Shown: piece after piece, positions 1 through 64,000 of the stretch
How positions within the stretch are numbered: position 1 is the stretch's first letter
How the letters are laid out: each line of letters opens with the position of its first letter
DNA from: Geosiphon pyriformis uo1
Lineage: Eukaryota > Fungi > Glomeromycota
Direction: 5' to 3'
Assembly: GCA_016748015.1 (NCBI GenBank)
Contig: JAAOMT010000694.1
Coordinates: 1 to 64,000 of the forward strand
DNA: 64,000 nucleotides
Notes under the pieces: generated by a model
Seen by the model: only the letters and a program-made list of their open reading frames with translations
Told to the model about the DNA's origin: nothing
Database searches by the model: none
Translations under genes and position numbers: made by a program

Positions 1-956
1 CATTATACAGTTAGATGTCTCAAGAGTTTTAACTATTGCTAAAAGAGCCAAAACTCTAATACAAAGATTTGGTCTCTTGGATACAAAACTCATTTCGCCT
101 CAAGTGTTATATACCTTATTGATAAAAGACTTTAACAAACTAGTTAGCTTTGAGTTAGATAAAATCCTTCCAATAGATTACACCATAAATAGTCTAATTT
201 TGCTGGAGCTTAATCTCTTTAGAGAGGATAATATTATGATTGAAACCTGTACTTCTTATTAATTATCACATATATTAGCCACTGATGTCATATGATTAAC
301 CACACTATTTTTAGAAAGTAATTATTGATCTGATCAATGACCTGAATATTGATCTGATTATTGACCTGATTATTGACCTAATTATTGACCTAATTATTAA
401 CCTAGTTGTTGATTTGATTATTGACCACTTTTGATAGCTATATAAGTAATAAATCTCTTAGCTGTAGAAAAGCATGTAATAACAAACATCTGAATAATCA
501 AGAATAAATAAAATAACAACTTTCATCTCAATCCTTCTCTTATTGCTAATTTTCCTTTCCCTACTTTCATGTATCTGAACATCTTAAAGATAAAAAATTA
601 CTTATTGGCCTTTTCCTAATGTATATAATTATAGCATTTGAAAATTATTTGAATAAACATGACTGAAAAGCACAAGTTGATACCTGATATTGAATTCTAA
701 GAGTGCCAACATGAGGCATAGAATTATACCAGTGGTAATCAATTATTGACAGTACAAACTATTCTTTTACCTTCAGATTCCCCAGTTATCTTTGAAAAGA
801 ATAGCGACTGAGATATTTTATGAAACTGATCTCACATATTGAATCCATACTCATTCAATTTGCTCTTTAAAGTTGAATTCTCCTTTTATTATTTTTATCA
901 CCCTACAATCCTGTTCTCTCTTACTATCCATTAACTTGTTACTCTAACTCATAACA
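1..956 (+). mobile_element. 3' end of Gypsy family A element (copy A0): accessory ORF tail, PPT and 3' LTR; inserted into the integrase of a family B element
   Basis: Colinear with 54403-55259. Purine tract agagaggataa at 221-231. LTR ends ...ataaca at 956, followed directly by integrase sequence (YPQTNGLVERFN). Confidence 0.9.
232..956 (+). repeat. LTR, family A (725 bp; 9 copies of the 12-bp U3 unit)
   Basis: Termini match the family TGTTAYGGTTG...CAACYCRTAACA pattern, with TG decayed to TA. Contains ctatataag (TATA-like) and aataaa. Five further copies in the window. Confidence 0.9.
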
Positions 957-1658
957 ATACTATCCACAAACAAATGGGTTAGTTGAAAGATTTAACAGAA
1001 CATTGTGTAAAACAATTACCAAAATCAGCCAAAAAAACCAGGACAAATGGGATTTGTTTATACCATCAATATTATTTGCTTATCAGACAATGAAGCAAGA
1101 CACAACACAAGCAACACTATTTGAATTAGTATACAGTAGAACAGCAACATTACCAGTTGAAATAGAAGTACAAACATATCCAACAGAACCAATAACAGAA
1201 AAAAATTTTCAAAAAACATTGTTAAAAAGAACATATAACTTAATGGAGACACTAGAAACAAATGGCGAAAAGCAGTTGATAACATCTAGAAGTCACAAAA
1301 AAAACAAAAAAAAAGACATAATAACCAACTACCGGATAAACCAGTTGAATTTAAGATTGGAGACAAAGTACTTCTACATTATACCAAAGCAAAAAAACAA
1401 TTGAGTAGAAAATTTGACTCCAAATAAGACAAACTATTTTACATAGAAAAAATTCTTAGAAATAGAACTTATAAATTAAGATGGGACAACAAAATCTTAG
1501 CCAAAACAGCACATGGTGATCAACTAAAACCATACTACTATATAGTATTATCATCCACCAATAACATTTCACAACTGGGAGTAGAGAGAATACTAGTCCA
1601 ACCAGATGAGATTCCACAAGATCTGGAACCAATTATAATCATTAAACTAAACACATAA
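957..1658 (+). pseudogene. Gypsy integrase C-terminal half (family B)
   Basis: PQTNGLVERFNRTL, WDLFIPSILFAY, and a degenerate GPF/Y-type module (LRNRTYKL). Contains stops and a frameshift. Confidence 0.88.
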
Positions 1659-1720
1659 AATTAAACAACCAAAAGAGTATATAAAGACACAGTATATGTG
1701 ACAAAAACAATATTAGAGAA

Positions 1721-2401
1721 ATAGAAATTACTAACAACATCTATTCACTAGCACAACAATTATTTTAACTGATCCAACAACAAGAGATAGAAATTACAAT
1801 TAATTAACAAACCATTAGATACAAAAACACCAGAAAGAGACCACAAAATAAAGTACAGAAAAAATCAGAAAACACTGTTGACAAAATAATCACAAAAGTA
1901 AAAGTGACAATAGAAGCACAACTAAAAGTCACTCAATATCAAGAGTTGACTATAAAAACTTGAAATTGGTGAATACAACAATTTCCAAGAAATTTTTGTT
2001 ACTTCTACTTGGGACAATACTTGAACATTCAGAATTTATACACAGATAAAACAAAACAATTATTCAACACAACAATACTGTAATAACTAGAACAATTTGT
2101 AAAAAAGAACAATTTGACCACACAAACAAGAGCCATTTATTGGCTACACACTAGATTTTAAGACTGACCAGAAATCTTATTCAATTCAGCAATAAACTTC
2201 ATTACTATTAACCAAATAAGACAATAACCAATGCCCAATTTGAAAAATTACAGAACAAAATAACCCAAGTAATTATCAAAAAAGAGATTCAAGAAATACT
2301 CAAAGACAGAAAATTAGAATTAGGAGATCTCGACAGAGCTCAATACTAAAGAGAAAAGAATAATGTTACTTATAGAATATAGAAAATATATTAGCATATA
2401 A
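1721..2401 (+). pseudogene. Family B 3' accessory ORF (ORF-X), unknown function, ends inside the LTR
   Basis: Manual translation includes FCYFYLGQYL...RAIYWLHTRF...NAQFEKLQ...TELNTKEKRIMLL. Homologous to 32156-32846. Confidence 0.65.
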
Positions 2402-3215
2402 ATTAGCCAATTAAAAGTAACCATAGTAAATATGAAATTCCAAAATTTTTCTCAGAGGAATTACAGGATTCCAGAAATTTCAGGATTCTTGTACAAGAAA
2501 TCACAGAATTCCAGAATTTTTTTTAAAGGAATTACAGGATTTCAGGAATTGCAGGATTTCTGGTGTGAAGAATTAAAGAATTAAAGAATCTTAATTATGT
2601 ATATATAGTAGTAGCATTAGAAGTAAAAAAGGCAGACCTCTCAGTTTAGATTTAATCTAAGCAACCTTTCCATTCACAAACATTAATAAATAATTATTCA
2701 CTATCTTAATCTATTTTTTACTATTAATACTTTATGTTAATAGTAATTGATACTTAACCACACTAAAATAATAGCTCCTAATCACAGCTATTAATAAGAT
2801 ACTAACATTTATTGTCTTGACTAAACTTCTTTATTTTTCTTTTCTTTTCTTTTATTTTTCTTTCTTTTATTTTGTTGTTATGTACAAATTGATTAAAAGA
2901 TTAAAACACTGAGTTATTGACATCACGAATAGTCTGATAAAAGACCCAGAAATAAGAGTAGAATTATATATATATTAACAGATAGCTTACCAAAAAGGCA
3001 CAACTGCCAGAATAAAACTGGCCACCAAGCTAAGAAAAAAATTAGATGGAATTGCAATTCTAAGAAGCTACAACAAAATCACAACTGAATCTCTGCCTAT
3101 TATACAAAAGACTTAACCAAAACCTTTAGACAAACAACCTTCAGATATTACCAATGTTATTAAGCAAATTAGCACCAAGTTACAGATTTGTTATTTGATT
3201 TGAGATCCTGTAACA
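2364..3215 (+). repeat. LTR, family B
   Basis: tgttac...tgtaaca termini. Second copy at 31361-32193 (-). GGAATT/GGATTC repeat cluster at about 2430-2562, upstream of gtatatatag. Confidence 0.88.
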
Positions 3216-3334
3216 ACATAAGCACATTGCTTAAGAAATTATAGCACATTGCTTAGAAATGTGAGTGATCTTGTAAAACTTAAATTATGTATATATAGCA
3301 AGAGTATTAGAAACAGAAAAGACAGAATAATTAC
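3216..3334 (+). repeat. Short fragment of a B-like LTR with a ~20-bp tandem duplication
   Basis: agcacattgctta(a)gaaat occurs twice. ttatgtatatatag...ttagaa resembles 2590-2640. Confidence 0.4.
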
Positions 3335-3965
3335 TGTTACAGTTAAAACTTATACTTTTTATTAATTATTACATGTATTAGTCACTAATGTCATATAATT
3401 AACCACCCTATTTTTAGATAGTAATTATTGACCACTTTTAATAGCTATATAAGCAATGAATTTCTTAGCTATAGAAAAGTATATAAGAATCAAAGAAAGA
3501 AAAGAAATAAAATAACAACTTTCATCTCAATTATTCTCTTATTACTAATTTTTCTTTCCCTATCTTCAAGTATCTGAACATCTTAGGATAAAAGATTACT
3601 TGTTGGTTATTCTTTACCCTTTTCTTGAAACAAATAATTGTAGCATTTGAAAATTATTGAATAAAACATAACTGAAGAACACATCTAATATCTGATATTG
3701 AATTCTAAGAGTGTTAATATAAGGCATAGAATTATACCAGTGTGTGATCATTTGTTAACAGTATGGACTATCTTTTTACTTTCAGATTCTTCAGTTATCT
3801 TTTGAAAAATATAGTGACTAAGATATTTTATAAGACTGATCTTACACATTGAATCTATACTCATTTAATTTGCTTTTTAAAGTTAAATTCCCTTTGATTT
3901 CTTTTATTACTCTACAATCTTGTTTTCCCTTGCTATCTATTAGCTTGTTACTCCAACCTGTAACA
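3335..3965 (+). repeat. 5' LTR of A1 (631 bp; 1 repeat unit)
   Basis: tgttacagtt...caacctgtaaca, followed by the PBS. Confidence 0.92.
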
Positions 3966-3971
3966 TAAAAG

Positions 3972-3988
3972 TGGTGCTTCCTGTGAGG
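3972..3988 (+). promoter_or_regulatory. Primer-binding site, family A (TGGTGCTTCCTGTGAGG)
   Basis: Starts with TGG, 6 nt after the LTR end. Same motif at 38462-38478. Confidence 0.8.
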
Positions 3989-4006
3989 TTGTCAAAATTT
4001 TATTGT

Positions 4007-5559
4007 ATAAGTAATTATTTATACCTGCCACAACAATCAGAAAAACACTTTAAAGCATACAACAAAAATGATCTAGACTTTATTAAACTCAATCTTTTGC
4101 TCTTTTGCTTGATTTGCTTCCCCATTAAAGAACAATCCAGTAAACAATTCCAAAATTTTTGGAACTGGTTCTTAAACAAGCATTCAGCTGAAACCTACAC
4201 AGTCTATACAACTTACTACTTTGACCAAGCTTATCTTAAAGACAACTTTGAAGAAAGAAATTTGTATTTAGTGTCATATTGGTTGACAGTAGCTGCTTTC
4301 TCAAAATCATTCAACCATTCAATTGAATCTTGTGTATTACCTCTAAATAAAAGTAGTGGGGTGTTGTTTTTTTATCCCAAAGCAGTTATATACTTTGGAG
4401 CACAGCTAAAATATTTGCTTGCATAGAGTTATTAGTTATTGGTTTAGAAATAACTGTTTGTGTAGAATGTTCTGATTCACTTGAAAAGAGATCAAAAACA
4501 GGATTAGTTTAGTAGCTTTCTTTTTTTGTTTCAAGGGAAGTCTTAATTGATTGATAGATAGCAATCCAAATGTGGATTTGATGATTCAAATATTCGAAAT
4601 CAAGAGACTGTTGTTCAAAGATTGTTGAGTATAAAAGTTGATTAATACTGTTGTTTTAAATCATTGGTAGTTACTTTCAAGACTTTTCTGCTACTTGGTT
4701 TTTACAAGAAACTAATGCTGGTGCTCACCAAAGAATCATTAGATGAACACCAACAAATACTGGAAAAAAAAATACCTCTTTTACTACTTGCTTTGAAAAT
4801 AAATTCAGAACTCCCATCTTAATTTCTAAATGGTACATGGAACTAGAAAAAAAAACCCAAAATTCCAGTAAAGTGGTAACTGAATATGCCAAAGCCATCA
4901 AAAAGTTAATTAAAAGAGTCAACTCTGGAAGAAACTGGACAAAAGAACAAAAAATTCATTCCTTTACAAAAGGATTGAAAACAGATTTGTCATATGCTTT
5001 TTGGCCCCTGCTGGCCTTGAAAAATAATTTCACAATGAATATGGCTATTAAACTTGTCCAGAGAATAGAAGACAATTAAAGAATACACCTAGAATCTACA
5101 CTTTCAGTTTTTGCTCCTGCTCTTGTTATGGCTTCTGCTTCCCAAATGGCTGGTATCTCTTTTGCTGCCCAAACTCAAGACCCAAATAAACAGTTAATAG
5201 ATAAATTTACAGCTAATTTTGCCTGATTACTAGAATTTTTAGCCCAAGCAGTCAGAGAAAATTAACAATTTCAAAGACCCAAATTTGAGCCCTGTTTTAA
5301 TCAACCCCAGCAATCCCTTTATTAAAGACAACAAAATTGTGATCCATCTGTGTGTTATCACTGTAAATTAACTAGACATTTCTTCAGAAATTGCAACAAT
5401 TCTCCCCTGCCTTCTTTAGCTCTCAAAAACAATAACAATTAAAACAACAAAACTATCAACAACAATGTCCCCAAACAAAGACCCAATTATACTAACATCA
5501 ATTTTTTTGGAGAGAATCTCTTAGTTAAAGCCACTGTTTATTAGCCTTTAAACTAGTAG
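4007..5559 (+). pseudogene. gag of A1 (N-terminal extension, capsid, CCHC knuckle), with inversion at 4261-4653
   Basis: VTEYAKAIKKLIKRV capsid motif and CYHCKLTRHFFRNC knuckle. Homologous to 38508-49904. Confidence 0.85.
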
Positions 5560-6083
5560 GCATATTTCCAAAGGGTGAAAGTGCAAACCAATTAGAAGAA
5601 AACCCTTTTTATGCTTTTAACTTAACTAATAATAACCATAACATGGATAAACTAGCAATCAACACCTCTGAATTAACAAGAAAGAAGAAAAAACTAAGGT
5701 TGATTTCGTTCTAGATCCAAATAAAGCATTCAAATCAACTGCTGATAACAATAAGCCATTAAAGTCTAGAGTTTTTAAAAATTCTCCAAAGTTGAAATCC
5801 CCAAAAATAGTACAAAAATCTGGCCCCTATTCTGTTGTTAAAGATCTCATAAAAATCTTAGCACATATTATATTTGGCCAACTAATAACCCATCCACAGT
5901 TCAAAAAAGATCTTTGCAAATTATTAATACCAAAGAAAAAAACACCAAAAACCAACAAACACTCCTGCCAAGCTGGACTTACTGACAACAACAATATTAC
6001 CTCTTTAATTTGTAAAGTCCAAGTGGCTGGTTACTTTATTGATCTGATCCTAGACAGTAAATCATCTGTTAGTGTAATTGCCA

Positions 6084-8497
6084 AACTCTTTCTTTTCTTA
6101 ATTTTATGATTATGACTAGAGCTAAAAGTAAAAAAGTTGCAAACATTATTTTTCTTATAGTAACTAATAAAGTTTTAACACAAAAGGGTTTCTCTGTTAT
6201 TGAAGCAGCTAGACAAAATGTTCTGGCTATATTTCCTTTAAAAAATATTAATGAAAAGCTGTTTTTAATAGCTTCTGGTTCATTTTTTTTACCTTTGGCT
6301 GGTAGTTTTTTTCTAGTTAAAGTTCCTTCCAAAAGACACACTCAGATTAGTTTTAGTGTTGTCTCTACTACTTCTAAAAGCCCAAAGATTTTTAATAACA
6401 GACCAGTCAACAAGTTGGTCTTCTCTGCTCTCACCACTCTCACTACTACTACTACTATTACTACTACTACTTCACAAATGGCTATAAAAGCCAAAAATTC
6501 CAAAAAACAGCAGCTGGCATTTACAACTGCTATGGTCACATTGAATCCCTTTGTGGTTTCAAATGAGATCTTGGGTAAGATCTCCACAGTAGCAACCAGG
6601 GTCCTTTCTGATATAGATGGCAACAACAGTAGCACATCTTCAAGATGGATCAAGATCAATCACTGGCTGTATTGCCTGATGTGGTACTTTTTGGCAAATT
6701 ATCACCAATTCCAGTAGCAAAACAGTTCATTATTTCAGATGATCTCAAAGATTGGGCTGATCAAATGGGAATAGAATCAACTGCTTCTTCCCCAGTTTTT
6801 GGTGCTGCTAATGGTAGTGCTTGGAAGAATGTGAATGGTTATCAAAGGTTTTCTGGTTGGGTGGCCTCTAATCTTGTACCTGGTGCTACATTTAAGATTA
6901 AAATGGCTCTGCTTAGTTCTTTGTTTCAGTTGCTGTCTGGTTGCATTGGGCTTAAGTCTGTTTTAAGAGATGCTGTTAAGTTGTTCTGTATGGAATTTGC
7001 ATTTTAGAAAAGTCTAAATAGTGCCATTGGTAATGAAGTTTTTTTGATCACTCTTAAAATTGCAAGATCTTCTAATATGGCCTCTGTCTCTTTTTTTTCT
7101 TTGTCAATTGCACTTTGTAATATATCTTTGGGTACCTCTTCTAATGACATCAAATCTGCTCTTGGCATGTTTAGTGTTGTTACTTTAGTTAAGTTGAAAC
7201 TGGCTGGTTTATGGCAATATGCTGTGGTTCATTTCAAAAACACTTCTTCTGCTGCTGCTATTCTTACTCACTAGTTTGTGCTGGTTAGAAAAAACAGTAT
7301 TAGAATTCTCCCTATTACCAACCAAAATGATATTATTTCTTCAAAAGATGCTTTTAAAGCTAAGTTGGTTAATCTTTTCTTTGGCTGTATTGTCTTTGAA
7401 ATAAGTAATTTGGTCTTTCAAGTTAGTGGCCATACATGTTTTATTCCTTGCTCCTCTGAATCTTACTGATGTTAATGCTTTGCTGTAATTATTTTTGATT
7501 CTTTGGAATCTCTGAATGTTACTGTGTCAAAAACTGGTACTTTGTGTGGTTGCTGTATTTGGTAAAAAACTTCTGAATGTTGTCACTGCTACAAGTGTCA
7601 AGACTTGAATTATTTGGCTGTAAACTGCAAGAAATCATCTTCTTTTCTACCCAAACTTTTTTTCAACACTTCTGGTGGCTTCAAAGTTTTCAAATCTTCT
7701 TTTGCTGGATCTAAATTTTATGCCAAAGCTGCTGCTTTAATGGTTCCTTCTGTTGCTGCTGCTACTGATATAGACTTGAATCTTGATGGTCCTCCCAAAA
7801 ATACAACATCCATGTTGCCTGCTGTTTTTTCTGCTCCCAATTTTGCTGTTGAATCTAGGTTGACTTTTTTGAAATTCCACTTTAGTAAACTGTCTGTGTT
7901 GATAAAATCTTTGGTTGAACTTGTTGGTGCTCTGGTTGTTTTGGTTACCAAATTGCTGTCTATTCTATCTGCTGTAGATGTATCAGTTAAGGAAAGTATG
8001 GCTGAATTGGCTAAGCAAAATAAAGACTTGGCTGTTGTTGCTTCTCTGATACAGAAAAAAATAACACACTTCAAGAAAAAATGTAAGCAGGCCTGCTTGG
8101 AGGATGTATTTGATGATAATAATATGGTTAATAATAATAATAATAATGATAAAGATTTTTCAGTTTATAATAACACTTTTAATGTTATGATGCACCTTTG
8201 GGAAAATCAGCCTTCTGGTATTAAATCCAGTCCTAATCAGACTGCTAAGTGGATAAGTAGTATGGTTAAGAATAGTCATGAGCTTATTAGCATTATGGGT
8301 AAGATATATGAATTAGATATGTTTAATATATTAGATAGCAAAAGTAGTACTAGTATGTAGTTAGGGCTTTCTGCTTGTGATTAGTCATATCTTGTAATTT
8401 GTATTATTGGGTAAACTGGCTTTATAAAAGCATCACATTACTGTAAACATAACTAATAAATAATCAGCATGGCTATATATTAACCAAAAAAAAAAAA
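6084..8497 (+). mobile_element. ORF1-only non-autonomous non-LTR retroelement (copy H1)
   Basis: Splits the A1 protease (gccaaac|...|aagcaattggc). One decayed ORF at 6106-8360, a ~125-nt 3' UTR, and an A12 tail at 8486-8497. No ORF2. Confidence 0.88.
6106..8360 (+). pseudogene. LINE ORF1-like protein (RRM-like domains, CCHC-type knuckle, coiled coil)
   Basis: LFCMEFA, GLWQYAVVHF, CYKCQDLNYLAVNC, VESRLTFL. Homologous to 25981-28107. Confidence 0.8.
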
Positions 8498-10680
8498 GCA
8501 ATTGGCAGAAAGATTGATAAGCCTTCTACTTGACTTATAACCAACTTACATAATAACAAAAAGAAAAGCCTGGGCATAGCCAAAGCTATTCTTGTTTGCA
8601 TCAATGGCATTAGCATTAAAACTAACATGGAAGTATTCAAAGCAAAAGAGTACACCATAATTGTTAACAATGAGTGGCTCAAAAAAGCCAAAGCACTACT
8701 TGACTATGAACTTTGTGAGCTAATCATCAGATGTAGTAAAAAACCTATTGTGGTTAAGTGCTATTATAAAACAACCCCTCCAGTATCCAAGCAAAACTCA
8801 GAAGAAAAACAATTAAATGAATCAAATGATAAGAGTGATAAAAAAAAAGATCAAGAAGAACAAAAAAAAACTGCTAAACTTGCTTATACTATCTTTATCA
8901 GCAATGACAAGCTACTAGACAATATTAAAGCTAACAAAGAAAAAATCATAGTAAATAGCAAGCTGATTTGCTGGCTCTACTATAATATTCTTAGAAGAAT
9001 CTTTGATAAAAAACCTGACAAGAAAGCAAAATACAGTTATTAGTGATATAGCTTTTGTGTCAAGTACTAGTGCAATAAACTTTTGTATTCCTCTAGTGAT
9101 GAATACAAGTTCTGCCTAATTTATTATAAAGATTGGAAGCCAATTAGTTTGATACTCAAAGAAGAATTAAAAGAAGCACAAAAGTTCTTTGAGAATAAAC
9201 CACTTGAAATCAAATCACTAGTTACAAAACAAAAAAAAACTTTCTTCTGAAGAAAAGTGGACATTGACTAGAAATAGCCCAGTTATCTCAAAAGAAAATA
9301 ATATCTCTGAACAAACTTATGTGATATAACACACTATTACCACAAAAGAAACTTGTTCCATCTATTTGAAGCCTTATCAATTCAATCAATATAATGATGA
9401 GTTCATCAAAAAAGAAATAAACCAGATGAAAAATCTTAGATTTATACAAAAAACCAAGAGTAAATGGGCTTTTTCAGTTGTAGTAGTATCCAAAAAAGAT
9501 GGAACTTTATGTTTCTGTGTTAATTACCACTAATTAAATACCATTACTATAAAAGATATGTACTTACTTTCCAAAATTAATGCAATGCTAGATAAATTCA
9601 ATGATGCTGCTTTCTTTTCAATCATTAACTTAACTGTTAAATTCTGGCAAGTAGAGATGGATCCAGAAAGCAGAAAAAAAACTGCTTTTATCATCAAATA
9701 TGGCATATATGAATTCACAGTCATGCCTTTTGGTCTCACCAATGTCTCTTCCACTTTTCAATGCCTAATAAACAAAGTATTTGAATTAGTAAAAGAAAAC
9801 TTTGTTCTGGTCTACTTAGATGACATAATGGTCTATTCAAAAATCTGCAATGAACATCTTGAACATTTGCAAAAGATTTTTGATTTGCTCAGAAATGCTG
9901 GCCTTAAGATCAATTCAATCAAACTTTTCTTTGGATGCCAATCCACCCAGTTCCTTAGTTATCTTATTACAAAAGATGGAATTTTTTCTGATCCAGCTAA
10001 AGTTGAAAAAGTTCAAAACATTAGACAACCAATAAATGTTTCTAAACTACACTTTTTCCTTGGTTTGGCTTCTTACTATCACAAATTTATCAAGAATTTT
10101 TCCAAAATTGCTTTTCCTTTTAATTAATTACTTAGGAAAAATGTCAATTATTACTGAGGCACTTATCAACAAAAAGCTTTTGAAATTCTGAAAAAAAAAC
10201 TTGTTACTAAACCAATTCTTAAGACTCTTGATCTAGACCAATTTTTCATTTTTTACATTAATACATCTGGTTATGGACTTGGTACTATCCTTTCACAGAA
10301 AAATAAAAATAGCAGAGAATATGCCATAATATATACCAGTAGATCCCTTACACCAGCAGAAAAGAACTATTAAGTTACTGAACAAGAATGTTTAGTAGTA
10401 GTTTGGACTACTAATTATTGAGATCAATATCTTCTTGGTATAAAATTTCTAGTAGTAACAGATCATTAAGCCTTGGTTTGGCTGTGCAATAAAAAGAAGC
10501 TAGAACACAAATAAATAATTTGCTGGATACTCCACTTGAATGAATTTGACTATGATATTCAACACCACAAAGGAACAAATCATCAAAACACTGATGTTCT
10601 CTTTAGACTTACCATCCAGTAATAGTATAATCTCTCAAACCAAACCAACTTAATTATTAGTAACTTTTTTACAAACAAAC

Positions 10681-12000
10681 ATGACAATGGATTTGGACAA
10701 CTACTCTGCCTTAATGGAATTTTTGGGTAAAGGACAATATCCTCCAGAATACACCTAACAGCAAAGAGAACATTTGCACAAACAATCAAATTTCTATTTA
10801 ATTCATTAGAACCAGCTATATAAAAGAAATAGAAAAGATTTTGACCACCCTCAAAGAGTCATTAGATTTGAAGAAAGAGAAATTGTAATATACAACATAT
10901 ACACTGACCCATTAGTTAAACACTTTGAAAAAACAAAAACAATTCAGAAAACTTTAGCTTACTATTATTGGCCTATCTTGGAAAAGAATATTGCTGAATA
11001 CATCAAAACCTGTGACATCTGCCAAAAAAGAGGCAAACTCAATCACAAAAAAAATATTTATCCAATTCTTGTGGGTCAATTATTTGACAGAATTGGTATA
11101 GATGTTGTTAGATCTTTAACAATAATTCCTAATAGCAACAGATATATTATTACAGCTACTGATTATCTTACAAAATAAGTAGAAGCAAGAGCCATTCCAG
11201 ACCAAACTGCAGTCTTAATAGCCAATTTCATTAATAAAAATATCATTTGCTATTATGGCTGTCCCAAAAAAATTTTATCTGATAGAGAAAGAGCTTTTCT
11301 CAGTATACTGATTAAAGAACTTTGTAAAAAAATGGGAATACATCATAAACTTTCTTTTTTTTATTACTCTTAAACAAATGGCTTAGTAGAATGTTTTAAT
11401 AGAACACTATGTAAAACTCTGGCCAAAACCAGTAAAGAAACAAATTTATAAAACAAAGTACTGCCTTCAACTTTGTTTGCTTATAGAACTGTGAATTATA
11501 ACATAACAAGTTATAAATCTTTTTATCTGCTCTATAGATGCATGGCAACACTACTAATAGAAACTGACATTAAGACAATATTTTTTAAAGAGATTACAAT
11601 AGAAAATTACAAAGACATTTTGCAAAAAAAACTTGGTATTATTTTTAACTCCTTAGTAGAAGCACAAATAATTGTCTTTAAAAAGATAAAACAGTTCCAA
11701 AAAAAGCTTAAGAAAAAGAAAACATATAAAATACTTTTCTTAAGTATTGGTAACTTGGTATTAAAATACTATTCTAATAGAAATAATGTCTATGGTGATA
11801 AATTTTCTAGTCAGTAAAAAAAACTCTTTTTAATTAACAAAGTTTTGAATAATAGTTTTTATATTCTTCAAGATCAATTCAGAACAATCTTCAATAATTG
11901 TTTTATTTATGGTACATGACTCAAGAAATATTATAAATAATCTGATTGGTTGCCTGTTGTGATAATAGTGACTTAAATGATTAGCAAAAATCAAGTATAA
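10681..12000 (+). pseudogene. Integrase of A1 (separate ORF)
   Basis: Own ATG (MTMDLDNY). HHCC (YIKTCDICQ), IGIDVV, DYLTK, TNGLVECFN. Confidence 0.88.
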
Positions 12001-12071
12001 ATAAATGTCTTTTGTTTATTAAATTGAAAATTTTCTGTATCATTTCCAAAACAGAGATATCTTTAATCAAC

Positions 12072-12727
12072 ATGAACAATTATTTTCTAGATCAAAACAT
12101 TCAAAATGCTTTCTATATTCTCTATGAGTATTGGATCAAAAACTATCCAAATACTACTCTGACCATTGGAAAACAAACCACTATAACTGATAACAATAGA
12201 ACACATACTGTTATTAGACCCAAGAAAACCATTACCAAAAGAGAAAAAATTGGTAGAAAAATAGATAAATATCTGTTAGAAAGTATAACAACAATTATAC
12301 TCTTATCTTTTAATACAATTGGAAAAACCATCCAAGAAATCTTGCTCACAAACAAAAATTTGTCATATAAAAGGCAATTAAAACTCTATGGTTACTTTAA
12401 AAAAATCATAAAAGATATAAAACTCATGAAAAAAACCACTTCAAAGATACAGGCAGAAATTTTGGATATTATATAGTTAAATGTTCCAAGAGTTTTAACT
12501 ATTGCTAAAAGAGCCAAAACCTTAATACAAAAATTTGGTTTCTTGAATACAAAACTTATTTTGCCTCAAGTATTATATACCCTATTCACAAAAGACTTCA
12601 ATAAACTAGTTAGTTTTGAGTTAAATAAACTTTTTAAATAGATTATATCATGAATAGCTTGATTTCACCAGAGCTTAATTTCTTTGAAAAGGATAATGTT
12701 ACAATTAAAATCTATATTTCTTATTAA
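12072..12727 (+). pseudogene. Family A 3' accessory ORF-X
   Basis: MNNYFLDQNIQNAFY..., homologous to 54005-54661. Ends 31 nt inside the LTR. Confidence 0.75.
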
Positions 12728-13413
12728 TTATTACATGTATTAGCCACTAATGTTATATAATTAGCCACTTTATTTTTAGAAAATGATTATTGACCTAATC
12801 AATAATTTAACTGTTAATCTGATCATTGACTTAATTATTGATCTGATTATTGACTTAGTCATTAACTTAATCATTGACCACTTTTGATAGCTATATAAGC
12901 AATAAATTTCTTAGCTGTAGAAAAGCATATAAGAATCAAAAGAAAAAATATAAATAAAATAACAACTTTTATCTTAATTATTCTCTTATTGCTAATTTTT
13001 CTTTTCCTATCTTTAAGTATCTGAACATCTTGGGATAAAAAATTACTTGTTGGTTATTTCTTACCCTTTTCCTAAAATGTGTAATTGCAATATTTGAAAA
13101 TTATTGAATAAAAACATGACTGAAAAGTACATCTTATACCTGATATTAATTTCTAAGAGTGCCAATATAAGACATAAAATTATACTAGTGTATAATTATT
13201 TGTTAACAATATGAACTATCCTTCTATTTTCAGATTTTCTGGTTATCTTTTGAAAAGTATAGTGACTGAAATATTTTATGAAACTAATCTCACACATTGA
13301 ATTCATATTTATTCAATTTGCTCTTTAAAGTTAAATTCTCTTTGATTTCTTTTATTACTCTACAATCCTGTTCTCTCTTGCTATCTGTTAACTTGTTACT
13401 CCAACTCATAACA
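12697..13413 (+). repeat. 3' LTR of A1 (717 bp; 8 repeat units)
   Basis: PPT gaaaaggataa, then tgttacaatt...caactcataaca. Confidence 0.92.
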
Positions 13414-14227
13414 CTACCTTTGTTACCTAATGCATTAAACATATCTAATTCATACATCTTACTCATAATGCTAACAAGGTCATGACTATTCTTAATTATA
13501 CTACTTATCTATTTAGCAGTCTGATCAGAACTGGATTTGATACTAAAAAGCTAATCTTCTCATAAGTGCATCATAACATTAAAGGTGTTATTATAGACTG
13601 AAAATTTTTTATTATTATCATCATTATTATCATTATCATTATCATTATTATTAACCATGTTATTATTATCTGATCCATTTTTTAAACAGATCTGTTCACA
13701 TTTTTTCTCAAGATGCATCATTTTTTTCTGTATTATAATAGCAACAGCAGCCAAGCTTTTATTTTGCTTAGCCAATCCAATCATATTTTATTTAACTAAC
13801 ACATTCATGGCAGATAAAGTAGACAACAATTTGGTAACCAATACAACTAGAACACCAACAGGTTTAACCAAGAATTTTATCAACACAGACAGTTTACTAA
13901 GATGGGATTCCAGAGAAGTCAACCTAGATTCAACAGCAAAATTGGAAACAGAAGAAACAGCAGGCAACATGGGTGTTGTATTTTTGGGGGGACCATCAAG
14001 ATTCAAGTCCATATCAGTAGCAGCAGCAACAAAAGGAACCACAAAGGCAGCAGCTTTGGCATAAAATTTAGATCCAGCAAATGAAGATTTGAAAACTTTG
14101 GGGCCACCAGAAGTATTGGAAAAGAATTTGGGTGGAAGAAGAGGTAATATCTTGCAGTCTACAGCCAAATGATTTAAGTCTTAACACTTGTAGCAGTGGT
14201 AACATTCAGGAGTTTTCTATCAGATGC
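13414..14227 (-). mobile_element. Fragment of ORF1-only element (copy H2, close relative of H1)
   Basis: The ORFs at 13788-14168 and 13560-13784 closely match the ORF at 7605-8360. Confidence 0.88.
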
Positions 14228-15805
14228 TATTGGCATTTGAGTTTATGTGCAATTTTGTTTCTTTGGAGATTGAGACTGCTGCTGTTTTTGGGAAAAATGT
14301 GCTTAATATTTTGGATTCTGATAAGTTCTTTAATGTTTATAATAGTTTACTGGAAGTGTGGTCTGATTACATTAAGGTCTATACAGATAGGTTCTTAAAA
14401 AGTATTGGCTTCAATAAAGTGGCAGGTAAGACAGCTGCTTACTTTTCAGTTGTGGATGCAGGTGTTGGGATTAGAGTAGCTGGACTTATGTTCTCTACTT
14501 TGACTAAATTACAGGCTGTTGCTTTGGCTTTGGAGTGTGTTCTATCTTTGTGTTCTGTGGTCCTGTATTTGAATAGCCAATCTGCAATTAATGTTTGTAT
14601 ATTTGAGACTTCTTCTATTGTGTCTGACTTCTGCAACCAATGTTGAATCAAAAAATTGCAGATAGTCAATCTTCTTAGAGATAAAAACATTTTTATTAAG
14701 TAAGTGAAGATTAAAAGACATTTTAGTGTATCTGGCAATGTTAGAACTAATGCATTGGCTAGTAAAGCCATGTTTTCATCTTTCTCTTTGCTGGCTAGAA
14801 TTCGGAAGAGGTATTTAGTTGCTAAGAAAACTGCTGTATCTGGTAATGTCTATCACTTTGTTTGTAATCTGTACCAATCAATTTGCTGTGCTCATTGGAA
14901 AGCTGGTCCTGGTTTTAATATAATTCTAAGTGTTATGATTAAAAAAATTGAGTGAAAAACTACTACAGAGGTTTGGCACTCTAATTCACACATACTTTTT
15001 GGGTTTACTGATAGAAAGTTGGCCAATTTGCACACATATTTGATAAAAACTGTTTATAAACAACTATTAGTAGCAGTTAAGAAGAGATTGTATATTAAAA
15101 ATTATTCTGGGGTGTTGTGTTTGTTGTGTAGTAAAGTGAAGTTGTTTAATCATGTTTTTACTTGTTTTGGTAACTTTGGTCTTCATAGAGACATTCTGGT
15201 TGAAGCTGTTAGTAAATGGACATCATTGTCTAGTATTTTGTGCTCATCTACTTCTGTCATTTTGTGGTTACTTTCTATGTGTTTTTTAAATATAGGCCTG
15301 TACACAGCTATTTGCAAGAGCTTTGTGTTAAGAGATTGGTATGCTGAGACTGTTTTGGTTTTTAAAAGAAAGAAAAAAGCTGCTCTTGCCCTTGTGAAGT
15401 TCAGTAAATTTGTGGTAAAGTTACACTGTGCCAAGATGTGAGTTGTTAGAGCCAAACATAGAATGGATATGGAAAAGGCTAACTTGATTAGAGATGATGA
15501 TGTGATTTCAGACTTATCTTACTGTTTAGTTTCTATGTTATCAGTCGGAATTGTCTGTATGCTTGAGATTATAAAATCTTTTGCTATTAGATTTGGTAGA
15601 CACAAATTGTGTCTTTTTTTTTTGGTTTAAATAGTAATGTATTTGTTAGTATACACATGTAGTATTGTCTTGTCTGGTCTGAGTGGCTGGCTATATGTAA
15701 TAAGTACATAAGCTGCATTTAGTTAGTTTCACTTAGTTTGGTTTTATATACTAGATAGCAGTTGAGCTTTACTCATAAAACTTGTAATAAAAAAATAAAA
15801 AAAAA
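14228..15805 (+). mobile_element. 3' fragment of a LINE: RNase H, C-terminal zinc finger, 3' UTR and A-rich tail
   Basis: IKVYTD, STLTKLQAVALALE, LYLNSQSA, CLLCSKVKLFNHVFTC. Tail aataaaaaaataaaaaaaaa at about 15786-15805. Confidence 0.85.
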
Positions 15806-16188
15806 TATTTAAGAAAGCTTAATATTAAAATTTTATACAAAAAAACTAAACACAGTTTTAAATAATTAATTTTAAACCAAAAAATTATATAAAAATTAAA
15901 ATATAGTTTTAATATAATTTAATTTAATTTAATTTTATTAATTTTATTAAATATTATAATAAAAATTATTTATTTAAAAATATTTTAATAACTAGTAAAT
16001 ATTTTTTAAATATTATTATTTATATAAAAAATAGAAAAAATTATTATTATTATTATTATATAATAAATTGGCCAATTAAAAATTAAAATTAAAATTTTTT
16101 AAATATACTTAAAAAAATATCAGAAATTTCAAAAATATTTAATAAACCAATATATAAAATACTAAAAAATATTATATTATTAAAATAA

Positions 16189-16222
<34 letters not shown>
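15806..16222. other. Extremely AT-rich spacer ending in an (AAT)n microsatellite
   Basis: Almost no G or C. About 9 AAT units at about 16195-16221. Confidence 0.8.
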
Positions 16223-16224
<2 letters not shown>

Positions 16225-16344
16225 CTTCTTTCTCTCTTATCTCCAAAAATTCTCAAAAAGTGCATTTTCTATGAAAAGAAGTTTTTTTGTTTTTTAGTTT
16301 ATATCAACATTTCTTTACTTAATAATAATTCATTTTTTGTAAAT

Positions 16345-18215
16345 ATGGAAACTACTGCAAGTAGCTCCACATCTAAAAAAAAGGCACCTAAGGGTGCTTT
16401 TTATGGTCCTGCTAGTGGTTCATTTTCTCAGAAAAAGAAAGTTGTCATTGGTAATGTCAAATACTCTGGTAATAAAAGAGATATATCTCTAAGTAAATCT
16501 GGGTCTGGTGACAGTATATATTCTGATGTGAATAGTCTATCTGGTGATGATGAGGACATTGGCATGTCTGATGTAAATAATGGGTCTTTTTTGGGCTCAG
16601 CTGCTACTACATTCAAGGTGAAGTAAATTAACACTGGTGCTGGTTTTGGTTTTCTGCTCAGTTTTCTCAATTTTTATATAAATAATAATGAAGTTGTACT
16701 TCTTCCTTGCTTGTCTATCTCTCTTAAAAAGAAGTGGATTGACTCAAAGGTCATCAAAACTTCTGTGGAAATGTCTGTTAAAAAGTCATTTGCTTTGGAT
16801 ATTAATCTCTTAGCTGTAAAAAGGAAATCAGCTATGGCAAAAATTCAGTTAATCAGAAAAATTTTTTCTTCAATCAATGGTTTTGGGGAGACCACTACCC
16901 CCTCAAAATTTGAAGAGATCATCTGATCAACGTTTACTTTAGAAAAAAGCATGGAAATGGCCACATCATTGGCCAGAGAAAAAGAGATTGACATAAACAG
17001 TGATCTTAAGAGACAAGGAATGAAGTCAGATCAGGCTGTGGTGATTAAGAAAATTCTCATAGACACACTTAAAGATATGATTGTTGCCATAGTATCTAAA
17101 TTTGGGGAAATTAAGTCAATCAAAATTTAACTAATTGGAATGTGGCAAAAAGCTGTGGTAAAATTTGCTGAATTAGACCAGGCTAATTTGTTAGCCTCTA
17201 AGTAATCATTCTTGATTGGTAAGGATTCTGTGCACATAGCCAAAGCAGTAAGAGATCATGAAACTTGAGTGTTAAGAGATCAGTTCAGAGTGCTTTTGTT
17301 TACTTTGCTGATGGAAATGATAACATATGATCTTGGAACTCTTTTAGAAAGGACTGGTGGGAAAACTTGCATCATAAACAGATCTATGGAAACTGGTAAT
17401 AAGATTCACTGTGCTGTAGTTGGTTTTGAATTTGATAATGATCTGGAATTTGCTTTTTACACAGAGCTAATTCTTGGTGGTATTAAACTTTCTTGAACAA
17501 GGATGGATTTGGTTCGGTGTAAGAAATGTGAGAAGTTTGGTTATTCTGTTCTGGAATGTGATACATCTGTTGCATTCTCCTCTAAACCTTCAAGAACATT
17601 TAAAAGGGTTGCATTTGATGAATGTTGTCTTTAATTGGCTAAGTTGTATGAGAAAAAAAGTGTTCCAATATCCCACCCTGCTGCCTTTGGTGGTAAATCT
17701 TGGGCCCAGGTGGTCTCACTTACTGGTTCTTCTGATGGATTTCACTTTGTCTCTGGTTCTGGTTCCCCTTTTTCTGGCACCTCAGGTTTAAATAATGGTC
17801 TCCCTCCTGTCTTGGTTGACAATTCATTTTTGGATGCTCATTTGGTCTCTTTGGAGCAATCCTTAGAGCTGCTAACTAACCAAGTTTCTGGCATTGTGTG
17901 CAAACTCAGCAACATGAAATTGGTGCCGCAAGCTTCAGCTCCTCCTCTAAAGTCTCAGCTACTTTGATTGCCACCAAGAAGGATTTGGTTTTGGATGTGG
18001 TCATAGATAATTCTGAGTTGGTACTTTCACCCCCCTTTTTCACTTTTCCTAGTGTTTTAACATTGGGTCTGAATAGTTCAAAAGTTTTGACAACCAAGAT
18101 TGGCAGTTTGGAATTTAAGTTGATGGCTCTTAAGGCTTCTGTTAGTTCAGTTTTGGCAAAGTTAGATCATTTGGGTGCTGGTTTGGGTTCCTTGTTATTC
18201 TCTTCATCTCAATGA
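16345..18215 (+). pseudogene. LINE ORF1 (three RRM-like segments, CCHC-type knuckle, coiled coil)
   Basis: IRKIFSSINGF, AVVIKKI...KFGEIKSI...GMWQKAVV, CAVVGF, CKKCEKFGYSVLEC, LVSLEQSLELL. Confidence 0.82.
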
Positions 18216-21200
18216 GTGGTTTGATCTAGAAGATAACTACATGTAATGTTCAGGGCATCAATGTTCCTGCCAAGATGTTATTTGTTGGCATAAGAATATG
18301 AACAACTTGATTTTGATCTTTACTGAAACTAAATTGAAGGATAAAGTTTATTTGTAGATTGTTGGCAAATTTGAAGATGTCCATGTGTTCACTTTTGGTT
18401 TGAATTTTGGGTATTTAGGTGCTGGTATTGTGGTCGTTATAGACTTTTTCTTAGCAAAACATGTGTGTAAGATTTCTGAAATGCCCAGTTGGCTTCTATC
18501 TATTAGATTGCTTTTCAAAAATAAACTTTCTGTGTCTGTCTTGGGGCTGTATACTGGTGTTTTATCTGCAGCTCAGTTTTTACAGACTGGAGAAATCAAC
18601 TCTCTCATTGCAAAAGCTGCTAATGAATCTTTTTTTGTTGTTCTTGATGGTGACTTCAATGAAGACAGTTTGAAAAAAAGTGCTAGTTTTAAGAAGTGTG
18701 TTAGTTTGGGGCTGGTCAATTCTTTGGTGAGTAGTTTGGTCATGAAGAGTCTCACATAGAGGAATTCAAGGGGTATGGAAAAAACAATTGATTTTGTATT
18801 GGTTTTGTTAAATTTGGTTAGTGTGATAGTTGATCATGATGTTATGGACATTAGTGATTACTTTAACACTGATCATCGAACTGTTTTTGTATCTGTAGAT
18901 CTGGGTGGTTTGCTAGACACTCAGTTGAACTTTCTTTGCAGGCAAGCAAACAAGAATCACTGGAAGTTTGATTTTAAAGGTGCTAACAATGCAAAGTGAG
19001 ATGAGTTTAAAGAAGCTACAGCAGCCAATACTGTCATGTTTTCTGATAGTTTTATTATTTCCACACAATTCTTGAACTTAGATGTGATGTGGAACATGAT
19101 TCACGAAATTATGATACTGTTAACTAATGAAATATTCAGGAAGAAATGGTCTAAGAGTTATGATGATGTTTTTATCAAAGAATTTTTTAAGTTTCATAAG
19201 CTGGAGCTTTTAGTCTTAAAGATTGCTAAGACCTCTCATAAAAAAGATGTTGATAGATTTGCTCTTCTTATGAAATGCTGGAATTCTTTAGACAATGTTA
19301 AGGCTTCAATTGTGCAGAAAATTGTGAATTCTGATGCAGGTTTTGATTATGTGTGCTCAGCTCTTTTCAGTGTGTGAAAGACATATTGTGTCTTCAAGCT
19401 TGCTAAGTCTTTGTGAGCTGAAGAGTCAAAAATAAGATTAGCTGTTGATAGTCAAATAAAAAATTTTGCAATCAACAAAAGTAGCACAATCAGGAGCATG
19501 CTGGAACGCCCTTTTCAGAAGGTGGTTTTGGATCATCTGGTGATTGAGAATAAACTGATTCTGGAACCAAACTTAGTTAAGGCCAAGATTGACATGATTA
19601 TAAAAGGCTGGACCAGAAAGCATAATGTGGTGAGGGATTTTTCCAATGATTGGTCACATCAATATCAGCCTTTAGAGTATATTTTTGATGATGCTTTTTC
19701 AAATGTAATATGTTTGGTTGATTTTGATGAACTACTTGGAGTGGTTTTTAATCTGTCTGATAGCAAAGCTGCTGGTCTTTCTGAAGTGTCAAACAAGCTT
19801 TGGAAGCATTGTGACAAATTGGTCTTGGATATGCTTTTGGTGCTTTTAAACTCCTGTTTGTCTTATGAGTCAATGTTCGGTGCTTGGAAAGAAGCTTGGG
19901 TCTCGATAATTCCTAAGCCATATGAGTGGGAGAGAGTTTTTATGAACACCCAACTTATTGCTTTGATTGAGACTGTTCACAAAATTCTTTCCAAGATTCT
20001 CTTGAACAGTATTTTTTTAGCATGCAGTTCTTTTGATGTTTTACGTGGTGACAATTTCTCAGTTTTTAAGAGTATGACAATACAATCTCTCATTTTTGCC
20101 ATTGGTTCTATTATTGAGAATGCTTTGGAAAAGAACCGTGAACTCTGATTGGTCTTGCAAGACATGCAAAAAGCCTATAACTCTCTTAGATGAAAGCATT
20201 TTAGGAACAGTTTGGTCAGAATAAAGATGTGCGACAAGTTCATTAGATTTTTTGGTGGTATTCACAATGGTTGTGTTAATAAAGTGATGACAGATTTTGG
20301 TTTAATAAATGGATATCAAGTACACAATAGTTTGGATCAAGAGGAAGTGTTCTTACTGCTTCTTTGGCATATATTTTATGATTCTCTTTTGTGTGAAGTC
20401 AAAAAACAGGAAAGCATATATGGATATAGAATGAACTCTTATTTTGTTACCAGGACTGGTTGTTTGGAATCTCAGGCTGGATTGATGTTTTTTCTTGTTG
20501 TTGGTGCTTTTGTTAATGACACAATCTGAATTGGTAATAACCAAACTGTGACCCAACACATTTTCAATGTAGCTAGTAAATTTTTTTGAATCAATAACAT
20601 TTCTATTAACAATGACAAGACAGTAACAATTTCTATTAATTGCAAAATAGCATGTTCTAATTTGTCTATTAGTGGTTTATCTATTTCCATTGCCAAAAAA
20701 GGAAAGCCTCATCACTACCTGGGAATTTTTTTATCGACTAAGAGTTTGTCGAGGCCTAGTTTGGCTAAGACAGATGCTGATGTCAGATTTTTTGCCAATC
20801 TGGTTCTAAAGAAGGCCATTTCTGATAAGCAGTTTTCATATCTTGTGTCAGCAGTTCTCCACCCTATTGTTAACTACAGGACACAATTCAGTTTTGTTCT
20901 CTTTAGTATATGTAATAAGTAAGATTCTTTAATTTGTAGAAGCTTAAAGCTGAAGTCTGGTCTACCTTTCAATTTTCCTAATAATGTACTTTGTCATTCC
21001 TTATTGTATGATTTAAAAACTTTTGAGCAAGTCCAAGCTAAAAGCAAAGTTGCTTTTATTGTGTGTTTTGCAAACTTTGTTGGGATTTTGGGTCGTTTGT
21101 TTTTACACAGATCTCATAACTTACAGGTTCTGTCTTGGAGTCCACTTCACTCTTTGATATCTCCAGTTCATATTAAAATCAGTGCTTCTAATAATTTTTT

Positions 21201-22205
21201 GGCAGGTGTGGTTTGTATTTTTCTTGGGTGTGGTCTGTTTCTGGGTGGTCAAGTAAACAATTTTTTCTGTTTTCATGGTAATACTCCCATATCATCTGTT
21301 CTTGGCAGGTCTAATTACTTTGGATTTCTTTCATCTCTTTGGAGATATGGTATTGCTTTTGTTGAACAGCTTCACTATAAAAATAGAGCTGTTTTTAATT
21401 GGAGAATATTCAAGCATTGGAAAAAACTGGATCCACATGGCCCTGTTTCTGAATGGTTTAAGCTTTTTATTGATTTTCTTGATAGTGTAGCTTCTTCTCC
21501 TGCCCATTTTTTGCCTGTAGTTGGTACTGAGCATTTTGATATTTTGGAATCTAGTAAGTTTGAACTGATTTATAATCAGTTGCTAGAACTTGAGACTAAC
21601 AGCCTTTCTATTTATATGAATGGATCTCTGAAGAGATTGGGAAGTGTTGACATGAGAGCTGGTGCTGTGGATTTTTTTGAAGATATAAGCTTGGATTTGG
21701 GAGTCAGAGTTTCTGGTTTGATGTTTTCTACTTTGGCTGAATTACAGACCATTACGTTGGCTTTTGAGTGTGTCCTTCTTAATAGCTTGGTTGGTATCTA
21801 TTCGGACAGTCAGACTGTCTTGGATGCTTGCAAATCAGAATTAGGTATAGTTTATTCAGATTTTAGGAATTGCTGTTGGATTGAGCATTAGCACATTGAG
21901 AATATTATTAGAAAAAAGGATTTGAGTATTAGCTGGCACAAGATGTAGGGCCATTTGGGTGTCATGAGCAACAAACATGCTGATGCGCTTGCTGATGCAG
22001 TGTCTTTTTTTCTTTGGTGTTTTGTTCCACATGTGAAAAAATGTTATATTTTAGCTGATGGGAATGTTGTTTCTGGTAATTCTAGACATTTTGTTCATGG
22101 AATTTTTCAGTCTATTTATCGTGCACACTAGAAGGTCAGTTTGGGTTCTAGAATTTTGGATAGCAGTCTGCATTCAGACATTAATTGGTTTAGCTTGTCA
22201 TTAGT
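18212..22205 (+). pseudogene. LINE ORF2: APE endonuclease, reverse transcriptase, RNase H
   Basis: TCNVQG, TETK, GDFN, TIDFV, TDH; IIPK, DMQKAYN, AFVNDT, YLGIF; IYMNGS, AELQ, YSDSQ, GHLG..SNKHAD. Confidence 0.9.
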
Positions 22206-22416
22206 AATTAAATTGAAAAATAAAGTATTAAAATTACAAGATTAAAATAATTTAATAAAAAATATAAAATTAAAATATAAAATTAACTTATTAAAAAGAT
22301 AAAAAATCTTTAAATAAATAAGTTATTATATCAAAAAAAAGTAAAATATTAAGTATTAAAGTTATTAAAATATTAATTTTTGTTTTTATATAAAAAATTA
22401 TCAATATTAATTAAAA
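22206..22416. other. AT-rich spacer between two LINEs
   Basis: Very low GC content and no ORF. Confidence 0.7.
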
Positions 22417-25400
22417 AACTTTTTTCTTTCCTTTATTTTAAATTCTCAAAAAAAGAGTTAAAAAGTTTTTAAAAAAAGTTTTTACCATTTAGTATGATAA
22501 ATCTAAACCATTTTTGTTCAATTATAAAGCTATTATTGACTGTAGTATTGCTGTTATAAAAAAGTTTGTTAAGAACTTTAGTTCTAATGCTAAGGGCAAA
22601 AATGTTGTTTTCAGAAAGAAAAGAAAAAAAAATACTTTAAAAAATAGTATTATTATTGAGGTGGTTTCTTTAAAAGAAATAGTTGGAGCTTTTTGAACTT
22701 CTGATAATAAAAATATGACTAAATTTGATAGTATTAATATAAAAAGAAAACTTTTAGTAAAAGAAACCAACATAAATTATGGCAAAAGAAATGTGTTTAA
22801 TAAAAGTGATCTTGGCCAGATGCTAAAGAAACCAAAATTAATAACAAAAAAGCTTTGGGTACATCTTTAGAAAAAATTGATTTTTTGGATATTGATAATA
22901 ATAATATTCTTTTAGATGTTCCTATGATTTTTTTTTTACTACTTAAAAATATAGTCAATGTATTTGTTAGAAAATTTTTTGTTTTGAATATTAGTCTAAA
23001 TAATATTGTCAGAAAATTATCTTAAAAAAAGCTTGTAATAGTCAGAAAGTTGTTTTCAAAAGTTAATGGTTTTGAAAGGACATCTACTTCTTCAAAATTT
23101 GCTGGGATTATCAAAACAACTTTTACTTTCAAATTAAGTTTAATACAGGCTAACAAAATGGCTAGAAGTGTGAATATCTTAATAAATACCAATCTTAAAA
23201 AATTTACTGGATATTCAGATTGGGCTGTGATTGTAAAAAAAATTCCAAATGAAATACTAGCTGAGACTGTATATGCTGCACTGTCTGAATTTGGAGTAAT
23301 TAAGTTAATTAACATGCAATTAATGGGGCTGTAATAGAAGACTGTAGTAGAATTTGAGCAATCAAATTATGCTAATTCAGTTGTGGCTAAATGATCTGTT
23401 TTAATTAAAAAAGATGTCATGTGTATTACTAGAGTTAATAAAAACAAAGAATTTTGGAATACAAAAGACTGTAATAGGGCATTATTGTATACTCTGTTAA
23501 TAAGAACCAATACATATAATATTTGGAATTATATTATTTTAGTGAATAAGAAAACATGTGTTATTAATTGTTATTTGGTTACATATGTTTAGGCCAGATA
23601 TACAGTTGTTTGTTTTGACTTTGCTAATTTATTGAATGCTGTTATAGTAATCACATCAATATTAAGAGATGCCAATCTATACTGTTCTTATTTGAAATTT
23701 GCCAAATGTGCAAAGTGTGGAAATTTGGATCATACATTATTGGGCTGTTCTATAAATAAAAATTTTTTTTCTGGTCACTTTTCTCATAAAACATTTTTAG
23801 ACACAGATAAAAACAGGTTAACAGCTATTTATGCCAAACACTTAATGTCTGTTGCTTGTTTGATAGTTTTTGGTGGTATTTCTTGAGCAAAAATTGTTGG
23901 TAAATCTTCTTTTTTTTCTCTTTTTGCATGTAATGGTTTGGTTAATCTTGGCTTCTTTTTGGAAATAAAGTCTTTCTCTCTAGTGTCTGTTAAATTGAAT
24001 AATAAGTTTGTTGCTTTTGAACACAGTTTTATCAGTCTTGTAAAACAAGTCAGTAAGTTGGCTAAGAGATTAGACACACTTAGATCAATGATTTCTCAGT
24101 TTAGCTCTAGATATCAGTCATTAATAATCTCTTCATCACAGAATCAAGAAGTGAATACAATAATGAATAAGAGTTCAGGTGTGATCACTAGTAGTGTAAT
24201 TGTTGCAAGAGCTAAGATGTTTGACCCATTAATTATTTCGAAATTGGAAAAAAGTGTAAACAGTTTATCAGTTATAATTATGAGTCTGTTAGCCAGAATA
24301 AACAATATTGGTTTGGGTTTAATTAGTTTTTTTTTTAATAACAAATTTTGTTTAAAAAATTGTTATGTATAATGTTAAGAGTTTAAACAACTCTGCTAAA
24401 CAAGTAGATGTTATCTATTGACATAAAGATATGAAAAATTTGGTTTTTATTGTAACTAAAACAAAATCAAGAGAAAAGATTCATCCATAGATTGTTAACA
24501 AATTTAATGATATTTGAGTGTTTAATTCTGGTTTGAACTCTAGTTATATGGATTTTATTATTACTATTATTATAAATGTTGTATTGACATAACATTTGTG
24601 CAAAGTTTCAGAGATTGTTGGTAGATTCTTGTCTATTAAGCTACTCTTCAAAAATAAGCTTTCTGTGTCTATTTTGGGATTGTATGCTGGTGCTGTTTTA
24701 ATAATATGCTTAGTTCAAGCCAGGAAAATCAACTCAATAATTATAAGAGCTGTAAATAAATCTTTTTTTGTGATTTTGGGCAGTAATTTTAATGAGAATA
24801 GTTTTTACAAATGTGCTAGTTTCAGAAAGTACTACAATTTAAAGTTGGTAAATTTTTTGTTAGAGAGTTCAGTTGTGAAAAATTTAACATAGAAAAATTT
24901 AAAAGATGCCAAAAAAACTATTGATTGCATATTTATTTTTTTGAATTTGGTCAATACAGTAGTAAATTATAATGTTCTGGATGTTAGTGACTACTTTAAT
25001 ACTAATTACTAAACTGTTTCTGTGTTAGTGAGTTCAGGTAAATTATTGAAGATGCAATTAAACTCTTTTTATAAACAAGCAAATAAGAATTATTGAAATT
25101 TGATTTTAAGAATGCTAATAATACCAAATAGGCCAAGTTCAAAAAAATTACAGTGGCTAATACTATTATGTTTTTTGATAAATTTATTGTGTTTAAACAG
25201 TCTTTGGATTTAGATATAATATGGAATGTTATTTATAAAGCAATGTATCTGTTAGCCAATAAAGTTTTTAAAAAAAAGTGGTTCAAGAATTATGATAGTA
25301 TTTTTACTAAAGAATTATTCAGATTTTACAAGCTAGAACTTTTGGTGTTTAAGATTGTTGAGTTATCTTATATAAGACTCAATGATGAATTCACTTCTTT

Positions 25401-25824
25401 AATGTGTTATTAGGTGTCTCTAAATAGTATAAAAACTTTGGCTATTCAGATTTTGCTGGACTTAGGAGCTAATTTTGGTGTTGTATAATTCATTCTTTCT
25501 GGTGTAAGAAAGTTATATTAGGTGCTTAAATTAGCTGAATTCTTAAGAACTAAGGAATCAATTATTTGGTCAGCTATTAATAAGAGAATGAAAAGTTTTG
25601 TGGTCAATAAAAGTCACATGATCAGAAGTATACTGGAATGTTTTTTTTGTAAAGTAGTCTTGGATTATTTGGTTGTAGATAATAAGCTGGTTTTGAATTC
25701 TGATAAAGTCAAATTTAAGATTAATGTAAAAATAGAAAGTTGAACAAGGAAAAAATTGGTGGTGAATAGAGTTTCTGATCTGTAGAGTTATCAATATCTA
25801 TCATTAACTTATGTTAATAATCAT

Positions 25825-25825
<1 letters not shown>

Positions 25826-25862
<37 letters not shown>

Positions 25863-28131
25863 GTTTAACAAGCAAGACCCAATCACTATCTAATGCAATA
25901 TGACTATGTAGGGTCTTAAATTAGATGTAGTTCACATGTTTCCTATATGTAACCAGCTACTCGAACCAGTTCAGGCTATACTACATTGATGCACTAGAAG
26001 AAAACTTACCCAAAAATGACATCTTTTGAATAACCAAAAACAGAATCACACTACAAGGAACCAATCCAACCAGCCATTCAGCTGTTTTTAAGGCATTAGC
26101 TTTAACATCAATAGGCTCATGTTCTCAAAGGGACAACAAGTTAGAAAACACCTCATCATCCAACCCAACTAGATGCTCTGAATTACCAAACATATCAATA
26201 TCCTCCATGCAGTATTCTTTTTTTAAAGAAACCATTTCTCTCTCCAACTTATCAACAATCTTACTAAAAGAACCCATATGTACCATAATCTCATTGATCT
26301 TAAGGCCAAGTTTACTGCTTAAAACCAAATTCTCATTAATAAATTGCTCAAACAATTTGACCAAGGAACCAACTGGTTTAACAATAGACTCAACCAAAGT
26401 AGAAAGCTTGACCAAATCAGATTCCAAAAAAACCAACCGAAAAGACACTAAGGAATTACCAACAACCATAGAAGAAGAAATAGAAGCTGCCAAGGGAGGA
26501 AACTCAGAAGAATCCAGGAAAGCAAAAGCTTTTACATAAAAAACACCACCCACAAAATGAGACTTGAAAACCTTGGGAATCTTGGGAGTAGGAGGTGGGG
26601 AAATCTTGCAATTCACAGCCAGATGGCCCATTTCTTGACACCTAAAGCAGTGCCAGCAGCCAAGAGTTTCCCACTAGATATGGTATTTCCTTAGAGTATT
26701 AGTCTTGACTACAGCAGAATTCAAATCACTTTGAGAGTTAAATATAACCAAAGCAAACTGGGAACAATGACCAGAATTAGGAAAACGAGGGATAAAACAT
26801 GTTCAATCACCAATATGAGAAATCATATTACTGATTTCAAAGGTAGTATAGCCAGGGGGAAGGTTGACCAATTTGGCCTTAAACTTATCATGAGACAAAA
26901 TAGTCTCATTTTGATTCACCAGAGGAAGGATTCTAATACTATTCTTGCCCATCAAGACTGACCAATGCTTTAAGGCAGACACAGCAGAGTCCAACTTTTC
27001 AAAATAAACCACTACATACTGCCAAATGCCAGCAGGCTTCAGCACAACATGAGTAACACTACCAAATACACTGAAAGCCAACTTAATGTCAGCAATAGAC
27101 ACACCCAAAAATACATTATGCAGCACAACAGCAGCAGGAGGGAAACCAGATTCAGAAACCACCAAAGACTTGGCAATTTTGAGAGTGGCCAAATGAACAG
27201 AGCTTGTAAGCTCAACCAAAAACACAGCTTCCAAAGACTGTTGAGAAGCAAACTCCACACAGAAAAGCTTTACATTGTCTTTTGAAACAGATTTAGCACC
27301 CAAAAAACCATGCACAGACTGAAAAACAGTCTTAACATAAGCCAATTTGATCTTAAAAGTAGCACCAGGCACCAGAGTGGAGGCCACCCACCCAGCAAAC
27401 CTTTGATGACTAGTAATAGTTTTCCAAGCACCACCAGAAGTAGCACCATAAACTAGAGGAGAAGATGAATCAGTTTCCATTTGATCAGCCCAGTTTCCAA
27501 GAACAGGTGACCCAACAAGAGGAGATTGTTTTGCTTTCACTACCAGTGATGATCTGCTGGAAAACACCACATTTGACAACACAACCAGTGGTTGATCTTG
27601 GCCCATCTTGGATGATGTGCCAGATGATGCTATAGAGATCTCATCTAAGATCTCATTGGGAACCACAAAGGGATTCGGTGTAACAATAGCAGAGGCAAGC
27701 AACTGCCCCCACTTTTCTGAACTTTTGGTCTTTTTGACCATTTTTTTTGAAGAGGAAGTGCTAGCAGCACCAGATGTTGAAGCTATAGAAGGAAATACCA
27801 GCTTATTTACTGATCTATTATTAAAAACTTTTGGGCTTTTGGTTGGGGTGGAGGCAACACTAAGACTAACCCAGGTGTGTTTCTTTGAAGGGACTTTGAC
27901 TGGTAAGAAACCAGCCAAAGATGAGGAAGTTGCTTCAGTGGCTACCAAAGGCAGCTTATCACAATTACTGGGTAAGGAGAAGACTTCTAAAACGTTTTGC
28001 CTAGTTGCTTCTACAACAGAGAGAGCTCCTTTGGTTGAAATTTTATTAGATATCTCAGGACAGATATCAGGTGTAGCTTTTTTACTTTTTGCTCTGGTTG
28101 TGGTCATAAAATTAAGGAAACAAAGAGTTTT
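25826..28131 (-). mobile_element. ORF1-only retroelement (copy H3), full-length and relatively young
   Basis: T34 run at 25826-25859 is the poly(A) tail. TSD about TGTTTTTTTT (25824-25833 and 28132-28141). The host LINE frame rejoins as NHVF|FGVI. Confidence 0.92.
25981..28107 (-). pseudogene. ORF1-like protein, 708 codons, three in-frame stops, no frameshift
   Basis: The ORFs at 26803-28155 and 26125-26631 share one frame. MTTTRAKSKK...CFRCQEMGHLAVNC...SSASM*. Confidence 0.88.
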
Positions 28132-29369
28132 TGTTTTTTTTGGTGTTATAAGCATTATTACTTTTAATGATTTGTTGTGAGTGATTAAAGATTTGCCTGT
28201 TAAAAAGATGGCTGGTTTGTCTGGTATTTTTAATAAATTTTGGAAGCATTGTAATATTACTGTTCTTATAATGTTTTTGAATCTCTTGAATATGTGTTTG
28301 GCAAGTAAGTCTGTGCTTCAACTATGGAAAAAAGCTTAGGTGTTAATAATTTTTAAGTTTTATGAATGAAAAGAGATTTTAATTAATACCAGGTTAATTG
28401 TTTTAATTAAGACTGTTCAAAAGATTTTTTCTAAAATACTTTTGAATAAAATATTATCAATCTATAGTAAGTTCAATGTTTTTTGTGATAATAATTTTTC
28501 TGTTCTTAAGAACACTATTACTTAATTTTCTATTTTTGTGGTGGATGCAGTGATTGAAGATACTTTGAAAAAGAGTTATGAATTTTGGCTGGTTTTGCAG
28601 GATATACAAAAGATCTATAACTTTATTAATTGGCATCACTTAAAAAATAGTTTAGTTCAGATTAAGATGTGTAAACATTTCATTAAATTCTTTGGTAATA
28701 TTTATAATAATAAAAAAAACCAGGTAATAATAAATTATGAACTCATTGATAAGTATTGCATGCATGATAGTTTAAATCAGAATAAGATTTTTTTTTTTTT
28801 GCTTTGGAGAATCTTCTATGATTCTCTCTTGTGTAAAGTTAAGAGGCATGAGAGTTTATGTAGTTACTGTATTAACACTAAATTTGTTGCCAAATTAGGC
28901 AGAATAAAGGTTTAGAGTGAGTTGACTTTATATATGACAGCTGTTGTTTTTATTGATAACACAATTTGGGTAAGAAGTAGTCAAATTGTTACTCAATATA
29001 TTTTGGACATTACAAGTAATTTTTTTAAATTGAATGACATTTTTATAAATAATAAGAAAATAGTAACTATTTCTATTAATCAGAAAGTTAGAGATATTTT
29101 ACTTTTAATAAGTGGTTTGTCAATATTTTGCATAGAAAGAAAAGTCTTATAGTATCTTGGTATTTTTTGTTTTCTAAAGGTCTATCAAAACTAGTTTAGT
29201 AAAAATCTATTTGGATATCAGGTTTTTTGCCAATTTAGTCTTAAAAAAAGCTATCTTAGACAAGCAATTTTTTTATTTAGTTTTAATAATATTGCAGCTT
29301 ATTGTTAATTATAGAATACAGTTTAGTTTTGTATTTAGTAGTGTGTATAATAAATAAGATACACTGGTT

Positions 29370-30138
29370 AGTTAGCTTTGAATTAGATAAAACTCTTCAA
29401 ATAAATTACACTATGAATAGCTTGATTTCACCAAAGCTCAATTTTTTTGGAGAGGATAATGTTATGATTGAAACCTATATTTTTTATTAATTATCACATA
29501 TATTAGCCACTAATGTTATATAATTAGCTACTCTATTTTTAGATAGTGATCATTAACCTGATCAATAATTTGACTGTTGACCTGATCATTGACCTAATTA
29601 TTGACCACTTTTGATAGCTATATAAGCAATGAATTTCTTAACTGTAGAAAAGCATGTAAGAATTAAAGAAAAAAAAGAAATAAAATAACAACTTTCATCT
29701 TAATCATTCTTTTATTGCTAATTTCCCTTTTCTTACTTTCAAGTATCTGAACATCTTGGGATAAAAGATCACTTGTTGGATATTTCTTACTCTTTTCCTG
29801 AAATATGTAATTGCAGTATTTAAAGATTATTGAATAAAACGTAACTGAAAAGTATATCTAATACCTGATATTGAATTCCAAAAGCACTGATATAAGGCAT
29901 AGAATTATACCAGTGTGTGATGATTTGTTAACAGTATAGACTATCCCTCTATCTTTAAATTCTCCAGTTATCTTTTGAAAAGTACAGTGACTGAGATATT
30001 TTATGAGACTGATCTTGTACATTGAATCCTTACTTATTCAATTCATTTCTTAAAGTTGAAATCTCTTTGATTATTTCCATCACTCTACAATTCTGTTCTC
30101 CTTTGCTATTTATTAGCTTGTTATTTCAATCTATAATA
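29370..30138 (+). mobile_element. Truncated family A 3' end (copy A3): ORF-X tail, PPT and LTR 29460-30138 (5 repeat units)
   Basis: VSFELDKTLQ...; ggagaggataa followed by tgttatgattg. Fused to LINE ORF2 on the left. Confidence 0.88.
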
Positions 30139-30305
30139 CTATTTTAAATGGTTCAGGGTATTGTGTAATTTGATTATCTTAATTTCTATGGTACAAATCA
30201 GATTATTAATTAAGTAATAATATTTGATAATTTGATTAAATAATAAGTGATAATCAAAATAATAATAATATATGCTAATTAATAGCTAAAATTCTACTAG
30301 TAATA
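30139..30305 (-). repeat. 5' end of a family D LTR (fragment)
   Basis: Its reverse complement matches 37705-37826 joined to 55264-55345, showing the uninterrupted form with a single ATAT. Confidence 0.82.
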
Positions 30306-31360
30306 TTGAAACATCAGAGGCAATGAAGGAAGGAGACAAAGACACTAGCTTGGAGTCATCCAAAATCATCTTCAAACCCAAATCCAAATTGGTAGCCATA
30401 GGAGTGTCCAAGACTAAAGAGGAAGAAGAAGGAGCCTGAAACATCAATTTAAAATTGTTGAGTTTGTACATAATGCCAAAAACTTAATTGGTCAGAAGTT
30501 CTAAGGAAGCCAAATGAGTACTTAAAAAAGAAGTATCAGCAGAAGTAAAAGAAAAAGCACTCTTTGAACCTAAGACATTAAGAAAAGAAGAACTAGAACT
30601 AGACCCAAAGCGAGTACCACCAGAAGAATCAGCAAGTGAAACCATTTGGACCCAAGATTTGCCACCAAAGACAGCAGAACAAAAGATCAGAACACTTTTT
30701 TTTCATACAACTTGGCAAGCCAAAAACAAACTTCTTTAGAGGCAACCTTTTTATATGATTTTTTTGATGATGACAACACAGATATATCTGATGCATTACA
30801 TTCAAAAGTTAAATACCCAAAATGTCTACACTTCTTACAACAAACCAAATTCATCCTAGCCCAAGAGAGTTTTACTCCATTAAAGATAGATTTTGTGTGA
30901 AAAACAGATTCCAGATTATTATTGGAGTCAAAACTAACCACAGCATAGTGAATTCTATTATCAGTTTTTATAGATCTATTTATGACACAAGTTTTTCTAC
31001 CAGCATTTTCTAAAAGAGTCTTAAGATCATGTATTATTGTACCCATTAGCAAAGTAAACAAAAGTGCTCTGAAATGATCTTTAGATGCCCAAATCTCATA
31101 ATCTTCTATAGTCTTGGCTATGTGCACAGAATTTTTCCCAATTAAGAATGACTATTTTAAGACCAACAGATTAACTTAATCTAATTTGGCAAATTCTACT
31201 ATAGTCTTCTGTCATATTCCAATCAATTGAATTTTAATTGACTTAATTTCTCCAAATTCAGATACTGCAGTAATGATCATATCCTTAGATGTATCTATGG
31301 GAATTTTTTTGATTACTATAGCCTAATTTGACCTTATTTTTTGTCTTCTAAGATTGTTGT
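30306..31360 (-). pseudogene. LINE ORF1 fragment (L-1 family)
   Basis: FRALLFTLL, CKKCRHFGYLTFEC, LAKLYEKK. Homologous to about 17010-18060. Confidence 0.85.
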
Positions 31361-32193
31361 TGTTACAGATGATTATTTGGAGTCTCAAATCAAATAACAA
31401 ATCTGTAACTTGGTACTCAATTGATAAGGTTGTTGGTAATATCTGAAGGTGTTATTTTATCTGAAGATTTTGTTATGGAGTTCTTTGTATAATGGACAGA
31501 GATTTTAATAGTTGTTTTCAGTAGTCTCTCAGAATCGCAATTCCATTGAATTTCTTTCTCAGCATAATGGCCAGTAATCTTTCTGGTAAGCTATCCTCAA
31601 ATCTATAAATGTTCTATCCTTGTTTCACAGGTTTTTTACTAGTCTCTATGATGTCTGTAACTCAGTGCTTTAATCTTTAATCAATTAGTCAACCAAAAAA
31701 AAATACAAAGAAAATAAAGAAATGAGCAAAAGCAATTGCAAGTTAGTATCCTGTCAATAGCCATAATCAAGAGCTATTGTTCCAGCATGGTTAAGTATTA
31801 ATTACTATCAACATGAAGTGTCAATAGTGAAGAGTGGATTGAGATAATGAATAATTATTTATTGATATTTGTGAATAGAAAATTGTTTAGATCAAATCTA
31901 AACTGAGAGGTCTGTCTTTTTTACTTCTAATACTACCACTATATATACATAATTGAGATCCCTCAATTTCTCAATTTTTTACACTAAGAATCTTGGAATT
32001 CCTAGAATCCTGCAATTTCTTTTGAGAGAAATTCTGGAATTTTGGAATTCTGCAATTCCTTATATAAGAATCCTGAAATTCTTGGAATCCTGCAATTCCT
32101 CTTAAAAAAAATCCTGGAATTCCACATTTACTATGGCTACTTCTAATTAGCTAATTTATATGCTAATATACTTTCTATATTTTATGAGTAACA
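31361..32193 (-). repeat. 3' LTR of B2
   Basis: Homolog of 2364-3215 with TG...CA termini. Confidence 0.9.
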
Positions 32194-32846
32194 TTATTCT
32201 CTTCTTTTTAATATTGAGCTCTATTGAGATCTCCCAAATTTCCTAACTCTAATTCTCTGTCATTGAGTATTTTTTGAACTTTTTTTTCAAGAATTACTTG
32301 AGTTATCTTGTTCTGTAATTCTTCAAATTGGTTGTTAGTTATTTTTCTCATCTGGTTAACTATAATGAAGTCCAATTCCGAATTAAGTAAGATTTCCAGT
32401 CTGTCTTAAAATCTCATATGTAACCTATAAATGGCTCTTGCTTGTGTAGTCAAATTGTTTTTTTCTACAAATTGTTCTAGTTGTTGCAGTATTGTTGTGT
32501 TGAATAGTTATTTTGTTTTATTTGTGTATAAGTTCTGAATATTCAAGTGTCATTCCAAGTAGAAATAACAAAAGTTTCTTAGAAATTCATGTATCCATTA
32601 TTTCTAAGTTTCTTTGGTCAATTCTTGATATGTAGTGACATTTGTTGGTTTTTCTATTGTTAATTTTATTTTCAGAACCATTTTGTTGATACTGTTTTCT
32701 GTTTTTCTTTGACTTTTGTATTTGGGTATTTTTCTGGTGTTTCGGTATTGAATGGTTTATTGATTAATAGTAATTTCTATATTCTGTTGTTGAATTAGTT
32801 GGAAGAATTGTTGTGCTAGTGAGTAGATATTGTCAGTAATTTCCAT
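32156..32846 (-). pseudogene. Family B ORF-X
   Basis: MEITDNIYSLAQQFF..., homologous to 1721-2401. Confidence 0.65.
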
Positions 32847-32906
32847 TTTTCTGAAATTTTTTATTGCATTTACCATGTCTTTATATACTCTTTTTATTGT
32901 TCAATT

Positions 32907-34284
32907 TTACGTGTTTGGTCTAATGATTATGATTGGTTCCAAATCTCATAGAATTTCATCTGGTTGGATTAGTATTCTCTGTACTCCTAATTGTGGAATA
33001 TTACTGGTGGATGGTAACACTATATGGTGATATGATTTTAGTCAATCTCTATGTGCTGCTTTGGCTAAGATTTTGTTGTTCCATCTTAATTTATAAGTTC
33101 TATTTCCAAGAATTTCTTCTATATGAAATGGTCCATCTCATTTGGAGTTAAATTTTCCACTCTATTGTTTTTTCATTTTAGTATAATGTAGAAGTACTTT
33201 GTCTCCAATTTTAAATTCAACTGGTTTATCTAGTAGTTGGTTATTGTGTCTTTTTTTTTGTTTTTCTTGTGACTTTTGGATGTTATTAGCTGCTTTTTGC
33301 CATTTTGTTTTCTAATGTTTCCATTAAGTTATATGTTCTTCTTAGCAATGTTCTTTGGAAATTCTTTTCTGTTATTGATTCTGTTAGATATGTTTTGACT
33401 TTTATCTTAACTGGTAATGTTGCTGTTCTACCATATACTAATTCAAATGATGTTGCTTGTATAGTGTCTTGCTTTATTGTTTGATATGCAAATAATACTG
33501 ATGGTATGATTAAATCTCATTTATCTTGGTTTTTTTGGCTGATTTTGGCTATTGTTTCACATAGTGTTCTGTAGAATCTTTTGACTAACTCATTTGTTTG
33601 TAGATAGTATGGTGATAATAATGGTTTTTTTATTCCAAATCTTTGGCTTAATTCTGCTAATATTCTATTTACAAAGTGAGTTCCTTGATCAAATAATAAT
33701 TTTTTTGGACATTCATGTCAATAGATCAGATCTTGATGAACAAATTCGGCAATAGATTCTGCATCTGCTCTTTGAATGGCTTTTGCTTCTGGCCATTTAA
33801 TAAGATAGTCTATAACTACTGCAATATATTTGTTGCCTCTGCTGGTGATTGTTAATGGTCTAACTAAATCAATTCCAATATAATCAAATAGTTGTCCCAC
33901 TTTGATTGGTCTCAATGGTTCACTGGGTTTTGTTCCTTCTCTTTTCTGACAAGTATCACAGTTTTGAACATACTGAATGATGTCTGGATACATTGATGAC
34001 CAATAGTATCTTTTCCTAGTTCTTTCTATGGTTGCTTCTTTATGAAAATGTCCTGTTGTTGGATTTGAATACATGTTGAACAATATTGTCTCTTTTTCTG
34101 GTTCTGTAATTACTCTTGTTGGCTAGTCTGGATTTTTTCTGTTTTTTCAGTAAAGTATATTTTGATGATTGATAAAATATTTTGATTGTTGTTTTATGTT
34201 GTTTTGTTCCTTTTGAGATAATTTCTCCTTGAATAATTGGGTATTTATATAATGTTGGAGTTGTTGGTATTTTTGTATATTTAT
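32907..34284 (-). pseudogene. Integrase of B2
   Basis: GHFHKEAT...YVQNCDTCQ, IGIDLV, IDYLIKWPEA, DQGTHF. Confidence 0.9.
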
Positions 34285-34314
34285 CTTTTGTTATATTTTT
34301 GGGTTAAAATGTTT

Positions 34315-37300
34315 TTAGATTTGTCTCATTCATGACAAACCATCAGCATTTCTATTGTCTTTTTCTTTTTTATAACATACTGTATAATTGAATGATAAAA
34401 GTTCTATTTTCTATCTGACATGGTAGTCATCTCCAAATTTTTGTTTCTGAATTAAAATCAATCCTTTGTAATTAGTGTACACCTTAAACTTTTAACTCAA
34501 GTATTCCTTCCACTTGATAACAGCCCAATAGATGGCTAAGTGTTCCAGTGCTGGAGTTCTATAGTTTTTTTCAACTGGACTTAAGCTTCTGTTGGCATAA
34601 GCTACTGGGTGTTCTTATCTATCAGTTTCTTTCTGAGATAATACTGCTCCCAATGCTTGACCAGATGCATCAGTTGTGATTATGAATGGCTTGCTATGAT
34701 CTAGATAGATTAGTACTAGAGCTTGAATAAGCTTTCTTTTTAATGTATTAAAAGCTTCTTGCTGAATTCTGGTCCATTCATATTTGGTGTTCTTTGTTTG
34801 GAGTTGGTATAGTGGTTGAGCTATTTTGGAAAAGTTCTTGATAAAGTGGTAGTAATATCCAGCAAATTTCAAGAATTCTCTCAATTCTGTGAGATTATTT
34901 GGTATTGGAAAGTTTTTGATGATCTTAATCTTGTCTGGATCTATTTTGATTCTATCTTTGCTCACAAAATGCCCCAAAAACTTGAGTTCAGTTTTTCCAA
35001 AAAAACATTTGGTTGCATTTAACTTTAATTCGGCTCTTTTTAGTCTTTTAAACACTTGTTAGAAATAATGCAGATGATCATTGAATGTTTTTGAAAACAC
35101 ATTGGTGTCATCCAAATATATGATTACTGATTTCCATAGTAGCCTAATATAAACAATTTCCATAAGTTGCTGAAAAGTGGCTGGAGCATTTATCAAGCCA
35201 AATAGTATTACTTTGAATTCAAAGTTTCCTTCTCAAGTTGTAAAAGCCATTTTTTTTTTGTCTTCTGGTTTCATGGCTACTTGCCAGTAACCACTGTCTA
35301 AGTCTAACGTTGAAAATTATTTCTTTTCTCTAAAAGCATTAAAAAATTCTTGAATCTTTGGAGTTAGGTAGCTGTCTTCTTTTGTTACTCCATTCAGTTT
35401 TCAGTAATCCACACAAAAGCGGATTTTCTCATTCTTCTTATGGATTAGTACCACTGATGATAATCATGGGCTTATTAATGACTGAATTAACCTGTTGTTA
35501 AGCATCTGATTAATTTCTTGATGAATAATCTCATAGCTGGCTGGTGGTATTCTGTATGCTCTTTGTTTAATTGACATTCTATCTCCAGTTTTGATCTGGT
35601 GCTGGATTATATCAGTTCTGCCAAACTCATTTTCACTGGCAAAGATGTCATTGAAATTGTTGAGTAATATATTAAGTTGTATATGTTGTAGTGGATCTAA
35701 GTTTTCTATGTTCATTTGTTCCAATTGTTTTGGTTGAAGCAAATAACATTTATTTTGTCCATATATTGTTTGAGATGTGATATCCACATATTCACACAGT
35801 TGTGAAAAATCTGAAATGGTGTTTGGGAATTGGTCTTCAATTTCTGTGGTCAAGTATCTAATGGTGGTTTTTTTTGGTATTTTAATAATGTCTCCTGTAT
35901 TATTGTAAATGGGGATTTTGATGTGGCTGTGGTTTTTGGCTGGTATATGTAAATTGACTAATCCGATCTTTTCTGATTTACAAAATGTTGCTTCTGCTTT
36001 AAAAATTTGTATTTGATCTTTTACTTTTCTTTCTATAATTACCATGTACTAGTTATATGATGGAATAGAAATTGGTTAATAGATGGAGATAATTTTTCTC
36101 TTGTCAATAATTTCTTCCTCTGCCATATTAACTGGTACATCTATTCTACTCATGGATTTGAATCTCTGTATTTCTCTAGCTGTGATTCCTAATTCTTTCC
36201 TGTTTTCTACTGATACTAATTAAGCTATTTTGACCAGAAGCAGAAATATTGCCTGTGCTATCTTTTCATTTAGATCTATAATATATGTCTTTTCTGAGTT
36301 ATTTTGTAGCATTGCAATGATATTTTCTATGTATTTTGTGTCAATTATTTCTCCTCAGATGTTAATTCCCTTTTTGGCTAAGCTACTCCTAGATGCTAAC
36401 TGAATCATTGTTGTTGCTGGAATTTTCAGTGCTATTTTGAGATCAATGCAGGTGCACAAATGGAGTTCTAATTTAATGGAATTTTTTTTCAGATATCTCA
36501 GATCAAATTCTGCATTAGTATTATGTGTGCATTCTGGCATAATATTTTCATTATTATTACTGAACCATTTAAGTTCTTGTTTCTTGGTGAAATCAGGGAG
36601 TGCAATATATGTTTTGGGATTTGAATCGGAGTTCAAATTGCTATATTTTCTATTGTCACATTGAGCTGAACTAGAATTATTGTTTTCATCATCATTATTG
36701 TCAGAGTTTGAATTAGGATTGAAAGTTGATTCCGATTCTGATGCACAGCTGCTGATTGGTTTCTTCTTTTTTGGAATTGTGTAGATCATGTGAATTGGTA
36801 AATTGTAAATGAGATCATACTTATTACAATATTGAAAGTCACATGGGATTAAACAGTGGTCACATAGTCTTGTATTTATTTCTTCCAACCATTGCTCTTG
36901 TTCCTCTTTAGTGGGTGCTAATTCTTGGTAGTGTTCATGGAATTGTTCTGAATCCAGGAGGTTTATGACTGGTTTTGGGTCTCAGTCAAGTTTTATGGAC
37001 TCAGAAAGGTTATTTTTGATTGTCTTTATTTCTCCTGGTGTTGCTCCTTCAATTTTGGTGAGAGCCATTTGCCAAATTTTGTCATCATTGTGTGGACATC
37101 CGTTAAAGTGTTTAACTGTTTGTCTCCAGACAGCGTCTATGGGTGTTTCTTTTTTTACCTAGTTATTTATAAAAATTGTGTATTGATATGATTCATCACA
37201 TGTTCTTCCTCTCCCAAGAATGTTATCCACATTTCTTCATTGAAAAAAGTTTTACCACAAGCCAAGCATGGCTTATTATTCTATTTTCTAACTTATTTTG

Positions 37301-37704
37301 GTCTTCCAAAGCATTCAATGATGCATGGGTGGCAATAAAATTTAGTTGCCATTAGGTATTCCTTATTGTTACCACAGCATGCGCTCATTGATGACAATTT
37401 TTTGTCACAATCAACACATATAAGCTTTGGTTGATGATAATGTGATTGTGGTGGTTGAAAGTAAGTATATGGGATATATATTGTGGTAGTAATTGGTTCT
37501 GGTCCTTCTTCTTTTCCTTTTTCTTTCTCTTCCCAAGTCCAAATTGGTGACTGCTTACTTTGACTATTACTGTTCCAATAACTTTGGTTAGTTTTCCCAG
37601 TAAGTTCTTCTTCTCTTTTTTCCTTTTCTTTGTTATTTCATGATAGTATTAGTGGCAGTTCATTGTGTTCTGTGTTGGCTCAGAAGACTTGGTAGGCTTC
37701 TCAG
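34315..37704 (-). pseudogene. pol of B2: Cys-rich domain, dUTPase, RT, RNase H
   Basis: KFLGH, TTDASGQALGAVL, NADGLS; CDHCLIPCDFQYC. Confidence 0.9.
36146..36543 (-). pseudogene. dut: dUTPase domain in B2 pol
   Basis: AEFDL (motif I), RSSLAKKG (II), decayed motif III, KIAQ (IV) and decayed motif V. Confidence 0.8.
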
Positions 37705-37826
37705 TATTACCAGTAAAATTTTAGCTATTAATTAGCATGAAATTACTTTTATAATTCCTATTATTAATTAGCATATATTATTATCATTTCAATTATCACT
37801 TATTATTTAATCAAATTATCAAATAT

Positions 37827-38455
37827 TGTTATGGTTGAAACCTATACTTCTTATCAATTATTACATGTATTAGCCACTAATGTCATATAATTAGCCACAC
37901 TATTTTTAGAAAGTAATTATTGACTACTTTTGATAGCTATATAAGCGATGAATCTTTTAGCTGTAAAAAAACATGTAATAACAAGCATTTGAATAATCAA
38001 GAATAAATAAAATAACAACTTTCATCTCAATTCTTCTCTTATTGCTAATTTCCATTTCCCTACTTTCAAGTATCTGAACATTTTAAAGATAAAAGATTAC
38101 TTGTTGGTCTTTTCTTGATGTATATAATTGTAGCATTTGAAAATTATTTGAATAAACATGACTGAAAAGCACAAGTTGATACCTGATATTAAATTCTAAG
38201 AGCACTGACGTGAGGCATAAAATTATACTAGTGGTAATCAATTGTTGACAGTACAGACTATCCCTTTACTTTCAGATTCCCCAGTTATCTTTGAAAAAAA
38301 TAGCAACTGAAATATTTTATGAGACTGATCTTGCACATTGAATACATACTTATTTAATTCACTCTTTAAAGTTGAATTCCTCTTTGATTATTTCCATCAC
38401 TCTACAATCCTGTTCTCTTTTGCTATCTATTAACTTGTTACTCCAACTCGTAACA
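37827..38455 (+). repeat. 5' LTR of A2
   Basis: tgttatggttg...caactcgtaaca, with PBS at 38462. Confidence 0.95.
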
Positions 38456-39293
38456 TAAAAGTGGTGCTTCCTGTAAGGTTGTCAAAATTCACTTATTTCC
38501 TCATTGTATGGGTGATTATTCATACTTGTCACAGCAATTAGAAGAACACTTTGCAGCACACAACAGAAACGACCTAGAGTTTATTGAACTCAATCCTCTG
38601 CCCTTCTGCTTGATCTGTTTTCCTATTAAAGAACAATCCAGTAGACAATTTCAAGACTTTTGGAACTGGTTCCTGAACAAGCATTCAGCTGAAACCTACA
38701 CAGCTTATACTATCTATTACTTTGATCAAGCTTATTTTGAAGACAATTTTGAAAAAAGAAATACCAACATTAATCAGCTTTTATACTCCACAACCTTTGA
38801 ACAACAGCCCCCTGATTTCGAATATTTGAATCACCAAATCTATATTTGAATTGCTGCTCACCAACTAGTTGAAAACCCCTTTGAAACAGAAGAAGAAAGT
38901 TACCAAACTGCTCCTATTTTTGATATTTTCTCAAGTGAATCAGAGCACTCCACACAAACAATAACTCCTGAACCAATGGCCCAAGATCCAATACAAGCAA
39001 ACATCCTGACTGCCCTCCAAAGTATACAAACTGCCTTGGGGCAAAAAAACAACACTCTACTACTATTATTTAGAGGTGATGCACAAGATCCAATTGAATG
39101 GTTGGATGACTTTGAGAGAGCTGCTACAGCTAACCAATACGATAATGAGTACAAGTTTCAAATTGTTGGTGGCTACCTTCAAAGCTCCCCTGCCATCTGG
39201 TTCTCACAAGAAACTGATGCCAATGCTCATCAAAGAATCAGTAGATGGATGCCAGCAAATGTTGAAGAAAACAATACCTCTTTTACAACCCAG

Positions 39294-40269
39294 TGTTACC
39301 AGAGGTTTTTGGGTCTCTTTTCTTAAATGTTGTTGATGTTGATTTGCTGTGTTTTCAGGAAGTAGTTGAACTTCCAGTAATAAATTTATCTTCAAATTAT
39401 TTTCTATAATTTGAACTGCTGGGCTTATAAGTAGAATGGCCAATTCTGTGCCAGTTGCTTTGTGTAGTTACATTGTAGTAAACATCAACTCTTTCCCAGG
39501 AATTGCTCGTCTGGAAGCTCACTAAAAAATGTGTAGTTACTTTGCTGTGAAAGTCAACTCTTCTACAGGAATCTTGTCTATAGGCTACTCTAATGATTAT
39601 AATAAGAAAAATAAAAGAAAGAAAATAAAAGAAATGTAAAAAAAATAGAATTCTGTCAAGGGAAACATTTTCTATCCAGGTCTGGAGTCACTAACAGTTT
39701 AATGAAATTGGTAGCTAATTAATTTCAAAACGTTAGTTGGGTTTTGGGGATTTTCCAAATGCAATAATTAAAGAATTTGGTTTTTCAATTTATTTGATAT
39801 TTTTTTTTTTTTGTGTGTATAGGAATGATTCTAAGTGATAAATCTAAAGTAAGATATATTTTCTCAAAAAGAAAAGCTCTTCTTTTATACAACTTGTTGT
39901 AACACTATTCCATGAACTTGAACTTTGCTTTTTTTTACAATTTTGCTGAACTAAAGATACATTTCGGTAAACTACAAGTTATTTTTGTGAACTATTAGAT
40001 ATTTCAGTAAACTATCAATTATTTTGGTGAATTTCTACAAATTTCGGCAAACTTTTGAATGTTACATATTTCAGGGTATTGCATAATTGATCATCACACT
40101 TAGGTTACATTTGTGTTATGTACAAATTGGGTTATTGATTAAATGATAATTTCAGACATTTTGCTAATGTAATAAGTGATAATTTGAAACGATAATATAT
40201 GCTAATTAATGATAAGATTTATAAGAGTAATTTCATGCTAAACAATATCTCTAATTTTGTCTGGTAACA
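39294..40269 (-). repeat. 3' LTR of C
   Basis: Inverted termini tgttaccaga...tctggtaaca. Confidence 0.96.
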
Positions 40270-40957
40270 TAATTTTTTTCTTAAGACTGAGCTCCATCAA
40301 AATCCAAGTACTGTCTGTAATTTCCAGATAATAATCCAAAATTATTGAAGAAATTTGGTCTGAAAATTGTTGAAATTTCAGTTCTGTGAGCTTTCCAATG
40401 TATTGAATCTTTAAAGGCTGTAAAATTGAATTTTGTAGGACGTTTTTACAGGTGTGGAATAGGTTATAAAGTCTAAGAGCAGCTCTTAGTTTATAATGAC
40501 TGTTTGTAGGTCCAGCTGTTGTCTTGAATTTGTTGTGAAGTTGTTTCCGAATAGCTTCTTTTGTGAGGTTTGCTGCTGTAAGCTCCCATTTTCGTTTATG
40601 AAGTGTTTTTCCAATGTAGAAATATCTATATATTGGAGTATAGTCATAGTTTTCTTCATTAAGACACAGTTGAAGTTTTTGTTGAATAGTAGCATTTAGT
40701 AGAATACTAATAGGAGTGAGCATTAAGTTTTCTTTTAAAGCAAGCTTTAAAAATTCTGGCAGGTGAATTCCAGAATAACTTCTTGTGTTCTTCTTATATG
40801 GATGATATTTTTGTGAATTTGGGGCTAAATTTGTAACTACTTTTGTTTGGGTATAATTAATGTGGTTTCCAGTAACAGTAATGAATAATTTGGGTATTGT
40901 TTTTAAAGCTAACATTAGTTTTTGGGATAATTGTTGAATGTTTTGAGGAATAGTCAT
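40238..40957 (-). CDS. Family C 3' accessory ORF-X, intact at 239 aa, unknown function
   Basis: Uninterrupted ATG-initiated ORF between IN and the 3' LTR. Homolog at 63348-64000. Confidence 0.8.
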   Translation of the reverse strand: MTIPQNIQQLSQKLMLALKTIPKLFITVTGNHINYTQTKVVTNLAPNSQKYHPYKKNTRSYSGIHLPEFLKLALKENLMLTPISILLNATIQQKLQLCLNEENYDYTPIYRYFYIGKTLHKRKWELTAANLTKEAIRKQLHNKFKTTAGPTNSHYKLRAALRLYNLFHTCKNVLQNSILQPLKIQYIGKLTELKFQQFSDQISSIILDYYLEITDSTWILMELSLKKKIMLPDKIRDIV

Positions 40958-41078
40958 TATAAGAGATTTGAAAATAAAAGAAAATTATTTTTGGTGTATG
41001 AGTTTTTATGTTATTTTTGCTTTGTTTTTGTGAGATTGTTTCTAAATTATAAGGAGATAACTATAATATAAATTTAAG

Positions 41079-42464
41079 TTAAGTGTTCAAGTTGAGAGGT
41101 TGTTCAATAACAACTATTGGTTCTAAATTTCAGAAAATATCTTTGGGATTGATTAAAGGGGAATGTGTACCAATTTGTAGAATTAATAGTTCAGGATTGT
41201 TTCTGGAATTATAGTGTTTCAAACAATCTCCATGTACAACTTTTGCTAGGATTTTGTCATCAAGTCTTAGCTTGTATGATCCGTTGCCTAGGACTTTATG
41301 AATAAAGAATGATCCATCCCATTTATTTTCAAATTTTCCACTCCATTGTTTTTCAGCTTTAGTTCTGTATAAGAGAACTTTGTTTTCGATTTTAAATCCA
41401 TTGGTAACTGGAGGCAATTTGTCATCATGCCGTTCTTTTTGTTGAGCTTGGGAGTGTTTAATATGGGTGGCTGCTATTCATCGTTTTTCTTCCAACGTGC
41501 TAAGCAGAGTGTAGGCTCTTCGTTGTAGTGTTTCCTGAAGATTGTCTTTATTAATTGGTTGTACTAAATATGTTTCTATTGTAAAACTAATTGGTAATAT
41601 TGCTGTCCTTCTGTAGATTAAATCAAATAATGTGTGTTTTGTGGTATCTTGTTTTAGTGTTCTATATGCTAGTAACACTGATGGAATAAAAAGATCTCAT
41701 TCTTGCTCAAAATCAGTTGAGACTTTGGCTAATGATTCACATAATGTTCTGTTGAAACATTCTACAAGTTCATTTGTTTGTGGATGGTAGGACGAAGATA
41801 ATGGTCTCTTAACATTAAATTGTCCACAAATTTCCTGGATTAAATTGTTCACGAAATGTGTTCCTTGATCAAATAAAAGTTTTATTGAGCATCTATGTCT
41901 ACAAATGATGTTTTCATAAATGAAGTTTGCTACTGATTTTGCATCTGCTTGTTGAATGGCTCTGGCTTCAGGCCATTTGGTAAAATAGTCTACTGCTACT
42001 GCAATATAACGGTTTTCTTGGTTTGTAATAGGTAGTGGTTTGACTAAATCGATACCAACTTGGTCAAAAGGCTGTCCAACTTTGATTGGGTTTAAAGATT
42101 CTGTAGGGTGAGTTTCTCTTCTTCTTTGACAACTATTACAAGACTTAATGTATTCATGAATGTTTTTTTTCATTTGAGGCCAAAAGTAATATTCTAGTGT
42201 TCTCTGGGTGGTGCTGTCTTTTTCTAGGTGTGCTGATGAAAGGTCTAAGTGCATGTTATATAAAATGGTTTTTTTTTCATGTTCTTGTATTAATCTGAGT
42301 GGATTGTCTGGGTTTCTGAAGTTTCGATAATAAATCATGTTGTTGTGTAAGAAATATTGTTTGGCTTGTTGTTGTAACCAATGTTTTTTATCTGAGGACC
42401 AATCTGTTGGAATTGTTAATGTCTCCAAATATTGTTTAAGATTGTTGTAGTTTTCAAGGTTCAT
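41079..42464 (-). pseudogene. Integrase of C (separate ORF)
   Basis: MNLENY..., HHCC, VGIDLV, DYFTKWPEA, DQGTHF, HPQTNELVE, WDGSFFIHKVLGNGSYKL. Confidence 0.92.
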
Positions 42465-42510
42465 TTTTTGTTGTTTTGTTGTTAATTTAAATGGGTGTTG
42501 GTTTTGTATT

Positions 42511-45500
42511 CTAATTTTGCCTTATTTTTGAGAGACAATTAACATTGGTATGGAGTTTTCTTGGTTTGTGGTGTACAATATATTGGTAGTTGGCTAAAAA
42601 TTCTGTCCATCAAGTTTGTTTTGCGTTTAGCTGAGCGTTTTTGTTCTGAAGCTATTTGAGTCTAATATTATCAGTAATATTATCAAATTCTTTGGATCTG
42701 AGGTAAAGGTTGAAGTAATGTAGGGCCCAAATTACTGCTGCAGTTTCTAATTCTGTTGCAGAGTAGTTCTTTTTGGCTGGTTTCAATGTTCTGCTAGCAT
42801 AAGCAATTACTCACTCATTTCTATTGTCATTTAACTGTAATAGGATGGCACCAAAGGCAGTATAAGAGGCATTTGTTGCTAACTGGAATTGGTTGCTAAA
42901 ATCTGGGTAAGCGAGAATTGAAGCTGTCATTAGTTTTTTTTTGAGGATTTCAAATGTGTTTTGGTGTTTAGCAGTCTATTTGTATTTGACGTTTTTGGTA
43001 GTAAGCTGGTTGAGAGGTTTTGCGATTTCTGAGAATTCTTTGATAAACTTCCGATAGTAAGAGGCTAATCCTATGAATCCTCTTAGTTCTGTAGTGTTTT
43101 GAGAAGTTTTGAAGTTTTTGACAGCACTGATTTTTCCAGGGTCCAGTTTGATTCCATCTTTACTAATGATATGACCGAGGAAGGCCAAGCTTGTTTTTCC
43201 AAAGTAGCATTTTTTAATGTTAAGTTTCAGTCCTGCTTTTCATAATTGTTGAAAAACTTCTCGCAGGTGTTTTAAGTGTAATTCGAATGATGGAGAATAA
43301 ACATCAGTATTGTTAAGATAAATGACTACTGACTTCCAAAGGAGTCTTTTGTATACAATATTCATTAATCTCTGAAATATTGCTGGTGTATTACATAATC
43401 CGAAAGACATTACATTGAATTTGTAATTTTCTTCTTGAGTTGTAAATGCTGTTTTGGGACAATCTTTGGAGTCCATGGCAACTTGCCAGTATTCACTTTC
43501 TAGATCTAGTGTTGAAAAGTATTTGGCCTTTCCAAGAGCATCCAACATATCATCAATTTGGAGAAGGGGATAGGCATCTCCAATGGTGACACTGTTGAGT
43601 TGTTGATAATTAACACAAAATTGTATCTTTCCATTTTTCTTTTTAACTAAGACCACAGGTAAGACCCATGGACTCATTAATGGTTGAATAAGCCTATTGT
43701 TGAGCATCTATTGTACTTCTTCATAGATAAATTGGTGACTTTCTGAAGCAATTCGGTAGGCTTGCTGTTATCTTGGTTTGACATCTCCTATATAGATTTG
43801 GTGTTGAACCAAATCAGTTCTTTCTAAGTCATTGTTGTTTTCAGTAAAGATATTGGCAAATTCTGCAATTAGCTCTTTGAACTGGCTTTGTTGTTGTGGT
43901 TCAAGTTGTCCCATGTTGATTCGAGATAGTTTTTTTATGACAACATGGTAGTTTTTAGAGCTGTGGTTTGGGTTGATTTTTGGTAGTGAATGTCCAATAA
44001 TTTCAGAGAAATCGGGAACTGTTTGGGGTAATTTTTGTTGAAAAATATTACTGTGAATAACTCCAATTTCTAAGTTATTAAATAGAACTATGAGGTAATT
44101 ATTGGGGTTGTAAAAAGTAACTCAGACTTTCTTTGTTTCTTCTGGGATGTAAATATTTGGGATTGAGATATTATGTTTCAAGCAGATTTGTTTATTGGAC
44201 TCAAAAATTTGTTGGGTGGTTGTTGGCTTTGGGCAGATATAGATTTCGGGGTGTTTTTCAAAAGGTAAAATAGTGATTGGTTGGAGAAGGCATAAAATCT
44301 GGTAAGACTCATTCTGTTCATTGAGACCTATGTTTACTGGAACTGTAAATCGTCCAGTTGAACCAAAATCTTGTGTTCCTCTTTTGCTTTTTCCCAATTG
44401 TTCTCTTTAATTGACTAACTGTAAGCCCGAAATGTTGATTAAGAGTAAATAGATAGCTTGAGCAATTTTTTTGGCATGTTCAATTTTGAAAGGTTTATTG
44501 GTTTTATTTTAGAGTATTACTGTTATGTTACCAGTATATTCAGCATTGATTATTCCTCCTTTGACATTGATTTCTTTGCTTGTTAAAGAAGACCAGGAGG
44601 CAATTTGAACCATTGCTCCTGGCAGGATTTCGAGGGCAATTTTGAGATTGGTTTTTGTAAGAGATTTGGGTTTGAGAACAAGAGTATCCTTGTCTGGATA
44701 TTTTAGGTCATATCTAGCATCAATTTCATATGTTTTTTCAGGTTTTATTCCTTGTCCGTTGTTGTTGAAGTATTTGAGTTGTAAGGCAGACTGATTTTCA
44801 ATGAGATAGATAGGTGTTGCTTTAATTTCTTCTGTTGCTTTAGGTTCTCCAAATTCAATTTCGTTTTCATTGTTTTTACTGGGCAGGAGAATGCTAAAAG
44901 CATAGCATTTAGAGCACTATTGCTTATCGCAAGGCATTATGCATTCTTCACACAATTTAATGTTCATTTGCTCTAGCCGTTGGGCTTAAGCTTCTTTGGT
45001 TGGATAAGTGTGACTGGCAATTTGGTGATATACTTCTACTTTATTTTTGTAGTTGTATCTAGCGATTTCAAAGATGTATGCAATGTATTCTGATTTTTTC
45101 ATTTGACAACATTTTTTTGAGTGGCTCTGTTGATTAAAGCCATTGCTAGATCGAAAATCATTTTGGTATTGTGAGGGTAATAGTACAGTTTGTTGAAGGT
45201 GCTGTTGTAAGCAGCATTAAAAGAAGTTCCTCTTATTACTTTTTCTGAGATTAAAAGGGCATATTGACATGTTTGATTGCAGACTCCTCCTCTGAATGTA
45301 ACATCAATCCAGTCGCATTCATCAGGTAATTGTTTTCCACAAGTCAAACAGGGTGTTCTGTCCCATTTTTTACTTCTTTTGACTAAATGTCCCCATTGTT
45401 CTTGGTGACAGGATTTGCAATAGTAATAGGTATGGTTTCTGTATTTTTCCTCGGGTGAAATACAAGCTCCTATTGATGAGAGTTTCTTGTGGCAATCTTT

Positions 45501-48110
45501 GTATTTGAGTGAAATGTAAGAGTGTTGTTTTCGTGGTTCTGGTTTTAAATAGGGGACATTCCATTCAGGTGTCACTGGTTTTTTTGTTTCAAGAGAATTG
45601 TTTGTTGAAAAATACTGTTGTTCAGTTTCATCAGCCCAATTGGAGGTTGATCCAAGTGCCATAAATGTTTCAATGATGAGTTTTTCTTCTTCCAGTTCGA
45701 ATTCAAAAGCCAGGGCTTTTTTGGAGTGTTTGTTGAATGTACTACAAGTGGCAAGTATCTGGGCGTGTTGTCTTTGGTAGGAGATTGTTAACTCTTGTGT
45801 CTCCCAATTTAGATTAGCATTGGCTTTTTGGAGTCAATCATTTTTGACGAGAGCTTGGTATTGGGGAGCATTCATGACCAGAACTTTGACTAGAATAATG
45901 ATTCCATCAATTGTAAATGGAAAGTTGTTAATTTCTCTTACTAGAGTTTTTTTCATGCCATTGGCAGTGATAATTACTGTCTGAACTGGTCAGTCAACAT
46001 TTTTTTTTAACTGTTGTATCAACTGGTAGGTGATGATGCTTCCAGCAGATCTACTGTTTAGAATCAAGCAAATTGTCTTTCCTTTGACTTCTGCTTCAGT
46101 GTACATAGCAGTGATTGCTTTTTGTTTGTTGGTGGCTGCATTGCTAAGCAGGAATGATGACTCATTTGCTTCGAACTCAAAAGGAAATATATCTAAAAGA
46201 TTGGCATTTTTAGCAATTCTGGCTGGTGGGATTGTGATAGGAGTATAGAAAGGGTTTTGTTATTGTGCTGCAGCTCTACCTTCTGAGAGTGCAGTATGGC
46301 AAAAATCCTGTTCTTCTGGCATCATAATATAACTAGATTGAGTATAATAGTGGTTGGGTCTATGTTGATTCGAATTTTGAGTGGTTAATTGGTTGTTGGA
46401 ATTTAATCTGTTGTTGTTTGTTGGAAAACGGTTTTATGATATAAATTGATTATGTTGAACCAATCTTCTAGCTGGTACTTGATATTGTGGTGTAGATGGT
46501 TGTTGATACTGTTGTTAAATTAGTTGTGGAGCAAGTTGATAATAGTGGTTTGAATATTGTGGTCATGGTAAATATTGAGCTGGTGGTGATGGATAATATG
46601 ATTGTTGTGGTTGGGAATAACATTGATTATTTCTCTGTTGTTGGTCTTGTTGCAATTTTCTACAATCGCATTTCTAGTGTCCTGAAATTCTACAATAATG
46701 ACAATTTTGGATTTGGTTGTTGGATGGTGGTCTAAAGTTGTTTTGATTGCATCATTGTGGGGGTTAGTATCTTTGTGGTTGTTGTAATTGCTGTGGCAGC
46801 TGTTGTTGCTGTTGGTTGGTAAAGTAGTTTTCAACTTTCTTGGTTAATTGGTCAATTTTTTTTTTAGCTGCTGAGCTGGTTTTGCCAATAGCCAGGTTAA
46901 TAAGTTTGGTATGGTTGGCTTCTTTCATGGCCATTTCATAGTTTTTTGCCTGTTGAATAGCAGTGGCTAAATCTTCTGGTGCATGTGGACAAACTTTCTT
47001 GATAAGTTTGTCTTTTAGTCCAGTAATGAATTAATCCAAGATTTGTGTATTGGAGTAGCATTTATTGGTTTCCAATTGGCAAATTCTTCTAAGCAGTTTG
47101 TTGAATTTCTCAAGATAGGTCATAACTGATTCACTTGGTTCTTGCTTGATATTTCAGAACCAATTTTAAAGGGTAATGGAAGTGTTATTATCAGTAAACT
47201 GTTCTAGAAAAGCAGTTTTGAATGCTTCCCAGTGTTCTGGTGGGGCTTTTAAGTTTTCAAACCATTCACCAGCTGTTCTTTGTAAGAAGTATAGAATTGC
47301 TTTTAACATTCTGGCAGCATTTCAACCATTTGCATCTCCTGCTTTTGAGACTTTGTCAAGCCATTCTTGAGGACTGGTTTCACTGTCTTCTCCTGTGAAC
47401 TTAGAGATTTTTGCAATATATGTGGAGGCCATTTCTTCTTCATTTTCTGAGTCTTCTGTTTCTTGTTCTAATTCAGTCTCTTCACTTCGATTTTCTGCTA
47501 AGTAGTCAATAAGGTTTGTGCTGGTTAATATTGGTTCCTATTGTTGAATAGGGCTTTTGGGTGACTGAAAATCTTCTATTCTTGAAAACTAAATAAGTGG
47601 TGAGTTTGGTATTTGTGGTTGAGCAAGTGAAGCTAGAAATGGTGTGATTGAGAGTGGTAATTTAAAGCTGGTTCCTTGTTCTGGAGTTTGTAAATGTTTG
47701 GCAGTGGTTTTAGGTATATTGGAAGTAGTTCTGAGTTTTTGTTTCCTTTTTCCTTTTTTTTCTTCTGTTTCTGATTCAAAACCAAGAGAAAATTTCTGTT
47801 CTACTGGGTAATTTTCTTCACAATACTGAATGATATTGAAGTTGAGTTCTTGGAAATATGTTTCAAGTGTTTAACTGTTAAAATCCTGAGTGTTTAGACG
47901 AGAGTGATGTACTAAGCTTTCATATAAGTTGTGTCTAACTTCTGAAATGTTGTAGTCTCCAAAAAGATAATTGTTAATACGATTTTCAATGTACTGGTAA
48001 AATGTTTTCTTGAATGTTTCAATTCTGTCTGGAATGTTAAATCTCTGCTTGCAGTGGGTGTAGATTGACTGATAATACTCTAGAGTTCTTGGATCTGTTT
48101 GAGTCACCAC
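42511..48110 (-). pseudogene. gag-pol of C (capsid, CCHC, protease, Cys-rich domain, dUTPase, RT, RNase H), apparently a single frame
   Basis: KFTGED...EWLDKV, CYYCRISGH..KCDC, LILNSRS, FSTLDL, GFIGLASYYRKFI. Ends LSKIRQN*. Confidence 0.9.
44352..44748 (-). pseudogene. dut: dUTPase domain in C pol
   Basis: ARYDL, SSL, GGIINAEYTG, KIAQ, RGTQDFGSTG. Confidence 0.88.
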
Positions 48111-48156
48111 TTTTGAAGTTGTTGTTGCTGTGTTATTTCTATGAGAGAGCACCAAA

Positions 48157-49132
48157 TGTTACCAGAGGTTTTTGGGTCTCTTTTCTTGAATGTTGTTGAT
48201 GTTGATTTGCTATGTTTTCAGAAAGTAGTTGAACCTCCAGTAATAAATTTATCTTCAAATTATTTTCTATAATTTGAACTGCTGGGCTTATAAGTAGAAT
48301 GGCCAATTCTGTGCCAGTTGCTTTGTGTAGTTACATTGTAGTAAACATCAACTTTTTCCCAGGAATTGCTCATCTGGAAGCTCACTAAAAAATGTGTAGT
48401 TACTTTGCTGTGAAAGTCAACTCTTCTACAGGAATCTCATCTGTAGACTATTCCAATGATTATAATAAAAAAAATAAAAGAAAGAAAATAAAAGAAATGT
48501 AAAAAAAATAGAATTCTGTCAAGAAAAACGTTTTCTATTCAGGCCTGGAGTCACTAACAGTTTAATGAAATTGGTAGCTAATTAATTTCAAAACGTTAGT
48601 TGGATTTTGGGGATTTTCCAAGTGCAATAATTAAAGAATTTGGTTTTTCAATTTATTTGATATTTATTTCTTTTTGTGTGTGTAAGAATGATTCTAAGTG
48701 ATAAATCTAAAGTAAGATATATTTTCTCGAAGAGAGAAGCTCTTCTTTTATACAACTTGTTGTAACACTATTCCATGAACTTGAACTTTGCTTTTTTTTA
48801 CAATTTCGCTGAACTAAAGATACATTTTGGCGAACTACAAGTTATTTCTGTGAACAATTAGATATTTCAGTAAACTATCAATTATTTTGGTGAATTTCTA
48901 CAAATTTTGGTGAACTTTTGAATGTTACATATTTCGGGGTATTGCATGATTGATTATCGCACTTAGGTTACATTTGTGTTATATACAAATTGGGTTATTA
49001 ATTAAATGATAATTTCAGACATTTTGCTAATGTAATAAGTAATAATTTGAAACGATAATATATGCTAATTAATGATAAGATTTATAAGGGTAATTTTATG
49101 CTAAACAATATCTCTAATTTTGTCTGGTAACA
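48157..49132 (-). repeat. 5' LTR of C
   Basis: About 95% identical by eye to 39294-40269. Confidence 0.96.
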
Positions 49133-49891
49133 CCAGTTTGAAAACAAGTTCAGAACCCTAATCTTGATATCCAAGTGGTGCATAGAATTAGAAAGAAGAA
49201 CTCAAGGTCTAGGAAAAGTAGTAACTGAATATGCCAAAGCAATCAGAAAGTTAATCAAATGAGTAAACTTTAGAAGAAACTGGACAGAAAAACAAAAGAT
49301 TCATTCCTTTACAAAAGAATTGAGAACCAACTTATCCTATGCTCTTTGGTCTCTCTTGGCTTTAAAAGATAATCCTACAATGGATATGGCCATTGAACTT
49401 GCCCAAAAAATTGAAGACAACTAAAAAATGCACTTGGGATCCACACTTCCAGTTTTTGCTCCTGCTCTTGTTATGGCTTCTGCTTCCCAAATGGCTGCTA
49501 CTTTTTTTGCTGCTCAAACTCAAGACCCAAATAAACAGTTGATAGATAGACTCACAGCAAATCTTGCTTGGCTATTAGAACTATTAGCCCAAGCAGTCAG
49601 AGATAACCAGCAAATCCAAAGACCCAGATTTGAGTCACATTTCAATCAGCCTCAGCAACCATCTTATCAAAGACAACAAAATTGTGGCCCACTTGTGTGC
49701 TATTACTGTAGATTAACTGGACATTTTTCAAAAGATTGCAACAATCTTCCCTTATCCCTTCCAGCTTTCAGAAACAATGATAACCAAAACAACAGAACTA
49801 TTAACAACAACGTCTTCAATCAAAGACCTAATCATGCCAATATCAATTTCTTTGGAGAGAATCCCCTAGTTGAAACCACTGTTTATCAGCT

Positions 49892-49898
49892 TTTAAAC
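49892..49898 (+). promoter_or_regulatory. -1 ribosomal frameshift slippery site T TTA AAC (gag-pol junction, family A)
   Basis: In the correct phase two codons before the gag stop. The -1 frame is open into the protease ORF. Conserved at 5547-5553. Confidence 0.8.
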
Positions 49899-52585
49899 TG
49901 GTAGGTGCATCTCCAAAGGATGAGAGTGCAAGCCAACCAGAAGAAAACCCCTTTTACGCCTTTAACTTAACTGATGATGACCATGACATGGATGAACTAG
50001 CAATTAACACCACAGAATTAACAAGGAAGAAGAAAAAAGCCAAGGTGGATTTCGTTTTGGATCCAAACAAACCATCCACATCAACTGCTGATAATAATGA
50101 GCCACCAAAGACTAAAGTTTTTAAGAATCTTCTAAAGCTAGAACCCCCAGAAATAGTACAAAAATTTGGACCTTATTCTGTTGTTAAAGATCTCATAGAA
50201 ACCCCAATACACATTACCTTTGGCCAGCTGATGACCCATCCACAGTTTAGAAAAAATCTTCGCAAATCTCTGATCCCCAAGAAGAAAATACCAAAAACCA
50301 ACAAATGCTTTCGTCAAGCTGGACTTGTTGACAACAACAACATTACCCCTTTAATTTGCAAAGCCCAAGTGGCTGGTTATTTCATTGACTTGATCCTAGA
50401 CAGTGGATCATCCATGAGTGTCATTGCCAAACATTTCTTAGAAGCAATTGGCAGAAAAATTGATGAATTTTCTACCAGACCTATGACCAATGTACATGGT
50501 AATAAAAAAAAAGGTCTTGGTATTGCCAAAACTATTCCTGTTCGCATTAATGGCATCAGTATTGAAACTGACATGGAGGTTTCTGAAGCAAAAGAATACA
50601 TCATCATTGTTAGCAATAAGTGGCTTAAGAAAGCAAAAGCCTTACTCGACTATGAACTGTGTGAATTAACCATCAGATGTGGTGAAAAGCCCATAGTGGT
50701 TAAATGCTACCATTGAACAACTCTCCCAGCAAACAAACAGGATCAAAAAGAAGAACAATCAGACAAATCAGATGATAAAGAGAGTGATGAAGAAGAAGAA
50801 CAAGAGAAACAAGAAGAAACTGCTGAACTCACATACACTACCTTCACCAGCAATGGCAAGCCACTAAATAATGTCAAAGCTGATAAAGAAGAAATCATTG
50901 TAAATAGCAAGCTGATCTGCTGGCTCTACTATGATATCCTTAAAAAAACCTTTGACCAAAAGTCTGGCAAGAAAGCCAAGTACCATTATTGGTAGCATGG
51001 TCCTTGTGCCTGGTGCTAGTGCAACCAACCCTTGTATTCTCCAAATAATGAATGCAAATTATGCCTGATCTATTACAAAGATTGGGAACCAATCAGTTTG
51101 ATACCTAGAGAAGAATTGAAAGAAGTCCAAAAGTCTTTTGAAAATGAACCACCTGAGATCTAATTACTAGTTGTAGAACAAAAAAAACTCTCTTCAGAAA
51201 AAAGAAAAATAGACATTGAAAATCTGCTGGCTAGAAACAGCCCAGTTATCTTAAAAAAAGGTGATACCTCTGGACGAACTCATGTAATACAACACACCAT
51301 CACCACCAGAGAAACTTGCTCTATTCATCTAAAGCCATATCAATCCAATTGCCATAATGATAAGTTCATCAAAAAAGAAATAAAACAAATGAAAGATCTT
51401 GGATTCATACAAAAAACCAAGAGTGAATGGGCTTTCCCAATTATAGTGGTATCCAAGAAAGGTGGAACTCTGCATTTTTGTGTTGATTATTGTCAATTAA
51501 ATGCCATTATTGAAAGAGACATGTACCCACTTCCCAAAATTAATGCAATGCTAGATCAATTCAAGGGTGCTGCTTTCTTCTCAACCATTGATCTAACTGC
51601 TAGATTTTGGCAAGTAGAGATGGATCCAGAAAGTCGGAAGAAAACTGCCTTCATCACCAAGTATGGCACCTATGAATTCACAGTCATGTCTTTTGGTCTC
51701 ACCAATGCTTCTCCCATCTTTCAATGCTTAATGGACAAAGTATTTGAATCAGTGAAAGAAAATTTTGTTCTGGTTTATTTAGATAACATAATGGTGTACT
51801 CAAAAATCTGGAATGAACATCTTGAACATTTGCAAAAGGTTTTTGACCTCCTTAGAAATGCTGGCCTTAAGATAAACCCAATCAAATTTTTCTTTGGACA
51901 GCAATCAACCCAATTTCTTGGCCATTTTATTACAAAGGATGGAATTTTTTCTGGCCCAGCCAAGATTAAAAAAGTCCAGAACATTAGACAACCAATAAAT
52001 ATTTATGAACTGCGCTCTTTCTTTGGTTTGGCTTCTTATTATCAAAAATTTGTCAAGGATTTTTCCAAAATTGCCTCTCCATTCAATCAGCTACTTAGAA
52101 AAAATGTCAATTACCACTGGGGTACACATCAGCAGAAAGCATTTGAAACTCTCAAAGAAAAATTGGTTACAGAACCTATTCTCAAACAATCTGATCTGGA
52201 TTAACCTTTTATCCTTCATACTGATACATCTGGTTATGGACTTGGTGTTGTCCTGTCACAAAAAAATAAAGATGGCAAGGAACATGCAATAGCATATGCC
52301 AATAGAACCCTTACACCAGCAGAACAGAACTATTCAGTTACTGAGCAGAAATGCTTAGCAGTAGTCTGGGCTACCAGTTACTGGAATAAGTATCTCCTAG
52401 GGGTAAAGTTTTTGGTAGTAACAGATCACCAAGCTTTGGTTTAGTTACACAATAAAAAGAAGCTAGAACATAAAAGAATAACTTACTGGATACTCCACTT
52501 GGACAAATTTGACTATGACATTCAACATCGCAAAGAAACACATCATCAAAATGCTGATGCTCTTTCTAAACTTATCATCCAGTGA
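49898..52585 (+). pseudogene. pol of A2: protease, acidic/Cys-rich linker, RT, RNase H (no dUTPase)
   Basis: LILDSGSS, FCVDY, FSTIDL, VYLDNI, LHTDTSGYGLG, TDHQAL, NADALS...IQ*. Confidence 0.92.
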
Positions 52586-52644
52586 CAGTACAACTACCTT
52601 AAACCAAACCAACCTAATTATTAGTAATTTTCTCACAACCAAAC

Positions 52645-53963
52645 ATGATAATGGACTTGGACAACTACTCTGCCTTAATAGAATTTTTGGGTAAGAACAA
52701 TACCCACTGGAATACAATTAACAGCAAAGAGAACATTTGCCAAACAATCAAATTTTTATTTGATTCACCAGAACCAACTATACAAAAGAAACAGAAAAGA
52801 TCCTGACCACTCCCAGAGAGTCATAAGATTTGAAGAAAGAGAAATTGTGATCTATAACATGCACACTGATTCATTAGCTAGACATTTTGGAAAGACTAAA
52901 ACAATTCAGAAAACTTTAGCTCACTATTATTGGCTTATCTTGGGAAAAAACATTGCTGAGTACATTAAAACCTGTAATACCTGCCAAAGAAGAGAAAAAC
53001 CCAATAGAAAAAAAGATATCCATTCAATCTCTGTTGGCCAACCATTTGACAAGATTGGTATAGATGTTGTTGGACCCTTAACAATAACCCCTAATGGCAA
53101 CAGATACATTATCACAGCTACCAACTATCTTACAAAGTGGGTAGAAGCAAGAACCACTTCAGACCAAACAGCAGTCTTAATAGCCAATTTCATTTATAAA
53201 GATATCATCTGCCATCATGGCTGCTCCAGAGAACTTTTATCTGATAGAGGAAAAGCTTTTCTCAATATACTGGTTGAAGAACTTTATAGAAAAATGGAAA
53301 TATGTTACAAACTTTCCTTCCCTTATCACCCCCAAACAAATGGCTTAGTAGAACGTTTTAATAGAACACTATGTGAAACTCTAGTCAAAACAAGTGAAAA
53401 AACAAACTTATGAGACAAAGTACTGCTTTCAGCTTTGTTTGCTTATAGAACTGTAAATTATGACATAACAAGTTATGCACTTTTTTATTTATTTTATGGA
53501 CACATGACAACACTACCAATAGAAACTGACATTGAGACAATACCCTTTGAAGAAATCACAATAGCAAATTACAAAGACATTTTGCAAAGAAGATTTGGTA
53601 CCATTCTTGACTTATTGGTAGAAGCACAAATAGTTGCTTTTGAAAAGATAAAACAGTTTCAAGAAAAGCTTAAAAAGAAAAAAACCTATAAAACACTTTT
53701 TTTAAGTGTTGGTAACTTGGTATTAGAATACCATTTAGACAAAGACAATGTTTATGGGTGATAAATTTTCTAGCCAGTGGAAAGGATGCTTTATAGTCAA
53801 CAAAGTTTTGAACAATGGTTCTTATATTCTTCAAGATCAATCTGAAACAATTTTTAATGATCGACCTGTTTATGGCATGCAACTCAAGAAATATTACAAA
53901 CGATCTGATTGGTTGCCTGTTGTGGTAATACTGACTCAAATGATCAACAAAAATCAAGTATAA
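52645..53963 (+). pseudogene. Integrase of A2 (separate ORF)
   Basis: HHCC, IGIDVVGPL, SDRG, HPQTNGLVERFN, WKGCFIV. Confidence 0.92.
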
Positions 53964-54004
53964 ATAAATGCACCATTCCCAAAACAGAGGTATCTTCAAT
54001 TGAC

Positions 54005-54661
54005 ATGAACAATTATTTTCTGGATCAAAACATTCAAAATGCTTTCTATACTCTCCATGAGTATTGGATTAAAAACTATCCAAATGCTACTTTAACTATT
54101 GGAAAACAGACCACCATAACTGACAACAGTGGAACATATACTGTTATTAGACCAAAGAAAACAACTACCAGAAGAGAAAAAATTGGTGGCAAAATAGATA
54201 AATATCTGCTAGAAAGTATAACAGCAGTGATACTTGTACTTTCTACCACACTTGGAAAAACAATTAAAGAAATCTTACTCATGGACAAAAACTTATCATA
54301 TGGAAGACAACTAGAGCTCTATAATCACCTTGGTGAAATTATAGATGACATGAAGCTTATAAAGAAAACAACTTCAGAGATACAGGCAGAAATTTTGGGC
54401 ATTATATGATTAGATGTTCCAAGAGTTTTAACCATTGCTAAAAGAGCCAAAACTTTAATACAAAGATTTGGTCTCTTGGATACAAAACTCATTTTGCCTC
54501 AAGTATTATACACCCTATCTACAAAAGACTTCAATAAATTAGTTAGCTTTGAGTTAGATAAAACTCTTCAAATAGATTACACTATAAATAGCTTAATTTT
54601 ACCAGAGCTCAATCTCTTTGGAGAGAATAATATTATGGTTGAAACCTATACTTCTTATTGA
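54005..54661 (+). pseudogene. Family A ORF-X (one internal TGA)
   Basis: The ORFs at 53909-54409 and 54476-54661 are in the same frame. Overlaps the PPT and the LTR start. Confidence 0.78.
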
Positions 54662-55259
54662 TTATCATATGTATTAGCCACTGATGTTATATGATTAACC
54701 ACACTATTTTTAGAAAGTGATCATTGACCACTTTTGATAGCTATATAAGTAATGAATCTCTTAGCTGTAGAAAAGCATGTAATAACAACTATCTGAATAA
54801 TTAAGAATAAATAAAATAACAACTTTCATCCCAATCCTTCTCTTATCGCTAATTTTCTTTTCTTTATCTTCAAATATCTGAACATCTTAAAAATAAAAGA
54901 TTACTTGTTGGCCTTTTCCTAATGTATATAATTGTAGCATTTGAAAATTATTTGAATAAATGTGACTGAAAAGCACAAGTTGATATCTGATATTGAATTC
55001 TAAGAGCACTGATGTGAGGCATAGAATTATACCAGTGGTGATCAATTGTTAACAGTATGGACTATTCCTCTACCTTTAGATTCTCTAGTTACCTTTGAAA
55101 AGAATAGCAACTGAGATATTTTATGAGACTGATCTTGCACATTGAATCCATATTCATTCAATTCACTCTTTAAAGTTGAATTCCCCTTTGATTATTTCCA
55201 TCACCCTACAATCCTGTTCTTCTTTGCTATCCATTAGCTTGTTACTTCAACCCGTAACA
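54631..55259 (+). repeat. 3' LTR of A2
   Basis: PPT ggagagaataa. Ends caacccgtaaca. Confidence 0.95.
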
Positions 55260-56133
55260 ATATTATTACTTAATCAATAATCCGATTTGTACTCTAGAAA
55301 TTAAGATGATCAAATTACACAATACCTTGAACCATTTAACATAGTCAAAATTTGCCGAAATTAATGAAAATTGGCCGAAATAATCAAATAGTTCAGTGAA
55401 ATAACTTGTAGTTTGCCAAAATGTATCTTTAGTTCACCCAAATTGTAGCAAAAAGAAAAGTGCAAGTTCAAAGACTAGTACTACAACAAGTTGTATAAAA
55501 AAAGAGCTTTTTTTTTCAAGAAAATGTATCTTCTCATAGTATCTTATCATAGCATCCTACTTTAGATATCTTAATTGAAACAAATCACCTTTTATACATT
55601 CAAATAAAAATTAAATATTCGAGAAACAAATCTTTAAAATTATTACACTTGAAATTCTCTCAACACAACTAATGTTTTGAAATTGTTAGTGACTTCAGGT
55701 CTAGATAGAAAACAGTTTCTTTGATAAAATTTTATTTCTTTTATATTTCTTTTATTTTTTTTTTCTTTCTTATCATAATTATTAGGGTAGTCTACAGATG
55801 AAATTTCTGTAGAAAAGTTGACTTTTACAGCAAAGTAACTACACATTTTTAGTAAGCTTCCAGACAGGCAATTCTTGAGAAAGAGTTGATATTTACTACA
55901 ATGTAACTACATAAAGTAACTGGCAAGGAATTGGCCATTTCACTTATAAGCCCAGCAGTTCAAATTATAAGAGATAATTTGAAGATAAATTCAGTTACTG
56001 GAGGTCCAACTACTTTCTAGAAACGTGAATTCACAGCAAATCAACATTAACAACATTCAAGAAAAGAGACCAAAAACCTCCAATAACATTTGGTGCTCTC
56101 CCACAAAAATAACACAGCAACAACAAATTCAAA

Positions 56134-59100
56134 GTGGTGACCACACCAGACACAACAACTCTAGAGTATTATCAGTTAATCTACACACACTGCAAGCAAA
56201 AATTCAACATCTAAGACGGAATTAAAATTTTCAAGAAATCACTATACCAAAACATTAAAAATCACATCAACAACTATCTTTTTAGAAACTACAATATTTT
56301 AGAAGTCAGAAACAATCTTTACAATAATTTAATACACTATTCACAATTGGGAACAGAAGACCTGAACAGTGAAACACTTGCTACCTATTTTCAAAAACTT
56401 AATTTTAACATTATTGAGTATTGTGAAGAAAAATACCTAGTACAGTTTCAATACTCTATTGACTTTGAATTAGAGACAGAAACAAGCAACAAAGGCAAAC
56501 AAAAATTAAAGCAATACTCAAAAACCACTTCAAACACTCCAATACTACAAAAGACAACTGCCAAACACTTGCAAACACCTGAACAAAAAACCAGTATCAA
56601 ATTACCATTTTCTATTACACCATTTCTAATTTCACTTACTCAACCACAAACACCAAGTTCATCACTTAACCATTTCTCCAGACCAGAAGATTTTCAGTTA
56701 CCTAGAAATCTTACTCAACAGCAAAAACCAATATCAACAAGTGCCAATATCATTGATTACTTACAGGAAAACGAAAGTAATCATTTAGAAAGTCTGGAAA
56801 GTGAAAAAACTGAATCAGAACAAAAAAAAATTACAGAAAACGAAAAAGAAATGGCAATTGCTTATATTGCAAAAATTTCAAAATTTACTGGTGAAGATAA
56901 TAATACCAGTTCTCAAAAATGGCTTGACAAAGTTCAAAAAGCAGAAGATGCAAATGGTTGGACTGCAGCAAGAATGCTCAAAGCAATCCCATACTTCCTC
57001 TAAGGAACTGTAAGAGAATGGTTTGAAAATTTAGGAGAACTATTTGAAAACTGGCAAGCATTCAAAAATGCTTTCTTACAACAATTTACTGACAACAACA
57101 CATCCATCACTCTTCATAATTGCTTTTACAATATCAAACAAGAAACATCTGAAACTGTTATGACCTATCTGGGAAGATTCAACAAACTTCTTTAACAAAT
57201 TTAACAATTGGAAACCAATGAATACTATTCTGATGCCCAGATTCTGGATCAGTTTATAGCAGGATTAAAGAACAAATTAATCAAGAAAGTTCGCCCACAT
57301 GCCCCAAAAAACTTAGCAACAGCCATTAGACATGCAAAGAACTATAAAATGGCTATGAAAGAAGCAAACCACACCAAACTTGTCAACCTAGCTATTGGAG
57401 AAACCAATTCAGCAGCTGAAAAGAAAATAGACTAACTCACAAAGAAAGTTGAAAGCTACTTCACAAATTAACAATAACAGCAACAACAACCACAAAGATA
57501 TTAACCCCCACAATGACATTACCAAAACAATTTTGGATCACCATCCAACAACCAACCTCAAAATTGTTATTATTGTGGAATTCCAAGACACTGGAAACGA
57601 AATTGTAGAAAATTACAAAGAGACCAACAAAACAAGAGTAATCAACATTACTCTTTACCACAACAATCTTATTACTAATCTCTACCACCAACTTATTATT
57701 CACCAAGACCACAAAATCAAAACAGTTATTATTAACCAGCTCCACAACCAATTTAGCAACAATATCAGCAACCTTTACCAACTCAGCAATATCAGACACC
57801 ACTCACTTAACAATATCAAGTACCAGCCAGAAGATTGGTTCAACATAACCCCAAAATCAATTTCAGAATAACAACAACAGAATCAATTCAAATAATCAGT
57901 TGGTTTCCCGAAATTCTGGTCAGCAAAGACCCAATTACTATCACACTCAACCCAGTTATTTTACAATGTCTGAAGGATCGAATTTTCAACAATCTGTACT
58001 TTCTGAAGGTGAAGTTGCAACACCAAGATCAAACTCTTCCAACAACACTATTCCATCAGCCCAAATTGCCCAAAATGCCAACTTTTCAGATATATTCTCA
58101 TTCGAATTTGAAGCAAATTAATCACTATTCTTGCTTAGTAATGCAGCAGCTAATGAACAAAAAGCTATCACTGCCATGTATACTAAAGCTACAGTAGAAG
58201 GAAAACCCATCCGATTAATTCTAGACAGTGAATTAGCTGGAAGTATTATTACTTATCAGTTAATGCAATAGCTTCAAAGAACTGTTGACAGACCAGCCCA
58301 AACTGTAATCATTACAGCAGATGATATGAAAAAAACACCAGTAAGAGAAATTGACAATTTTCCATTTACCATTGATGGAATCATTATTCCAGTCAAAGTT
58401 CTAGTCATAGATGCACCCCAATACCAAGCTCTAATCGGAAATAATTGGCTTCTTAAGGCCAATGCAAACTTGGATTGAAAAACTCAGAAATTAAAAATCT
58501 TATACCAAAGACAATACACCATAGTACTTGTTACTTATAAAACTTTCAACAAATGATCAGAAAAAGCCCCAGTATTTGAATTTGAAGAGGAGAAAGAAAT
58601 GCCACTCACTGAAATCTACATGGCTCTTGGATCAACATCCAATTGGGCTGAGAAAACAGAACAAAAGATTTTTGAAGAATCAAGAGAATGGAAGAAAGTT
58701 AGATATTTCACATCAGAACCACGAAAAGAACCACCATACATTCCACTAAAATACAAAGATTGCAAAAAGAAGCTTTCATCTATGGAAGCCTGTATTTTGC
58801 TAGAAGAGGAATATGAAACTTGCACTTGCTACATCTGCAAAACATGCCATAGAGAATGATTTGGATCTTTAAAAAGAAGTGGAAAATAAGACAACACATC
58901 TTGTCTCACATGTGGAAATATGCTATTGGAAGAATGCAACTGGATTGATGTTGCAACAAGAAGAGGAGTATGTAATTAAACCTGTCAATATGCTCTATCA
59001 ATTTCAGAAAAAATCAGAAGAGGAACACCATTTGATGTAGCATACAACAGTGTTCTCAATAAACTTTACCACTATTCTTATGATGCTAAAATAATCTTTG

Positions 59101-61732
59101 ATTTAGCAATGGCTTTAATTAATAAAGCCATACAGAAAGATATCCACCAAATGAAAGAAGCTGAGTACATTGAATACACAATGAAATTAACTGAATTCAA
59201 CTATGAAGATGAGGTAGAGACATACAACCAAATTGCAAGCTACATATATCTAACACAAGAAGCTCAAATTTAATAATTAGAGCAAATGAACATTCAATTA
59301 TGTGAAGAATACATCATGCCTTGTGATGACAAATAGTGTTCAAAATGCTATGCTCTTAGCATTCCTCTGCCCAGTAAAAATGACCAGGAAGAAATCAAAT
59401 TTGGGAAACCTAAAACAAAAAAAAAAATCACAACAATACCAATCTATCTTATTAAAAACCAGTCTGCTATACAACTCAAATACTTTAACAACAATGGGCA
59501 AGAAATAAAACCAGAAAAAACCCACGAAGTTGATGCAGGATATGACCTCAGATATTCTGGCAAAGACACTTTGGTTCTCTAACCAAAGTCCTTAATAAAA
59601 ATCAATCTTAAAATTGCTCTTGAAATTCCACTTAGAGCAATGGTTCAAATTGCATTTAGATCATCATTGGCAAGTAAAAGAATCAACATTAGAAAAAGAG
59701 TCCTAGATGCAGGATATACTGGAGACATTACTATCATGTTACAGAATAAAACAGACAAACCATTCAGGATTGAACATACTGAGAAAATTACCCAAGCAAT
59801 TTACCTACCCTTAATCAACATTTCGGGTTTACAATCAGTGAAAAACAGAAAACAATTGGAAAAAAGTGAAAGAAAAACTCAAGGTTTTGGTTCAACTGGA
59901 CGATTTATAGTGCCAGTAAACATAGCTCTCAATGCACAAAATAAATCCCACCAGATTCTTCAACTTCCCCAACCAATTACTATTTCACCTTTTGGAGAAC
60001 ATCATGAAATTTACATCTGCTCAAAACTCACCACTACTCAACAAATTTTTGAATCCAATGAACAAATCTGTTTGAAGCATAAAATCTTAATCCCAAATGT
60101 TTATATTCCTAAAGGAATGAAAAAATTTTGAATTACATTCTACAACTCCAACAATTATCCTATTGTCCTATTAAATAAATTAAAAATTGGAATCATACAT
60201 AATAACATTTTCCAAGATGAAAACCCTCAAATTGTTTCTAATTTCATCGAAATTATAAGACATATTCTACTTCCAAATCCAAACATCATTTCTACTACTG
60301 AAAACTATCACCTTTTGGAAGAAAAACTCTCTCAAATCAACATAAGTCTCTTAGAACCCCAACAACAAAAACAATTAAAACAACTAATAGCTAAATTTGC
60401 AGATATCTTTACAAAAGACAACAATAACCTTGGAAAAACTGATATTGTTCAACATCAGATCCACACAGAAGATGCTCTACCAAAAAGACAACAAGCTTAT
60501 TGAGTACCATCTGCCAGCCACCAATTCATCAGAGAAAAAATCTAAAGAATGCTCAATAATAGATTGATTCAACTATCAAAAAGTTTTTGGGCCTCATCAG
60601 TAGTTTTAGTTAAAAAGAAAAACGGAAAAATCAGATTTTGTGTTAATTATAGACAACTGAATAGTGTTACAATTGAAGATGCCTATCCTTTTCTAAGAAT
60701 TAATAACATGCTAGATGCTCTAGGAAAAGCCAAGTTTTTTTCAACTTTAGACTTGGAAAGTGGATATTGGCAAGTCGAAATGGACCCAAAATAGCATTCA
60801 CCACTCAAAAAAAAACTATAAGTTCAATATTATGCCTTTTGAATTCTGCAATGCACCAGCAATATTTCAATGACTTATAGATATTGTATATGAAGAACTT
60901 TTGTGGAAATTAGTGGTTGTCTATCTTGATAACACTGATGTATACTCACTAAGCTTTAAAGCCTACCTTATCTACTTGCAAGAAGTTTTTCAACAATTAT
61001 GGAAAGCAGGATTAAAGTTGAACATTGAAAAATGTCACTTTGGAAAAACAAGCTTAATCTTTCTTGGACACATTGTTAGCAAAGATGGAATCAAACCAAA
61101 CCCTGGAACAATCAGTGCTGTCAAAAACTTTCAAACTCCTAAAAATACCACAGAACTATGAGAATTTATAAGATTAGCCTCCTACTATCAAAAATTCATA
61201 AAAAGATTCTCAGAAATTGCCAAACCACTCAACTATCTTATCAACAAAAACATGCCATATCAATAGACTAAAAAACAACAAAAAGCTTTTGAAACTCTCA
61301 AAACAAAATTGACAACAGCCCCAATTCTTGCTTACTTAGACTTCAACAAACAATTTCAACTAGCCATTAATGCTTCACACATAGCTTTTGGTGTCATCTT
61401 ATCACAATTAGATAAAAATGGCCAAGAACAAATTATTGCCTACACCAGCAGAACACTCAAGCCAACAGAACTCAAATATGACTCAACTGAATTAGAAGCT
61501 GCCACAGTCATCTGGGCTCTTAAACACTTTCAACAATACCTGAAGAATGAAAAAGAATTTGACATTATAATTGACAATATTGGCCTCAAATGGCTCAACA
61601 AAAAAAACTGAACAAAATACCAAACAGTCTTGATGGAATGACTTCTTAGCAGACTACAAATATATTGTATATCATAAACCAGGAAAACTACACACCAATG
61701 TTGATAGCCTTTCAAAAATAAGACAAGATTAA
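56134..61732 (+). pseudogene. gag-pol of D
   Basis: KFTGED...KWLDKV, CYYCGIPRHWKRNC, LILDS, RFCVNYRQLN, VYLDNT, ELEAATVIWAL. Ends LSKIRQD*. Confidence 0.9.
59505..59900 (+). pseudogene. dut: dUTPase domain in D pol
   Basis: All five motifs are present: AGYDL, RSSLA, VLDAGYTG, KITQ, RKTQGFGSTG. Confidence 0.92.
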
Positions 61733-61790
61733 TATTAACAACAAAACTCATTACAATTTACCAATTTACCAACACAATAACCAAACAACA

Positions 61791-63175
61791 ATGAACCCTA
61801 GAAATTACAACAATATTAAAAACTATTTGGAGACTCTTACTATGCCAGAAAATTGGTCTCCAAGTAAAAAACATCAATTACAACACCAATCCAAACAATA
61901 TTTCATACATCATAACAAAATCTATTACAAAAATTGCAGAAATCCAAACCAACTACTCAGATTAATACAAGAGAATGAAAAAGAAACAATCTTATACAAC
62001 ATGCACACAGATTCTTCTTCAGCACACTTAGGAAGAGATGGAACAATACAAAAAACTCTTAAACATTACTTTTGGTCTCAAATACAAAAAGACATTTGAA
62101 AATATGTAGAATTTTGTGATAGTTGTCAAAGAAAAAGAGGAACTTGCCCCACAGAACTTTTAAATCCAATCAAAGTTGGACAACTTTTTAACAAAGTTGG
62201 AATTGATTTAATTGGACCATTACCTATCACAACTCAAGGAAATCGTTATATTGCAGTTGCAGTAGATTATTTTACCAAATAGCCTGAAGCTAGAGCCATC
62301 CAAAGAGCAGATGCAAAATCAGTAACAAATTTTATCTATAAAGACATTATTTGTAAACATAGATGCCAATTGAACTCTTATCTGATCAAAGAACACATTT
62401 TGTGAACAACTTGATACAAAAAATTTGTGAATAATTCAATGTCAAAAGACCTTTATTATCACCTTATTATACTTAAACAAATAGACTTGTAGAATGTTTC
62501 AACAGAACATTATGTGAATCTCTAGCCAAAGTCTCAATAGACTTTGAACAAGAATAGGATATCTTTATTCCATCAGTGTTACTAGTATACAAAACACTAA
62601 AACAAGATACTATAAAACACATACTATTTGATTTAACTTATAGAAGGACAGCAATATTACCAATTAATTTTACAGTGGAAACATACTCTGTGCAACCAAT
62701 TAATGAAAAAAACTTTCAAAAAACACTTCAAAAAAGAGCCTATACTCTTCTTAGTACACTGGAAGGAAAAAGAAAGATAGCAGCAACTCATATTGAACAT
62801 TCCCAAGCTCAACAAAAAGAAAGACATGACAACAAATTACCATTCATAACCAATAAATTTAAAGTTGGAAATAAAGTTCTCTTATACAAAACTAAGGCTG
62901 AAAAACAATAGAGTAAGAAATTTGAAAACAAATAGGATGGACTATTTTATATTCACGAAATTCTAAACAATGGATTATACAAGTTAAGACTTGATGACAA
63001 AGTACTAGCAAAAGTTACACATGGAGATAGATTGAAACACTATCATTCCAGAAACAATCCTAAACTATTAATTCCACAAATTGGTACACATTTCTCTTTA
63101 GTTAATCCTGAAGATATTCCCCGAAATTTAGAACCAATAATTATAATAGAACAACAGCCAAACTTGAACACTTAA
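61791..63175 (+). pseudogene. Integrase of D (separate ORF)
   Basis: MNPRNY..., HHCC, VGIDLIGPL, SDQ. Confidence 0.9.
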
Positions 63176-63347
63176 TTCAACATAATTTTACAATAATCTT
63201 TTTTTTAATAACCCACAAAACATAAATCAAAAACAGTAAATAATTACAAAAAAACATTTAAACCCAAAAACAAATAAAAACTCTATACCCAAAAAATAAT
63301 TTTCTTTATTCTTTTTCAAACTTTGTTATTAATTAGTCATTTTTATC

Positions 63348-64000
63348 ATAATTATTCTCCGAAATATTTAACAAATATCCCAAAAATTAATGTTAGCTTT
63401 GAAAACACTTCTTGACTTATCCATAAAAATTAATGGAAGTCAAATTAATTACATTCAAAAAAAAACCACAGCCTCAATAGTAAATAATTTTCAGAACTAT
63501 TACTCTTATAGAAGAAAAACAAGAAGTCACTCTGGAAATAAATTACCAGAACTTTTGAAGCAAGCACTAAAAAAAAATCTTTTAATTGTTCCTATTGATA
63601 TTCCACCAAGTGCCACAATACAACAAAAACTTTTACTATTCCTTAATGAACAGAACAATAAACATACTCTTATATATAGATATTTTCTTATTGGAAAAAT
63701 ACTTTATGAACGAAAACTGAAACTTGAAGCAACCAACATCACTCCTGAGGCTATACAAAAACAAATTCACAATAAATTCAAAACAGCAGCTGGATTAACA
63801 AACACTTGCTACAAACTTAGAACAGTATCTAGACTCTATAATTTATTCAACACTTGTGAAAATGTCTTACAAAATCCAATACTCCATCCAATGAAGATTC
63901 AATATATTGGAAAACTCACAAAACTGAAATTTCAACAATTTTCAGACCAGATCATTTCAATTATTTTGGACCACTATCTTAATATTACAAATAGTGCTTG
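63348..64000 (+). pseudogene. ORF-X of D (runs off the window)
   Basis: IYRYFLIGKIL, VSRLYNLF and IQYIGKLTKLKFQQF match C ORF-X. Confidence 0.78.

What the first reader, a model, noticed from the sequence alone, without database searches (positions are those of the whole stretch)
40238..40957. Shared non-env accessory gene between integrase and the 3' LTR, overlapping the PPT and U3
Seen: every family has a ~220-240 aa ORF after IN that reads through the PPT and stops about 30-40 nt inside the LTR. It is intact in C and has one stop in A2. Despite low identity, the same motif order recurs: Y-x-x-[LI]G-x-x-[LI] (LYNHLGEII / CYFYLGQYL / RYFYIGKTL), then an A-x-R-type helix (AKRAKTL / TRAIYWL / ALRLYNLF), then [ST]-x3-F-x2-[LF] (LSTKDFNKL / TNAQFEKL / LTELKFQQF), then EL[NS]. 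No signal peptide or TM segment is evident. Established: complex retroviruses place nef, sag and tas/bet in this position. Inference: an ancestral helical accessory protein, possibly a transcriptional or translational transactivator or an anti-silencing factor.
Basis: partly seen in the sequence, partly recalled or inferred. Interest (0 to 1): 0.82.

Follow-up and report, generated by a model that had tools for sequence, protein, structure and literature searches.

The report
Third gene in fungal Gypsy retrotransposons
Several divergent Gypsy-type jumping genes in a mycorrhizal-type fungus carry, right after their integrase, a small helical non-envelope gene that selection has kept and that resembles no described protein family; it likely works as a trans-acting helper for the element's own unusually multi-gene RNA, which is untested.

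Summary
Real, with corrections. Element C (Ty3/gypsy-type, LTRs 95% alike; homologues are named Geosiphon pyriformis) has an intact 239-codon ORF (40957-40238, minus) after integrase, ending 32 nt inside the 3' LTR. Families A and B have ORFs in the same slot. All three show purifying selection (dN/dS 0.44-0.57, like integrase). B and C are clearly homologous, with two more families and metagenome proteins; one metagenome element has the same layout. A is at best a remote homologue (profiles negative, global-alignment z 2.8-5.1). Corrections: B stops before the PPT, and 'EL[NS]' is a DNA motif (GAGCTCA) read in different frames. No membrane segment, no Pfam, PDB or viral fold match; the core folds confidently as helices. 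Integrase is itself a separate ORF (6 of 6 junctions), and A and B have a TATA box 41-46 nt before ORF3. Best guess: a post-transcriptional helper made from its own promoter (0.33); anti-silencing or transcription role 0.27. No function was tested. The scan noted similar third ORFs and split integrases in other genomes.

The parts
40238..40957 (-). ORF3 of element C, 239 aa, intact; last 32 nt lie in the 3' LTR
39294..40269 (-). 3' LTR of element C (976 bp, TG...CA)
   Evidence: 95.4% to the 5' LTR
48157..49132 (-). 5' LTR of element C; target duplication CCAG at 39290-39293 and 49133-49136; PBS-like TGG right after the LTR
40270..40294 (-). GAGCTCA DNA motif and polypurine tract of C, inside ORF3
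41130..42464 (-). Integrase of C, separate ORF with its own ATG 46 nt after the RNase H stop (42513-42511); broken by stops
42511..48100 (-). gag (zinc knuckle-like), protease, Cys-rich stretch, dUTPase, RT, RNase H of C; decayed
54005..54661 (+). ORF3 of element A2, 218 codons, one internal stop at 54407-54409; ends 31 nt inside the LTR
53959..53965 (+). TATA box 46 nt before the A2 ORF3 start (also in A1 at 11996)
12072..12730 (+). ORF3 of element A1, decayed (stops, one frameshift); end approximate
32208..32846 (-). ORF3 of element B2, 212 codons in one frame, 6 internal stops; ends 15 nt before the LTR
32881..32887 (-). TATA box 41 nt before the B2 ORF3 start (also in B1 at 1678)
1719..2349 (+). 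ORF3 of element B1, decayed (start codon lost, stops, frameshift); ends approximate
63345..64000 (+). ORF3 of C' (sister subfamily of C), cut by the window end; start approximate

Best explanation
ORF3 is a selected third gene of a lineage of fungal Ty3/gypsy-type retrotransposons whose integrase is also a separate ORF; it is likely transcribed from its own internal promoter, and its small helical protein likely acts in trans on the element's multi-gene RNA to get it exported or translated, including the downstream integrase. Shown: the layout gag-pol(stop) | IN (own ATG) | ORF3 (own ATG) | PPT-LTR, purifying selection, homology across five lineages, no membrane segment. Predicted: a compact helical core (residues about 80-210) behind a basic, low-confidence linker. 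Inferred: a subgenomic mRNA from the TATA box to the 3' LTR; RNA as the target; a role like caulimovirus TAV or Rev/CERV. The overlap with the PPT is incidental: a conserved DNA signal is read in whichever frame the gene ends.
For: Gene reality: dN/dS 0.44 (95% bootstrap 0.32-0.62) C/C', 0.56 (0.34-0.85) A2/A1, 0.57 (0.37-0.86) B2/B1, against 0.43 and 0.62 for integrase and 0.43 for RT; context-preserving permutations reach the observed low number of amino-acid changes in 0, 0 and 49 of 2000; no gap in 653 aligned nt of C/C' ORF3 against 49 gap columns in the 173-nt spacer. Age: an unrelated metagenome element (L001, RNase H 56%, IN 57% to C) has the homologous ORF in the same slot. Need for a helper: RNase H ends in a stop in 6 of 6 junctions and IN has its own ATG 24-59 nt later in 5 of 6, in all three frames. 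Own promoter: TATA box at -46 (A2) and -41 (B2), kept in A1 and B1; only 5 of 445 ATGs on element sense strands have one at -55..-35, these two included. In CaMV the last ORF (TAV) has its TATA box in the 106-bp spacer after RT and drives reinitiation on downstream long ORFs (PMC5902531, passages). The most basic 20-mer lies in residues 29-68 in 8 of 10 proteins, where the model has pLDDT under 50 (39-62). A [RKH]x2-5PY motif lies there in C, both metagenome proteins and family E; that this is a PY-type nuclear signal of RNA-binding proteins is recalled, not tested.
Against: No sequence or fold link to any RNA regulator. No canonical TATA box at that distance in C, C' or L001. The two metagenome proteins are net acidic (pI 5.4 and 5.9). 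The PY motif is absent from A and B and present in only 13 of 23 full-length C copies. A short stop-to-start gap may allow IN to be made without any trans factor. A nuclear signal fits export better than reinitiation, so the two versions of this reading pull apart. Family A is not shown to be homologous by profile methods.
Confidence: 0.33

Rival explanations
1. ORF3 is a nuclear transcription activator or anti-silencing factor that would bind the element's LTR or internal DNA, or blunt methylation or small-RNA silencing (Tas- or VANC-like).
For: Small helical protein with a basic linker; own TATA box in A and B, which would allow expression before the LTR is on. The window is strongly CpG-depleted (observed/expected 0.10), and TE methylation and small RNAs are reported in Rhizophagus irregularis (10.1101/2021.03.30.436303, passages). 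Fast divergence relative to IN suits a host conflict. DUF1016_N is the commonest weak Pfam match (7 of 51, best E 0.015).
Against: No helix-turn-helix or other DNA-binding fold stands out (best Z 5.2 and 5.4). The DUF1016_N likeness scores 13 by hhalign, inside the range of 60 column-shuffled controls (up to 26). dN/dS is below 1, as low as integrase.
Confidence: 0.27
2. ORF3 is an adaptor that would carry the separately made integrase into the particle or nucleus, or steer its target choice.
For: Integrase is not fused to Pol, so it needs another route to the cDNA (inference); the two genes are adjacent; no chromodomain was found at the IN C-terminus.
Against: Only adjacency supports it; ORF3 diverges far faster than IN (about 25% against 48-57% identity), which is loose for a fixed binding partner.
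Confidence: 0.15
3. ORF3 is a structural or movement protein (non-membrane particle component, or aid to spread between nuclei of the coenocytic fungus), filling the env slot functionally.
For: It sits where env sits. The ESM Atlas lists a closterovirus coat-protein cluster at 0.92 and 0.91 for two homologues.
Against: No signal peptide-like or membrane segment. The Atlas rows share 147 and 138 features, under the 170 typical of true family members, and the viral structure library gave no match with E up to 0.001.
Confidence: 0.1
4. Family A's ORF is an independent capture, unrelated to the B/C gene; the shared motifs are chance or DNA-level.
For: hhalign A against each other family at most 0.25% probability, while the other 10 pairs give 34-99%; A scores 0.5 bits or less on the joint profile.
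Against: Global alignment of 3 A copies to 7 references gives z 2.8, 3.5, 5.1 (0 of 150 shuffles reach it), reversed A about 0, 9 control proteins at most 1.5. Same slot, size and predicted order of helices and strands (the A model is low confidence, pLDDT 43). A has the most distant integrase (37-45%).
Confidence: 0.3
5. The ORF is a non-functional by-product of sequence kept for the PPT and LTR.
For: The C-terminal motif is DNA-level; most copies in the window are broken.
Against: Selection on the protein over more than 200 codons upstream of the LTR; homology across lineages; confident fold.
Confidence: 0.02

Closest known systems
Additional ORFs between pol and the 3' LTR of Ty3/gypsy elements (plant aORFs: Athila, Bagy2, Grande gene23, RIRE2, Retand; fungal Boty; PMC7264820, parts 1-2 of 3 read)
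   Same: Same slot, present in most copies, conserved about as well as core genes, function unknown; Grande gene23 has its own promoter and is nuclear.
   Different: The review's sense-strand examples are env-like, often with membrane segments, and its non-env examples are antisense; this one is sense, soluble, and sits in an element with a split integrase.
ORF3s of bdelloid rotifer LTR retrotransposons (PMC5408684, abstract only)
   Same: Non-env third ORFs in dUTPase-bearing gypsy-type lineages.
   Different: Those are recognisable captures (fusion glycoprotein, GDSL esterase, DEDDy exonuclease); this one matches no enzyme family.
Caulimovirus P6/TAV (PMC5902531, passages)
   Same: Last ORF after RT, own TATA box in the spacer, on a genome whose long ORFs are separated by short stop-to-start gaps.
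   Different: No sequence match; TAV belongs to plant pararetroviruses; no activity shown here.
CERV of C. elegans Cer1 (PMC10309623, abstract and section 15)
   Same: Retrotransposon-encoded non-env accessory protein with no likeness to retroviral proteins, needed for export of genomic RNA.
   Different: CERV is large, made from a spliced mRNA, with a G-protein-like domain and an essential cysteine loop; ORF3 is 212-244 aa with no invariant cysteine.
Retroviral nef, sag, tas/bet (position and roles recalled)
   Same: 3' position; overlap with PPT/U3 in A and C.
   Different: No Pfam match to any of them at significance; the overlap is absent in B.

Membership tests
Ty3/gypsy LTR retrotransposon (host element) | Two direct LTRs, TG...CA, with a short target duplication | tested here: met
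   C: 976-bp LTRs, 95.4%, CCAG on both sides
Ty3/gypsy LTR retrotransposon (host element) | Domain order protease-RT-RNase H-integrase | tested here: met
   Pfam RVP_2, RVT_1, RT_RNaseH, Integrase_H2C2, rve in this order
Ty3/gypsy LTR retrotransposon (host element) | PBS after the 5' LTR and PPT before the 3' LTR | tested here: met
   TGG-starting site after the C and C' 5' LTRs, purine run before each 3' LTR; the priming tRNA was not identified
Ty3/gypsy LTR retrotransposon (host element) | Integrase as part of the Pol polyprotein (the usual state) | tested here: not met
   Stop after RNase H in 6 of 6 junctions, own ATG in 5 of 6: a variant layout
Ty3/gypsy LTR retrotransposon (host element) | RT phylogeny inside a named gypsy clade | not tested
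   Only an unrooted tree of the six local elements was built
env or env-like ORF | Signal peptide and membrane anchor | tested here: not met
   Largest 19-residue hydropathy mean 1.33 in 10 proteins; no dedicated predictor was run
env or env-like ORF | Fusion-glycoprotein fold | tested here: inconclusive
   No significant fold match of any kind
DUF1016_N (PF17761) | Score above the curated cut-off of 32.8 bits | tested here: not met
   12.9 bits for P0008; 7 of 51 members at E up to 1, best 0.015
DUF1016_N (PF17761) | Profile-profile similarity above controls | tested here: not met
   hhalign probability 0.22%, score 13.1, in register but inside the shuffled range; both profiles were shallow (10 rows each)
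Caulimovirus TAV-like transactivator | Own promoter in the spacer after pol | tested here: inconclusive
   TATA box in A and B, none at that distance in C, C', L001; no RNA data
Caulimovirus TAV-like transactivator | Sequence homology to P6 | tested here: not met
   No such Pfam family among the matches at E up to 1
Caulimovirus TAV-like transactivator | Promotes reinitiation after long ORFs | not testable with these tools
   Needs a dicistronic reporter
CERV / Rev-like export factor | Cysteine loop and G-like domain of CERV | tested here: not met
   No invariant cysteine in 16 aligned homologues; all-helical core
CERV / Rev-like export factor | Required for export of unspliced genomic RNA | not testable with these tools
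   Needs a knockout or reporter

The most novel reading that the evidence does not exclude
These elements are polycistronic retrotransposons that encode their own translation-reinitiation transactivator: ORF3, made from an internal promoter, lets ribosomes restart at the separate integrase ORF after Pol, as caulimovirus TAV does, but with an unrelated helical fold. It would be a fungal LTR retrotransposon with a complex-virus gene-expression programme.
Probability: 0.12. Interest if true: 0.85.

Novelty: new variant of a known kind. Interest (0 to 1): 0.5.

Why it matters
Fungal LTR retrotransposons are usually described as gag plus pol only (PMC3248453, passages). LTR sequences cover 41.2% of the Geosiphon pyriformis genome (PMC11952901, passage), so an old, selected accessory gene shared by its families may be part of how they expanded in a genome whose CpGs are heavily depleted. 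It defines a protein family with a confidently predicted helical core and no structural match, and it explains hundreds of 'hypothetical proteins' in that genome's annotation as transposon genes. Together with the split integrase it gives a simple testable question: how does a three-cistron retrotransposon express its downstream genes?

Tried and rejected
No whole genome is held, so copy numbers and genome-wide dN/dS could not be had; dN/dS rests on three pairs in the window. RNA: none was listed, so expression, start sites and splicing are open. Pfam, PHROGs (best E 0.0012, unknown function), PDB sequences (best E 0.76) gave nothing significant. Fold searches of the C model: Foldseek PDB and BFVD 0 matches at E up to 0.001; VIA-align best Z 5.2 (rmsd 2.8, 69 aligned) among 48,161 chains and 5.4 (rmsd 4.2, 79 aligned) among 992; this does not show that the fold is new, and residues 1-80 were barely tested. 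The A model was too poor to search (pLDDT 43). DUF1016_N likeness (a recalled lead): not above controls (of 10 plasmid loci fetched, 9 were used with E. coli YhcG, the split gene L014 was left out). A GIY-YIG reading of the YIG motif was dropped: the region is helical and no such family matched. Closterovirus coat-protein rows of the Atlas: weak, not backed. IMG/VR holds no relative of C or P0246 (0 of 138 and 0 of 58 candidate stretches). The contig of P0246 was not seen. The ORF3-integrase complex was not folded: no verdict. The splice acceptor at 53987 is present in A only and was not supported elsewhere. Seven paper searches listed no description of this ORF; subscription journals and supplements were not seen, and the Geosiphon genome papers were not read.

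Full report
Setting. The window is a stack of nested, decayed retrotransposons in AT-rich DNA. All 120 listed homologues of the ORF and all 101 of the family A ORF are named hypothetical proteins of Geosiphon pyriformis, a Glomeromycotina fungus in whose genome LTR sequences cover 41.2% (PMC11952901, passage). Element C runs on the minus strand between LTRs 39294-40269 and 48157-49132 (95.4% alike, TG...CA, CCAG duplicated) and carries gag, protease, dUTPase, RT, RNase H and integrase in gypsy order.

The observation. A2 has a 218-codon ORF from 54005 with one internal stop, ending 31 nt inside its LTR. B2 has a 212-codon frame with 6 internal stops, but it ends 15 nt before the LTR, and B1 ends the same way. 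So reading through the PPT is not shared. The 'EL[NS]' motif is DNA: GAGCT[CT]A[AG] occurs 6 times in 64 kb on both strands and all 6 lie 25-28 nt before a 3' LTR; an alignment of 8 junctions, one from another organism, keeps AGCT.A invariant. A and C read it as E-L, B as A-Q; family D proteins end in G-A-Q-F, which fits the B frame.

It is a gene. Kappa-corrected dN/dS is 0.44 for C/C' (217 codons), 0.56 for A2/A1 (208) and 0.57 for B2/B1 (208), with bootstrap upper limits 0.62, 0.85, 0.86; integrase of the same pairs gives 0.43 and 0.62, RT 0.43. These values mix selection during transposition with neutral decay since. Permutations that keep trinucleotide context reach the observed counts in 0, 0 and 49 of 2000, so B is the weakest. 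C/C' ORF3 has no gap in 653 nt, against 49 gap columns in the spacer before it. Of the listed homologues, 23 of 120 (C) and 20 of 101 (A) have the exact full length. That this C copy is intact is unremarkable: its pol has 7 stops in 693 codons.

How far it is shared. A profile of 51 C sequences against 1.84 billion representatives found 35 proteins at E up to 0.001. Of the seven weakest ones that I looked up, five are Geosiphon models and two come from metagenome collections (P0246, P0248, 25-27% to C). A second search gave 49 hits, mostly a further Geosiphon family D, 7 of them gene models fused to the integrase SH3 domain, which places D's gene after integrase. P0248 lies on contig L001 in a nearly intact element: RT-RNase H, integrase, a 316-nt spacer, ORF3, PPT, LTR start. 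Leave-one-family-out profiles score B 111 bits, C 87-102, D 70-106, E (P0249/P0250) 134-138 and the metagenome proteins 78-90, against at most 15 for about 500 shuffles each; A scores 0.5 or less. hhalign gives 34-99% for the 10 pairs without A and at most 0.25% for the 5 with A; the diverse profile against A gives 1.4%, E 0.038, 103 columns in register. A global-alignment test gives z 2.8, 3.5 and 5.1 for three (related) A copies, about 0 reversed, at most 1.5 for 9 controls and 21-26 for true members. A also has the most distant integrase (37-45%) and the same predicted order of helices and strands in a poor model. I put A's homology at about 0.7. The Atlas lists Mucoromycota clusters of hypothetical proteins first at 0.93, a lead for a wider range.

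The protein. AlphaFold2 with 12 sequences gives mean pLDDT 71.6: an N-terminal helix and hairpin (50-60), a linker under 50 (39-62), and a helical core at 80-94 (about 81-210). No Pfam, PHROG, PDB-sequence or fold match is significant. No membrane segment is present. The DUF1016_N likeness did not beat shuffled controls. The linker is the most basic part in 8 of 10 proteins and holds [RKH]x2-5PY in C, E and both metagenome proteins, not in A or B; the reading as a nuclear signal is recalled.

The context that suggests a job. RNase H ends in a stop in 6 of 6 junctions (C, C', A1, A2, B2, L001) and integrase begins at its own ATG 24-59 nt later in 5 of 6, in differing frames; B2's start has decayed. 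The element thus has three cistrons. A TATA box lies 46 nt before A2's and 41 nt before B2's ORF3 start and is kept in A1 and B1; 5 of 445 ATGs have one in that range, these two included; C, C' and L001 do not. This matches the layout of caulimoviruses, where the last ORF has its own TATA box after RT and its product drives reinitiation (PMC5902531, passages), and recalls CERV, an export factor of the Cer1 retrotransposon (PMC10309623, abstract and section 15). I therefore commit to a post-transcriptional helper acting on the element's RNA (0.33), ahead of transcription or anti-silencing (0.27; CpG ratio 0.10 in the window; TE methylation and small RNAs in Rhizophagus; VANC as precedent, PMC13547354, passages), integrase adaptor (0.15) and structural role (0.10). 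Each rests on analogy; no RNA run was listed and the complex job gave no verdict.

Comparison and novelty. Extra ORFs between pol and the 3' LTR are a known kind (PMC7264820; PMC5408684, abstract). This one fails the env, DUF1016_N, TAV and CERV membership tests that could be run. Seven paper searches listed no description of it, within a library that lacks most subscription journals. Earlier notes of this scan report a selected helical third ORF in gypsy elements of two other genomes and a split integrase in two; sequence look-ups with C, P0248 and an A protein returned nothing, so I could not tell whether those are the same family. Verdict: a real, old accessory gene of an undescribed protein family, a new variant of a known kind, interest 0.5.

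Noticed in passing
window 42464-42513 (-), 52583-52647, 10620-10683, 61730-61793, 34200-34320 (-); L001:772-801: Integrase is a separate ORF: a stop follows RNase H in all six junctions, with an A/C-rich 24-59 nt spacer before the integrase ATG, in differing frames.
   Followed up: partly
window 206, 2336, 12671, 54605 (+); 32221, 40294 (-); L001:3092: A GAGCTCA DNA motif 25-28 nt before every 3' LTR and nowhere else in the window; likely a cis signal beside the PPT.
   Followed up: partly
window 45099-45833 (-), 37293-37637 (-), 58700-59000 (+), 50950-51100 (+): A cysteine-rich stretch without a Pfam match lies between protease and dUTPase in C, C' and B; A has a shorter Cys/Trp-rich motif between protease and RT and showed no dUTPase there.
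   Followed up: no
window 48100-47350 (-), 56130-56850 (+): C and C' have about 230 codons of open or decayed frame upstream of the recognisable gag start, possibly a long N-terminal extension; no Pfam match.
   Followed up: no
window 39290-39293 and 49133-49136: C is inserted into the gag of A2 with a 4-bp duplication CCAG, which could be a decayed CpG-centred site as another note on this genome proposes.
   Followed up: no
whole window: CpG observed/expected 0.10 with TG 1.30 and CA 1.24; copies differ mostly by transitions.
   Followed up: partly
window 320-420, 12780-12870, 29520-29600: Some family A LTRs carry a short tandem array of about 12-bp units that other A LTRs (37827, 54631) lack.
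   Followed up: no
window 26803-28317 (-), 19417-21891 (+), 30373-31354: Long ORFs of another repeat class, probably non-LTR elements, are nested among the LTR elements.
   Followed up: no
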